A stretch of DNA of 64,000 bases from Takakia lepidozioides (GCA_030704615.1 CM060734.1:29698001-29762000), one strand, 5' to 3'. Positions 1 through 64,000 are shown, counted from the first letter of the stretch. The notes: generated from the sequence alone by a model not told the origin. Translations and numbers: made by a program.

Positions 1-2659
1 GGAGCTACCAAGGGGCCACGTAGGTACTCTGGAGCTGTGGGCACCATCGAGCTTGATGACTTTATACAAGAGTTTGATAGTTGGTGTGATTTGCAGCAAA
101 TGCGCAATCCACAATTGTTTATGCCTTAAAGGGCCGCCCATGGATGACTACCATGAATTGAGGCAGGAAAATGAGGTGGAGATTGAGGAGTGGCGACAAT
201 ATTGGTCACCTGACTATGTCTCCATCACTAGAGGCACAACAGCAAGATCCATGGCAACAATGGCAGCAGCTACACCAGCGGCTTCTGCAAGTAGCAGTGG
301 AACAAGTGAGTCAGGATCAGCTAGGCCATCCACTGCCGTTCCTGCCGTTGCACCAACACCTGTGCCTGCTTTCAACCCGATTGTGGAGTTCTTCCAAGAG
401 TTGAGAAGGAACTACCAGGGGGTGAGAACAGAGAAGTTGCGGAGCTTGCAAGAGTTCTAGCGAAAGCCTACTGAGAGTTTGAGGGAGGCTTACACTCGCA
501 TGAGGCGCTTGATAAATGTAACCCAAGGGGTTACAGAAGCTCAAGCAGTTCAATTCTGGTATGGCATGTTGGACAAGGAGCTGAGGAGAGGGGTGCGGGA
601 TGCAACTCTCCTACAAGTGGCCCAACCCACCCTAGCAAATGTGTTTTTGCTAGCCGAGCGGATAGAGCTCAACATAGTGGAGGAGCGGGTGGTTATGGTG
701 GGGTTTGGCAAGGAGACACAACGAAGTGGGGCTCCCAGCCAACAACAACCAACTCCCCAACGTGCTCAAGGCAACAAGGGGGCTCAGAAGAAGCCCAGGG
801 AAGGTCATGAGAGAGGATCTTAGATGCAAATGTCTCTTCCTTCATTCTCAGGCCAGCAACAGACGAGTGTGTCATGTTGGGATTGTGGAGGACCTCATGT
901 CAAGAAGGATTGCCCGGAGAGAGGCAAAGGGCCGACACAGGCACAGCCTACACAAATACAGTGTGGACATTGTGGCAAGTACGGGCATGAGGAGGCCCAT
1001 TGTTATGACTTGCATCCTGAGCTACGACCAGGCCAGTTCCAAGAGAACAATGGTGGCCGAGGACGAGGCAATGTAGTCCAGAGAGGTAGAGGAGACAGAG
1101 GTGGTGGAGGTCGTAACCAAAACCAAGAAGCACAGGGTCAGGGTCAAGATCATGACCAAGGCATGGTGGATAGACTTGCCCAGCTATAGCAACGTCTTGC
1201 TGCCATGGCCACTACTCATGTTGCGCCAGCTCCAAGGCCTAAGGTTCAAGCTCCACCTGCACAATCTCCTATACCTAGGGAAGACCAGATTGGTATGGGC
1301 TTCATGTGTAGAGCCGCACTTGCAGGACCATTGCATGTGGACTCTGCAGTTGTTGTCACTCGAGCAACAACGCATGCTCCTGAGCCAAGAGGAGCGGATG
1401 TGGATTTTGATCCACAAAGAGGGGAAGCAAGTCGGCAGACAAGGCTTCCACAGTCTTTCATATTGGCTGAGACAGTGCCAACTATGCCATCGATGACACC
1501 CGCTCGCCCAAGTGTGTCAGAGGTAGAGTCACGAGTGCCATTGGGGAGAGTTGGTGTGGCTCGGGAAAGGCCAGTGGGTGGTACTGCAAAGCAAGGTGCA
1601 GCCAGTACATTGTTGGGGGCGGCTACAGCAATTTTCCAAGCTCCATTGTTTTCTGCCACGACAATTGCAATGCCAGAGATGCGGCTAGCTGCAGTGTTTA
1701 GACTGGTAGCTGTACTCTGTGAGAGTAGTGATGCATCGGCACTATCTGTGGGGATAGCGGATAAGGTGCAGTGCATGGATGCCCTGGATTCAAGGGTGAA
1801 GACAGCCACAGCTGCGCCATGGCAAGCAGCAGCTGCACGGTTGCAGTAGTTGCCAGCTAGGCCAGCCATTGAGCGCAGCATGGTGACTCCTGGGGTAGTT
1901 CTGGTGAACAATCAGGATGAAGTGTTTCAGTTAGGTGGCCCAACTGGGAGGAGGTATAGGCCACTGCGAGTCTTGTTGGACTCAGGAGCACAACCATTGA
2001 TGTTGGGGAGAGCAGCAATTGCAGGCTTGGGCCTTACAGAGACGGACTTGGAGCCTTGCCCTTTCCAAATTCAAACATCTTTGGGTGGTTCAGAGAAGGT
2101 GCGAGGGATCACACGCCATGAGCTCTTCATTCGATTGCAGCCGGATCATCCTACGAACGGCTCAGTCATGAGAGCATATGATGTGCTTGTTGGTGGGGTT
2201 GTGTTGTACCCCATGGGATTTACTCTGGACTTTTGGGAGGAAACGACATCTTACACGCCGGAGTGGCACTCAGGAGATGGCCGACGTGCACTGCTCCTAG
2301 TGCGGTTTATTGGGAATGTAGCGGTGGATCATAGGAACTCGATGCCCACATTGGCTGCATTCTCAGGGGTGGTGGCTTGGGGTGGTGAGCTCTTGGAGGG
2401 CAATAGCCATGCAGATGATAGGCCACCACCTGATGAGGACAAGCAATTGGCATACAAGGCTGAGTTGCTTCCTCATGTGCCTATGCATAGCTCACTGTGG
2501 GGTACAGTTGGGAATTTGCATCAAGTAGTAGGCGAGTGTGTGCAACAAGCATGGCAGGAGGCCTTTCCATTGGTGGGTGAGGGGAATTCAGTGACATCAC
2601 CTGGACCTCCTCAGTTAGCTCCATTGGACACAGTGCCCATTACCTGGCAACCACCTGAC

Positions 2660-3600
2660 TCAGGGATTTGTTTGCTAGACCTGTTTGGAGGCATGAGCAC
2701 TGGGCTTGCAGGAGTGTTGCAAGCTGGGATTAAAGTACGCAAGTACTTGTATGTGGAGAATAATAAGATTGCTCGGTGTATTTCTATGCGCCACATCGCC
2801 TTGCTCACACACCGGTATCCTGAGTTGTTGTCTCTCTCAGCAATTCAAGGGTATCAAAAGGCCTTGCCAGCAGACATTACCTTGCTGGGGGCGGAGGATT
2901 TGGACCGGCATGGTCCCATTGACTTGGTGATAGCAGGGTGGCCTTGCCAAGGACATTCTCCCGCAGGTCATGGTCATGGTAATGGTTTGCATGATGCAAG
3001 GTCGCATATGTTTTGGGAGATGTTGCGAGTGTTGTGTGACTTGCAAGTGAGGCAAGTGTAACCTCCAGCTTACATTCTGGAGAATGTTCCTCTCATGGGG
3101 GATTCTCGAGCCAGGGTTATGGCTAGTGTGCATCAGGTGCGGTCGTGGATTGGATCGGCGGTGCTCTTGGATGCAGCAACGGTGGGATCACGCGCGCATC
3201 GACCTCGATTGTGGTGGACCAATCTTGCACCACCACCAGAGCTGCTCAAGAGAGCATACAATTCCATTCAACGGCCACCCAATCTCACGGTTGAGGGCAT
3301 TTTGGACCAAGGGAGGTAACCACAAAGGGTGCGACATGATGACCGTCCACCTTTGGCGGTGGTCAATCGAGTGGGGCAGCCACGTACGGCCTTGCCTACG
3401 CTCATGAGCTTTCCCTCGTCTCATGCTTTTCGAGACAATGGTCCTGGGTTGATTTGGGACAGTGTGCTATAGCAATTGGTGGAGCCCAATGCGGATGAGC
3501 GAGAGCGGGCGATGGGGTTTGCCACCGGCACTACAGCTGTGCTAGCTCTGTCAGAGGCATCACGCCGACATGTGTTGGGTCAAGCAATGGATCTAAATTA
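2660..3600 (+). pseudogene. C5 DNA cytosine methyltransferase domain (DNMT3-like) in the gypsy polyprotein between protease and RT
   Basis: Motif I LLDLFGGMSTG (~2672), motif II YLYVE, motif IV IDLVIAGWPCQGHS (PCQ 2942-2950), motif VI YILENV (ENV 3080-3088), motif VIII AHRPRLWWTN (~3194), motifs IX/X ERERAMGF..LGQAMD. All are in the gag/protease frame, with stops at 3059, 3317 and 3470. Confidence 0.92.
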
Positions 3601-4142
3601 TTGGCTTATGCATGGTTGAGCAACGGAGATTGCAAGCAGTGGTGGCTACTTTGGCACTCCCATTGGATAGTGCATCCTCCCTGCCAACCGGGACGGTTGA
3701 GGCAGTGAGTGGGGGTGAACACAGGATCATGGGGTGCAAACACCCATGGCAGATGTGGGATGAGATACGGAAAAAGAGGGTCATTGGATCTCTCAAGGAG
3801 CAATATGAGGAGTGAGGAGAGCCATATACGAAGGATCAGTTGGAGGCCAAGGTGGCCAAGGCTCTTGAAGAGGTTGAGGATGTTTCTTTTGCGGAGGATG
3901 TTCTCAAGGTGGCTATGGCGGAGCAAGTGGAGACTACGCCACAGTCAGGGTGGGCGGATAATGCCCAAGAGGTTGCTATCTAGCAACCAAAGGATGCGTC
4001 TCCTACCTCCAAGCCTGGTGTACCCAAGGTTGCAGTCACTGAGGACAATTGGGAACCAGATGTCGGACCTACAGTCACTGGAGGAGAGAGACGGAGGATC
4101 CAACGATTTCTAAGGGCTTATAAAAATTTCTTTGCCTTCGGT

Positions 4143-5470
4143 TTGAAGGATTTGGGGAGTTTGAAGGGCCAGGAGATTCGTATTGATTTGGCAAGTGACA
4201 CGCCAATTTTTCGAAGGCCCTACAGGTATAGTGACATGGAGAGGTCTTTGATCCAGTCGCGGACTATGGAGTTATTCGAAGCTAGATTGGTGGAGTTGTC
4301 AGGCGGGGAGTATGCCTCAGCAACGGTGATGCCAGCTAAGAAAGATATCTATGGCAATTGGACAGAAAGGAGGATGTGTGGGGACTACCGTCCTGTGAAC
4401 CGTCAGACTAATTCCGATAGATATGCCATGCCAACTCCAGATGAGATCTTTGATGCCATTGGGCATGCAAAGGTGTTTAACACATTGGACTTGCGATCCG
4501 GTTACCACCAGTTGCCAATCAAAGAGGCTGACAAGCAAAAGACTGCATTCTTGGGGATTGACCAACATGGGAAGGATTGTTTGTACCAATGGCGGTTCCT
4601 ACCGTTTGGGTTGAAAAATGCCCATGCAAAGTTTCAGAGGGTCATGGATAGGATTCTTGCGGGGCTAGACTTCGCCCGGTGCTACATTGATGATATCATC
4701 ATCTTTAGTGCCACGGTTGAGGAGCATGAGAGACACCTTCAGGTGGTGTTTGAGCGCTTGAGAGCGCATGGGTTGAACTTGCACCCTGGGAAGTGCAAGT
4801 TCTTTCCAACCAGATTGAGTATCTGGGCCACATGATATACCCTGGAGGATTGGGTGTTCAAAAGACGAAGGTGGAGGCCATTGCACGCATTCCACGCCCC
4901 ATAGATGTTAGCAGAGTTTGTGCTTTCATGGGATTGGCAAACTACTATCGACGGTTTGTCAAGGGATTTAGCAGCATTGCAAAGGCTCTTACCAAGTTGA
5001 CCAAGGTGGGTCAAGAGTGGCAGTGGGAGGAAGAGCAGGAGGAAGCCTTTGAGGAACTCAAGGCTCGATTGACTTCTGCACCTATTTTGAGGCGGCCTAT
5101 TCGGGGGCAGCCTTTCCAGCTACATACGGATTGAAGTATGCTGGGGATTGGAGCAGTGCTCACACAGGTGGATGATGAGGGAAGAGAGTTTGTAGCCGCT
5201 CGAACAATGATGCCGAGGCGAAGTATAGTTCCTATGAAGGGGAGTGTCTAGCTGCGGTATGGGCAGTGGCACATTTTAGATGCTACCTCTATGGCAATCT
5301 CTTCACCCTTGTCACGGATCACCAACTATTGAAGTGGTTGATGGAGTCAGACAAGCTTACAGGGAAGCTTGCACGGTGGGCACTTATGCTTCAAGAGTAC
5401 GACTTCCAGGTGGTGCATCGAGCCGGTATAGTCAATCGGGATGCAGATGGGTTGAGTCGTAATCCATGCA
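4143..5470 (+). pseudogene. gypsy reverse transcriptase and RNase H (frameshifted)
   Basis: ORFs 4143-4835, 4793-5134 and 5266 onward carry canonical RT and RNase H motifs (YIDD, FMGLANYYRRF, LHTD, TDH). Confidence 0.95.
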
Positions 5471-5689
5471 CGAGCGAACATGATGATACTGGAGCTCGGT
5501 GGCATGGTGAGACGGATGAGGAGATGGTGCCAGGATGGCATGCATCTGCCTTTTTGTGCATTCTAGCAATGGGAGCTCAAGCTGGTCCATCCCATGTGAT
5601 TGGTCATGGAGATAGTATGCATGACAATCCAGAGATCAATGAGGAGTTTGGTGGTGCTAAGGATGTGCATGAAGATGCAGCAGTGTTGG

Positions 5690-6903
5690 CCCACCTTCAT
5701 ACCGGAGAAACAACAGCCAGTGTGACTGCTAAAGAGAGAGATCGGATCCTACAACGGGCCGAGAGGTTCAAGTGGGAGGAGACTCACCTGCTCCGAGTAT
5801 GGGAGGATGGACGAGTGAGAATTGTGCCTCATCCAACACAACGAACGCGATTGGTACGCCATGCCCATAAAGAGTTGGGACATTTTGGGGTGCGGCGCAC
5901 TCATAGTTTGCTGCAAGGGCAGTATTGGTGGCGGGGCATGCACACAGATGTGCAACAGTTAGTGGCAAGGTGCATGGTGTGTGATAGGGTGCGTGCTTCC
6001 TTTAATGCACCTACTCCACAATTGCATCGTTTACCCATCATGGGATTGAGATATCGATGGAGTCTTGACTTTGCGGGACCATTGCCACTAACGATGCGCC
6101 ACAACAAGTATGTGCTGGTGATGGTGGAACACTTCTCCAAATGGATTGAGCTGGTGCCATTGCCTGACAAGGCAAGTGAGGGGCTGGGTATGCATTTTTA
6201 GATCAAATGCTTAGCCAATTTGGTGCTCCAGCCGAGGTACTCACGGACCAGGGGAGAGAGTTCTCGAGGGAGTTTCGGGCTTTGTGTGAGCAAGCCTTGA
6301 TAGATCACCGCACTACTTCTCGGGATCATCCCGAGGCTGATGGCCTGGCAGAGAGGGTTGTACAAACAGTCAAACGAGGGTTGCGCAAGTATAGCTTGCA
6401 GAAGAGACTCTTGGGAGATTGGGATCTTCAACTACCTTGGTTGGCCATGGGTTACAGGTTTATCTACCTTGGTTGGCCATGGGTTACAGGTTACTTTCTT
6501 CTCTTCGGCCGAGAGCCAGATTTACCTACATCTATTCGCAGGGAGGCTGCAGTAGTCCTTGACCTTGATGATCCGGATGTGTGGACACGAGCATGTGACC
6601 AGCGGACAGAGTTGTTCAAGAGAATCATGCCTATGGCTTTTGAGAATCTTGCTATTGCCCAACACTGAGACACATTGAGGTATGCCACCATACGTGGAGG
6701 CGGATATCGACCGGGTATTCGAAAATTCAACCTTGGGGACTATGTGTATCTGCAGCAGACAACGCCTACAACCTTGGATGTCACAGCAAGACGTGTGATT
6801 CTAAGGGTCAGGGAGGTGTTGCCTTCAGAAGTGTTGATTCTGGAGGGTCGAGATGACATGATATGGAAGGATCATGTGCGCAATTGTGCGCCATGTTACC
6901 TCC
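5690..6903 (+). pseudogene. gypsy integrase (frameshifted; split by the MULE)
   Basis: HHCC zinc finger and DDE core; ends RNCAPCYL at 6902 and continues PHVDGRIDPNLAVVPAGLR from ~18252. Confidence 0.93.
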
Positions 6904-7680
6904 GAGGTAGCCTATACTATATGCGCACACAAATGCATGCATATGGGGAATGTATGCGTGCATACAAATTTTAGATATGCATAGGAACAATTTTATATGC
7001 ACAACACTTAAATAAGGGTACCCAAAATAAAAATAAAAATTGTGATTCATCTAATCTTAGGGTCCATAGTCAAAATATCAAAGGATGAAATAAGAATATT
7101 CTATATAGAATATTCCATATTCATTGTATTATTATTCCACATGGGTGAGTGTAGGAATGGGAGAGGAACATGTTGCTTTTATGGCTTTCCAACATGAGAA
7201 AAAAGGTCAAAAAATTAAAAAGTGACGAGGCACGGCTCCTTGTTAGATACATATGGTGAAGGTACGGGCTCTTCCAATGGTGGGAGTCTAGTTTGAAGTT
7301 CAGAATGGAGCAATGCTAAGGGAATGCTAGGGAGCTTGACAATGTGATGGAGATGGTCCGCCTGCGCATTTGGTAGTAAATGGCGGTGGCCCGCAAGGAA
7401 TTCAATTTTACAAAAAAGACTATTGATTGGTAATCGAACCCGCAATCTCATAACTTAAAAAACATAATCCTTACCAAACCACCACCCATTTAATCTTGTT
7501 ACATAGGTTTTGCAGTATCTATATATCTATCTTCTGAAACATTTTTATTTTACAAAAACATAATGTCCATCAGAGATAGAACCCACAACCTATCGGGTAT
7601 CAAGCCTAGTTCATACCACTACACTACCCATTCAGACTTTGAAACCCTAATGAAATGAAACACTAATGAGATAAAGATAG

Positions 7681-10600
7681 TCACCCTGTGTGTACATAAC
7701 ATGCACAATACTCATAAGGGTTGATCTTACTAATGATGAAATTTGATAGTGCTGAAGTGCATGTCGAACTTGCATTTAGGTAACTCACAGGACGTTGAAT
7801 GGTTGGAGTTACCACAGATGAAACCAAAACGGGTTGAGTATTTTGAAGTGCAGAGAGATGTGCTACATACAACGTCTGGTCCCCCTCAAGACCAAATACG
7901 TGACGTCCAGACTCGCGGGCAGCAATAAATGTAGAACCTGCAGGAAAAAAACATGCAATGATGATATTATATCGGATAACAGTTAATGATCATGAATCAG
8001 CTCAGAAGATTTTAATTACAAAATGGAGACCAATGCAACCTGTGCCAGCTGTGAGATCCAAATGCGGGAGCTAGGAGGTGAGCATTCTCCAACAACACTT
8101 GCATGAAGGCGGGACTACGGTCTCGCGCACCCCTCCAGGCTTGTTGAGGAGTTTGCATGGGTAGTGCAACATCTGGAATGTGGTTGTAGATGACATCCAA
8201 CTCAACAGGGTCTGCAAGGGGGTCCACAACTTTGCCAGACTCACGCAGTTTGAATAGTCCTCCTTGCTTGGTGAGGACATGGGCGTGGAAGAACCGGTCT
8301 GTTAGACGTGCCATTTCCACAAAACAGTGCACCCGGATGGTTTAATAATAGATATGAGAGTAGGAAGATGAAACATCAAACAATGAGATATTGAAGAGGG
8401 ATGATTTTTACCTTTCCTGTCTGAGTGTGTAGAGGGGTGGTATTGATGCAAGTATATTTCCTTGATAATACGGAAATAGAGCTGCCCCTGGAGTAAGAAA
8501 AGAGCTCCAATGCAAAGGAATCATCGGAGCCCTGCAAGAACACCAAGCATCCATTGTCATTCAATAGGTCATTAGCAATGGAGAATGCATATTCCCAATA
8601 CCGTTTATCAAAAGCATTCCAGGGAGGAACTTGTACACCATCCAAACAGCCCTGTACAGGCATTCCTGTTGGGCAGTCCACGATGATCATGTCCACAGCC
8701 ACAGGCACGCTTTTTCCATCCACAACACTAAACCAAGTTCCTGGAAACTGCAAACAACATACAGAAAATATAGGAGTCAATAGCCGGATGATGAGGATAT
8801 AAAAACATCGAAGATTCCTTACATTCAAGTTTGTTTGTTGGGGGAAACTCACATTTTTTAAGAACTCCATGAGCTCTTTCAAGGTCGCATCAGGAGATGT
8901 ACTTGAGGCCTCCACCATATCAATGAAATGAGTAGGCATGATCTTCATGCAATACATGCTAGGTGCACCACCAGAAAATGACACTGCACTGTAAGGATGT
9001 TCGCCTGCCTTTGGCTTGTTTCCTCGAGTAGTAGGTGCAGGCACTACAACACTGATTTGAAGGATGTGAAGAACTACCAATAGGACCACAGCAATAGAAG
9101 CCACACCTGCATTGACATCCGCACCTTTTCTTTTTCGTGATTTGCATTTTGGTACACCCACAACGGCAGGGACCACTTGGGCTACAGCGTCAGCGGCCTG
9201 TGTAGCAATCTGTTCTGCATGCTCTAGATCAAGAACATGGACTTCAGTGGAGATACCCCCTTCATCACTCACTGACTGCCTGCGAACACATTCCTTATGA
9301 AGTCCCATTTCTGCATAGGGGATAGTACCCTTGGGCATATCCAAATACCAACCCCCCCCTCCCGTGTTCCACACCCCAATCTTCCTCAATTGCAGGTGTG
9401 TACATGGAAGCTTGTTGAGCACCAAACTTCCAGGCCATCAGAAACTTGGGCTCAGCCTTAAGTCGATCACTTGGTACAAGCACAAATCTCATGTACCTAA
9501 AATACAAACACATTCAAAGTTATTGTGGAGACAAATATTTATGCAACCTGTTCAACAATTGAACAAGCACATTAAGAAACATGTATATCCCAATGTACTA
9601 GAAAAATACTTGAAGCATAGACATTTTTGACTTACAAGGTGTATACACTATCCATGTACAATGCAATGGAAAGATGGTACCTGAATAAAATCCGTCTCAC
9701 CACCTATTCCCCACCTGTTTGTTGTTCCCAATCATTGCCTCTGAATGGCCCCTTTGGCAATGAGAACTCTCTATGAAACAACTCATTGAAATGAGTCATC
9801 TTCCATGTATCCATGTAGTCTCCCAGACTCTCACTCTCTCCTTCCTCCAAGGCAACATGAAATTGGCCAAGCTGAGTGGTGTACAAGGCAAACTGAGCCA
9901 AGGCAACCTTGCGAAGCTGCCAGAAAATACAGTCAGTTAAATAACTATGTTAATGTGTCATCAACAAATGAATTAATTGCATTGAGAAGATAGTGATTGT
10001 ATATGTACCTGCCACCAAAAAGTCCTTCTATTCAGCCAAGGATCAAGTGTTGGCCCACTGATAGGCCCGGGTGGAAAAAATTACGGTCGTGAAGTGTTTG
10101 GTCTCCATTCCATATATGTAGCCATTCCACCTTTTCTTCAGGATCCACCCGGCGGTAGCAATGTTCACCATTTTCTCTTGGGTCATTTCCTCTGATCCTG
10201 CCTTTACACGTGACCAATGCAGTTTAAGTTCTTGGAGAAACCCCTCTCCAAGGGTTGGATCAGCAATAGGAAGCAACTTCACAAGCTGACTCTTGTGTTG
10301 CTCCCTTGCTTTCAATCCAGCCTGTCTCATTGTATCTTCAAGGCCCTCTTGACTTTTGGCCCCTCAGCAAGTTTGTAAGCTTCCCCCCCGCCATGCGTTG
10401 GGCCTCAACAATATCATGCTGCCAAAAGAACCAAAACAGTTCATAACATGAACCAGAGGTGAATCTTGTCTATGGATGCAAAGAATGAAACTTGGTTACG
10501 ACATGATGTTACCTTGTACAAAATCTTTGTCATTGCATGGACTATCAGGTTATACCAAGTCTTTCCTGCTTTCTTGATGCATTCGTCGTATTGCTCTTTC

Positions 10601-12942
10601 CTAAATACATTCTTCCATTCAGAGACAGTGTAAGGCCAATCATATTGACCTTGCAAACCAAGTGCACAAATTTGGATGTAACATGTGCCCTCTCTGTTGC
10701 CCTGCACATATAAAATATGATCATTAGAAAGAAGATGTGTATATGTACATCCATTGAGCAAGAACATGACAACATTGAACATGAAAGTAAATGAAGAATA
10801 GAAAAGAAACTCACACATTCACTCCATCCATGATGGACCTGAGGGAACCACGATTTTCAATGTCCGCATTGAGCACCCAACTTGTCACATAGACATGTCT
10901 TGACAAGTTGGCCCCATGAACTTCATTGATATAGGGATACCATGCTTGAAGCCTATGATTCCCATCCCAGACATGAAACTCTCCCCCTGAAGATGATGCA
11001 ACTTTGCTTGGACTCAAGATACTTCTCAAATTCATCATTGACTGTTTTCCAATGACTATCCCATGTAGAGATGATATCAGGACCTACATCTATAGTAGAT
11101 CCATCAATCCCCTCAACAGAAACATAGAACACGGCTGCTCCTGGATGGTATCCAGAATAGAAGTCTCATCTAAGCTTTAGGATGTCATTGGCAAGGGCGG
11201 GCCTAACAACCTGCATAGAAATCATGCGACACAATGGAATGTCCATAACTCCATCCTCAATGAGGAGGGACCTGAAAGTTACATTCAGATCTTGTTTCTT
11301 TTCCAGAATAATTGCCTGTTTGGCATCTAGAGAAAGAGGATCACTAGATGTTGTATCCTCTTCATACTCATCTGCCCCCCAATTCCCTGCATCAATGTCG
11401 TCAATAATGGTTGCAAGCGTCCCGGCCTCCACAGCTTCAGTTGTAGTAGTAATTTCCTAATTCCATAGACCAAAACAGTTCAAGATGTCAGTGTATGAGA
11501 AGAGCACATGTGTGAATGTATAATATGTAAAAAGAGCAGTTCAGTGTCATGGTTGCATGAAGAAAACAAATGAATTTGGATAGTCAACAAATTCCATGAA
11601 TATCCTTGTCTTTCAAAGCTTACAAACTTGGAGCAGAATACAGGCCTGAGCATCCCGACAGAGGACCTCCGACCACCTACGCCGGTGCATATGACACATA
11701 TGTGCAACCAACTCAAAATTTGACAAGATTTGAGGCCCTTGAAGAAAATTTTGCTCAAGGAGCTCCAAGCATATGCGCCGGCGCATACCATGGAAGGGAG
11801 GTTGTAGCCAAACATACAAGAGCACCTTGAAAGATCAAACTAGGCCTATGGAAGCATGTGGAGTTGTGGAGGTGGCAACGTAGAAGCTTTGAGATACTTG
11901 AATGCTGTGATCAACCAAAATAGGGAAGGTTCTGCAAGCGTCTGCGCCGACGGAGGTGGCAGCCTCGACACTTTGGAGCTTACGTAACACAAGGAATATA
12001 CAACAAAAAACCAAGCTCCAAGCATCTCTGCCGGCGGAGATGCTTGCATGGGTTCCTGAAACCTAGGAGCTAAGCAAAAAAAGATTGTGCTCAATGGGTA
12101 TGCGCTGGCGGATATGGCAGCCCAGCCCGCTCGGAGCATCACAACTTATGAGAATGCGGAGAAACAAAAGAGATGGAAGGGGGGAGAACTTCCTGAAATA
12201 TGTGAGCAGCCCTGCTCACGGGTCTGCGTTGACAAGTGGCAGCCTTGGCGCTTTGGAGCTTCCGTAACATAGGGAATATGCAAAAAAAACCAAGCTCCAA
12301 GTGTCTCCACCGGCGGAGACGCTTGCAGGAGGTTCCTGAAACCTATGAGCTGAGCAAAAAAAAATGTACTCAATGGGTATGCGCCGGCGGATATGCAGCG
12401 CAGCCCACTCGGAGCATCAGCAACTTTGAGCATGCGGAAACAAAGGAGATGGAAAGGGAGAACTTCCTGAAACATTTGAGCAGCCCTGCTGCACAGGTAT
12501 GCGCCGGCGGATACGCCAGCCCAACCCGCTCGGAGCATCAGCAACGTATGAGCATGCAAAAATAAATGGATCGGGGAGTAGATGAGCACTTCTTGAACAT
12601 GTGAGCATCCCAGCTCCAACGGTATGCGTCGGCGGAGGTGGCAGCCCACTCCTTCCAAGCATCAGAAAAAACCAAGGGGAATGAGCTGTCTCCGCCGGCG
12701 GAGACGATGTGTGTATGTGTGAGATTCGCAAACTTGTGAGAGTTGAAGTGAACTTAGGCACTGCGCCGGCGGAGGTGCTAGATTAGGACCAGCTTGGTGG
12801 GGCTTATGCGATGGCGCATATGCCTAAGTGCAGGTTATGAAAAAAAACAAAACTACAGCTTACCCTTCTCCGTCTGCAGCTTGCCTCTACCACCACCACC
12901 ACCAGCAACGCCTCCCCCTCGAGTGTCCTTCTTCCTCCCCAT
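7681..12942 (-). pseudogene. Multi-exon MULE cargo gene: ParB/Srx-like N-terminal domain plus C-terminal beta-class N4C/N6A DNA methyltransferase-like domain (degenerate)
   Basis: ParB-like DIPLCRMISMQVVR...FHVWDGNHRLQAW (~11250-10940). MTase motif IV-like VDMIIVDCPTG (~8696-8664), LLNDNGCLVFL, WRGARDRSP, then motif I LDLTAGT/G-STFIAARESGRHVFGLE spliced across a GT-AG intron at 8039-7938. Putative first exon 12942-12864 (MGRKKDTRGGG.., gtaag donor) is less certain. A stop at 11166 and frameshifts are present. Confidence 0.78.
11680..12816. repeat. Array of ~13 palindromic CGCCGGCG motifs within a ~280-bp tandem unit
   Basis: Cores at 11680, 11776, 11945, 12029, 12103, (12227), 12308, 12382, 12502, 12627, 12693, 12764, (12809). 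Perfect 18-bp palindrome gtctccgccggcggagac at 12688-12705. Offsets 12029->12308 and 12103->12382 are both 279 bp. Confidence 0.9.
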
Positions 12943-14379
12943 CGCCGCAACGCTCGTTGCTTCGGGGTGGATAATATAAGGCTGAGATTGCGGTGCCTCC
13001 ATCTCCCTTCGCAACGGGAGTCTCCAGGTGTAGAGACTAGAGACGTGTTAAGTGCTTGTGTAGTTTGTGTGTGTTTGTTTGGGGGAGTGGCAAGGATAAT
13101 GTGCAAGTAACTAAGACTACGTTAGTGTAGTAATGATACCGGGTTAGTCATGTAGTAATGACAACAAGTTTATAGAATGAGAAACAGTTTATTAACAAAA
13201 AGTAGAGTTTGTTTCATTGAATAGAGCATGGCTGTTGGTAAGGTTGTGGTGTGTTTTCCACTAAGATGCGGGTTCAAACCTGCCCCCGCCAAGGAGAGCG
13301 GGGGGAAAGGGGGGCGGGCCAATTAGCCAAATCTGAAATGTGAACCTTTTTTATACACTCTGGCGTTAGTGCTTTTTGGACTACATGGGTTACACGTGGA
13401 TCCTTAGAAGATGGTTGTACGATTGACATGTTACTTGTGGCGGCGCCTTCATAATACAATATAAAGTAAGTGATTAAAGTAACTAAATATTTTTTAGGGT
13501 GTCTTAATCAATTTAATTGGTTTTAGAGTCAATTGTCGCCACAAATACTTGTACTCATTACTCATACATGAGTAATCAAAGAACAAATCAACATACATGT
13601 CATGGGATTTGATTGTAAGTAAATTGTGCCATCTAGTGTGTCAGTTCATAGCTGGACGATTAATCAACGATTGGTTGTAAAATAAATGGAAATATGCAAA
13701 GCATTTATGTTTCATATGCTCATAAGAAGAAGGCAGTACATTGGATTCTAAGATCTCAACAACGGCGCTGTCGTCTTAAAAATGGGGGTAGTCCATTTAA
13801 TTGTTTCTGTCAGAGAATAATATGGATGGAGCACATGCCTCAAAAAATTGGACCTTCTGGATTGATGATACACATAAGTAATGTAAGCCATTTAATGTAT
13901 TTTCATAAGGTCTTGCAAGATGTGGCGCTTTCATTCATTTTGCATCTTCTCTCAAACTTTGAGGGCATTGCCAATGTCTACACCAAAATATGCATTGCTT
14001 TCATGTCCACCTGATGCAAAATGGTTCGTTATCCTTGCAATGGAAACAAGTGCATTATATCCCAGAACCTTGGTTATGCAATAGATTCAAACTTGTCCGG
14101 GTTCAGTTTTTTGGAGGATGATGGAGATGATGATGCCTCCACATGTTGCTTCCAGTTTTCAATGACGGCCAAAAGTAATGGATTGTTTCCAGACACTTTC
14201 TCCAAGTACCGTGTCACAAGATACGAGCTATACACAGTCACATGATAAGAGCACACTTCTATTGCAAGAAAGAACGATCAAGCTGCAACAAATGGGAGTT
14301 GTAAATTGAAGGAGGAGGTTGCAGATTCGGCGAGCTTGGGGTCTCATAATTCGGATTGTGTTGAGGTTTCTAAGAGTGT

Positions 14380-17300
14380 ATTTTGTGGATCTCAACTCCT
14401 CATCTGCTCACGGTCTTGCTTCACGACATGAAGCCTCGGAAAACTCCATTGGACAACACCACGTCTGATTGTTGCGAATCTACGAGGGGTTTATCTTCAT
14501 CTCCACGACTAGCAGGGAAGGCTACATCTGCATTCCTTCTGGTGTGTTGTCCATTTTTGAGTATCTTGGCCACTGCTCCGAGAAATGGATCAAAAGGAGA
14601 GCTTTCTACCTTGGACTATAGTCACATTCCAGTGCATCGTGGTCGGTTTCTTCCTCGAGCTTTTGATGGAAAAGTGATCCACGAACTCCCCCCCCGTGGT
14701 CAACTACGTACGGACGTGGTTCACAGTCCCTCCAAGGCATGGATCGCAAGTTTGATGGTCATCCTTGGTGCAAGACCATCCTACAATAGTCGGGTGTTCC
14801 AGATCATGTGAAATGTATAAGGTTCTTTGTGTTGGAAAGCTCATATGTCAAAGCAGCACTTGCCCTTCTTCAAGAAAGAGGAGAACGGAATGACCGCTAT
14901 TGGGAAGGCAATGCAGACAAGGTGTTCATTGCAGGAGCCCCAGTTTCTTCAACCAGTTCAAAGTGTAGTTTCTGCAAGAAAGACCTTTCTGTGAGGCGCA
15001 TTGTGGGGCAAAAATGTACTATGTCCAAGTTCCCTTCCAACATATTCGTGTTGCAGTTCACGTTGGGTTTCATAACCAGTTCCAAGTGTAGTTTCCAAGC
15101 AAAGAAAGACCTTTCTGTGAGGCGCATTGTGGGGCAAGAATGTACTATGTCACAAGTTCCCTTCCAACATATACACGTGTTGCAGTTCACGTTGGGTTTC
15201 ATAACCATCCATGTGCCAAGGGCGAGAATAGAGAGGCTGCGGAAAATGCATCAAGCATGATTCAAGAGCACGTTAAGATGAAGCCATGGTCGACCCCGGG
15301 AGCTATTTCCTTGTCAATGGCCCAAAAGCTCTTGATTGATCGAGTTCTTGTGGCTGATGGCACAGAGACAGTACGTCTTGAGGGAGAGGCTTTGGAAGAT
15401 ATTCTTGAAGAGTTTGCCCATGTTTGTAGCCCCAATGTGAAAAACAAGGTCGCATCTGCACGTGTCAATTCCATCATGTCCATATTGGAGTTGAAGCGTC
15501 TGAGTACATACCATTTCATTCACAGCAATCTCCTTCCAGGCCAGCATACTTCTCATCTCCCCCATGTTTTCAAGATGTCTGTTGCTGGTCCCGGGAGTGG
15601 TGTTGATCTTGTGCGTCGCATGAGTGAGGGGGATCTACGCACAAGTTGGGTAGTATTTGACCATGTCAAACGCATCAAGGATTGGACAACTCTTGCGTGT
15701 CATGTCTATGAACCATATGTCAAGCGAATGATGACCATTGCCATTTGCGATATGAAAACAGAGGATGCAGATGCTCAGGTGTTATTCTGGGAGATGATCA
15801 ATGAACAAGCAAAACTTGCTGGCTTGAACAAACCAAATTTTGCTGGCTTCATGGCGGATGCAGCAGGAGCGAATTGGGCTGCTGTTCGAAGGGTTTATGG
15901 ATCTGATCCCAATGTCCCAATGGAAGGTAAAGAAAGAACATGTTTATATCATTGGGCTGAAAGCCTCCGAAGACACACCAACGACTATATCTTGGAGGAC
16001 TTCCGTGAAAGGCACACTCAGCTCTGTTATGAATGGAAAGATAGTGCTACCTTGGAGGATGCTACAACCACATACATTGCAATTCGGGCTTGGTGGCTCT
16101 CTTCAGGAGCATGCACAGAAAAGAGTCTGCCAAAACTGGATTCATGGCTTGCATGGTGGCACTACAGATATCGAATGTGGGGCCAATGGATGAGAGAGGA
16201 CATGGATGTGGAGGCAGATGCAGATATGCCTACCACTAATTTGTCTGAGGCAGTCCATTCTGCTTGGTGGAAGACAGCAGGCAATGGGAAAAAAATGAAG
16301 GTGGATCTATATGAGGCCACCATGCATGACATGTCACGAGCTCTTTTGCAGCAGGCAACATTTTACAGGCACACCACAGGAAAGACATGGGGGACGGGGC
16401 CCGACAAAGAGGAGCTCATGTTGCGTCAAGCAGCTAGATCTAATAGCCCAGCAAAAATGGGTAAGGTTGTACGTGGCATAGTAGCTGGAACACCCATGCA
16501 CACAAGGGGGGTTCAATTGGAGGGAGACAATCGCACTATTCCAGTCAAACGCAAGTTAGGCGATGAGCATGGTGGGCCAAACGAATCTTGGAGGTGTGAT
16601 ATGAATGTAAAGACTGTTCCAGTGCGCGCCACTGGGATGCCCAGTCCACACCAGCCATCTAGGTTTGTCAGCTCCAAATCAAGTCATGACATTCCTGGTT
16701 CTTCGACTTTCTGTGAGACAAATCCACATGTTGCTATCCCTCCTCAGCCAATGCAATGGGGAAATCCAGTGAGAGAGACACAAGACTTTTCCGATGCATT
16801 GTTCAGGATTCAGCGGACAGGTCCTGCTTCCATGGTTCGTTGTTCTGCCTTGGTTGGAGTTTCCAAGATAAATGCAAAGCGCTCATCAGGAAAGGTAAAG
16901 GAAGTCCTGCACCTTGCTTCACTGGCAAGTTACTAGCACCGAACATGAAAGAACCAAAACTGCAAGTTTTTTGGTTTTGCCCCACAGATGTTTTGTCGTG
17001 TGTTGGAGGGACCGTGCCATCCTATTGCTTGGGAAAACCGGGTATACCTAACGTGTGGCCTGTGAAGGTTGGAACCAACCTTACACAAGAAGAGGTGGAC
17101 AACTTGACCCTTGCAGGTTTTCGACTAGTCCATCCTCCCAACGTTCCTGATCCGAACTTTCCTGTGGGACCACTTCCAGTGGAACAACATATTCATCAAG
17201 GTGTTGTCCTTCCTGTGGGTAAGTATCCCACTACACGCTATGGGGTGCGCATTCGGCGTCGGGATCCGACTCCTCGACACTTGAGTCGCCAAGAGTCAGC

Positions 17301-17625
17301 GGAGACTCTTATTGCTGAGGTTCGTGGATTCAGAAACGTGCCTCAGCCAGGTTATGGGAGAATTTACCAGCTACAAACAGAGGGATCTACCAGAGCAGGA
17401 TTGGTTTACAATGTATACATTGGTCAGTTTCCATCTTGTGATTGTCCCGACTTTGATGAGCTATCTGTCAAGAAGAAAAAACAAACATATCTACCTTGTA
17501 AGCACATGTACTTCATGTACAACGTGCATCTAGGATGCGCCGGGGCTTATGAGATCCACCAACCTTCCCTTAGCCAGTTAGAGGTTAGGGCTATGCTAAA
17601 GAAGGACCCTAGTTCAACTTCTTAG
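14380..17625 (+). pseudogene. MULE transposase with Cys/His-rich N-terminus, DDE core and C-terminal SWIM finger (frameshifted)
   Basis: FDHVKR..FMADAAGANWAAVRRVY..TCLYHW..TTNLSEAVH (D..D..CxxH..E); SWIM CDCPDF..PCKHM. A ~125-bp tandem duplication at 14950-15205 and a frameshift near 16870. Confidence 0.88.
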
Positions 17626-18251
17626 TGACACATGAAATGCACAAAAAAAGAACCTCTAACTTGTGCCGTTCATTTTCATGCATGTGACATGTAATTATCT
17701 TGTTACTACTTTATTCCAAACATGACACATAGCATTTGTTAGTACAGAAGTTCCTATTTTGGTTAAAATGGAACTTGTGTACCTGTCATACAAGTTTTCA
17801 AATTATAGAACTGCTTGGCATTACAAACAGACATGCAATGTGGTGGTTCCAAACATGACACATATGCATTTGTTAGTACAAAAGTCCATATTTTGGTTAA
17901 TATGAAACTGTTTTCCTTGAATACAAGTTTGCAAACTATTACTTTGGCCAGGGATCTTGTATTCTCTTCAGTTTAAGGTGGTGCATTAGTTGGAGTTAGT
18001 GGTCACATGCATCTTTGACCATTGACTACTGATTTTGTTAGCTAAGATTTTTTTATTTTTTATTTTTTTCTATATACATATGATGTATCATTTGCATATG
18101 CAATAAATACGTCGTATTCTATGTTATATAACTTCACTGCATACAATCTACAATGTGTGCATACAAATTTGTCACATGCATATATAATAAGGGATTTTGT
18201 GCATGCATGCACGCAACCTGTGCATATGGAATAGCAACCCCCGTCACCTCC

Positions 18252-18310
18252 CACATGTGGATGGGAGGATAGATCCCAACCTTGCAGTGGTACCTGCAGG
18301 GTTGCGTTGG
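18252..18310 (+). pseudogene. Remainder of the gypsy integrase C-terminus after the MULE
   Basis: PHVDGRIDPNLAVVPAGLR continues directly from RNCAPC(H)L across the TSD. Confidence 0.8.
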
Positions 18311-18399
18311 GAGGAGTACTTAGAGATATCCAACTCTTCTATCTTGGAGTTTCCACCTCGGATAGCGAAGGGATGGGTGAGTAAAAGCCGCTCGGGGGC

Positions 18400-18941
18400 G
18401 ATTGTGGCATAGCTTTCTAGGCTTGTGTGCTTATATTGTATGTGGACAGCGATGTATGTTGTGGCACAATGCTTAGGTGCATGACAACTGTCATGGTTTT
18501 AGTCATGGTTAACTAGAATTACCTACTTCTAGTTAACTAGGACATTTTGGATATTTATATGTGCATTTTGTGTGTTGGGACTTCATTTGGTCTTATATGC
18601 CAAGTGAGGTATCAAGCCTCACTTGGGACATGGGGATGGGTTTTCCCCTTGTGAGGGTCGAGGAGGGCTCATCTTCTTGTAGTTGAGCCTCCATGAGCCT
18701 CTCCCACCTCTATAGCTTTAGGTATTGAGAGGGAGTGTGGTGAGGGCTTTGTAGGGTGGATTCCTTTAGCAAAGGTGCCCTTGGATTGACTTAGTTTATG
18801 TGATTGAGTGGATTCATGAGTGGAGTGTTTCCATTGTGTGTTCACTTTCATTATCATTGTGGCATAGCTTTCTAGGATTGTGTGCTTAGATTGTGTATGG
18901 ACAACGATGTATGTTGTGGCACGATGCTTAGGTGCACGACA
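18400..18941. mobile_element. LTR remnants: a partial LTR end (to 18486) followed by a TG..CA LTR (18489-18941)
   Basis: tgtcatgg...ggtgcacgaca; 18400-18486 repeats the end segment; reverse-complement homolog at 21674-22235. Confidence 0.75.
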
Positions 18942-19544
18942 CTTTTGCCCATGTGCTTTGTGGGACATCAACATCAACTCGGAACCCTTTCGTGTACCCC
19001 AGTTTCTCCAGCTCCTCACCGCTTTCCTTCACCTCCCATCTAAGGCACTCCCACCAACTCTCCAATCACTTCTGCATGTGGCGGCCGAGTACCAGACGAC
19101 GTAGTTCACAAATTCTACACATATGCTTGAATGGTAGCCTCGCGCACATGACTGCAACATGCATGAATGTAAAAAGCCATGTACACATTGAGAAGAAATG
19201 CCCTATGCTGTGAAAGGTAAACATGGTATTTGTAGCTTTGTGTGGACAACAACACGTCAATGTTAGTGAAGTACTATAATATCAACCAACCACCACAAAG
19301 TGACACGTCATTCTAACTTCTATATGCCCCACCTACAATTTTGTGAAGTGAATCTTTGTTGGCTATCAGATTGCTTGCCACATATGACTGTCCCCACTAC
19401 ATCAAAACTAGGGAGCCTCACATTCTGACCAAAACTTTCCAGCAGAATGAGACTTCACGTTGCAAAAGATTTCATCACTTAGCTAGGAAGACAAGAAGAG
19501 GATGGACCCACCGGCCATAGCGGGCTAGCAAGTTGGTGCGATGG

Positions 19545-19805
19545 TAGACCTTATGGCCATACATGACGCCCTATCTAGTCTCGCTAACTTCCCCCCACCT
19601 TACTATATCTTTACTGACAGCCTTACCTCCCTCTTCCTTATTAGAAACCACATAAACCGCCCATCCTCCCACCACCACCATCCAGACTGCAATCTCATCA
19701 CTGCTATAGTCCAACTAACCCTCTCAACTCCCATCCCATCCACCTCCATAAAGTTCGCTCGCACACAGGGATACATGGGAATGATGCTGCTGATCTATTT
19801 GCTCA
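19545..19805 (+). mobile_element. LINE RNase H fragment (same family as the 21345 copy)
   Basis: FPPPYYIFTDSLTSLFLIRNH..HHHHPDCNL..KVRSHTGIHGNDAAD, nearly identical to 21350-21670. Confidence 0.85.
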
Positions 19806-19809
19806 AGCT

Positions 19810-20890
19810 AGGCTTGCACACATGTTGCAAACGTAACAAACGCGATGTGGTTGCGCTGCAGTATCCCTTCCCACACCACTTGCTCATAGACCTCTCCAAA
19901 GGGCCTCCATCCCGCGCCGCTGTTGTGCATATCCTGGGATCATCATCCTCCATGCACCCCAATTTGGCATACAAGTCCACAAGGGCATAGTTCAGAACAA
20001 CATTTGCTTAATTCCAGCTTGGTCGATGTCATCACAAACCCCGTCTTCACTCATTGCGTACTCTAGTTAAGTGCAATTATGGGCTAGGCTGGTACCACAT
20101 CTCATTCAGCCATATTATCAAAACAGCCATGTATCCTTGTAGTTGCACCCTGCAACCTTGGCATACATGTCCACTACGGCAACGTTCAGAATCACATCAG
20201 ATACAATACCAGCTTTGACAATATCACCGTGGACCTCTGTACCCTTTTCCAGGGCTGCCAGGCATGCATTTGACATACATATCCACCAAGGCAGTGTTTA
20301 GAGTGACATCTAGTGGTACAATTCCAGATCTGATGATGGACCTTTGCGTCCTTTCCAGGGCTACCAGGCTCGCATTTGACATACATGTACACCAGGGGAA
20401 TGTTCAGAATGACATCAGGTACAATTCCAGCTTTGTTGATGTCACCATGAACCTCTTGGCCCTTTCCCAGGGCTGCTAGGCTCGCATATGCATATTAACA
20501 AACACAAATGAACATGACCTGGTTTGGCTTCATCCTTTCCCACATCATTTGTTCTTAGGTTTCCAAAGCCTTACTCCCACACCTATGCTACACACACCTT
20601 ACAATCATGGCAGTCCACAACACCACATCTCATTTAGCCATGTCGTCGAACTCTCCCTTTGCATCAGGCTTGCTGCACCCACATTTGACATACATATCCA
20701 CTAGGGCAGTGGTCAGAATGACAACTAGTACAATTTCAGCTTTGACGATGGCACATGGCCAAGAGATATCCCAATATCCCGCCACCAATGGGTTCAATGC
20801 ATACTCTTATCACATTGGCAGTATCATGTCAAAGTCACTCCAACTAGATTCACTCAACCAGCTAACTTGCAGAATTCAACATGAAAATTT
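19810..20890 (-). pseudogene. PLS-class pentatricopeptide repeat (PPR) gene remnant with tandemly repeated motifs
   Basis: Repeated ~105-bp units encoding EVHGDIVKAGIVSDVILNVAVVDMYAK / NTALVDMYVKC / IPLVYMYVKC; MDLYAKLGCMED near the 3' end; heavily frameshifted. Confidence 0.7.
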
Positions 20891-20980
20891 AGGGTCGATT
20901 CTGATAAGAGGGGAAAATAGGGTGAAATGTGTTTCAGAAGGTGCCTTCATTAGCAAACGCACTCACACCTCTGGTTACTC

Positions 20981-21088
20981 GGTGTCCAACCAGGACACCT
21001 ATTTTATTATAGGGCCCACCCTCCACAGGGGGCAGTAGCCGAAAGGTGAAGTAGCTCTTAGTTACGCCGGCTTGGCCGGAGTCTTCTA
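20981..21088 (+). repeat. Second copy of the structured LINE 3'-end motif
   Basis: ggtgtcc-aacca-ggacacc..gggccc..gcc-gaaa-ggt..gagtcttct, homologous to 23273-23380. Confidence 0.8.
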
Positions 21089-21344
21089 ATGTAGGTCTTT
21101 CCAATGATCTGTTGTTTGACCGAAGAGCAGCTATTGTTGGACAATCCGTGGATAGGTTGCATAAAGTTGAGGCTTTCATGGATGTGTATGCCTCTGAATC
21201 ACAGGCTTATGACACGGATGATGAAGTATCAGCTGATGATGTTATGTAGGTAATTAGAAATTACATATACAATACATTGTCCTCATTGTCAGTTCGAATT
21301 TTTTGTTATTTTTTATGATACATGTATTTCTCTCTAGTGTACTT

Positions 21345-23390
21345 CCTAGCCGTGCCACCATATTACGAGCTGAACTTATGGTCATCTTCGAAGCACTCTC
21401 CCTGCTAGATGTCTTCCCTCCTCCATATTACATCTTTACAGATAGCCTTACCTCACTCTTTCTTATCCGAAACCACATATCCCGCCCCTCCTCCCACCAT
21501 CACCACCCAGACTGCAACCTCATTTTAGCCATTGTTAACCTCACTATTTCCAAAAGCCACCCTATCCACCTCCTCAAAGTTCGTTCGCACACTGGCATTA
21601 AAGGTAATGAGGCTGCGGATCTACTTGCTCAGACAGACGCCTCTAAACCCCCAGTGGACCCTACAGATGACCCTGTCATGCACCTAAGCATCGTGCCACA
21701 ACATACATCGTTGTCCACACACAATCTAAGCACACAATCCTAGAAAGCTAAGCCTTGTGAGATACTTTAGCTTTCCTAGCTCTCTCACTCCTTGGTGTAC
21801 ACCAACACAAGTGCTACACTAATCCTTACACTCCGCACTCACAAGCATAGGTCATCTTCTTGTAGTGATAATGAAAGTGAACACACAATGGAAACACTCC
21901 ACTCATGAATCCACTCAATCACATAAACTAAGTCAAGCTAAGGGCACCTTTGCTAAAGGAATCCACCCAACAAAGCCCTCACCACACTCCCTCTCAATAC
22001 CTAGAGCTACATGGAGGTGGGAGAGGCTCATGGAGGCTCAACTACAAGAAGATGAGCCCTCCTCAACCCTCACAAGGGGAAAACCCATCCCCATGTCCCA
22101 AGTGAGGCTTGACACCTCACTTGGCATATGAGACCAAATGAAGTTCCAACACACAAAATGCACATATAAATATCCAAAATGTCATAGTTAACTAGAAGTA
22201 GGTAATTCTAGTTAACCACGACTGAAACCATGACAACCCTATTCACATCGCTCATACCCATCCCTTTTGGTTCATACACCCAATCCCAAACCCCCCCGCA
22301 CCCAAACCAATCCGTAATCTTATGACCACTATCACCCGTGAAGCGAACAAACAAGCTGCAGCATCTATTAGCCACACTAAAGTCCACATTCAGAAATGGA
22401 CCCAGTCCACAATCCTCCACCATAAGCTATCAAACCACTTTTGGCATACCAAAGCCACTACCGATGCACAAATCCGACAAACACTCAAATTCAGGTACGC
22501 CCAACACATGGGCCACCAACGTAAACACATATTCTAGCCACATCTTTTCCCATCTCCATATTGTCCACTATGCTCAAATACCCACCATGAACGTGACACC
22601 TGGCCACACCTCCTTAGTCAATGTACCCATCCAGTCATTCATGGCCTTCATATCACTCGGCACAACCATGCAGTTTGGCACATCCATAAACTCCTTCTGA
22701 GCCGCGCTGAAACTAGGTGGTTCTCACTCATTAACGCCGGCACCTACCAAGGCCGACCACCAGACCACACTGTACCACCATGGCTGCTCCCATGTACATG
22801 TATCCATTCACCATGCACCTGCCCCGCCAGACTGTGCCCTGATATTCTCCTTGTCCAAGGCCTACCCACTAACACCCCACCACCCACTACACCATCCCCA
22901 CAAATCACCATCCACTTCATCAAATTTACATACTGTAATGATCGCTACCCCAATGACTTGATCTTGGAAAAACGACAAAAATATGCCCCGCTCATCCTTG
23001 CAATCCGCCGTAGAGGTTGGACCACTGGCCCACTAACCGTCATCACTGCCGGTACTAGAGGCGGCATACATAATGATAGTATCAACGCTATACATGACAA
23101 TTTCAAAATCCCCATCCCCCCCATTCATAAGTGTTTCAAAGCAATCCACCTCATGACACTCCGATCCCTCACAACCATTATTACCAACAAACGGCAACTG
23201 GAATCCAAATCTACATTGATACCCTAGGTACCTAGGGCACCCCCTGGGTACCCTATGTACCCCTAGTTAGTTGGTGTCCCGCAGGACACCTGTTTTCTAT
23301 AGGGCCCATCCCCGAAAGGGGGTAGTAGCCGCAAGGTGAAGTGACTCTTAGTTACGTAGGCTTCGGCCGGAGTCTTCTCTCTCTCCCTCT
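21345..23390 (+). mobile_element. 5'-truncated Dualen/RandI-like LINE: RNase H, CCHC knuckle, restriction-like endonuclease, 3' UTR
   Basis: RNase H TILRAEL..FTDS..KVRSHTGIKGNEAAD; CPLC..DTWPHLLSQC..RHN; PDIL..FTYC..EKRQKY..ITAGTRGGIH (RLE); ends in a (ct)n-like tail; split by a solo LTR. Confidence 0.8.
21674..22235. mobile_element. Solo LTR inserted in the LINE
   Basis: TGTCA...TGACA ends, 4-bp TSD accc (21670-21673 / 22236-22239); inverted relative to the 18489-18941 copy. Confidence 0.8.
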
Positions 23391-23472
23391 CCGAGGATAC
23401 TTTTTTTCCCCCGACATTTGGGTAGATGTGGTGATGATCGTCGACGATCATCATATTCTCGGCATTTGGGTA

Positions 23473-23851
23473 GATGCCGTCGATGATGATCAAGAAATCA
23501 TGATCATGAAGAAATTGAGTGTGTTGATACACTCAGTTCTGCGCACAGGGGGGGGGGGGGGGGGGGGGAACCTCCCGTTCACCAAGGTATGAAGACCCCA
23601 CACATTAACCGTGAGGGCACGGCTTTTTCGGAGAGGGAGGGATAATATTATAGGGCTGTCTGGGACTTAGGCAGAATCGGGGTTTTGTGGGTACCCCTGA
23701 TTTTTGCGCAGCTGTGGTGCTTCATGACTGTGTGATCACAGCCCGACACAGGTCACAGTCACAGGGTGTGCGGGCCGCCGCGGAGAACTGAGTGCGTCAA
23801 CGCACTCAATTTCTTCATGATCATGATTTCTTGATGATCATCGACGACATC
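23473..23851. repeat. MITE/foldback-like element with 68-bp inverted arms
   Basis: 23473-23540 is the near-perfect reverse complement of 23784-23851; 21-G run inside. Confidence 0.75.
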
Positions 23852-23856
23852 GCTGA

Positions 23857-24375
23857 CAGTGTTGTGCGGATCCGGGTTTTGACCCCGGGTACTCGGCGGG
23901 TTACCTGGTTTGTGTTACATATCCGGATCCGGACCCATGCCATCACCAAAAACTCGGACCCTGACCCAGGTTCACTTTTAAAATGAACCCGGAACCGGAC
24001 CCAGACCCGCCAGCTAGGTCCATAACCCGTTAAACCCGCTACTCGCGGGCCAGAGTAGCGGGTCGGGTCCGGGTTTTAATTTTAGGTGGGGCATGTGGGG
24101 TCCAGCTTAGATGTGGTAGGTGTTGGAATATGTGTGGAGGGTGTCCGCGGTTATAGGCCCCTCGGGTATAGGCATCATTTCTTCTGTAACTTGCTACGTG
24201 GGCCCAAGGTGACGTGGCAGGATACGGGCTCACGCTGACGTGGCGGGGGTACGGCCTCATGCTGACATGATGAGATACGTGCTCACGCTGACGTGGCGGG
24301 TGTAGGGGCTCACGCTGACGTGGCGTGAGCATACGCTCACACGCTCACACGCTATTCTCACGCCGTTGCGTCGCT
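23857..24375. mobile_element. Non-autonomous DNA-transposon termini (hAT-like) with subterminal repeats
   Basis: Left end cagtgttg.. with many acccgg/ccgggt motifs; right end reads CAGCGACGCAACGGCGTGAG in reverse complement, with repeated acgctgacgtggc; matches 60726-60915. Confidence 0.55.
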
Positions 24376-24380
24376 GGCCC

Positions 24381-24975
24381 CTAGACAGTATACTAGGCTC
24401 TTTTTTTGGATCTAATGAAGGACTTATAGTGCTTGAGACTAGGTTTGTGGACTCTCGATAAGAATTGATATCAAGGAGTAGAGATTTGATGTAACATCTA
24501 ACAACTTTGCATTCTTCGTCATTAAATGGTGCATATCTATAAGTGGATAAAGGTGAGGAGGTAGATGGAAGGGTGACTAGGAAGGATCACAGGACTGAGT
24601 CCTAAAGAGGGTGCGTGAAATATGAAGCCTTGTGATTAGTAGATGGTAGATTCAAGAAGGAGGGGAGGATTGATGCTAGGCATGTTTCATATTCGGCATC
24701 GTGTAAGTGAGTGAAGGGAGTATTGAAGTGAATACGTGGGTGAAAAGTCCCTCACGGGCTAAGAGATGGAAGGAATTACAAAAGAAATGCAAGAGTGATA
24801 CCAGAATCTGGGTATTTTGTAATGTAAAAAGAACTGACCGTATCAGTTGTGTCGAAGCTCCCCAGGAGATATTAGTCGATCACGCTCTATCTTTTGTACG
24901 TGTGGCAAACAAACCGAATGGAGGATTTGTAGTTGGTAGTACCATTGTAGATGACAAGCCTTTGAACCTCAGAGA
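24381..24975 (-). mobile_element. LINE ORF2 (end of APE endonuclease) fragment, same family as the 58-60.7 kb LINE
   Basis: Reverse complement matches 59750-60340 (IYNGTTN..CHTYK..; KHY(K/R)S(F/L)IRSKK). Confidence 0.8.
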
Positions 24976-26046
24976 CTAGAGAAACATCTCATTGTCAATG
25001 GATCCATTTTTGGAATAGGCTCACCTTGAATTGCCAAGCTATGGAAGTAATTTTGACTCCCCTCAAACACATACAAAGACCCTAACAGAAACAAATGTTG
25101 TTTGGCTTGAAGTTTTCACAATAGTTGGCTAGGATATCATACCGCATTTCTATGTGAGAGGCAGAAGCAAGAAAAATCAACCCATCGCTGAGATAGCGGT
25201 CAAAGCTCAAATTTCATACTTTGCAAAATCTAAAAACAAAAAAATCCCTACTAGAACATTAATCAATATATGAAACAAAGTAGTTTGTTGGCTCCTCCCT
25301 ATAAGGGAGAGACCACGCATTGGTGCCAAAAATGAGTAAAATCCTGATATACCTCCACTAGATAATACCTACATGAAGCAGATAATCCTCCCCCACTTAA
25401 ATGTTAACTTGAATGTACCTTGATTGGATAAGACCCATACGTGAAGGGTATATACCCTGATTCTCAAGTTGGGCTGCGTAGCAGCTCAAACCCTAACGGA
25501 AGTCCTCATATCCAAGAAGACGAAGTGGTCTCGAGCGAGGCCGCCAAAAGAACTCAGGCATTACTATGATGAAGGGAGATGAGTGGAGGCAATTCCATCC
25601 CGGATTGGGCGCTCTTGACATAGATTGTGTTTCCGTCAGGTTGATTGATGAAGATACTTTGCCGTTGATCCAGTATGGCCAGAGCAGGGTTTGCAAGCTA
25701 CCCAGCTTGAATATGCTCGGGTGGTCATGGTTCTCACCACTCACATGGTATGCTTTGTGGGTACTCCTGATAATGATGATTAAACTTACATTTCTTCTTG
25801 CTTAGGACGATCTCCCTTGTCCCTTTCTACACTACACTATTTCGGTGCAATATAACCCATGCATTCAGAGCATTCTAGTAAACTGTGTAAATCATGTGTT
25901 GAGCTAAGTCAGCTTTTACAATGACAGTGCAGGAGTTGTGGGAGATTCTTTGAACCGCAACATGTATATATCTCTAGTTTTCACCCTCAAGACAGCCTCT
26001 AAAAATGTCAAGAAATGGCGTCCCTTTGGTGCTGATAAGGGAGTCA

Positions 26047-26418
26047 CACGTAAAATTGTGGTGGGAGCAGGGAGCCGAAGGGCGGTCCCCTGTTGGGTGG
26101 CTGCGTGGTATACACCATACCCGGCATCGGTGTTTATGAGGGATCCATCTGTGTAGTGGGAGTGGGAGTGGGAGGGGGGAAATTTGAGGCGTATGATTTG
26201 TTGGTAGATCTGGGGAATGGTAGGTATGGCCTGAGTAGGGGCAGCATATGGTGGGCGTGGTAGTGCTTTTAGCCATGCCTTGTTAGGTTTGATATTGCGG
26301 AGGGGATGATAGAGATGTTCGTGTTCAGTAGTGTAGGGGGATGCGATGTTGGCTTTCAGTTTATGAGTTTGTGTGAGTAGATTTTGTAGACAGTGGAGGG
26401 AGTCAGGGGGGATGTTGT

Positions 26419-26457
<39 letters not shown>

Positions 26458-27025
26458 GCTCTGCAAGAGAAGGACAAGGGTGAGGGATGGTTCCTTTTGT
26501 TGGAGATATTTGGGGAGAGGGGGGGTGTGTGTATATTTGAGTTGGTTTGGTTCTATGCTAGCAGCTGCGATTATACGATATTGAGCCACTGAGGAACATT
26601 TATGAATGATGGGAACTCACACTCGAGCATGGTGTGTATATAGATGTGCTCCTGTGCTCCTGTGGGTAGGCGGAGGAGGGGATGGGAGTTGTTAGGCAGT
26701 TTTTGTTGGGTGAGGATAAGTATTGTGAGGGCAGATGGAGATGCGTGGGCTGCAAGACGCGCCCATTGGAGGGCATCATGTGTCGGGGGGGCCGGGAGGG
26801 GGGTGAGCCAGACCTCTACCGGTCCATGTGTGTTGTGTTGCTGTGCTTGTGGCACCGAATAAACAATCTCTATGGTGCGGGCTGGCGTAAGTGGTTAGTT
26901 CCATGGGGCATGTAAGGGGGTTGGAGTAATATGCGTGGGTGAGTTGAAATGTGTTAATGAGCAGTGTGAGGATGTCAAAAGGTAAGGTGTTGTGGGTACA
27001 TGCTTGGAGTCGTTGGGGGGAGCGT

Positions 27026-27083
<58 letters not shown>

Positions 27084-30000
27084 TGTGTCTTTGATGTATC
27101 GCTCTACTAACCAGTTAATTTTGGTGGCAAAGTCTTGTTTAGGAGGTTGTAAGGGTAGTAGCGAGGGGGGTGTAGCAGAGTATTTTCCCCAGAGCCATTT
27201 TAGACGCTTATTCGGGATTAAGCCAATGAATCGGCCGCCTTGGGCGTGTATATTGGAAGGGCGGGGGCCCATGTAGATCATAGGGGGGTCGTGGTTAATG
27301 TCTTTGTCGGGGTTGCATTTAGTTATGCAGATATGGAGATTGGGGGCTTGTATTGGAGTCTGGATGATTCGCATGTCCAAGGGTTGAGCAGGGACGAATG
27401 TTGTTATGGATATGAGTAAGAAAGTTAGTGTTGGTGCGTTTGTGGAAGGTGACCAGGAGGTTGAGGTTGTGTGCAGGGTCACAGTTGTCGTGGGATCCAA
27501 AGAGATCTTCCTCAATTTGCCAGGTGTTGTCCTCAGAGGGGTAGCCAGCCCATTTGCAGTGGTAGTAAGTGTCTACACAGGTGGCCCCGAAGGAGTCAAT
27601 TGATGTTTGGGTCTTTATGCCAATGATATCTTCAATAACATATGCGTCTGGGTTTTCAGAGTTATGCGGTCGGGTATTGGTGGGTGGGGTTGGTGACGGG
27701 GGTGGAGAGGGGGTTGCGTCTAGTGAGGCAGATGTAGTGGGTGTGTTTTGGAAGTTATCTTGGGTTGGCGTGTTGTGGGGTAGAGATGGGGGTGGCTATG
27801 TCGTTATTAGCGGATGCCAATTTAAGCTTTTGGAGGATGGAGGGTGCGGGATCTGATCGATATTGGGGGAAGTAGGTCTTGGGAGGTGTGGGGGAAGTAT
27901 GGGCAAGGGATTTTGCAGTCCAGAGTGCATGAGGGAAAGGGTGGCAAAATAGGGTGCGGAGATAATGTAAGTAGCGGCAGGTTTTGGTTGTGGCCCTAGA
28001 GTATTTGAGGGTGAATTCCTTCGGTGAGAGAAGTTTGTGACCAGATGCGGTGGTGAGCTGGGTGAGAGTGGTGACGTGTCGCTCTCGGAAGTATGAGAGG
28101 GTAGGGGTCCGTTGTTTAGGGTGGCATTGGGTAAATTGAGAGAGGAACGGGCTGGTAAGCCAAGCTCGTTCTAACTGTGATGAGGAGTTGGGGTAGTGTG
28201 GTATATCGGTTTGTATGCTGATGTTTATTTGTCGTAGAATGAGCAGTGTACGGGCTGTAGGGGAGTGCAGGCAGGCCTACGGGTGTAGTGACGGGAGTGA
28301 GTACAGTCCATTGTATTTAAGGGCGAGGAATTTAAGGAGTCCTTGATAGATGATTCCCAACCGACCAGGGTCATTAAGAGCTTTTTTTATTTGTGTACCA
28401 AGTGTACGAGCATAGGAAATGATTAGGGGGCTCGATCCGATCCCATAGCAGTCAGTGGGGAGTTGGGTGAGGGCATTAGGGGTGCTAGTGGGTAGGCCAC
28501 ATACCCGTTTTGTGAGCTGGACAATCTTTTTGTCAAGTTTTTTGATGTAAGGTAAAGAGAAAGGGGCGGCATGAAAGTATTGGACTTGGGTTTTGAGAAC
28601 TGATTGTATAATGGACAGCTTGGGTCGGATGGCTATAGAGGATTTGAGGAGGGCTAGGCTTTTGTTGATTAGTTTGGAGATGGTGGCTGATTTTTGGACA
28701 TGCCATGTGAGTGAGGGTACTAGCTGGATACCTAGGTACGTATATGGTTCGTCTGGCCCGAGAAAGGGGAATGGTTTGTTTTGATAGTAGATGTGTAGTT
28801 TACAGTGGGAGGCAATGGTGGATTTGGTGAGTCGGCTGTGATTGCACATTTGTGGAGGCTAAGTTCCATGCCCGACCATAGGTTGAAGTGGTGTAGTTTG
28901 GTGACTTGTCGGTTGATGTGTTGTGGTTTGTGTGAAAGGATGGCAAGGTCATCGGCATATGCTGTCGTAGAAATGTTGCTGGAGGAGGTTTTGTAGTGGT
29001 AGCCTAACTTACCGCGAGCAAGCCATCTGAGGAGGGGTTCCAAGAAGATTATAAATAAATATGGGCTTAGTGTATCACCTTGAATGGTACCCCGTAGGAT
29101 TTGGATAGGGGGGGTGGAGCCATAGTAGGCTCCTGTATATTCCGTGGTACTATTCGTATAGATGTTTACGATAAGCTAGATTGCATCTATGGGATATCTG
29201 AGGTCAGTCAAAATGGCAAGGAGACGTCCATGGTCCAGGGAGCTAAAGGCATTCTTAAAGTCTATGTATAAGAGGCAGATATCATGTTTTGTGAGTTTAG
29301 CGTCTTCTAATGCGGAGAGAACATATTGGAATTGTCTGGTTGTGCTTCTTGTGGCTCAGAAGCCTTCTTGTGGATCACTGAGGATACGGTGTTGTTCCCC
29401 ATAGGCAGAGAGCACTGTGGTGAGTGTACTGGTGAAGAGCTTGTACATGGTATTGGCTAAGGCGATGGGCCTATAATTGTTGAGGTCGGCGGGGTCACCT
29501 TTCTTGAATAAAAGTATGGTCCGGCTATGTTTCCATAAATTTGGGATACATTTTAGTAAATGAACAACTTGAAGAAGTTAAAGAGAAGGCGGTGAAGGTG
29601 TGGGTCAAGTGCTTGGAGAATGGCGTTGGATATGGAGACCGGGCCCGGGGCTTTGGATTTGGATAGGGCTTTTAGACATGTTTCGTAGGTGTTAATAGTG
29701 AAGAAGTCTAGGATGCGGTCGGCTTCGGAGCCTCTTTTATCTAGGGCAAATCCGTCTATGTCATGCCATGGGTAGTGTTTTATTTTGCAAAGGCAAGTGG
29801 CGGGGTGAAGGTTTGGGTGTAAGCAATTTGAGGTTGTGGGTGTGTAGGATGAGGATGCTTGGGCCCATATTTCGTTATTAATGGCTATGGGGTTGGTGAT
29901 TAGGTGAAGATATTAGATAGTTGTAATATAAGGGGTGTAGCGGCTGGGTAGAGGAGACGTTGGAAGACATCTATGTTTCGTTGTGGAAGCGGGGATAGTA

Positions 30001-33000
30001 TCCGGGATTGTGGGGGTGGGGTGTGGGTGGAGGGGATGGGTCGGAAGGGGATGAGGGACGTGGGGAAGGATATCGATACTGTGTAGTGGTCGGAGTACTA
30101 TTGATGTGTAGATGACTGGGGAGTTGCGTTGGTATCAGGGTGTGGGTTCTGAGGTAGTAACCGTCTAGCAGGCTTAGAGAGGAATAGTTGAGCCCTCCTT
30201 GGCTGGAATAGTGGTAGTCAGCGGGTATGTAGTGGAATTGGTGTACTTGCTGGATGAATTTTGCCCATGTGTGATCTGTTGGGGAGGGAGGTTTATGTAC
30301 GCCATTGTAAGTGTGACCTAGTAAGGCTATGTCTCTGTTAAGTCGCCAGCTAGTATGAAGTTGTGGTGGAGCGATGTATGGTCGTGAGTAGGGCCGGAGA
30401 GGTGGTCGCCTAAGATTTTATAGGCATGTCCGGAAGTTGATTGGAGGAGTTGAAGTAATTCGTGTAGCTCGGATAGGTAGTGAGGGGGTGCTATATAGTT
30501 GTGGGGATGTGCTTGGAGTTGTTGAAGTTTGTGTAAAAGTGTTTGGACTTGTGAGTCCGTGTGGGTCCTGAAGTAGTCATCACATATTGTGGGTAGTGGG
30601 GAGATGGTAATAATTAGGGAGAATAAAATGTGTAGAGGTGGGTATTGGGTAAGTTGTCGAACCGCTTGTGTGAGGGCGGGGTAGTCACATGTGGGGAGGC
30701 CGAATGTGGCTATTGGGTATTTAGTTGTGGGTTGAACGGAGGATGAGGTGATAGCGGGCAAAAAGTGGTTGTATAAGTGCTGATAGGCTGGTTTGAGTGA
30801 GACAGTGTTGGGTTGAAAGTATAGCGAATATCTATCTTGGGGGTCGGTAGGGACGTCATTAAAAATATTGTTGATGGTATTTGGGCCGGGTTTGGATGGA
30901 TGTCACCACATCTCATAAGTATGAGTAGTGGCATGTTGAGTGATGGGATGGATGGTGCTATGTAGGATTGTGATGGGGGCAGTGTTGGGAGGGCTTTGGG
31001 GGTGTGTGTATATGTAGTTAGGAGTGTCAGGAGAATGTACAGGGGGTGTGTCGGGGTTGGGTAAATCTGTATGGATAGTAAAGCTTGTAATCGTGGAACT
31101 GGTGGTGGCAAGGTGCGATGGTGCACGAAAGGGTATTATGTCTGTGGTTAGGGAGTTAAAGTGTGTTTGGTATGTAGGTGTGGGATCCTGGTGGGTGAGG
31201 CAGGTGCGCAGGCAGTGGGTGATAAGGGGGGAGGGGTGGCTGGGTTGGATAAAGAATTGCGGGGGTATGAGTGTGCGGGGGGTGGATGAAAGGTGTGAGG
31301 AGTGGAGCCGGATGGATGAGATATCCGCAGAGGGATATAGTCGTGGATGAATGAGAGTGTGGGTGCACGGATGAGGTATCGGTTATGGGTGGCGGGGGGG
31401 GTGGGGAGATTGAAATTGATTTGGGTGGGGTTCGTGGCAAGGGGAGGGTGCAGACACGTGGAGGGGGCGGGTTGGACGTAGCAGTCGGGGTACGATCATG
31501 TGGGATGGCGAGTTCTTGAGAAGAGATCGGGTACGGGAGGCTTGTTTTGTTTTGGCAGAAGGTTCGCGATCTGGAGGAGAGTGACTTGGGAGGTCTGTAG
31601 TGGGCGCGATAGTTGTTAGTGGTGACACGGGAGTGGCCATGGTGAGATAATGTGAGATTGGTAGTGAGATGTGTAGAGAGTGAGGTGATAGCAGAAGAAT
31701 AGTCTTTGCATTGCTTGGAAGGTAGCGAGATCAGTACAAAATTGGGAGAGGATAGTATCCAGAAGTAAAGTAAAGAAATTACGCAGCGAGCAAAACAGTA
31801 AGGGACGAGAGGTATAGTCGTGCGGGGGCCGGCAGTCTGAGCTTGGACAGTGTTCTTATGCATCTGTCGCAGGATGAGTGCTGGGTGTGTGATTCGCTTG
31901 CTGCGGGTGTTGTGGTGGTGCAGTGAACAGCATGGCCGGAGCCTTGCCCTTGATTGTGCCCATCGGATCATAGGGGGGGGGGGGAGTAATCGGCGACAGC
32001 TCGATGATGGCCGTTGTCTTGTTGGCTTGAGCATTCGCTGCCTGATTGAGGGCAGTGTTTCCTGCAGGCGGGCTGGGAAGGCCCGGTGGTAGTGGTAGTT
32101 GTTCCAAGTAATTGTTTGCGTGATCATAGAAGCTGGCCAGGTTAGCTACCATGTTTTTGGTGATGGAGTCTTGAAGTGTCACCAGGTACGCATGATGCGA
32201 CTCCTGCTGGGCTGTCATGGTGATGGCTACTTTTGCTTCCATGGCTACAAGGTCTCCTTGATATCTGTCTTGAGAGATATGGCGTGAGCGGCGAGCTTCC
32301 TGTCAATCTCGGTCATCATAGATTCATGTCCATTGCGCATTTTTGTGTCGGGTTTGATAGAGATCGAGTGGAGAGTGTCTGCCAGGGCTTGATTTATGTT
32401 GGTCACCCTAAGCCGCTCCAAGATTTCTGCTGCAGGTGGCTGGGAGCCATTCAGGCTGCGCGTGTGTGGTTCAAATCATACCTGTCTGTCAATTACAAGG
32501 ACGTGTGGATTACACCATTGGGTGTAGATACTGGGATTTTTGCAGGTAACAAGGACCATTCCATTGTGTTGGATTTTCTCTGTTTTGGAAATTTTGTTGA
32601 AGATGATGCGCTCAATGTTGTCTGTGCCCATCAGGTTGTGGAGGGCTGCTTCGGTCACCGCTTGCGAGTGGAGCGGGTTGAGGCTTTTCACCACCAACGT
32701 GAGGGCATCTCGTTCGGCGGAGATCTCCTGTGGTGTTGCAGCAAGGCCTGTCATGCTGGTCCGTCGATTTCGGAGTTGGGGCTTGATCAGTGTGTGGTTG
32801 AAGCGCACACCATGCGCCAGCATACGTGTTTTGGTATCTTCAGTAGCTAGGTATATGAAGCAGAATTTTGTATCAGGGCCGTTCTTGGCCACATATAATA
32901 TTTCGTACTCATCTCCATGGTGGTAAGTTTCCGTAATTAAATGCATGGTAAGGTGGCTGCCAATCGTACCTAGAAGGGAGTCGCTCGCCATGTAGAGTGA

Positions 33001-36000
33001 GAGGTAGTCTGTGGTTGATGAGAGGTCAAATGCTTTCTCGACCTTCCCCTGCATTGGCATACCCAAAGCCATGTTGATGACAAAGGCTCGGTCTCCGCGT
33101 AGAAGAGCCAGTCCGTCAGTTTCGGGGTGGAGGAGCTCCACCTTGAGGAGACCACACTAGTTTGAACTGCCATGCTTGGAGAGCGCTGTGATTGGGGAGT
33201 ACAATCGGGTTCCTAAGGGGATATTCATTGTTTCAAACCGTTTGTGAGCCCTGTAGAGAGCTTGTTCCTTGGGCATTTCTGTATCGAAGTCAAATCGGAT
33301 CAGTATGTGCGGAGGGGCTTCGGAGAGCCCTGTTTTAGGATCAGTGACAGTCCCTTTTGGTAGCTGAGTGAGGGGGTAGAATTGGCCCTCTCGTCCATCC
33401 GGCTTGACTGTTGGGAACAAGAGCTGCGAGACGTGTGGGTACGCCTTCGGGCAGTTCTGAAGCTCGTAGATTTCGGAGTGGCTGAGTCCCAGTCTTTGGA
33501 GTTCAAAGCCAGATCGTTCCTCGGCGATGATGGGGAGGTGTGAGTCGATGGCCTGCTGCTCGAGCGCTTCATATCCCAGCCATAGTGGAGGGAGGGAGGG
33601 CGGGCTAGAGGTGTCCATGCATTGTGGTTGATCTTGCACATGGGGGCCCCTTGATTTTCTTGGGTCGGAGTACTGTCTGCCTCGCTGTTGAGGGCGTCTG
33701 AAGGTCGTTTTGCCCGTGGATTGAGTGTCAGCAGATCGACAAGGGATGAGAGAGTGGTGGGAGGAGCGGTTCGCATCTGCTTGGGAGTGTTGGAACGCTG
33801 CGGGGGTGGGTGGGTCACGTTGGCTGGCGCATTTGGAGTGACGATCTTTGGTGGGCTTTGTGTAGACCGGGTCTGGTAGGCCTCTTCGGCAGCAAAGAAG
33901 AGCGCGTCGGAGGAGTGCATGTCGCTGGCGTCCGTTGCGCGCGGGAGTCCGTTCCATCTCCTTGTCGTCCACCATTTGATGTTGCTTCGAGGTTGATTTG
34001 AGGGTGGAGGGTGGGAATTCACGGGATTTCCTGCTTCGGGTAGTGATGCTGGTAGATCTAGGCTGGTTTTGAATACTGCCTGCTCGTTTTTGAATTCCGC
34101 ACACCTTGGAGCTAGACATACGTATGAGGATGTTTACTGGGATAAACGAAGAGGGAGGAGAGAGATGATGAGAGCTAATGCGGGGTGGGTATGAGCAATG
34201 GGCGGTGGACGTGGAGCTGCGGCAGCGACGAGAGCAATTGTTGGGGGAAGGGACTATGGGAAGGAGGTTTGCTATGGCGATTGGTGTCTGCGTTTCTGCA
34301 ATGGTGGCGAGAGTGGGATGATGCCAGGGGGGCTGGCGGCTGGGGAAATGCAGCGCTTTGATGATGACCGTTATCTGTTTATACCAGGATGGCGGCTGAG
34401 TGAGATCAGGGAGTGGTGGGGCATAATGGGTTTTAGTTTTGGTGTAAGGTGATGATGGATAGTCAAAAGTTTGGGCATCTGGGCACCATGGGCTGATAGA
34501 TTGCACTAGGGATGTGGTGTTGGGGGGGGGTTTGTGAAAAAACTTGTGAGGGAGAGGAAGTAGTTAAGTTGAGGGGGGGGTGTGTTAAAGGGGAGGTGGC
34601 TTTCCAACTTGGGGAGGGGGCATAGTAGGTCTTTGGGGGGGTTGTTGTAATGTTCCATGGCCTGTTAGGGTGGCGGTCTTGGGGACTGTGCCTTATAGAC
34701 AGCTGTGGGTATGGTGGGTGGTACTGGTCTGGTGTAAAAATATTGTACAGAGAGGGTATGGTGTTGGGGGGTGCGTATGTTGAATGTTGTGGGCGGCCTT
34801 GCCTTTTAATGCTTGAGTTAGAGTAGAGTGCTCGAAGCCATATGGAGGATCTGCGTGGATATGTTAATATCATGTGGGGGTAGTGGGTGGATGGATGTTG
34901 GTGGGGGGGTGCAGGTTGTGGGGGCGACTGGCGCTGGGAAAATGCAGTTACCCTAGGTGTGTAGTAGAGGGGCGTGTTACTGACATTGTGTAGTTCGTGA
35001 TGACCCTGTCTTGCCAGCAGCGGGCAAGTAATTTGTAGCATGTAGAGAGACTATTCATATGTTGGGTTTTGGTGGCATAGGCACGGAGTGCTTTCCCATA
35101 TGTAGGTAGTGTGCGGTGGACGATATCCGTCAAGGGATGTGTCCAGTTAGAGTGGAATAAAGTCATTGTGGTGTGGTTTGGGCTACTGTGGTGCACAATG
35201 GTGATGATGTGGCGTGTGGGTGCGCATATGAGGGGGGGTTGAGAGTGGGTTGGTAGAGTTAGCGGTTGCACAGAGGGCTTAATATGGGTGCGTGGCGCAA
35301 GATGTGGTTTGGGGGGAAGGGTAATTGTGTATGGGGTAATGTACGAAGGTTGGGTATTTTGCTTTGTAGTGATGTGTGGCTTGGGTGCAGCACTATATGT
35401 GCAGGGAAGCAGTTCATGTGCACGGAGAGTTAAACGAGATTGACAAGAGTGTAGCCATTTGTGTGCCCGTAGAGATATGTACAGTTCGGGGTGTTGGTTG
35501 TGTGTGTGTGGAGTATCATACAGCTCAAGGAGCTGGGAGTGGATGGATGAATTTGTGCGCAGCTCGGGGAGCTGGTAGTAATTGTGAGTAAGTAGTAGCA
35601 GCTCATGGAGCTGGTGGTGGGCGTATGACTTTGTGTGCAGCTCAGGGAGCTGAGAAAAGATGTGAAAAAAGGTGGGCAGCTCTGGGAGCTGAGAGTAGGT
35701 GTGTAGAGTTGTGCGCAGCTCAGGGAGCTGGTAAGGAGCGAGGAAAATTGTAAGCAGCTCTGAGAGCTGAGATGGTTGAATTTTTGTATCAAGAAGATTC
35801 ACATATAGTTTGCGAAGAACATTGCAATGAAAGAAATTGATCATGGGCAGTCCCGGGGGGCAGCATAATTCATGATAGCGTGTCGAGTGCCTTGGCATGT
35901 GGTGGGAGCAGCCGAGTGTGTCTGAAACTGCAAAACATAGAGAGAGCAGAGGGTGAGTATCGGGGCAGTGGGACCAGTGTGGAGAAGAGGTGAGTGTGGG

Positions 36001-37000
36001 CAGTGACATATGACATAAGAGAGGGTATGTATATAGTGTAGAATGGGCAGGTAGGTTGGGCATAATTGGATCAGTAAAATCTGAGTATTGGCATGGCAGA
36101 ATTCAGGGGGGGTCTTGGCTGGGCTGAGCACATAGATAATACTTGGTAGTGGGGAGGGGACATACAAAGTAGGGAGTGAGGGTGGCCTATCTTTGGGGTA
36201 AGCAGAGGGTTGGTGAACCATGCAAGTGGGGTGAGCACAGCTGATTCAGAGGGCCATGGTGTTATAGGGAAGGGGGCATGTGTCATATATAGGGGCAGAG
36301 TATATGAAAAATGAGGGGTAGGGTGTGATATGTACCTGTGTTGTCGCAGGGGGCTGGGTAATAGTGGCGTTGCGTACCTTGACAGCTTGGGGGCAGGGGT
36401 TTGAGTAGTGGCAGATCGGGGGCAGTAGGTGTTGGTGTTGAGTAGCATAGTGTCGTGCGGGTGTGTGTGTTGGCTGCTGTTGGGAAATTGGGCACCGTTG
36501 ACATGTAGGTGGCCTGCTGAGACAAGCGATGGAGTAAAAACAAGAGATGGACTCACATTATGTGACAAACGAAGGTTGAATGGGGGGGAGGGACAAGAAA
36601 GAATCAGTAGATGATGAGGGGGGGTAGAGAGCTCCCTGTGTGTAGAGGGGTATTTAGGCGCAAAGCTGTTGCAGGGTTGTAGCGACTGCTGCCGCAGCCT
36701 GATCGCCGGGGGGGTGCTGGGTGCACCGTCGCTTCGGAGCTGGAAGTAGATGCCTCTGCCATGAGGTCGGGCAGACTCGTGGGACCAGCCTAGATAGTTC
36801 TGCTGTTATGGGGCATCAGCCCTGCCCGAGTCTTCCAACCAATTGAGCTGGGCTTGCCTTGTGTCCAGCCAGGGGTAGAACCTTGGGGCCTTTGCGATGG
36901 TAACACTGTGCGCTTCCAAGAACACACGATAGTGGCAACTCGCTATAATGGGTGCACGGCGAATGTGTCGAGGGGGCCGTAGTCTCCGTAAACGAGGGGG
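26047..37000 (-). mobile_element. Large degenerate Dualen/RandI-like LINE (ORF1-like region, APE, RT, start of RNase H); 3' part truncated, 5' boundary approximate
   Basis: APE NFILAGDL..LDGYYL..YSDHY (~30360-30080); RT IALANTMYKLFT..QEGF..DFKNAF..GTIQGDTLSPYLF..LEPLLRWL..AYADDL (~29470-28950), YTYLGI; RNase H start YTDGS..AGYGVY..TTILR (26155-26047). Strongly C/A-rich sense strand. Confidence 0.82.
35482..35769. repeat. 39-bp-period array of 15-bp palindromes CAGCTC-NNN-GAGCTG with variable 24-bp spacers
   Basis: Starts at 35482 (degenerate), 35521, 35560, 35599, 35638, 35677, 35716 and 35755. Confidence 0.93.
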
Positions 37001-37625
37001 GGCCATTGGTGTTGTGTGTGTCAGCCAGAGAGTCTTATAGAGAGGAGGCTGCGAGATTCATGCCCGCCTTCTCTTCCTACTGGATTTTTGGCGCACTATT
37101 GGTTATGATTAGTGTTGTCATTATCTGTGGAGGAGCCTAATTATGATCTCAACTAGCTTATGCTAAAAATAACAGAACAAACAAAAACAAGACTAACTTC
37201 AGGATTGTAAATAGTGTTCGAACTTTGAAGCTTCCGAGCTGCTATGAATTTTGGGTCCTTGTACTCAAGGTAAATGGTATAATGAAATATTACGCTTGAA
37301 TAGTATACGAATGAAGAGAGGGTATTTTTTTCCCTTGTTCTAATGACATGCAAGGTTTCATGAGTCCCCTTTAAATATTATTGTTAAGATATTTAAACAA
37401 AAACAGGACGTCCGTCGCATTCAGTGATTTTCATGAAGTGCTGTCTATCATTACGATCTGTTTCAAAGGGCTTCTGTCCCCTTTCTTTAAAACTTAGATA
37501 GAAAACAAAAAAAGCTATAGTGTCCTGTTTTCCTCCAACTAACCGTTACTAAAATCATAAAGCACTTTGCATTTTTTCTCTTTGTATTTATGGTGCTCTT
37601 AAAAAGCAGAACTTGGCCGGGCGGG

Positions 37626-37799
37626 GCATTACACTCCTGTGGAATGCATTGGACAGCGAGGCCTCGGGTGTAATGCTACCTTTGTTGCACGTGCTTTATG
37701 TAGTGTAATGCAGGGCATTCTTGGATTTTCGGGCCTTCCCCTCGGGCCACCGCCCTCAAATCCGGGAATGCCCTCCACTCAGGGCATTACACTATACAT
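37626..37799. repeat. Nested short inverted repeats (MITE remnant)
   Basis: agggcattcttggattt / aaatccgggaatgccct (37712-37774) flanked by tagtgtaatgc / gcattacacta; a similar pair lies at 37626-37676. Confidence 0.55.
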
Positions 37800-38360
37800 T
37801 CCTCCATTCTGTTACGGAAATCACAACCTGAACACCTTAACTTGTTCCAGTTGATCAGACATTGTGCTGTTTCTAGCTCTCGATTGTGTGATCATGTGGA
37901 TTCACCATATCCCCTCAATATCCATAAACTTGCCAAGGCCCTTACTCCACTCTGGCTCCTGAAGTAGGTAAGTGGAATGGGACCACCTTTATTCCTGCCA
38001 CCTTCATTTATTTCAGCATTTCAGCACCGGACGTAAAACAAACTTTACTTTGTTTCAGCATTGACTTCAATCAACCCCCTCTCTCCACAATTAACTACCC
38101 TTCCTTTCACTCCCTCTTCTCACAGAAAACTAGCTGAAGGCTTTTGAGCTGCATACTGCATACAGTCTATCCTGGATAAATGTTACATCTAAAAACGTTA
38201 AACTACCATAAATGTTAAGAATTTTTTTCCCCTACTTCTGCAAAGTAGCAAATGTGAAGTGTTGATTGCTAACAAATGTTTACTCCCCTCTTGGTCGGAT
38301 GCTGTGTAAGTGTCATTTTGTAAATGTTAATGTGCTTTATCAATCCATTCCTAACTGTTA

Positions 38361-38623
38361 GGGCCACTTTACACTAAGGACCAAGACCAAGACCAAGCAG
38401 AAATGGAACATTCTTATTGGTCGAGGGCCGAAAGTTGGTCCCAAGGGCTTTACACTAGGGACCAAGCCCAAAAGACCAAAGCGGGCACCTACTTTTGGTG
38501 CAAACTTCTTGGTCCAACAGACCAAGGAAAAGGAACCCTCCTAATAGCTGGACCCAACTCTTTGGCTCCAGACCCAGACCAGCCCAAGAGTTGCACTTCT
38601 TGGTCCCTAGTGTAAAGCGGCCC
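38361..38623. mobile_element. PIF/Harbinger (Tourist-like) MITE
   Basis: TIR gggcc(a/g)ctttacacta(a/g)ggacca at both ends; TTA TSD at 38358-38360 and 38624-38626. Confidence 0.9.
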
Positions 38624-38645
38624 TTAATGTGTTACCCTTGTCTAA

Positions 38646-38915
38646 GGGCCGCTTTACACTACGGGCCAAGCCCAAGAAATCCTGGGCCCAATTTCTGCCA
38701 CTCTTGGGCTGGTCTTGGGCCAACTTCAACGGTCATGGACACACAAAAATAGTCTATTTAATACCAAACTTCTTGGGCCCAAGAGCTGAGAGTTGGGTCT
38801 CCGTTCTAGGGGTGTTCCTTTTTCTTGGTCCGCCCAAGAAGTTAGCGCCAAAACTTGTGCCATGTAGGTGCCATGTAGGCAAATGACCCACTTCCAGGGC
38901 CGTAGTGTAAAGCCG
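38646..38915. mobile_element. Second related Harbinger MITE, truncated
   Basis: taa then gggccgctttacactac at 38646; partial inverted copy cgtagtgtaaagcc at 38901-38914. Confidence 0.6.
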
Positions 38916-39341
38916 TTGGGCCCAATTTGCAGGCCTCCGCCAATCGGAATGCCCTAAATGTTATTCTTTTTCTACACTCACCGTTAACATTTATGCAGGG
39001 GAGACTGTACTGAGACCCACTTCTCGTAGAGAGAACATCTTTTACTCATAAGAGATTCCTCCGCTTCACACCTTTTTCTGTGTTGATAGTTTCAATTGTG
39101 TGTTCGCTTGCTTCTAGAAAAACAAACTCACCTGGAGAAAGACACAGTGCGAAGCAAGCACATACACCAGAAAATTGCTGCAACCTTGTTAATTCCATTT
39201 TCAGTCATCGAACCATTCTAAAAAACTCAACTCGTGTGTGATCTGGTCTTAACCTGAACAGATGCCCCTCATACACTTTTTCGGAAGATTTGGAGGAGCT
39301 TCGTAAGGATCACCTTCCTAAGCAGAATCATTATGTAGACT

Positions 39342-39821
<480 letters not shown>

Positions 39822-40917
39822 TCACAATTGCTAGAAGACAAAAAGCAAATAGAGAACACCAGCACAGCGGCTGATCACTGAGCCGGACAGACAGATCAAC
39901 AGTTTCTTCCAGAAGAAACACGAATTGCGAGGACAGAGACTGATGAGAGACGGAACAGACTACAGACCCTTCGCAAGAACTAGCGAATTAGCAGACCTGC
40001 ATGTCGAGCTGTCATGGTCAAATATAGCGGTGGTTTTTTTTGCTTGATGCTTCCGATGCTACTGCGAGAAGCGGGCCTCGCACAAAACACATATTTGTTT
40101 TGCATGTCAAACGTTGCAGGAGAATCTGTCTTGCAAGATCTTCCATCTCTCTGTCTGGGTGAAGTTGTACTTGGCGATGGAGTCCCGCAGCGAGGGTGCC
40201 GCTTACAATCCTTCTTTTGTCATCACACACAGGAGCACCTATAGTGGCTCATGACCAGTGTGGATGATGCCAACAGCAGAGAGAAGAGGGGTAAAATCCT
40301 TCAATGGTATTTGAGAGTTAGAGTGGACAATCAGGCAATGCAACAAAGAATAAGGGCTCTTGAGATGTTTCATTACTCTCCCGTGACTGGGGTTTGTTTC
40401 TCTTGTGAGTCCTCAAAAAGGAAATGACAGCACAAACATGGATGCACATGTTTACCGTATACAAAATTCAAATGTCAGAACCACACCTGATCACCGTGAG
40501 AAACACTCAATGCTTTCAATGCATTTATGGATAGGAGCGGGACTAACATCGGAGATGTTACTATCAGGTATTGGGAAGGAACTGTATGCTTGTCAAGACC
40601 TGTTTACACTAGCACACCACTGCATACCGCCAGAAAGACCACATGTATTAGCTCAACAACTAACTCCTCCCACTGCGTGGCCCCAGCTTGATTTAAAGAG
40701 CTGTAGCACGAGATGTGTGAACTTTGTAGAGGAGCAGAAGGCAAAAATGTGGCAATTCAGACCGTGCTCATAGTAGCACCTCATAGCACCTGCTAGCAAT
40801 TTAGCTGGAGCAGAGGAGAGGGAACCAAGGAACGCTTTTCCATTGGAAAAAAGGGGCCACCTGCAATAATCAATGAGAAGCCACCTAGGACTAGCATAAA
40901 TATATCAATACACACAC

Positions 40918-43900
40918 TCATGGAACCACTTTTGGTCCCTTGTATATGCCCCTCTGCACCACAAAATCATCGGGGGGTTGAAACTCCTCCAAATAGTCAT
41001 AGCCTGGATCATCCACATTCTTATCGCCATCATGTTGCAATCCTTCAGGCATACCTATTAGGAAAACACGCCAAATCAGTATGCTTGTGGCATTGACAGG
41101 GAGACCAAAAACAATGACACAATGTCACTGACTAAATGCCTTGCATCGATGTGAACATTTGTTGGTTCTCGCAATAAAACTCAAGAATAATCTTCAAACG
41201 AGTATGGTGCATCTGAAAATAAAAAACAAAAGCTTACTACCAGACAGTTACATTCAAGGGTAATCCTGAACGGGCAATTGTGAAGGGCACCACACTCGAA
41301 CTCTGAGGAACCACAACAACCAAATTCCAAACATGTGTACAGCTGAGTCCGACAATAAGGTGAGATGCACACTGGTGTAGCAGAAAATTGCATATCGTGC
41401 CTTATGTTAGTATAACCAGCTGACTTTTGAAGAGAAAAAACTTCAAGCAGTCAAATATCTAGGCAACTAAATGGGGACATAGGGAGTTGATGGGCTGCTA
41501 ATGTTCAACGCAAAAGCTCATGAAATTGTGCACCATGCAAGGAAACTCCATAGTGGAACACACCAGCGCTAGGGAAGTTGCGATAATATGTGCAATGCCG
41601 GCCAGTTGCAGTTGAGTACGGGGGTGCCAGGACATCAAGGACCGCACAGGGTGTGACAGCTGTAAAGGCATGGATGTTCCCACCACTTGTGGGATAAAGC
41701 ACTGCTGTCTCGCATGGTGCTGTAATCACATGGTCCACCACCAACTTCGCTAATCTGGCTGCAACCATCCCGAGTGTGTCTTTTGTCAGACGTTTTAGTT
41801 GACATGGAGCAGTCCAAATGTGACATCTGCACCATTCTTGACAACTTTCCTCCCATATTTGTAGTCAGCACTTAGAATGGTGAAGAGAGCCACAATATAA
41901 CAAGCAAAGCCACTACGCAGTTGTAGCGCAGCTGTTGCAGATGACAATCTCACATGGCAATGACGTTGCCGTTTTCTAATTGACTCAAGCGACAAGCACA
42001 ATTGAAAGAAAGAAACCATACGCATCCACACCGATGGGACTAACTTGAACAACAACAAAACCTGCACTCGTAAGACCTTAAACAGAAACAAACAAGACTA
42101 TTATGACAGGCCAAAAAGGGAGATATTACCCCTTTCATCTCTAAAAATAATTACCAACGAGAAGTAGAAAGAAAAAGTCGAAGGAAAACACCCGACACTT
42201 GTGAAGGACTTCAACTATTGATGCACGTGTGGTTCTATGAGGACATTCAAATCCGTTGAAGCACCGGTTCCCCAATGAGGTTGCCAAACTAGTTGCAATG
42301 CTGATTGCAATCCTTACATTCAAGTCAAGTGTTCAATCAGCCCCCAAACAGAGTGAGAGGTGGTAGCTCGGGTAGAGCTAATCCAGCATGCTAACGAAAA
42401 ATTACAAAGACTGAGCCCATGCACACCCACTCAACAACCATGGCCTTAGCTGGGCATTGACTGCCAGTCAAAGCCAGTGGGCTGCAAAAAGATGCCTTAC
42501 AAGGACTTCATATAACCCATGTCAAAGTGCACCTTATGAATCAGAGCACAGTTGCCATCAAATTTCCCATCAAACAAGTGACAAGAGGAATGTAACTACT
42601 ACACAACTGTCCCATATTCCATTCCTGTACCCTTTGATGCCTATAAGGAACTAGGTGGCCTGCCAAAGCACATTTCCCGAAACTGAAGGCAGACAATCCA
42701 AAAGAAGTGAAGTACCAGGACATCAACCTACCCAATACAGGATGTTTTGAAGTATAAAAAGTTGTATACATGCAATTGAGCCCAGATTTCGAAAACTTCT
42801 GCACATTAGAGAGGTACAAAAGTGCAATTTTCTTTTTCAGATTGTCCAATTTGAAGAGTAGGACCAATAAAAACCCCCAATTCTACGTAAACCCATCGAA
42901 CCACCCAACTTAGGAACTTACATTCGGAGGCATCGGCATCGATGTTTGTCTCAAAGGGGTGGACCCAGTCGTAGGCATGCACATGCATGGAGCCATACAG
43001 CAGCTTACTTAGCACTGTCATACCTGGATGATTATGGAGTGGAATCACTGCTGATGTTGGCAAACAAAATATGCCCATCTTCAGTAATATCCAGCATAGG
43101 CCAACAATCAGAGCCACCAGTGAGCACAATGCCAGCAAGGAAGTAGAAGCAGGTCAAATATCTACTCTTTGTTGCAAAGACCTATGTGAACTCTAAAGTC
43201 CTGACAGATCAACCAGGTGCAGTGGTAAACTGCCAGCCTTGACCTACTTCATCGCCAATACCATCATAAACTGATGTACTTTCATCACATCCTACTAAGT
43301 CTTCCTTGAACCCCTCTCTGCTGAGATTCCCCTGCCAATTTCTGCCTAAGGAAGACAACATAAGAGAGGAGCTCATATTCAGTTTCAATTGAGGTTCAAG
43401 GGTCCTGTTTCCCCCTCTGGATTCATGCGGCATCCAGAAAAGGCCCCATAATGCATCCAGCTCAGCTAAGAAGTCATCAAAATCAAACTTTCTGATGCTA
43501 GTTAGTTGATCAACATCTTCTAATTTTTTAAGCACTAGCCCCTTAAACCCTGTTCTATTCCTTTGTCTCACTCCCCCACTTCCTTCCTACCCACCCTCCT
43601 CTACTACACAGCAAAGAGGCTGCCATTAATGCAAGATCGCTTACCGAAAACTGCTCACACTCATATAAATGAAGATAGGTAATCGGCGGCGCCCATCGGA
43701 CCACCATTGATGAATGCCAACCCCTTCGGCCATTCTGCCCAAAGTAGCCAAAACCTCGCTCTTGCTGCTCCACTGCGTCCTCCTCCATCCCAACATCTGC
43801 TGCCTTTATACTATCTGCATCACCATAACCCCCTCCATGCATCTGATTGGGCACATTTACCAGAGCACGCAAATATGTTTGCCATTGGATCATAGTGTGA

Positions 43901-44570
43901 TTGGCCCCATGCAAAACACCCCAACAAAATGTAACCCAAAATCCAAGGCACAGCTCCACCTGGCATGGATGCTCAGATGCTTGTAATAATACATCATCAA
44001 ACCACTTGCCCTGAAGGAGGCTGGGGATACATTAATTGTTACAGAACTTCTAGTCGAAGTGGACTCAAAATTCGGTGCAGCCTTTGTGCACAGAGCATCT
44101 GTGACCAGTTTGGAGCAGGCAAGGATACCAGATATCTCGCGATTGAGCCCACAATAGAGCCACAGCTTCGAGGGTTGCCACAACATAACGTGTTATTCCG
44201 CTAGCGTTTGTGTGTCTAGATATACTTAGGGACCATTTCCATGAACATCGACAAATGCCATACCCTAGAGAGCATAGTCCCCACGAGATTCTATGTTGTA
44301 GGTTTTGCAACCCCACCAGCGTACGAAACTCAGCCCAGAACCATATCGCTCACGCACAGCCTATGACGGTGAATGGGAAGGGCTGGCATTAAAGTCAGAC
44401 TACAGAGCAATTTGGTAATATCAGGGATAGAAAGACGGGGAGTGAGGCACGGAACCTAGCAAATTGCGCACGCGTTGCAGTCCCGGCACTGAAGGAGTTG
44501 TCGATGCTGCCGTGAAGGTCACTTTACACACATCATACAGCTTCTGCACAGCCGATGTTGACGTCGCCAT
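40918..44570 (-). CDS. PCO: Plant cysteine oxidase (ADO/PCO family), 5 exons
   Basis: Exons 44570-44456, 43814-43645, 43078-42922, 41758-41564 and 41054-40918 with GT-AG borders. Motifs [64 protein letters not shown]. Confidence 0.94.
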
Positions 44571-46101
44571 TTTTGCAAATACAAACCCTAACACCATCTG
44601 GTCTGGATGGTAACACCTCCCATTCCGCAGGCTGTTTCTCCGGTGTGTCTGAAGGGTCTGGCGACATGTACACCCGTTTCTATTCTCCTTGATTCGCCTT
44701 GCAATCACATCTCTCCGTCTCAAAGCTCGCGCTTCTCTTCGCTCTTGTGTCTCGTCTCCTATCCACGTCAGCTCCGGATGCGTCGCCGTCTGTCAATTTT
44801 CCGTCGACGGATTGTCTTTTCAACTTCTCGTCTTTTCTTTTGTGATCTCTCCGTTCTTCTTGCCATGAAGCATAAGTTGAGAGAGTGTGCAGTCAGAGTG
44901 TGCAGTTAGAGCAGTCACTCATGATTTATCATAGCATGATGTGCCGAGTGCTAACAAGATTTCCATATCACATCCTTATTAGTTCAAACTTCATAAGTTT
45001 TATCCATATTCAGCTTCAGGGAAGTCCTATAAACAAACCCATATCTCCTGGGCCTTATTCTCCAATCCTCCTCTTTAATCACTCACATGCAGAAATCCAT
45101 TCACTAGAGAGTGCAATGCAATCACTGTGCCTGCTACTAGGACACTCCGTCCTTCACTTGAGAGCTGATGGTCACATGGCTCAAAAAACATACATATAGC
45201 ACGTTTTGAAGTCTGTGTCATGGATTCGAAAAACATCAACGAATTTGCTCACAAATGGTTAGCAACATAGCCTACAAAAAATTCAGTTTTTGCAATGCAA
45301 GGAGGCAGCCTGGCTTGGTGCTCCAGACATATAAGAGCTTCCAGTTTGTTGGCGCTCTGGTAGTGCTAGGAACATACAGCATTCCTTTCAGTTTTTCTCA
45401 CACAGCAGTCTCGTCTAGCTTACCTGCTAGGTTTAGTTCTATCACTTAAACATTGGCCACCCATGAGACTTTGCAAATAGTCTAGCAGTCAGTAGTGTAA
45501 AGTTTTTTTCCACATCATCAAAGTCGATGAGACCAGCCTCTGGAAAATAAGGAGTCTAGGTCCGGAGGCCAACAGCCCTCAAGGCTGCTTCCCAAACTAA
45601 AACTACACTTCATTGCAGAGAGGCTGGGCAATACAGAAGAAGTTTTTTCCCTTCAAAGCAGATAACCCATCTTCTTCCGAGTCACCCATGAGACTCAGAA
45701 AGTTACAATCCAATAACAAGGTAGAAAAAAGATGGCACCGACCAAGTCAAAATTTTGTTTGCTCTCTTTCACAACTCAAACTACACAAACCTCTAGAAAA
45801 CAAAACAGCCTACCTCCAAAGGCCCAAAAACTGCGACCCTCCAGAACTTCTAGCAGCCTACCCCCTACCATGGTCTTCACAGACAAATGATGTTACTACA
45901 AGTATAATAAAGTGCAGGGGGCGTGACAGCCCCAGTCCTGAAGTGGTGCGGGGCTTTATTCCTTGAAAGCAGACAAACCACCAAATTTATGGAAACCAAA
46001 ACGCATCAGTCCAGACTCACTCCACAGACCATCTGCATCAGAACCCGGGAGGCAGCCGATTGGAGGTGTACGATTTCCAATATTCAATGCACCGAGTGCT
46101 C

Positions 46102-47157
<1,056 letters not shown>

Positions 47158-48684
47158 TCAAGTAGATCCTATGAAGAAAACGGTCACGTTGGAGGCCCTA
47201 CCGAAGCAAAATCGACTGCAAATCACAACTTCATCAAATATTCCTCGTTCTGCTCGAACAGTACAGAACAGAAACACCGGAAGAGAGGATCAGAGGAGAT
47301 GTATGGCCCAAGATATCTAATCTGAGCTGTCTCAAATTCAAGCCGTCTGTCTACCTCTCCTTCGAACCTCTCGGGAGCGCAGGAAAAGTTTGTACAGGAC
47401 TAGAAAGAGTAATAAAAAGGCTCCACACCAGCTCTACGAAGTGGAGAAGTTAAACAGGAGCTGGAAACGAAGGCACACGACCAGCTATGCCCCAAACCTG
47501 CACCAGAAAGCCACCCGAGAAGAGAGGCGGCAGTCACACAAGAGAGAGAGGCCATAACAAGTCTGCCCATATATATACCTATACATAATTTTGTTTTACT
47601 TCTTTTTCTTTTGCTTTTTCCTTTTTTGGAAAAGGGGGAAGAAGTGGAAGGGGACAGAAAACTCCGACAATATTTACACAACGGCATTCATCCATTTTCT
47701 AATATTTGTTTTTCTTAAAATGTTGGTTTGCACATGGATGAATGAGTGGTGAAATGAATGAATGTAACTGACCCTTTCTCTCCCGCGAGCTTTGGAGCTT
47801 TTCTCTCGAGCTTTCCTCTTCGCTAGAGCGATTGTGATGCATGAAAATGGATGGTGATAAGCTTCCTCCAAAAGCAGGAGATAGATTTGCTATCATCCTT
47901 GTTGTTGACTGAGTGGGGTGTCACCTTGGGCTTTAAATATGTAGATATCTGTCAAATTTCGTCTCTCTTTCTTCGGCCATTGTTGCCCTTGTCCTGCGAA
48001 TTCTTTAGACAAATCAGGAGTTATTGCTGAATTGGCTGGAGTTTGCTGGCGGATTGTATTCTAGTCATGTGCACTGCCATTCTCATGTGATTTGGCCCAC
48101 AGAAGTTGGTCTGATATCAGGGCAGGTTGAGTTGCCCTGAATTAGGCTACACAAGTCAAGTCAATGTCTCACATTACTGGATATGTTCTCTCGTAAAAGA
48201 GTGCTAGTGTGCAGACTTCCATCGGAGGAGAGCATGGGATAAGGGTTCTTTCAGTATGAAAAGGAGACTAGGGACAGCTTATGGTGATAAAGACACCAGG
48301 TTAATAGGATCACGAAAACCACGACAGTTGCGATTTTCCAATTTCAAACACTGGTATGAAGCTCTGTGAATCGCTGGACATCTGCACGTTATTTGGACAT
48401 ATCAAGCTCTGTAGATCGCAAGAACCCCCACAGGATAATACCACATACATTATGTTGCCTCTGCGAGTGAACATCCATGCCTGCTCCCAAGTATAGAACT
48501 TCATATACAGCCCAAGTAGGTACTGTTGTAAGGAGGTAGTCAGATCTATACACACGGGTTAAGATTGTATATTACACTCGGTTCTTTCAAGCAATATCGA
48601 CGCAGCATCCTCATCCATACGTTCAAGGGAGCTCATTGCTATATCGAAGCACTACTTTGAGTGGGTGTAATAGCGTCATTGAAA

Positions 48685-51600
48685 ATGGAGATGTCACCAG
48701 CCGAGGAGGAGGTCGAACTTCGGCTGCCAAGAGAAGCTGCCAAACTTGCCCAATCGTTTGGACTTGAGGTTGTACCATAGTTACCAGGATAATGTGTACA
48801 GATCCTGTAAACATAATAATTCTTACAGTGTTGTAAGCTGTGACGGTGGGCGAGGGAGGTCATTGACCAGTCCTTGCCATAAATATAAGTGTTCTATAAC
48901 ATATTAGTTCAGAAGAGCACTCCAATCCGAGTGACGAAGATACAGACGTCATCCTGAGTAGCTTGAAGCACCACTGTCCCAGCATTTTTGTTACAATCTT
49001 AGCACACTTGTTGACGGAACAACTCTGACAATTTGTCAATTCCCCTCATGAACCCAACATTGTCGTACTGGCAACGAGAATGCCCGGCATTTGTGTTCCA
49101 TCAACACCGCTACTTTCTCTCTTTTATCCTTTCACCATTTCACTTCATTTCATTTCTCTTTTATCATTTGGAACTTTGTTTTTGTCCGTATGCCATTGTT
49201 CTTGAAACTTTTCTTGTCCAGTGCATCATGACTGTAGTGACTGGGGACGGAAGAAATTTCTTCCCCAAAAACTGACTCCAGCCTAACAGAGGTGCTTTGT
49301 TGTTGCAACAACACTGATGGAGCCTGCAGGGAAGTCGGAGGAACAACGTGAACTACATTGCTGAGAACGTGTTAATCCATGCGTCTGGAGACACAATCCA
49401 TTTCTTGGACATACAAACCTTGAAGCAGACCTTCTGCCCAGTGAGTATCACTTGACGAGTGACAACCCATTAGATGAATTATTTAGGGTGACTTAGAGAC
49501 ATCAGGGGTGGGCCATGTTCGGTTCTGGAAGATGGCATCCACATTCACTGGATTGAAGCTTGAGGTGAGACCCTACCTAGGCTTGCTTAAAATCCCATTA
49601 CAAGGTAAGACCAGTGACAAAAATTTGTGTTAGTGACCATTGTGCCTATGAGAAATGTCTTCGCATCCAGTTCTAAACGCTTCCTTGTCTTTCCTGCTGT
49701 CCCTTTGATCTCAGGGTTCTATAGCAAAATTTGGAACAGTTCCCATCAGCGACATTGCAGCATATATGGAGTTAAGAAATAGCAAGGTAAGTAGGTACAT
49801 TATGTTCATTAGAGAAACAGTTGAGAGGCACAAAAATGGGATGGGAAAACTTTAAAGGATTGTGCATAGAGTTTGACAACACCATGAATGATTGGCACAA
49901 GGCCTTATCATTGCCACTTCTGTCTGTACACAGTAATTGAAGGTTCAAGCTGATTTAGTAGTTCCGTTGCTTACAAATCTGAAAATGATCGTTGCAACAT
50001 TTTTGGCACATACATAAGCTCTCTTTAAGGAAATGGTACTTTATAACATCCGGGGGAAGCTATAAGAGCTTGTGATTAGAGGAAGAAAGAAACAAGAAAG
50101 AGAGAGGGGCCACAAACAGCCCAAAAGCAACTAAAGCTCTAGGGATTGTCTAGAGTCAACCCTTCATTCTGGTAAGCTGCCAAGCATTTCTGTCTTCATA
50201 ATGCAAGACCTCAATGAGAGATTGATATCCCAGACAGTTGAATCTCTCACAGATCTCATAGTCTAAAGGGCAGTGAAAGTTCTTCACTTTCGATTTCCCT
50301 GTAGTTCCCAACGTAAGCCAGGCATAGGCACGTGGCAGATTTTCCCATCTACCAGTCGCTATCCACAGACTGTGGGAGTGCACCCCGAACCTCCCCAATG
50401 CCCTCAGAAGAGATGGAGATAGAGCTGCAGACAGGTAATTAGGCCGCAAGATCCTATCATCACGGAGAAACAAGAATGTCTCCTGATAGAAGTGCAGTTT
50501 TGTTGTTAGAGTAGCTGGTTTCCATTTTTGCCGGACATGCAGTTCCATACGTTCCTTCTGGTGCATCTATAGCGGTCATGTAGGTAGGCCTCCAGGCACT
50601 TCGGATCTTTATAGCTAAAGTCCTCTCCTGTGAAGGTAGAGTCCTTTAAAGAGACGTCAATATCTGCCCCAGATCTCATAGTGTGCAGGGCACAAGAAGA
50701 AGCCACGTGTTCTTGTTGAGCATGTTAGAAAATAAACCTGTCCTCACTCTAGAGATATTTACAGGAAGCTTCTATTCACAAGCAGCAGTACAAAAACTTG
50801 ACAACTGAATAAGACAAGAGGTTAGTACTGACAAAAACTGGAGTCCTTGCTCCCTACTACAAAAGAAAGCTTACAGAGTTGACAGTAGATGCTGGATTTC
50901 TCCTCCTCTCTGCAATCTAGGATAGCACATCAACCTACATGCTAGAAGAAGTGCTGGGCAGTGCCTCAGCCTTTCCCTTCATCCTTACACAGGTTCTCTG
51001 GAATCTTCTGGTGCAACCTTGTGGTGGAACCTTCCCTAGCCGTAAAAAAAAACCCTAACAGAACCCTAGCTAACAGTCCCAATGGCTAGCTAAATCTGAG
51101 CTGACATCTAACACTCCCAGTCAGCGAGGATTGAGGCTTAACCCAATTGGTTGCATGCATGGAATGCCTTTCTTTAGATAGAGCCTTTGTGAGTGCATCA
51201 GCTGCCATGTCCTCAGTCTTACAGAAAACCAACTCAATCTTCAAACCAATCTTTTCTCTAATGAAATGATGTTTGGTATCTATGTACTTGGTCCAGGCAT
51301 GGTGAACAGGATTCTTGCGGAGCTCAATGCTGCTCCTGTTATCAGCATGCATTTTTGTTGGTTGTTCTTGACTGAAGCCAAGTTCACCAAGAAGCCTTCG
51401 AACCCAGATGGCTTCTTTGGTTGCATGGGTTAGAGCCATATCTCTGACTCAGTCGAAGATAGTGCAGTGGTCTGCTGTCTTTTGCTGCTCCAGCTCACAG
51501 CACCTCCACTCATTACAAAACAGTAGGCAGATATGGATCTCCTCTCATCCGTGTCTCCTGCTGAATCTGCATCATTATATCCTTCTAGTGATGCTCAGTG

Positions 51601-54600
51601 TCCTGCTTGTTGTAAGTTAGACATGTATCGGCAGTCCCTTTTAAATATCTAATTACTCTCTTGAGTGCTTTCCAATGCGGAGGTCCTGGGTTGTGCATGA
51701 ACTTACCGCTCCCACTGCATAGGCAATGTCTGGCCTGGTGCCAATCATTGCATACATCAGAGATCCCACGGCTTGCTGATATGGAACCTAGCCATTTCCT
51801 CAATCTCACTTGGAGATTTTGGCTCCATTTCCTTACTCAGCTTATAGCCGGTTTCCAATGGTGTTGGTGCTGGTTTGCAGTCCTGCATACCAAACTTCGC
51901 AACAACATTCTTGACATACCTTTCTTGGCTCAACTTTATAGTTCTCGCCTTCCTGTCCCTCAGAATCTTGAGTCCAAGTAGGTAGTTCACGGCTCCAAGA
52001 TCAACCATCTTGAAGATTTCACTCAAATCATGCTTCTGCCTGCGCATGGGATCCTTTGTTGTCACTGATCAGTAGCAGGTCATCCACATAGAGTGCTATT
52101 ATCATGACACCTGATGTCATGTAGTAAATGCTTTGATCAGCTGTACTCCTCACCAAACCTTGGCCTATCAAGTAGCTATTGATCTTCTGCGTGTTTGAGT
52201 CGATATAAAGATTTCTTGAGCCAGCACACCTTATCACCTTCTTGGAAGCCTTCCGGTTGTTTCATGTACATCTCCTCCTGGAGATCCCCATTCAAGAATG
52301 CAGTCTTCACGTCCATGTGTTCTATCTCCCAGTCATGCTTTGCTGCCAATACCAGCAAACATCGTATGGAGGTGAACTTTACCACTGGCGCAAAAGTTTC
52401 ATTGTAGTCGAGCCCTGCAGTCTGTGTGAAGCCTTTTGCCACAAGTCTGGCCTTGTACTTCACTACCTCATTGTTGGGTCCTCTTTTCACTTTGAAAACC
52501 CACTTGCGATCTACCGCCTTTCTACCTTCAGGCAGTGTTACCAGCTCCCAAGTCTGGTATTTCTTCAGAGATTTCATCTCCTCCAGTACAGCTTCCTCCC
52601 ACTCATTGGCATCATCACTTGCCAAAGCGTCTTTGAGAGTGGCTGGCTCCTCTGCATCATCAAGGGCATGGAAACAACTTTCCATCTGCCCTATGTCATC
52701 CATAGTCAGACCAGTCAATCCTTCTGCCACCTTAACTCCAGACCTTTCTGGGGGTTTGCTGATCCTTCCTGACCGTCTAGGCCCCGCATCCTTATCAATA
52801 GGATCTTTATCCTGATCTCCAGAATCTTGATCCTCTTCTGGTTTCGTCGCCACCTTCTCCCTTCGAGTGTAGACCTTTAGTACTGGTTGTTCCCTTTCTT
52901 CTTCTCCCACATCAGGGATTGTCACAAGAACAGACAGACCCTTGGGGGTTGTCTCTTTCATAAAACTATCCTCATCAAATAGGACATCTTTACTCCTGAT
53001 TGACCTCCTGGTTCTAGGATTGTAGACCTTGTACCCCTTGCATCCTGGATCATACCCGATGAAGATGCATATTTCTGACTTGGCATCCAACTTGCTCCTT
53101 TGCCCGTTAGGTATCAATGCATAAGCAGCACAACCAAAAACTCTTAGATGCTTCAGGTTTGGCTTCTTCCCACTCCGTTCCTCCTCTGAGTCATGTCTGT
53201 CGTGTGGGACTCATGGGTGGCAGTGTTGATGGCCTCTCCCCAAAACTCTGTTGCAAGGCCTGAGGTCTGTAGCATACGTCTAGCCTTCTCAACCAGTGTT
53301 TTGTTCAATCTCTCTGCCACTCCATTCTGGACTGGACTTTCCCTCGCTGTTACTTGGCTCTTTATGCCTCTCTCAGTAAGATAGCTCTTGAATTCCTGAT
53401 TTAGGAATTCCCCCCCTCCATCACTCCTGAGAACCTTGACTTTCGGGTCTAGCTGATTTTCAACTTCATGCACAAATTTCTTAAATGCCTCCAGCACTTG
53501 ACCTTTCTCTCTCAGGGTGTACAAGAGGAGGTCTTTCTACTCATGTCATCAGTGAGCAATGTTGTCTTCATGGGGCCACACACATCTGTGTGTGTGTATC
53601 AACTCTAGCCTTTCCTTGGCTCTTGTGGCAGATTCCTTGGGCATTGGTGATTTGTGCTATTTCCCTTTAGCACATCCTTCACAGAACTGTAGCTCATGTG
53701 GCCAGTCCACCATCAGCCCCATCGCCAATTTTTGAAGATCCTTGATCCCTTGTGTCCCCAAGTGACCCAACCTTCTATGCCAGAATGGTACGGTGACCTT
53801 TGTGTCCCCAACATTGGCCTCCTCCGGAGTAACAGACGTACTCAGAAGCTTGTAGAGTCTCTGCTCCTTCACTCCATAGCAGAGTTCCTTGTTGCCCTTC
53901 TGGATGCTGCAAGTCTTGTTTCTGGAAGATGACATCATACCCAAGGTCATCCAAGTTACTAATAGAGATCAGGTTTTTTTGCTAAGTCTGGCACGTACAG
54001 GACTTTCTAAAGGATACAACGGGTAACCTTACTTTTCTTCAGAGATTTCATCTCCTCTAGCACAGCTCCCTCCCACTCATTGGCATCATCCCTTGCCAAA
54101 GCGTCTTTGAGGTTGGCTGGCTCCTCGGCATCATCAAGGGCATGGAAACAACTTTCCATCTGCCACATTAGCTCCAAACCTTTCTGGGGGTTTGCTGATC
54201 CTTCCTGACCTTCTAGGCCCCGCATCCTTGTCAATAGGATCCTGATCTTCAGAATCTTCATCCTCTTCTGGTTTCTTCGCCACCGTCTCCCTTTGAGTGT
54301 AGACCTTTAGTACTGGCTGTTCCCTTTCTTCTTCTCCCACATCAGGAATTGTCATTGGCAAGGTGCCAAACAAGGTCATAACCTAAAATAACTCAGTCAT
54401 TGGCTCTCCTCCAGCAACTATTTCCATACACATGCCTCTAACCCTTGCAATGTGAACAGATGTACTCTCACATTCTCCCATTCTCATGTCCATGAGCTGT
54501 TTCCACAAGACAAGTGTTTTCCCTATCACATCTGTCTGGTACAGTTTGCCTAACCTCTGCCAGACCTCATGAGCAATTTTAAGGCCCATTACCAACTCTA

Positions 54601-57387
54601 TCAGCTCTGATCTCATGTTCATGATCAGAGATGCCAATGCAAGCTCATTCTTTTGGTTCCATGTAGCTTCCTTCAAGTTATCCTCTGAAGGCTCCTTAGT
54701 CACTATTGACCATAGGCCCTTTGAACAGAGTAGAACGTCCATCTTGTAAATCCAACTCCTGTAGTTGTTGCCATCAAGTAGCTCATTTGTCCAAGTAGTT
54801 GTAACATTTTGTGGGAATAGCTCATGGACATGAGAATGGGAGAAGGGTTAGAGGCACGTGTATGGAAATAGTCGCTGGAGGAGAGCCAATTACTGAGTTA
54901 TTTCAGGTCATGACCTTGTTTGGCACCTTGTGGGCCCATAACCTGTTAGAAACTAGACCTGTCCTCACTCTAGAGATATTGACAGGAAGCTTCTATTCAC
55001 AAGCAGCAGTACAAAACCTTGACAACTGAATAAGACAAGAAGTTAGTACTAACAAAAACTCGAGTCCTTGCTCCCTACTACAAAAGAAAGCCTACAGGGT
55101 TGACAGTAGATGCTGGACTTCTCCTCCTCTTCTCTGCAATCTACTAGGATAGCACATCAACCTACGTGCTAGAAGAAGTGATGGGCATTGCCTCAGCCTT
55201 CCCCTTAACTCCTACACAGGTTCTGGTGCAACCTTCTGGTAGAACCATCCCTAGCCGTAAAAAAAAACCCTGACAGAACCTTAGCTAACAGTCCCAATGG
55301 TTACTAAGTCTGAGCTTACTTCTAACAGAGCACACAGAGGGATTTGCTTCCCCTTGGCTGCCGATTAGAAACGATATTGTCTCCACCTCCCCTGTCGTGC
55401 AAGCAGGGCTCATATCCTGAGGGTTGGTATCAGCACATGGGAACCAACTCTGAAATTGCCTAAAACTCACGTGAGAGAAATGTAACGTGTATGTGAGGTG
55501 CTGATTTTTACACCTATCTTGAAGTTTGTTATAAAGTACCATTTCTTTTGTTTGTTTCTTGCTCTCTGGCTTATTATACCCTCAAGATGGTGAGTGCAGG
55601 TTATGACAGGAACAGAGTCAGGAACTATCTTGGTGTGGGATGATTCGCTGATCAAGTGTCAACTAAAAATGCCGGGAGGTTTGAATTGTCATGAGGGCAT
55701 GGTTGAATACTTATTCCTAGATGAGGACGTCCGCCAAATGACCACTGCTGGCGCTGATGGCTACATTCGATTCTGGAACCTTGACGTACTCATCCATAGC
55801 CTACCATATTTCTCATTAAGCCAAATGCAAACCTAATATGAGGATCATATTGCTTAGAATGAGGGGTCCTCTCCTCTCTTCTCCTGCCTGACACCCGTGG
55901 ATTTCCAAATGAGTGCAAAGGAAATGCTGTTGTGGCTGTAGATAACTTTCACAACAACAGTCTTGTTATCAATCTATTTATATTGATGTGGACAGACCTT
56001 GACTGAGGAATAGGATTGGGAAGTGGTTGGAAGCAGCCAATGACGGCGATGACAAGCTAGTGTGTGAAATTCTTCCCACTAAAGAAGTGCAAGTTGGTCC
56101 GAGGTGTAAAATCAGAGGCCTCCTTTGTGAACCAGACCACTGGATAATTCAGGTGCTTATCGTCTTTTGTCTTGGCATGACCTTAAACTTTTGCGTCATG
56201 TAGTCAATGAACGGGTTCAATGTTACGTAAAGAAAGAGGTTGCCTCTTTTTACAGGGCTTCTCATGGCAATTGGACCCTCATGCTGGCAGGATGAAGGTG
56301 GAGCCTTATGGAGAGCCAAGTATCCATCATTTGAGATCGAGAAATTGTTGGAGTTTTTTGCAGGACCTATTATAGCGGTTGCAAGCTCACCAATCAGTTC
56401 CCACCTTGTATCCATTGGTTCAGATGCGACGGTAAGTCTTTCTACCAGGAACTTGCATGCTTAACCCACGATACAACAAAATGCACTGAGGGTAATGAGA
56501 AGAATGGTCCCTGTGGAGACAAAACTTCTCGTCATGAAATTGAACTTCCACATCTTATAGTGGAGAAATCCATCCACTCAGTTCTGTTGAGGTTACAATC
56601 ATGTATGTGGTCAACAAAGCACAGTTAGGGAGATCGAGCTCCTGTCAGTTCTTAGTGCAGAAAAGCCTTTCCTATTTATAGAAGAGTTCCTAGTACTAAA
56701 CTAAAGCTAAGACAAGTCTGTCTTGTTAGCACCCTGTTGTTCTTCACATATCCGTGCAGGAGAGCGTACGATAATGTATGTGGTCACCAAAGCACAGTTA
56801 AGAAGACCGAGCTCCTGTCAGTTCTTAGTGAGGAGAAGAGCCTTTCGTAATCATAGAAGAGTTCCTAGGACTAAACTAAAGCTACAATTCTATCTTGGTA
56901 GCATTTAATCATCCCTGTTGTTGTTAACATATGTTCTCATTCTCGTCCTCTTTCCTGAATCAGGACCATTGCTGTGGAGACTCTTCTGACTTCAATTTAG
57001 TGTATTTAAAAAGAACTATATACTATCAGCACCTTTCCTCTTCCCTCTCCCCTGTCAGCATTCCAACAATATGTGTCACTCAGTTGCTTTTCCCCTAGAA
57101 TGTGGTCGTAATGGTGGTTGATATCTTGTGCAAAGTCACAGTGATTTAGACAGTTGGACTTCTTATTGTTGGATGGAGGTCCACAGGTACGATTGTACAG
57201 CTTCAAGGAGCCCCGAGAAATCTATACCAGGCGCTTCAATGGACCATGCAGTGCTCTCTTGTGGCTGCCCTTGTCTGTTGATAAAAGCGGTCTAAGTGTG
57301 GCTGTTGGTTTCAAAGATGGTGTGGTACGTGTGCTGGAGCAAACTGCGGACCACTGGAGGCTTACCCATGCCATGAAACCCCACAAA
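48685..57387 (+). CDS. CFAP44: Cilia- and flagella-associated protein 44 (WD40), 5' exons; no later exon found in the window
   Basis: Phase-0 exons 48685-48768, 49330-49440, 49487-49564, 49715-49786, 55600-55785, 56024-56152, 56291-56431 and 57187-57387. They encode SFGLE/GSRRNN, TSGVGHVRFWKMASTFTGLKL, TAGADGYIRFW and VGFKDGVVRVL..KPH, matching recalled CFAP44/WDR52 sequence. Confidence 0.88.
50100..50722 (-). mobile_element. LINE ORF2 3' fragment in a CFAP44 intron (target of the copia insertion)
   Basis: YLS..ALGRFGVHSHSLWIATGRW..HC..YEI resembles a LINE C-terminal zinc-knuckle region; probably continues past 55333. Confidence 0.65.
50723..55327 (-). mobile_element. Ty1/copia LTR retrotransposon, rearranged and defective
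   Basis: LTRs 50723-51113 and 54944-55327 (TGTTAG..CTAACA); 5-bp TSD gagca; PBS ggttatgggccc next to the 5' LTR. Gag, GAG-pre-integrase WHRRLGH, INT RSDGGGEF..NGVAER, RT KARLVAKG..MDVKTAFLNG..YVDD, RNase H ADALTK. Confidence 0.95.
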
Positions 57388-58069
57388 GTCAGCCATCCTT
57401 AGAAACCATGCCCTTGCACATCTTTGCACAAACATTGACAGAGTCAAGAAATTTCATGCAGCTACCAATGCAGAAATAAACTAGTGATAAGATCTTACTT
57501 ATCAAGATGTGTAAAGGAATTTGTGTTTCACAACACAATTGCTGTTTGATTATCAGGTAACAGGTCGGTTAGCAAGTCTGCATGACCAACTGTTCATGAA
57601 CAGTCATTCATATCTTAGCTTCTCTGGTGTTGAAGTATTACCCTTGTCTATCTGGGCTTTTGGGATCTAGCAACCAAAAGTGTGCTTAGAGGTCAAGTAA
57701 TTTTGAAGTCCAAGCCCCTTTTGTAGCAGTACATTGAGAGCATGTAAGCCATCTGTAGTGCAAATATTTTCTGGCATGTGAGAATTAGGCCCCCTGTGGA
57801 CGGTGTCAAGTTATTTTCTTTCTGGGGGAGATTCCACTATCTATTCCGTGGGACTCAATCTCTCACTGAAGTCTTCCAGTATGATTGGGCTTCTTTTTTA
57901 CTTTGGTTTTGTCTCCTCTCTCTTGTTTTTTTCCATTTTGTCCCATAAGCTCTTTGAATAAAGTGCCATTTCATTTCATTTCATTTCAGTTCTTTCTTTC
58001 TTTCAGTTCTCTGCTTCTTCTTCCTGCCCCTGTCTCTCATCAAGCCTCTCCTTTGCGTCAGTACTCCAC

Positions 58070-60725
58070 AAGGAGTGCTGATGTTCAAACGCTTCGGGAC
58101 CAAATCTCCATCTTACAAACGAAATGCATCTCGGAGGAGACTCTGCAGCAAGTGCTCGCTGCCCGTGACAATGACTCGAAGGAGCGGTTGGCTTCCCTAG
58201 ACAAAGACTGGGAGACGCGGATGGCTTCCCTTAACAAAAATTGGGAAAAGCGCATGGATTCCTTGGACAAAGATTGGTAGAAACGCTTGACTTCCTTGGA
58301 CAAAGATTGGCAGAAGCGCATGACAGACAGATACACAAACTTGGAGAACAATATGCGAGTTCAAGACAGCGTTTTGCGGGCCTCTCTTCAGGAGTGCACT
58401 AGCAAACTTCAAGGTCTGGCGAAACATCTCAATGACAAATCCACACATACGCGCCTTTCAAAACTTGAAGGCGAAGTGAAGACCTTCACAGAGAAGAGCC
58501 TCCCACATCCCCCTCACAGCAAGCATCCACCTGCACGTGGAATCCCTTAGCAAAGAGCTGGAAACACACAGAACTGCGATGTCTACAATGGCTCGGGAGC
58601 TTCAAGCTCACAAGGCAGAGGCCTCCTCCTGGGCTAATATAGTTAAGGGGAGCACATCCAACAACAGTCCTCACTCTCTGGAGGAGACAGTCTCGGCTAC
58701 CTTGCGATAGGAACAGCAACGGGCTTTCAAAGCCCTTAACATCAGGGTCACTGGGAAGCTAGGGGGCCTTGCTGAGGGGGACCCTCTTGACGCTGCCACC
58801 AGCCTTATTCAGCAAAACCTTGCTCTCCCACGGGGCGCGAGTGGCATTGAAAGGGCTTAGCGTGCAGGATCTTCAGAGCACAAAGTCCTCTTCATTAGAT
58901 TCAAGGACAAGGGTTCTCGGGATAGAGTCCTCAGGCAGAGGCCTCAATTGAGAGGTCAGGGTATGTACCTCAACGATGACTTGACCCCTTTGCAATACAA
59001 CGCCATGCGGGCGCAACTCTTGCAGGTTAAGCAAGCTCGAGCTCAAGGGCACTATGCCGTGTACCGAGATGGGAGGGTAATTGTCCGGGAGCACGAACGT
59101 CGCCCCTCTAGCTCTAAATAGGGGTTGGGGCACCATGAGACCAACGCACGCTCACATCTACACATTGGCTCATGGAACTGTAATGGCTCGTTGTGGAGCC
59201 ACCCTCTAGGGCTTCTAGATATTCTTTCCAAGTGTGATGTTCTTTTTCTTTTGGAAACTCATGCGTATGAAGGAAATGACCCCCCTTTTATTCTCGGGTA
59301 TAGCTTTCAGTCAGTGATTCGTCCACGTACAGGTCTCAAAGGATCTGGAGGTGTGGCTTGTTACTTTGCTGACTGGCTTCTCCCACTTATCTCCTTCCCA
59401 TACAAAGACCCACTGGCAAGGTACAATTGGTGTCACATCAAAGGCTACAACATCCTGCTGGCGGGATGTTATTTTGCTCCGGCCGCATCCCCGCACAGCA
59501 GCCTACATATTCGAACAGATTCACCATATGTTCCATTGGAAGACGATATGGCCCGTCTCCGTACCCCACAAACGGACATTTTCTTGGTTGGAGATTTCAA
59601 CGCCCGTACATGATCACTACAGGCCCCCACCTTCGACCACACAGATCCTCTACGCATCCAACGCTCGCATACGGAATTGGAGAGGCAAAGTGCAGATTCC
59701 TCTTGCGAAATCACAAGTTACGGTCACCATCTACTCAAGTTTTGTGAAACTCAGGGGCTGTCCATTTACAATGGAACAACCAACTTCAAATCCTCCAGCC
59801 AGTTCACTTGCCACACGTACAAGGGCCAAAGCGTGGTTGACTATCTCTTGGGGAGCCCCAACAAGCCCGATAGAATAAGCTCCTTTTACATCACAAGGTA
59901 CCCGGATTCTGATCACTCTTGCCTTTCCTTTGCATTTCCTTCCATCTCCCTCCCCGTGAGGATCCCCTCTGTGTCTCTTCCTTTACACCCACGTATCCAC
60001 TTTAATACCCATTTCTCTCACTTACACGACGCCGAGTATGAAACATACCTAGCGTCAACCCTCCCTTCCATTCTACATCTATCATCTCCTAACGACAAGG
60101 CTACACATCTTACTCAAGCCCTTTGGGACTCAGCCCTGCGATCCTTTCCCGTCACCCTTCCATCTACCTCCTCACCCTTCTCCACTTGTCGTTACGCACC
60201 ATTTTATGATGAGGAATGCAAGACTGCTAGACGTCGCATTTTTACTACTTGATACCAATTCTTCTCCAGAGTCCACTAATCTTGCTCTTAAGCACTATAG
60301 GTCCCTCATTAGATCCAAAAAGCAAGCCTACACTATCAAGTTGCAATCTTCTTTCCTTGCTAAAATCAGATTTTCTCCTCGATCTTTTTGGTCCCTCCTT
60401 AAACCTCATAGAGACCCCCCCCCCAATCACTAACATTCATGTCTGGCATGAGTATGCACAGTCTTTGTACCATTCCCCAACCCAAACTTCTTCTCCTATA
60501 ACCTCTAAACCCCTTCACTTCTCTCTCTTTACTACAGCCAATGTCAGTAAGGCAATCAAGAAGCTGCAAAATGGCAGAGCGGTGGACATTTCAGGACTTC
60601 AGAGTGAATTCATCAAGCATGCTGCACCTACTTTAGCCCCTTTTATAGCTAACCTCTTCAATGAGGTGGTGCAACGGGGTTTTCCAACAGAGTGGACAAA
60701 GAGCATCATCCACCCACTTTTTAAG
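58070..60725 (+). mobile_element. LINE (CR1/L2-like ORF1 plus APE-RT ORF2), truncated at the start of RT
   Basis: ORF1 coiled coil and MYLNDDLTP motif; APE IGSWNCNG, LLETH, GGVA, VGDFNAR, VDYL, DSDH; RT start FPTEWTKSIIHPLFK; stops and frameshifts. Confidence 0.88.
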
Positions 60726-60915
60726 CAACGACGCAATGGCGTGAGCGTTGCGCGTGAGCGCGCGAGCGTACGCTCACGCCAGCTGATGTGGCGTAAGCCT
60801 GCACCCACGCTGACGTGGCGTGAGCGTCATGTCAGCATGCTGATGTGGCGGCATGACGTGGCACTGTCCGTCATCTGCCACGTCAACATTAACATGCGCC
60901 GCCTATAACCGAGGA
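60726..60915. mobile_element. DNA-transposon terminus (hAT-like CAACG..) with gctgacgtggc subterminal repeats
   Basis: caacgacgcaatggcgtgag... is homologous to the reverse complement of 24145-24375 and truncates the LINE. Confidence 0.6.
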
Positions 60916-61333
60916 TGGTTCTATGACCGTGGAATTAATGCAGGGAATCTTGCCTAAATATAATCAAGACTACCATGAGGCCTACAATTGTAGCATCCAA
61001 CATTGTGCAATTACAAATGCTTGTTTCACTTTTACAATTACGAGGACGAAAATATCCTCACAAAGTGTGCGCCATAGAGGCTGCCACGAGAAGACCTTCC
61101 TCCCTCCTCAAATAACAATGAGAGTTAGGATCATCTTCAAAAGATGATTGTAGTGCATAGCGACAGCAAGACATATAGACTTCGAACGGTGCAATGACAA
61201 ATGTGCTTTTAAAAGTTGCCACTCAGAGCTCACTCCGTACAGTTGGAGGCCATATCATTTCACCGCCGACGAATTGATGTGAATTACACATTTCAAATCA
61301 TGGTCGTCCACATACCACATTGCATAGTTGATG

Positions 61334-64000
61334 CTACCCATGTGTTGTATCCCGCTGCAATAGAGTATCGACCTCGTTGAAACTCATAGTGGCCTGGTGA
61401 ATGAAGTTGTCACGTTTGGGATCGCAAACCATCCTCTTCAAAAATATGAAATACAAATGTTTGCAGGGTATGAATTTACCTCTCTTGCCCAAAGTGGTTG
61501 ATAGCATATTCACAAAATCAAGACATGTGCAATTGGGGAAATTGGAAACCATGATGTCGTAGGTCCTGTCATGAACAGCAGATGTGGAAGTGATGATTGT
61601 GAATACCCGACCATATCCTGGATCGGGTACTTCCGTGGTGCTTCCAACACGAGCTTGGAGCATTCTTGCGGACTCCACTTTGCCAAAGTGTTCAGCGGTT
61701 GGAGGGAAACGCCGAACGAGCTTTCCATCTCGTTTGGTTGGCCACAAGTCAGGATTTGCCGGGGGGACCCGGGAGGACGCAAAAGTAGTAGCACATGCAT
61801 GAAGTTGGGGTTGTCTCGCAAGGGAAAAGTCTGCCTCCTCCAGCATTCAATCTCCTGAAATCTGAGATGTGTTCCCACCTTCACGGGCCAAACGGTTGGA
61901 GGAGATGGCTTCATCACTACGGAAGGACGCACAGTTCCATGCACACATCTGGCACAATCATCTGCGCAGAACCAGAACTTGTGGTTCTTGGCTTCTGGTT
62001 GACCGTATGGACGCATCAAACCCGTGAAAGTCGGAGCAGGAGTTCGGGCACCACCTCTGGATATAGATGAAGTGCACTTCTCGAAATTAGTTGCCCTGAT
62101 CGCTGTACATTTCACACGAGACCCTACACTTGTGCGTTCTATGTGCCAAACGTGGTCGGGGCATGCGGACTCAAGCACATCAAGGGGGTTGTTTCTCTCC
62201 TGCACCATTTCAGTGGCACTATTTGATGCTGGAGCTTGCCGTCGTGTTGGAGGTTCCTCCACAATGGAGGTTTCGGACATGGAGCTGTCATGCAGGGGAA
62301 CACGAGGCTTCGAGAAGTTATCACGGTCTGCCCTGTGCGAATCGGAATCCGAACCAGATGTCCTCTTACAGGAGCTGAATCTCTTCTCCCCTTCAAGATG
62401 TGGAACTCTAGAAACAAGTGGCGTTCCCTGGGCATACATGCTCACCGCCCGTGCTATCTTGATTGGATCCCCAGATCTGTTTGTAGCACGCAACATCAAC
62501 TCCCATTTGTCCGGACCCTTGCCACCAACCCCACCTCGCAAGAAATCACGGTATCGGGTTTGTTGTTGCGAGGCACGTATCAAATCATTTGTTGTTGCCA
62601 CATACAAATCCCGACCTCGTTTCCCAGACTGCTGCAACCATGCATTGTGCACAGTTTCTGCCAAATTGCAAGATGGCATGTCCGCCATTTCCTCAATGGA
62701 CATGTTCTGCAAAGTGAAGAACCACACTTCAAAACAGTGAACAGAAAACAACATAAAGAAAGCGAGGACACAATAAAATGGAAAGTAAATATATAAAAAA
62801 ACAAGAAATATAAGCCTCGTACCACTGGCATGGCTGCTCCCCACTGTCTATACCGGAAGTGCCAAAACGCCAGCCAATCTTCCAATGCTGTCATACTCTC
62901 AAGTGATGCAGCTCCAGAAGAGAACCACCAGGCACGAATTGTCTGGAACAAAGTGTCCGCCTCCTTCATTGTTGTAGCATCTTTGTACTCTTTGCACAAT
63001 TTACGGTGCTGAGTCTGCATCTCTGGTTTGATGTCCGACTTTGTATGTTTTTCCAGAGATTGTGTCCAATGAAATAGACATGTACACTCTCTTCCTCGCA
63101 TTGGCACTTTTGGGTCGCCCGATCCGAAGACAATACGAGCAGCATTGAAATTTGCTTGAGCACTATCCGCCATGAAACCTTCGAAATTTGGAGATGGCAG
63201 CCCATGACACGTATCAGAGAATTCTACATGAGCTTCTGGGATTCTGTATCCTCGGATTGCATGTCACAAACTGCAATTGTCATAACTCGTTGGTACACTG
63301 GATCGTAGACACGACAAGCCATTGTCGTCCAATCCTTCACTCGTTTCACATGATCAAACATAAGAAAACAGTTCTGCAAGTCCCCAGTCTTTTGCATCCG
63401 CTTCACGAGGCTAACCCCACTGCCCTCCCCAACAGTTGACATTTTGAAAAGAAAAACTTTGATGGCACCTTGACCTGGGAATATATTGTCCTGGATGTAA
63501 TCGTACTTGCTCACTCGTTTCAACTCCAAAATGTTGTCTATGTAGCCTCTGATACCAGAGCCCATTCTTAATGCATTGATCTGATGCCAAATGTTAGGTA
63601 AACTCAAAGTGGAGGAATGATCCATGACCAGGTCCAATGCTGCACCGTCAAGTTTAGTCCCCACAGAATCCCCTTCACTCAAAATATGGCTTTCCAAGAA
63701 GGACTTGCTTGCGCCAAGAGCAATTGCAGATGTTGTTGCGGATGGGTTTCTCCCGAACTCATGTTTAATCAACCTCGATACTGTCTCAACACTGTCCCTG
63801 TAATCCCCCTTCGAGACAGGATGGTTATGGAATCCGAAATGCACACAAGCTCTTGTCATTGTTTCCAAACAGTGGACAACATAGTACATTCTTACTCCGA
63901 AGAGCGCCAAGCAGGATGGCACAAGTTTGCCCGAATTTGCAGACGAAAGTGTTTGCCGGTGGTGGGGCAGTCCCAGGCTGAAATGGATTTTCCGCCAGAC
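61334..64000 (-). pseudogene. Second MULE transposase (same family as 14380-17625); 5' part lies outside the window
   Basis: FDHVKRVKDW, FMADSAQANF, CLFHW, CNLAETVH, SWIM CTCLDF..PCKHL; GT-AG intron 62822-62707; frameshifts. Confidence 0.88.

Follow-up and report, generated by a model that had tools for sequence, protein, structure and literature searches.

A decayed bryophyte Ty3/gypsy retrotransposon with a DNMT3-type methyltransferase domain at the end of ORF1, ahead of a conserved stop codon

A Ty3/gypsy retrotransposon carrying a cytosine methyltransferase (DNMT) of the Dnmt3 type, KnitGypsy-Dnmt3, has been described in the alga Klebsormidium nitens (de Mendoza et al. 2018, PMC5890265). 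In that report the DNMT is placed in the Pol ORF, the repeat layout is noted as DIRS-like, the acquisition is assigned to the K. nitens lineage, and the domain gave no methylation in yeast, a result called inconclusive by the authors. The same work assigned de novo CG methylation in yeast to the enzyme of SymbioDIRS-Dnmt3, and its species table lists neither Marchantia nor Sphagnum (PMC5890265). Later papers speak of ‘streptophytes’ for such elements (PMC12344493; bioRxiv 10.64898/2026.05.21.726589). The second of these describes the EpiLTRs, algal LTR elements with a cytosine DNMT, which combine a DNMT4-related DNMT with an adenine methyltransferase and a chromodomain and are set apart by the authors from streptophyte Gypsy-DNMT3 elements. 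How a retrotransposon benefits from carrying the class of enzyme that silences it has been a standing question since 2018, and the only gypsy example so far is algal and inactive in yeast. Our literature search found no paper on land-plant members of this kind of retrotransposon, known from K. nitens since 2018, nor on the ORF1 stop and the ends reported below; these seem undescribed, and supplements may hold land-plant sequences.

Here, a 64,000-nucleotide stretch of Takakia lepidozioides (GCA_030704615.1, CM060734.1:29698001-29762000; hereafter the window) was analyzed. A degraded Ty3/gypsy coding region occupies its positions 1-6903, with gag, zinc knuckles, protease, reverse transcriptase (RT), RNase H and integrase, plus a DNMT (Table 1). 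The domain order gag-PR-RT-RH-IN and the DDE integrase are those of Ty3/gypsy elements, the DNMT being an additional domain. The zinc knuckles are without a Pfam hit in the window, and Pfam protease matches were obtained only for the distant relatives P0244 and P0326. The left end of this main copy lies before position 1, and its 3' end follows at 18243-18941, behind the 11.3-kb insertion. A contig start coincides with position 6904 of this insertion, in which a SWIM finger scored below the cut-off (E=0.002). In relatives, Pol terminates in a PHD finger (E=3e-9 in L056), which is deleted in the window copy. The window copy is dead, with seven stops in frame +2 (458, 821, 1187, 1847, 3059, 3317 and 3470, three of them within the DNMT), frameshifts near 125 and 3597, and further ones in pol.

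Table 1 Features of the element and of neighboring sequences in the window.
Feature	Position	Strand	Evidence
gag; beginning slightly left of position 1, frameshifted near 125, with a stop at 458	1..700	+	tblastn of P0002 and P0105; weak Retrotrans_gag E=0.008
Two zinc-knuckle-like nucleocapsid motifs	860..1030	+	CxxCxxxHxxxxC patterns in translation; matched in related loci
Aspartic protease (LLDSGAQ)	1850..2300	+	50-55% identity to intact relatives over this region
DNMT3-type C5 cytosine methyltransferase domain	2660..3595	+	Motifs I-X unpermuted; three stops inside
ORF1 C-terminal tail, past small deletion/frameshift	3597..3980	+	P0002 1193-1245 aligned in frame +3
Family-wide stop ending ORF1 (TAG CAA CCA), candidate readthrough signal	3981..3989	+	Related-locus junctions, run variants
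Reverse transcriptase	4050..4805	+	PF00078 E=4.7e-27
RNase H region, frameshifted	4806..5480	+	PF17919, PF17917
Integrase, zinc-binding domain and DDE core, frameshifted	5659..6903	+	PF17921, PF00665
Later 11.3-kb insertion, putatively Mutator-like, foreign to element	6904..18242	.	9-bp target duplication, one mismatch
Pol continuation (linker toward PHD finger)	18243..18310	+	PHD-linker search
G-rich tract, candidate polypurine tract, directly before B1	18392..18401	+	Sequence; same place in related loci
Repeat B1, end CATGACA	18401..18486	+	
Internal palindrome CATGACA-NN-TGTCATG at B1-A2 joint, candidate integrase attachment site	18480..18495	+	Same junction in related loci
Repeat A2, start TGTCATG; 14-nt candidate self-primer at 18669	18489..18855	+	
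Repeat B2, element right end (CACGACA)	18856..18941	+	79/86 nt identical to B1
562-bp mini copy of same family, internally deleted	21674..22235	-	TG...CA ends; exact 4-bp target duplication

As far as KnitGypsy-Dnmt3 is described in PMC5890265, the window element resembles it in its Ty3/gypsy domains, its unpermuted Dnmt3-type domain with kept catalytic residues, purifying selection, and DIRS-like A-coding-B-A-B repeats (window 18401-18941). The two differ in host, algal versus land-plant, and in the location of the DNMT, which lies in the Pol ORF of the former and at the end of ORF1, before a stop, in the latter. Candidate self-priming, an internal palindrome and 4-bp duplications, all features of the window family, were not found described for KnitGypsy-Dnmt3 in the available text of PMC5890265. 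Moreover, in contrast to the lineage-specific acquisition proposed there, we found relatives across chlorophytes, Closterium, liverworts and mosses. A K. nitens protein in our set (GAQ93235.1, P0244) has zinc knuckle, protease and DNMT in the same order as the window and may or may not be one of the copies of PMC5890265; it shows 38% identity over 317 aa and falls in the poorly resolved base of the DNMT tree, not as sister to the bryophyte clade. SymbioDIRS-Dnmt3 likewise combines a retrotransposon-borne Dnmt3 with A-coding-B-A-B repeats, but it integrates by a tyrosine recombinase, in contrast to the window family with its DDE integrase, its TG...CA ends and its target duplications. A DIRS/Ngaro assignment (tyrosine recombinase, no target duplication) was rejected in view of the DDE integrase and the 4-bp duplications. 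Troyka elements, with CG...CG ends, 3-bp duplications and animal hosts (PMC12440569), were rejected as well, their split-repeat resemblance being wrong.

An earlier note on this DNA had placed C5-methyltransferase motifs between protease and RT, and all of them were recovered there in frame +2: motifs I (FGG, 2684), II (E, 2756), IV (PCQ, 2942), VI (ENV, 3080), VIII (RAHRPRLWW, 3191), IX (ERERAMG, 3497) and X (GQAMD, 3578). In the HMM search that had been proposed, this frame, with stops read as X, matched PF00145 at E=1e-10, its score of 42 bits exceeding the cut-off of 22. The DNMT3-like identity that had been suggested is borne out by several comparisons. Among solved structures the first match of the window domain was DNMT3A (E=1.7e-12), and a 13-sequence profile recovered DNMT3A at 5e-26, DNMT3B/3C at 5e-24, DRM-type enzymes at 4e-12 to 1e-9, and bacterial enzymes and DNMT2 no better than 7e-8; DNMT1 and CMT were absent from its 55 matches. 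The model of the domain in the relative L003 (pLDDT 86) also matched DNMT3A (E=2.4e-20, TM 0.72). Since the motif order is unpermuted, the domain is not of the DRM type; by sequence and fold it is nearest to DNMT3 and is not a DNMT1, CMT, DNMT2 or DRM enzyme. Phage C5-methyltransferases, which were used as tree outgroup, showed only 22-28% identity among the ten listed.

The catalytic cysteine is retained in 46 of 47 loci and in 68 of 71 proteins (the other three being gaps), and the motif VI glutamate in all 71 proteins. Between families, that is for the window against the related loci and with dS close to saturation, dN/dS was 0.11 for the DNMT (47 loci, dS defined in 42), hence below 0.2, and 0.09 for RT (32 loci, dS defined in 10); among the related loci, which are decayed copies of one family, it was 0.64 for the DNMT, higher than the 0.42 for RT. 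The latter DNMT value, together with the inactivity of the Klebsormidium enzyme in yeast (PMC5890265), would suit a domain that is a relic or has taken on an RNA-directed or structural role, DNA methylation having been lost in bryophytes. We consider such a loss improbable, given the cross-family ratio, the near-invariant catalytic residues, and a fold and sequence nearest to DNMT3 and far from DNMT2.

A protein search identified 76 relatives, the best with 57-70% identity and including named records of Marchantia polymorpha, Calypogeia fissa and Sphagnum. Marchantia encodes five open Gag-PR-DNMT ORFs of 1278-1281 aa, unlabelled in the annotation, which end 95 aa past the last DNMT motif, and a Calypogeia cluster has two 1319-aa members with open Gag-PR-DNMT frames. 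The intact Marchantia protein P0002 aligned with its residues 58-1188 as one block on window positions 125-3598 in frame +2, and gag, protease and DNMT therefore form one reading frame. The common frame claimed by the earlier note thus holds for gag, zinc knuckles, protease and DNMT, but not for the stretch from 53: according to the P0002 alignment, the start of gag lies in frame +1 (1-126), and the reading frame changes at about 125.

Related metagenome stretches, of which the best 80 of 211 were kept and some represent the same insertion, carried the DNMT between protease and RT in all 36 loci holding both; since these loci were chosen with an ORF1 query, DNMT-less relatives are under-sampled and DNMT-bearing copies favored. 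In the species of the window itself, 31,200 contigs of one run fell on the first 7.4 kb and covered the DNMT like the protease. The window, Marchantia and the loci formed a clade with 100/100 support in both the DNMT tree (47 chosen rows) and the RT tree (35 rows, named gypsy reference clades not being among them). On these grounds we rejected the idea that a host DNMT3 gene, or part of one, had inserted singly into the window copy or been fused to it by chance: against the occurrence of the domain in 36 of 36 loci (best 80 of 211), the intact ORFs of Marchantia and the Calypogeia cluster, the congruent clade and the same-species contig coverage, nothing was found in its favor, and its probability is negligible. 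The domain is therefore integral to the element, as had been proposed.

A profile search extended the family to 621 clusters at E values up to 1e-30 (the profile including some flanking columns); the organisms among 20 cluster representatives were Closterium (four clusters), Klebsormidium, Calypogeia and Scenedesmus (one each). No relative of the element was found among viral contigs. Three layouts were recognized: Gag-PR-DNMT-stop in bryophytes and further relatives; Gag-PR-DNMT-RT as one frame in Closterium P0326 and in P0078; and RT-RH-DNMT-IN-PHD in Scenedesmus and many others (29 of 140 new representatives). The last type formed its own group in both trees (100/97 and 94/94). In a tree made up of 43 element DNMTs and four phage enzymes, all 43 element DNMTs grouped together against the phage sequences. 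By these searches and trees, the window element belongs to a bryophyte branch, and the family as a whole extends to charophyte and chlorophyte algae. The land-plant lineage postulated in the earlier note is accordingly real, with named members in Marchantia, Calypogeia and Sphagnum, but it is one part of a wider family.

Among the related loci, 48 DNMT-RT junctions were available. The two domains are in frame in 36 of these, and a stop occupies one and the same codon in 35 and is displaced by one codon in the remaining one. CAACCC directly follows the stop in 43 of the 48 junctions, and at the matching place, 3981, the window reads TAG CAA CCA. Three sequencing runs of two samples contained no variant of at least 30% at this stop, while the nearby private stop at 3813 varied in 92% of depth in run X1 and the stop at 3059 in more than 99%. 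Since stop 3981 is kept by both loci and runs, the DNMT ends ORF1. It is the C-terminal domain of a Gag-PR-DNMT protein, separated from RT by a conserved stop. A single reading frame continuing into RT, as the earlier note had supposed, is not present here: a shift to frame +3 near 3597 is followed by the family-wide stop at 3981, and DNMT and RT share an ORF not in the window but in Closterium P0326 and P0078.

In plant viruses, UAG-CAR-YYA acts as a readthrough signal. Pol is likely made by readthrough of the conserved stop. In the related family, CAACCC lacks the final base of CARYYA (1 of 48 junctions agrees with it), and an in-frame AUG, absent from the window, lies two codons past the stop; in addition, no consistent RNA structure was found 3' of the stop (z 0.15, -0.43, -0.67 and -2.57). 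In view of the missed base, this AUG and the lack of a conserved structure, readthrough is rated as likely, short of shown. The deviating sixth base, the AUG of the related family and the missing stimulatory structure would also suit the same architecture with Pol arising by reinitiation, splicing or from a separate transcript. This we regard as unlikely, as the two frames stay in register over the stop in 36 of 48 junctions, both families have CAA CC after the stop, the window family has no AUG there, and the same domains form a single ORF in Closterium relatives and P0078. If readthrough does operate, DNMT output would equal that of Gag, with Pol amounting to a small fraction of it.

As a whole, the window element, itself dead, is best explained, with modest confidence, as belonging to a bryophyte Ty3/gypsy family whose ORF1 encodes Gag, protease and a DNMT3-type enzyme, with likely readthrough into Pol and an enzyme that is likely packaged and likely methylates cDNA. 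In this scheme the ORF1 product would bring the DNMT into the particle at capsid-like numbers, and readthrough of the conserved stop would supply RT, RNase H, integrase and PHD finger. By analogy with SymbioDIRS-Dnmt3, the element protease would then free the DNMT to act on cDNA inside the particle before integration, a step we consider somewhat probable. The main rival to cDNA methylation is action on target chromatin: an active enzyme could work on host chromatin rather than cDNA, either methylating the target site or the integrated copy under the guidance of the PHD finger or acting as a DNA-binding decoy that counters silencing by the host. The PHD finger at the end of Pol in relatives points in this direction, as does the position of the DNMT between RNase H and integrase in many algal relatives, which fits travel with the integration complex. 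The CG composition test for self-methylation was negative, depletion in the element (0.47) equalling that in the rest of the window (0.49), and the lack of extra CG depletion also agrees with action on host chromatin. However, in the bryophyte branch the stop separates the ORF1 DNMT from integrase and PHD finger, and a pure decoy would have no need of the catalytic residues that were kept, so that action on host chromatin appears the less probable alternative to packaging and cDNA methylation. The capsid-like enzyme levels predicted from the conserved stop provide a direct test of the cDNA-methylation idea, and intact Gag-PR-DNMT genes of Marchantia (e.g. Mp_4g09160, with the DNMT at residues about 875-1205, and Mp_5g06330) bring the question into a transformable land plant with methylation mutants.

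The ends of the element are TGTCATG...CA(C/T)GACA. TG...CA ends with target duplications in the 4-6 bp range of Ty3/gypsy elements were found in relatives and in the mini copy, the 4-bp duplications of relatives being exact in four of six distinct insertions and carrying one mismatch in the other two. Two complete identical LTRs around the coding region are not present; instead, the window and related loci share the layout A-coding-B-NN-A-B, with B followed by A in ten loci. The mini copy retains A, a primer-binding site, the start of the 5' leader and B. In it, A is directly followed by 14 nt complementary to a segment within A itself, a match that 0 of 2000 shuffles reproduced. In the related family another 11-mer occupies both places; four of the 11 positions differ between the families, and all four changes are matched in the binding site; the primer complement was found within one mismatch at 18 of 23 5' ends in the loci. 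This complement, with its compensatory changes, is a candidate signature of self-priming. In related loci the candidate primer lies about 31 nt after a TATA box, which both window copies lack.

Self-priming in Tf1 uses 11 nt. For Tcn1 and TAR elements, self-priming has been predicted (PMC6317226). Tf1/sushi elements and plant Tcn1 chromoviruses have a primer site complementary to their own repeat and no tRNA site (PMC6317226), which the candidate self-priming site of the window family resembles; Tf1/Tcn1 elements combine ordinary LTRs with a chromodomain, as opposed to the permuted repeats, PHD finger and DNMT of the window family.

The A/B junction was identical in seven of seven loci and is what joining of the two predicted cDNA ends would give. 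In six elements, 13 minority columns are common to an element's own B1 and B2, and no difference between B1 and B2 is fixed; such sharing of private bases is as expected if B2 is recopied in each cycle. The internal CA-NN-TG palindrome suggests that the integrase cuts internally, probably on end-joined DNA. The alternative permutation A-B-A-coding-B, which random cutting of a two-repeat circle should produce, was seen at none of 21 5' ends. B-alone right ends occur in 15 loci, one of them at a contig end, and may reflect double cuts, recombination or assembly collapse; because L014 and L071 have a common flank and different forms, these ends were not counted as evidence.

From these ends a replication route can be drawn up, combining self-priming, end joining and opening of the palindrome by integrase, for which we see the chances as evenly balanced. 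Minus-strand synthesis would be primed by the first 11-14 bases of the RNA, paired to the site that follows A1, and the plus strand would start past the G-rich tract before B1. The true terminal repeat of the resulting cDNA would be B-NN-A, in whose middle the TG/CA integrase tips meet head to head. Joining of the two cDNA ends would give the constant A/B junction, and integrase would open the internal palindrome, inserting A-coding-B-A-B and creating a 4-bp duplication. Staggered cutting of CA-NN-TG would produce two-base overhangs like processed retroviral ends. In retroviruses, HIV integrase is able to cut internal palindromes of two attachment tips (PMC1905944), and 2-LTR circles can feed integration (PMC1905944, PMC4372172). 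The proposed route resembles this cleavage of 2-LTR circles in that integrase cuts a palindrome of two attachment tips; in retroviruses, however, the palindrome is a side route at joined ends, whereas here it forms part of the repeat itself and sets the ends of all copies examined. Should integration indeed pass through end-joined DNA, a supposed dead-end product would be the main route of this family. More tentatively, and with considerable doubt, the lineage may be as old as green plants, self-priming, pre-methylating its cDNA with capsid-level DNMT3 and integrating routinely via joined ends and the palindrome, with open copies in Marchantia.

Finally, two features of the family bear on genome annotation: Gag-PR-DNMT genes raise the apparent number of DNMTs in annotated bryophyte genomes, and LTR-finding software would likely miss the permuted repeats.

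Among the relatives of the window element, a large group, including the proteins P0047, P0056, P0082 and P0170 and a Scenedesmus sequence, carries the DNMT downstream of RNase H and upstream of integrase. Given this order, either the DNMT has changed position inside Pol or two captures of it took place. Positions 5198-6078 (minus strand) and 19111-19257 of the related metagenome locus L066 hold pieces of other gypsy families that likewise bear a DNMT and are more distantly related (37-52% identity), and their presence within one contig indicates that a single host harbours several families of this type.

The window copy lacks the PHD finger that ends Pol in relatives, owing to a deletion at 18310-18330; deletions reaching B1, the repeat following the candidate polypurine tract, were also observed in two related loci (L016 and L052). 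In addition, its integrase core contains a tandem duplication of approximately 30 bp at 6424-6490.

The insertion splitting this copy probably belongs to a Mutator-like family, and no Pfam transposase matched its ORFs. A related ORF pair is located on the minus strand at 61510-63263.

Features of the window outside the element's own coding sequence
Feature	Position	Strand	Remarks
Insertion, 11.3 kb	6904-18242		9-bp target duplication; inverted ends short, imperfect
Long ORFs of the insertion	15092-16936 and 16717-17625		SWIM finger, E=0.002 (below cut-off)
PPR gene, broken	20155-20800	-	
Internally deleted family copy, 562 bp	21674-22235	-	exact 4-bp duplication
Degenerate non-LTR-like element(s)	26000-37000	-	strong G skew, poly-C runs
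Single-exon host gene, looks intact	46102-47157	-	zf-CCHC_3 knuckle; long Ser/Arg-rich tail
Copia-type element	50723-55303		RVT_2 E=4e-45 at 52176-53210

The internally deleted copy, a possible non-autonomous derivative, sits inside a LINE-like stretch (ORF 22538-23227). A further unusual form was observed at L051:6343-6457 and L065:8602-8716, which represent one single insertion: here an inverted B, accompanied by its own purine tract and 3' leader, takes the place of repeat A, and the inverted-B segment abuts the primer site directly. This form looks like a product of aberrant reverse transcription or autointegration.

The copia-type element is bounded by direct repeats about 4.2 kb apart and contains an internal duplication, and the non-LTR-like region includes a 39-bp tandem array at 35521-35780.
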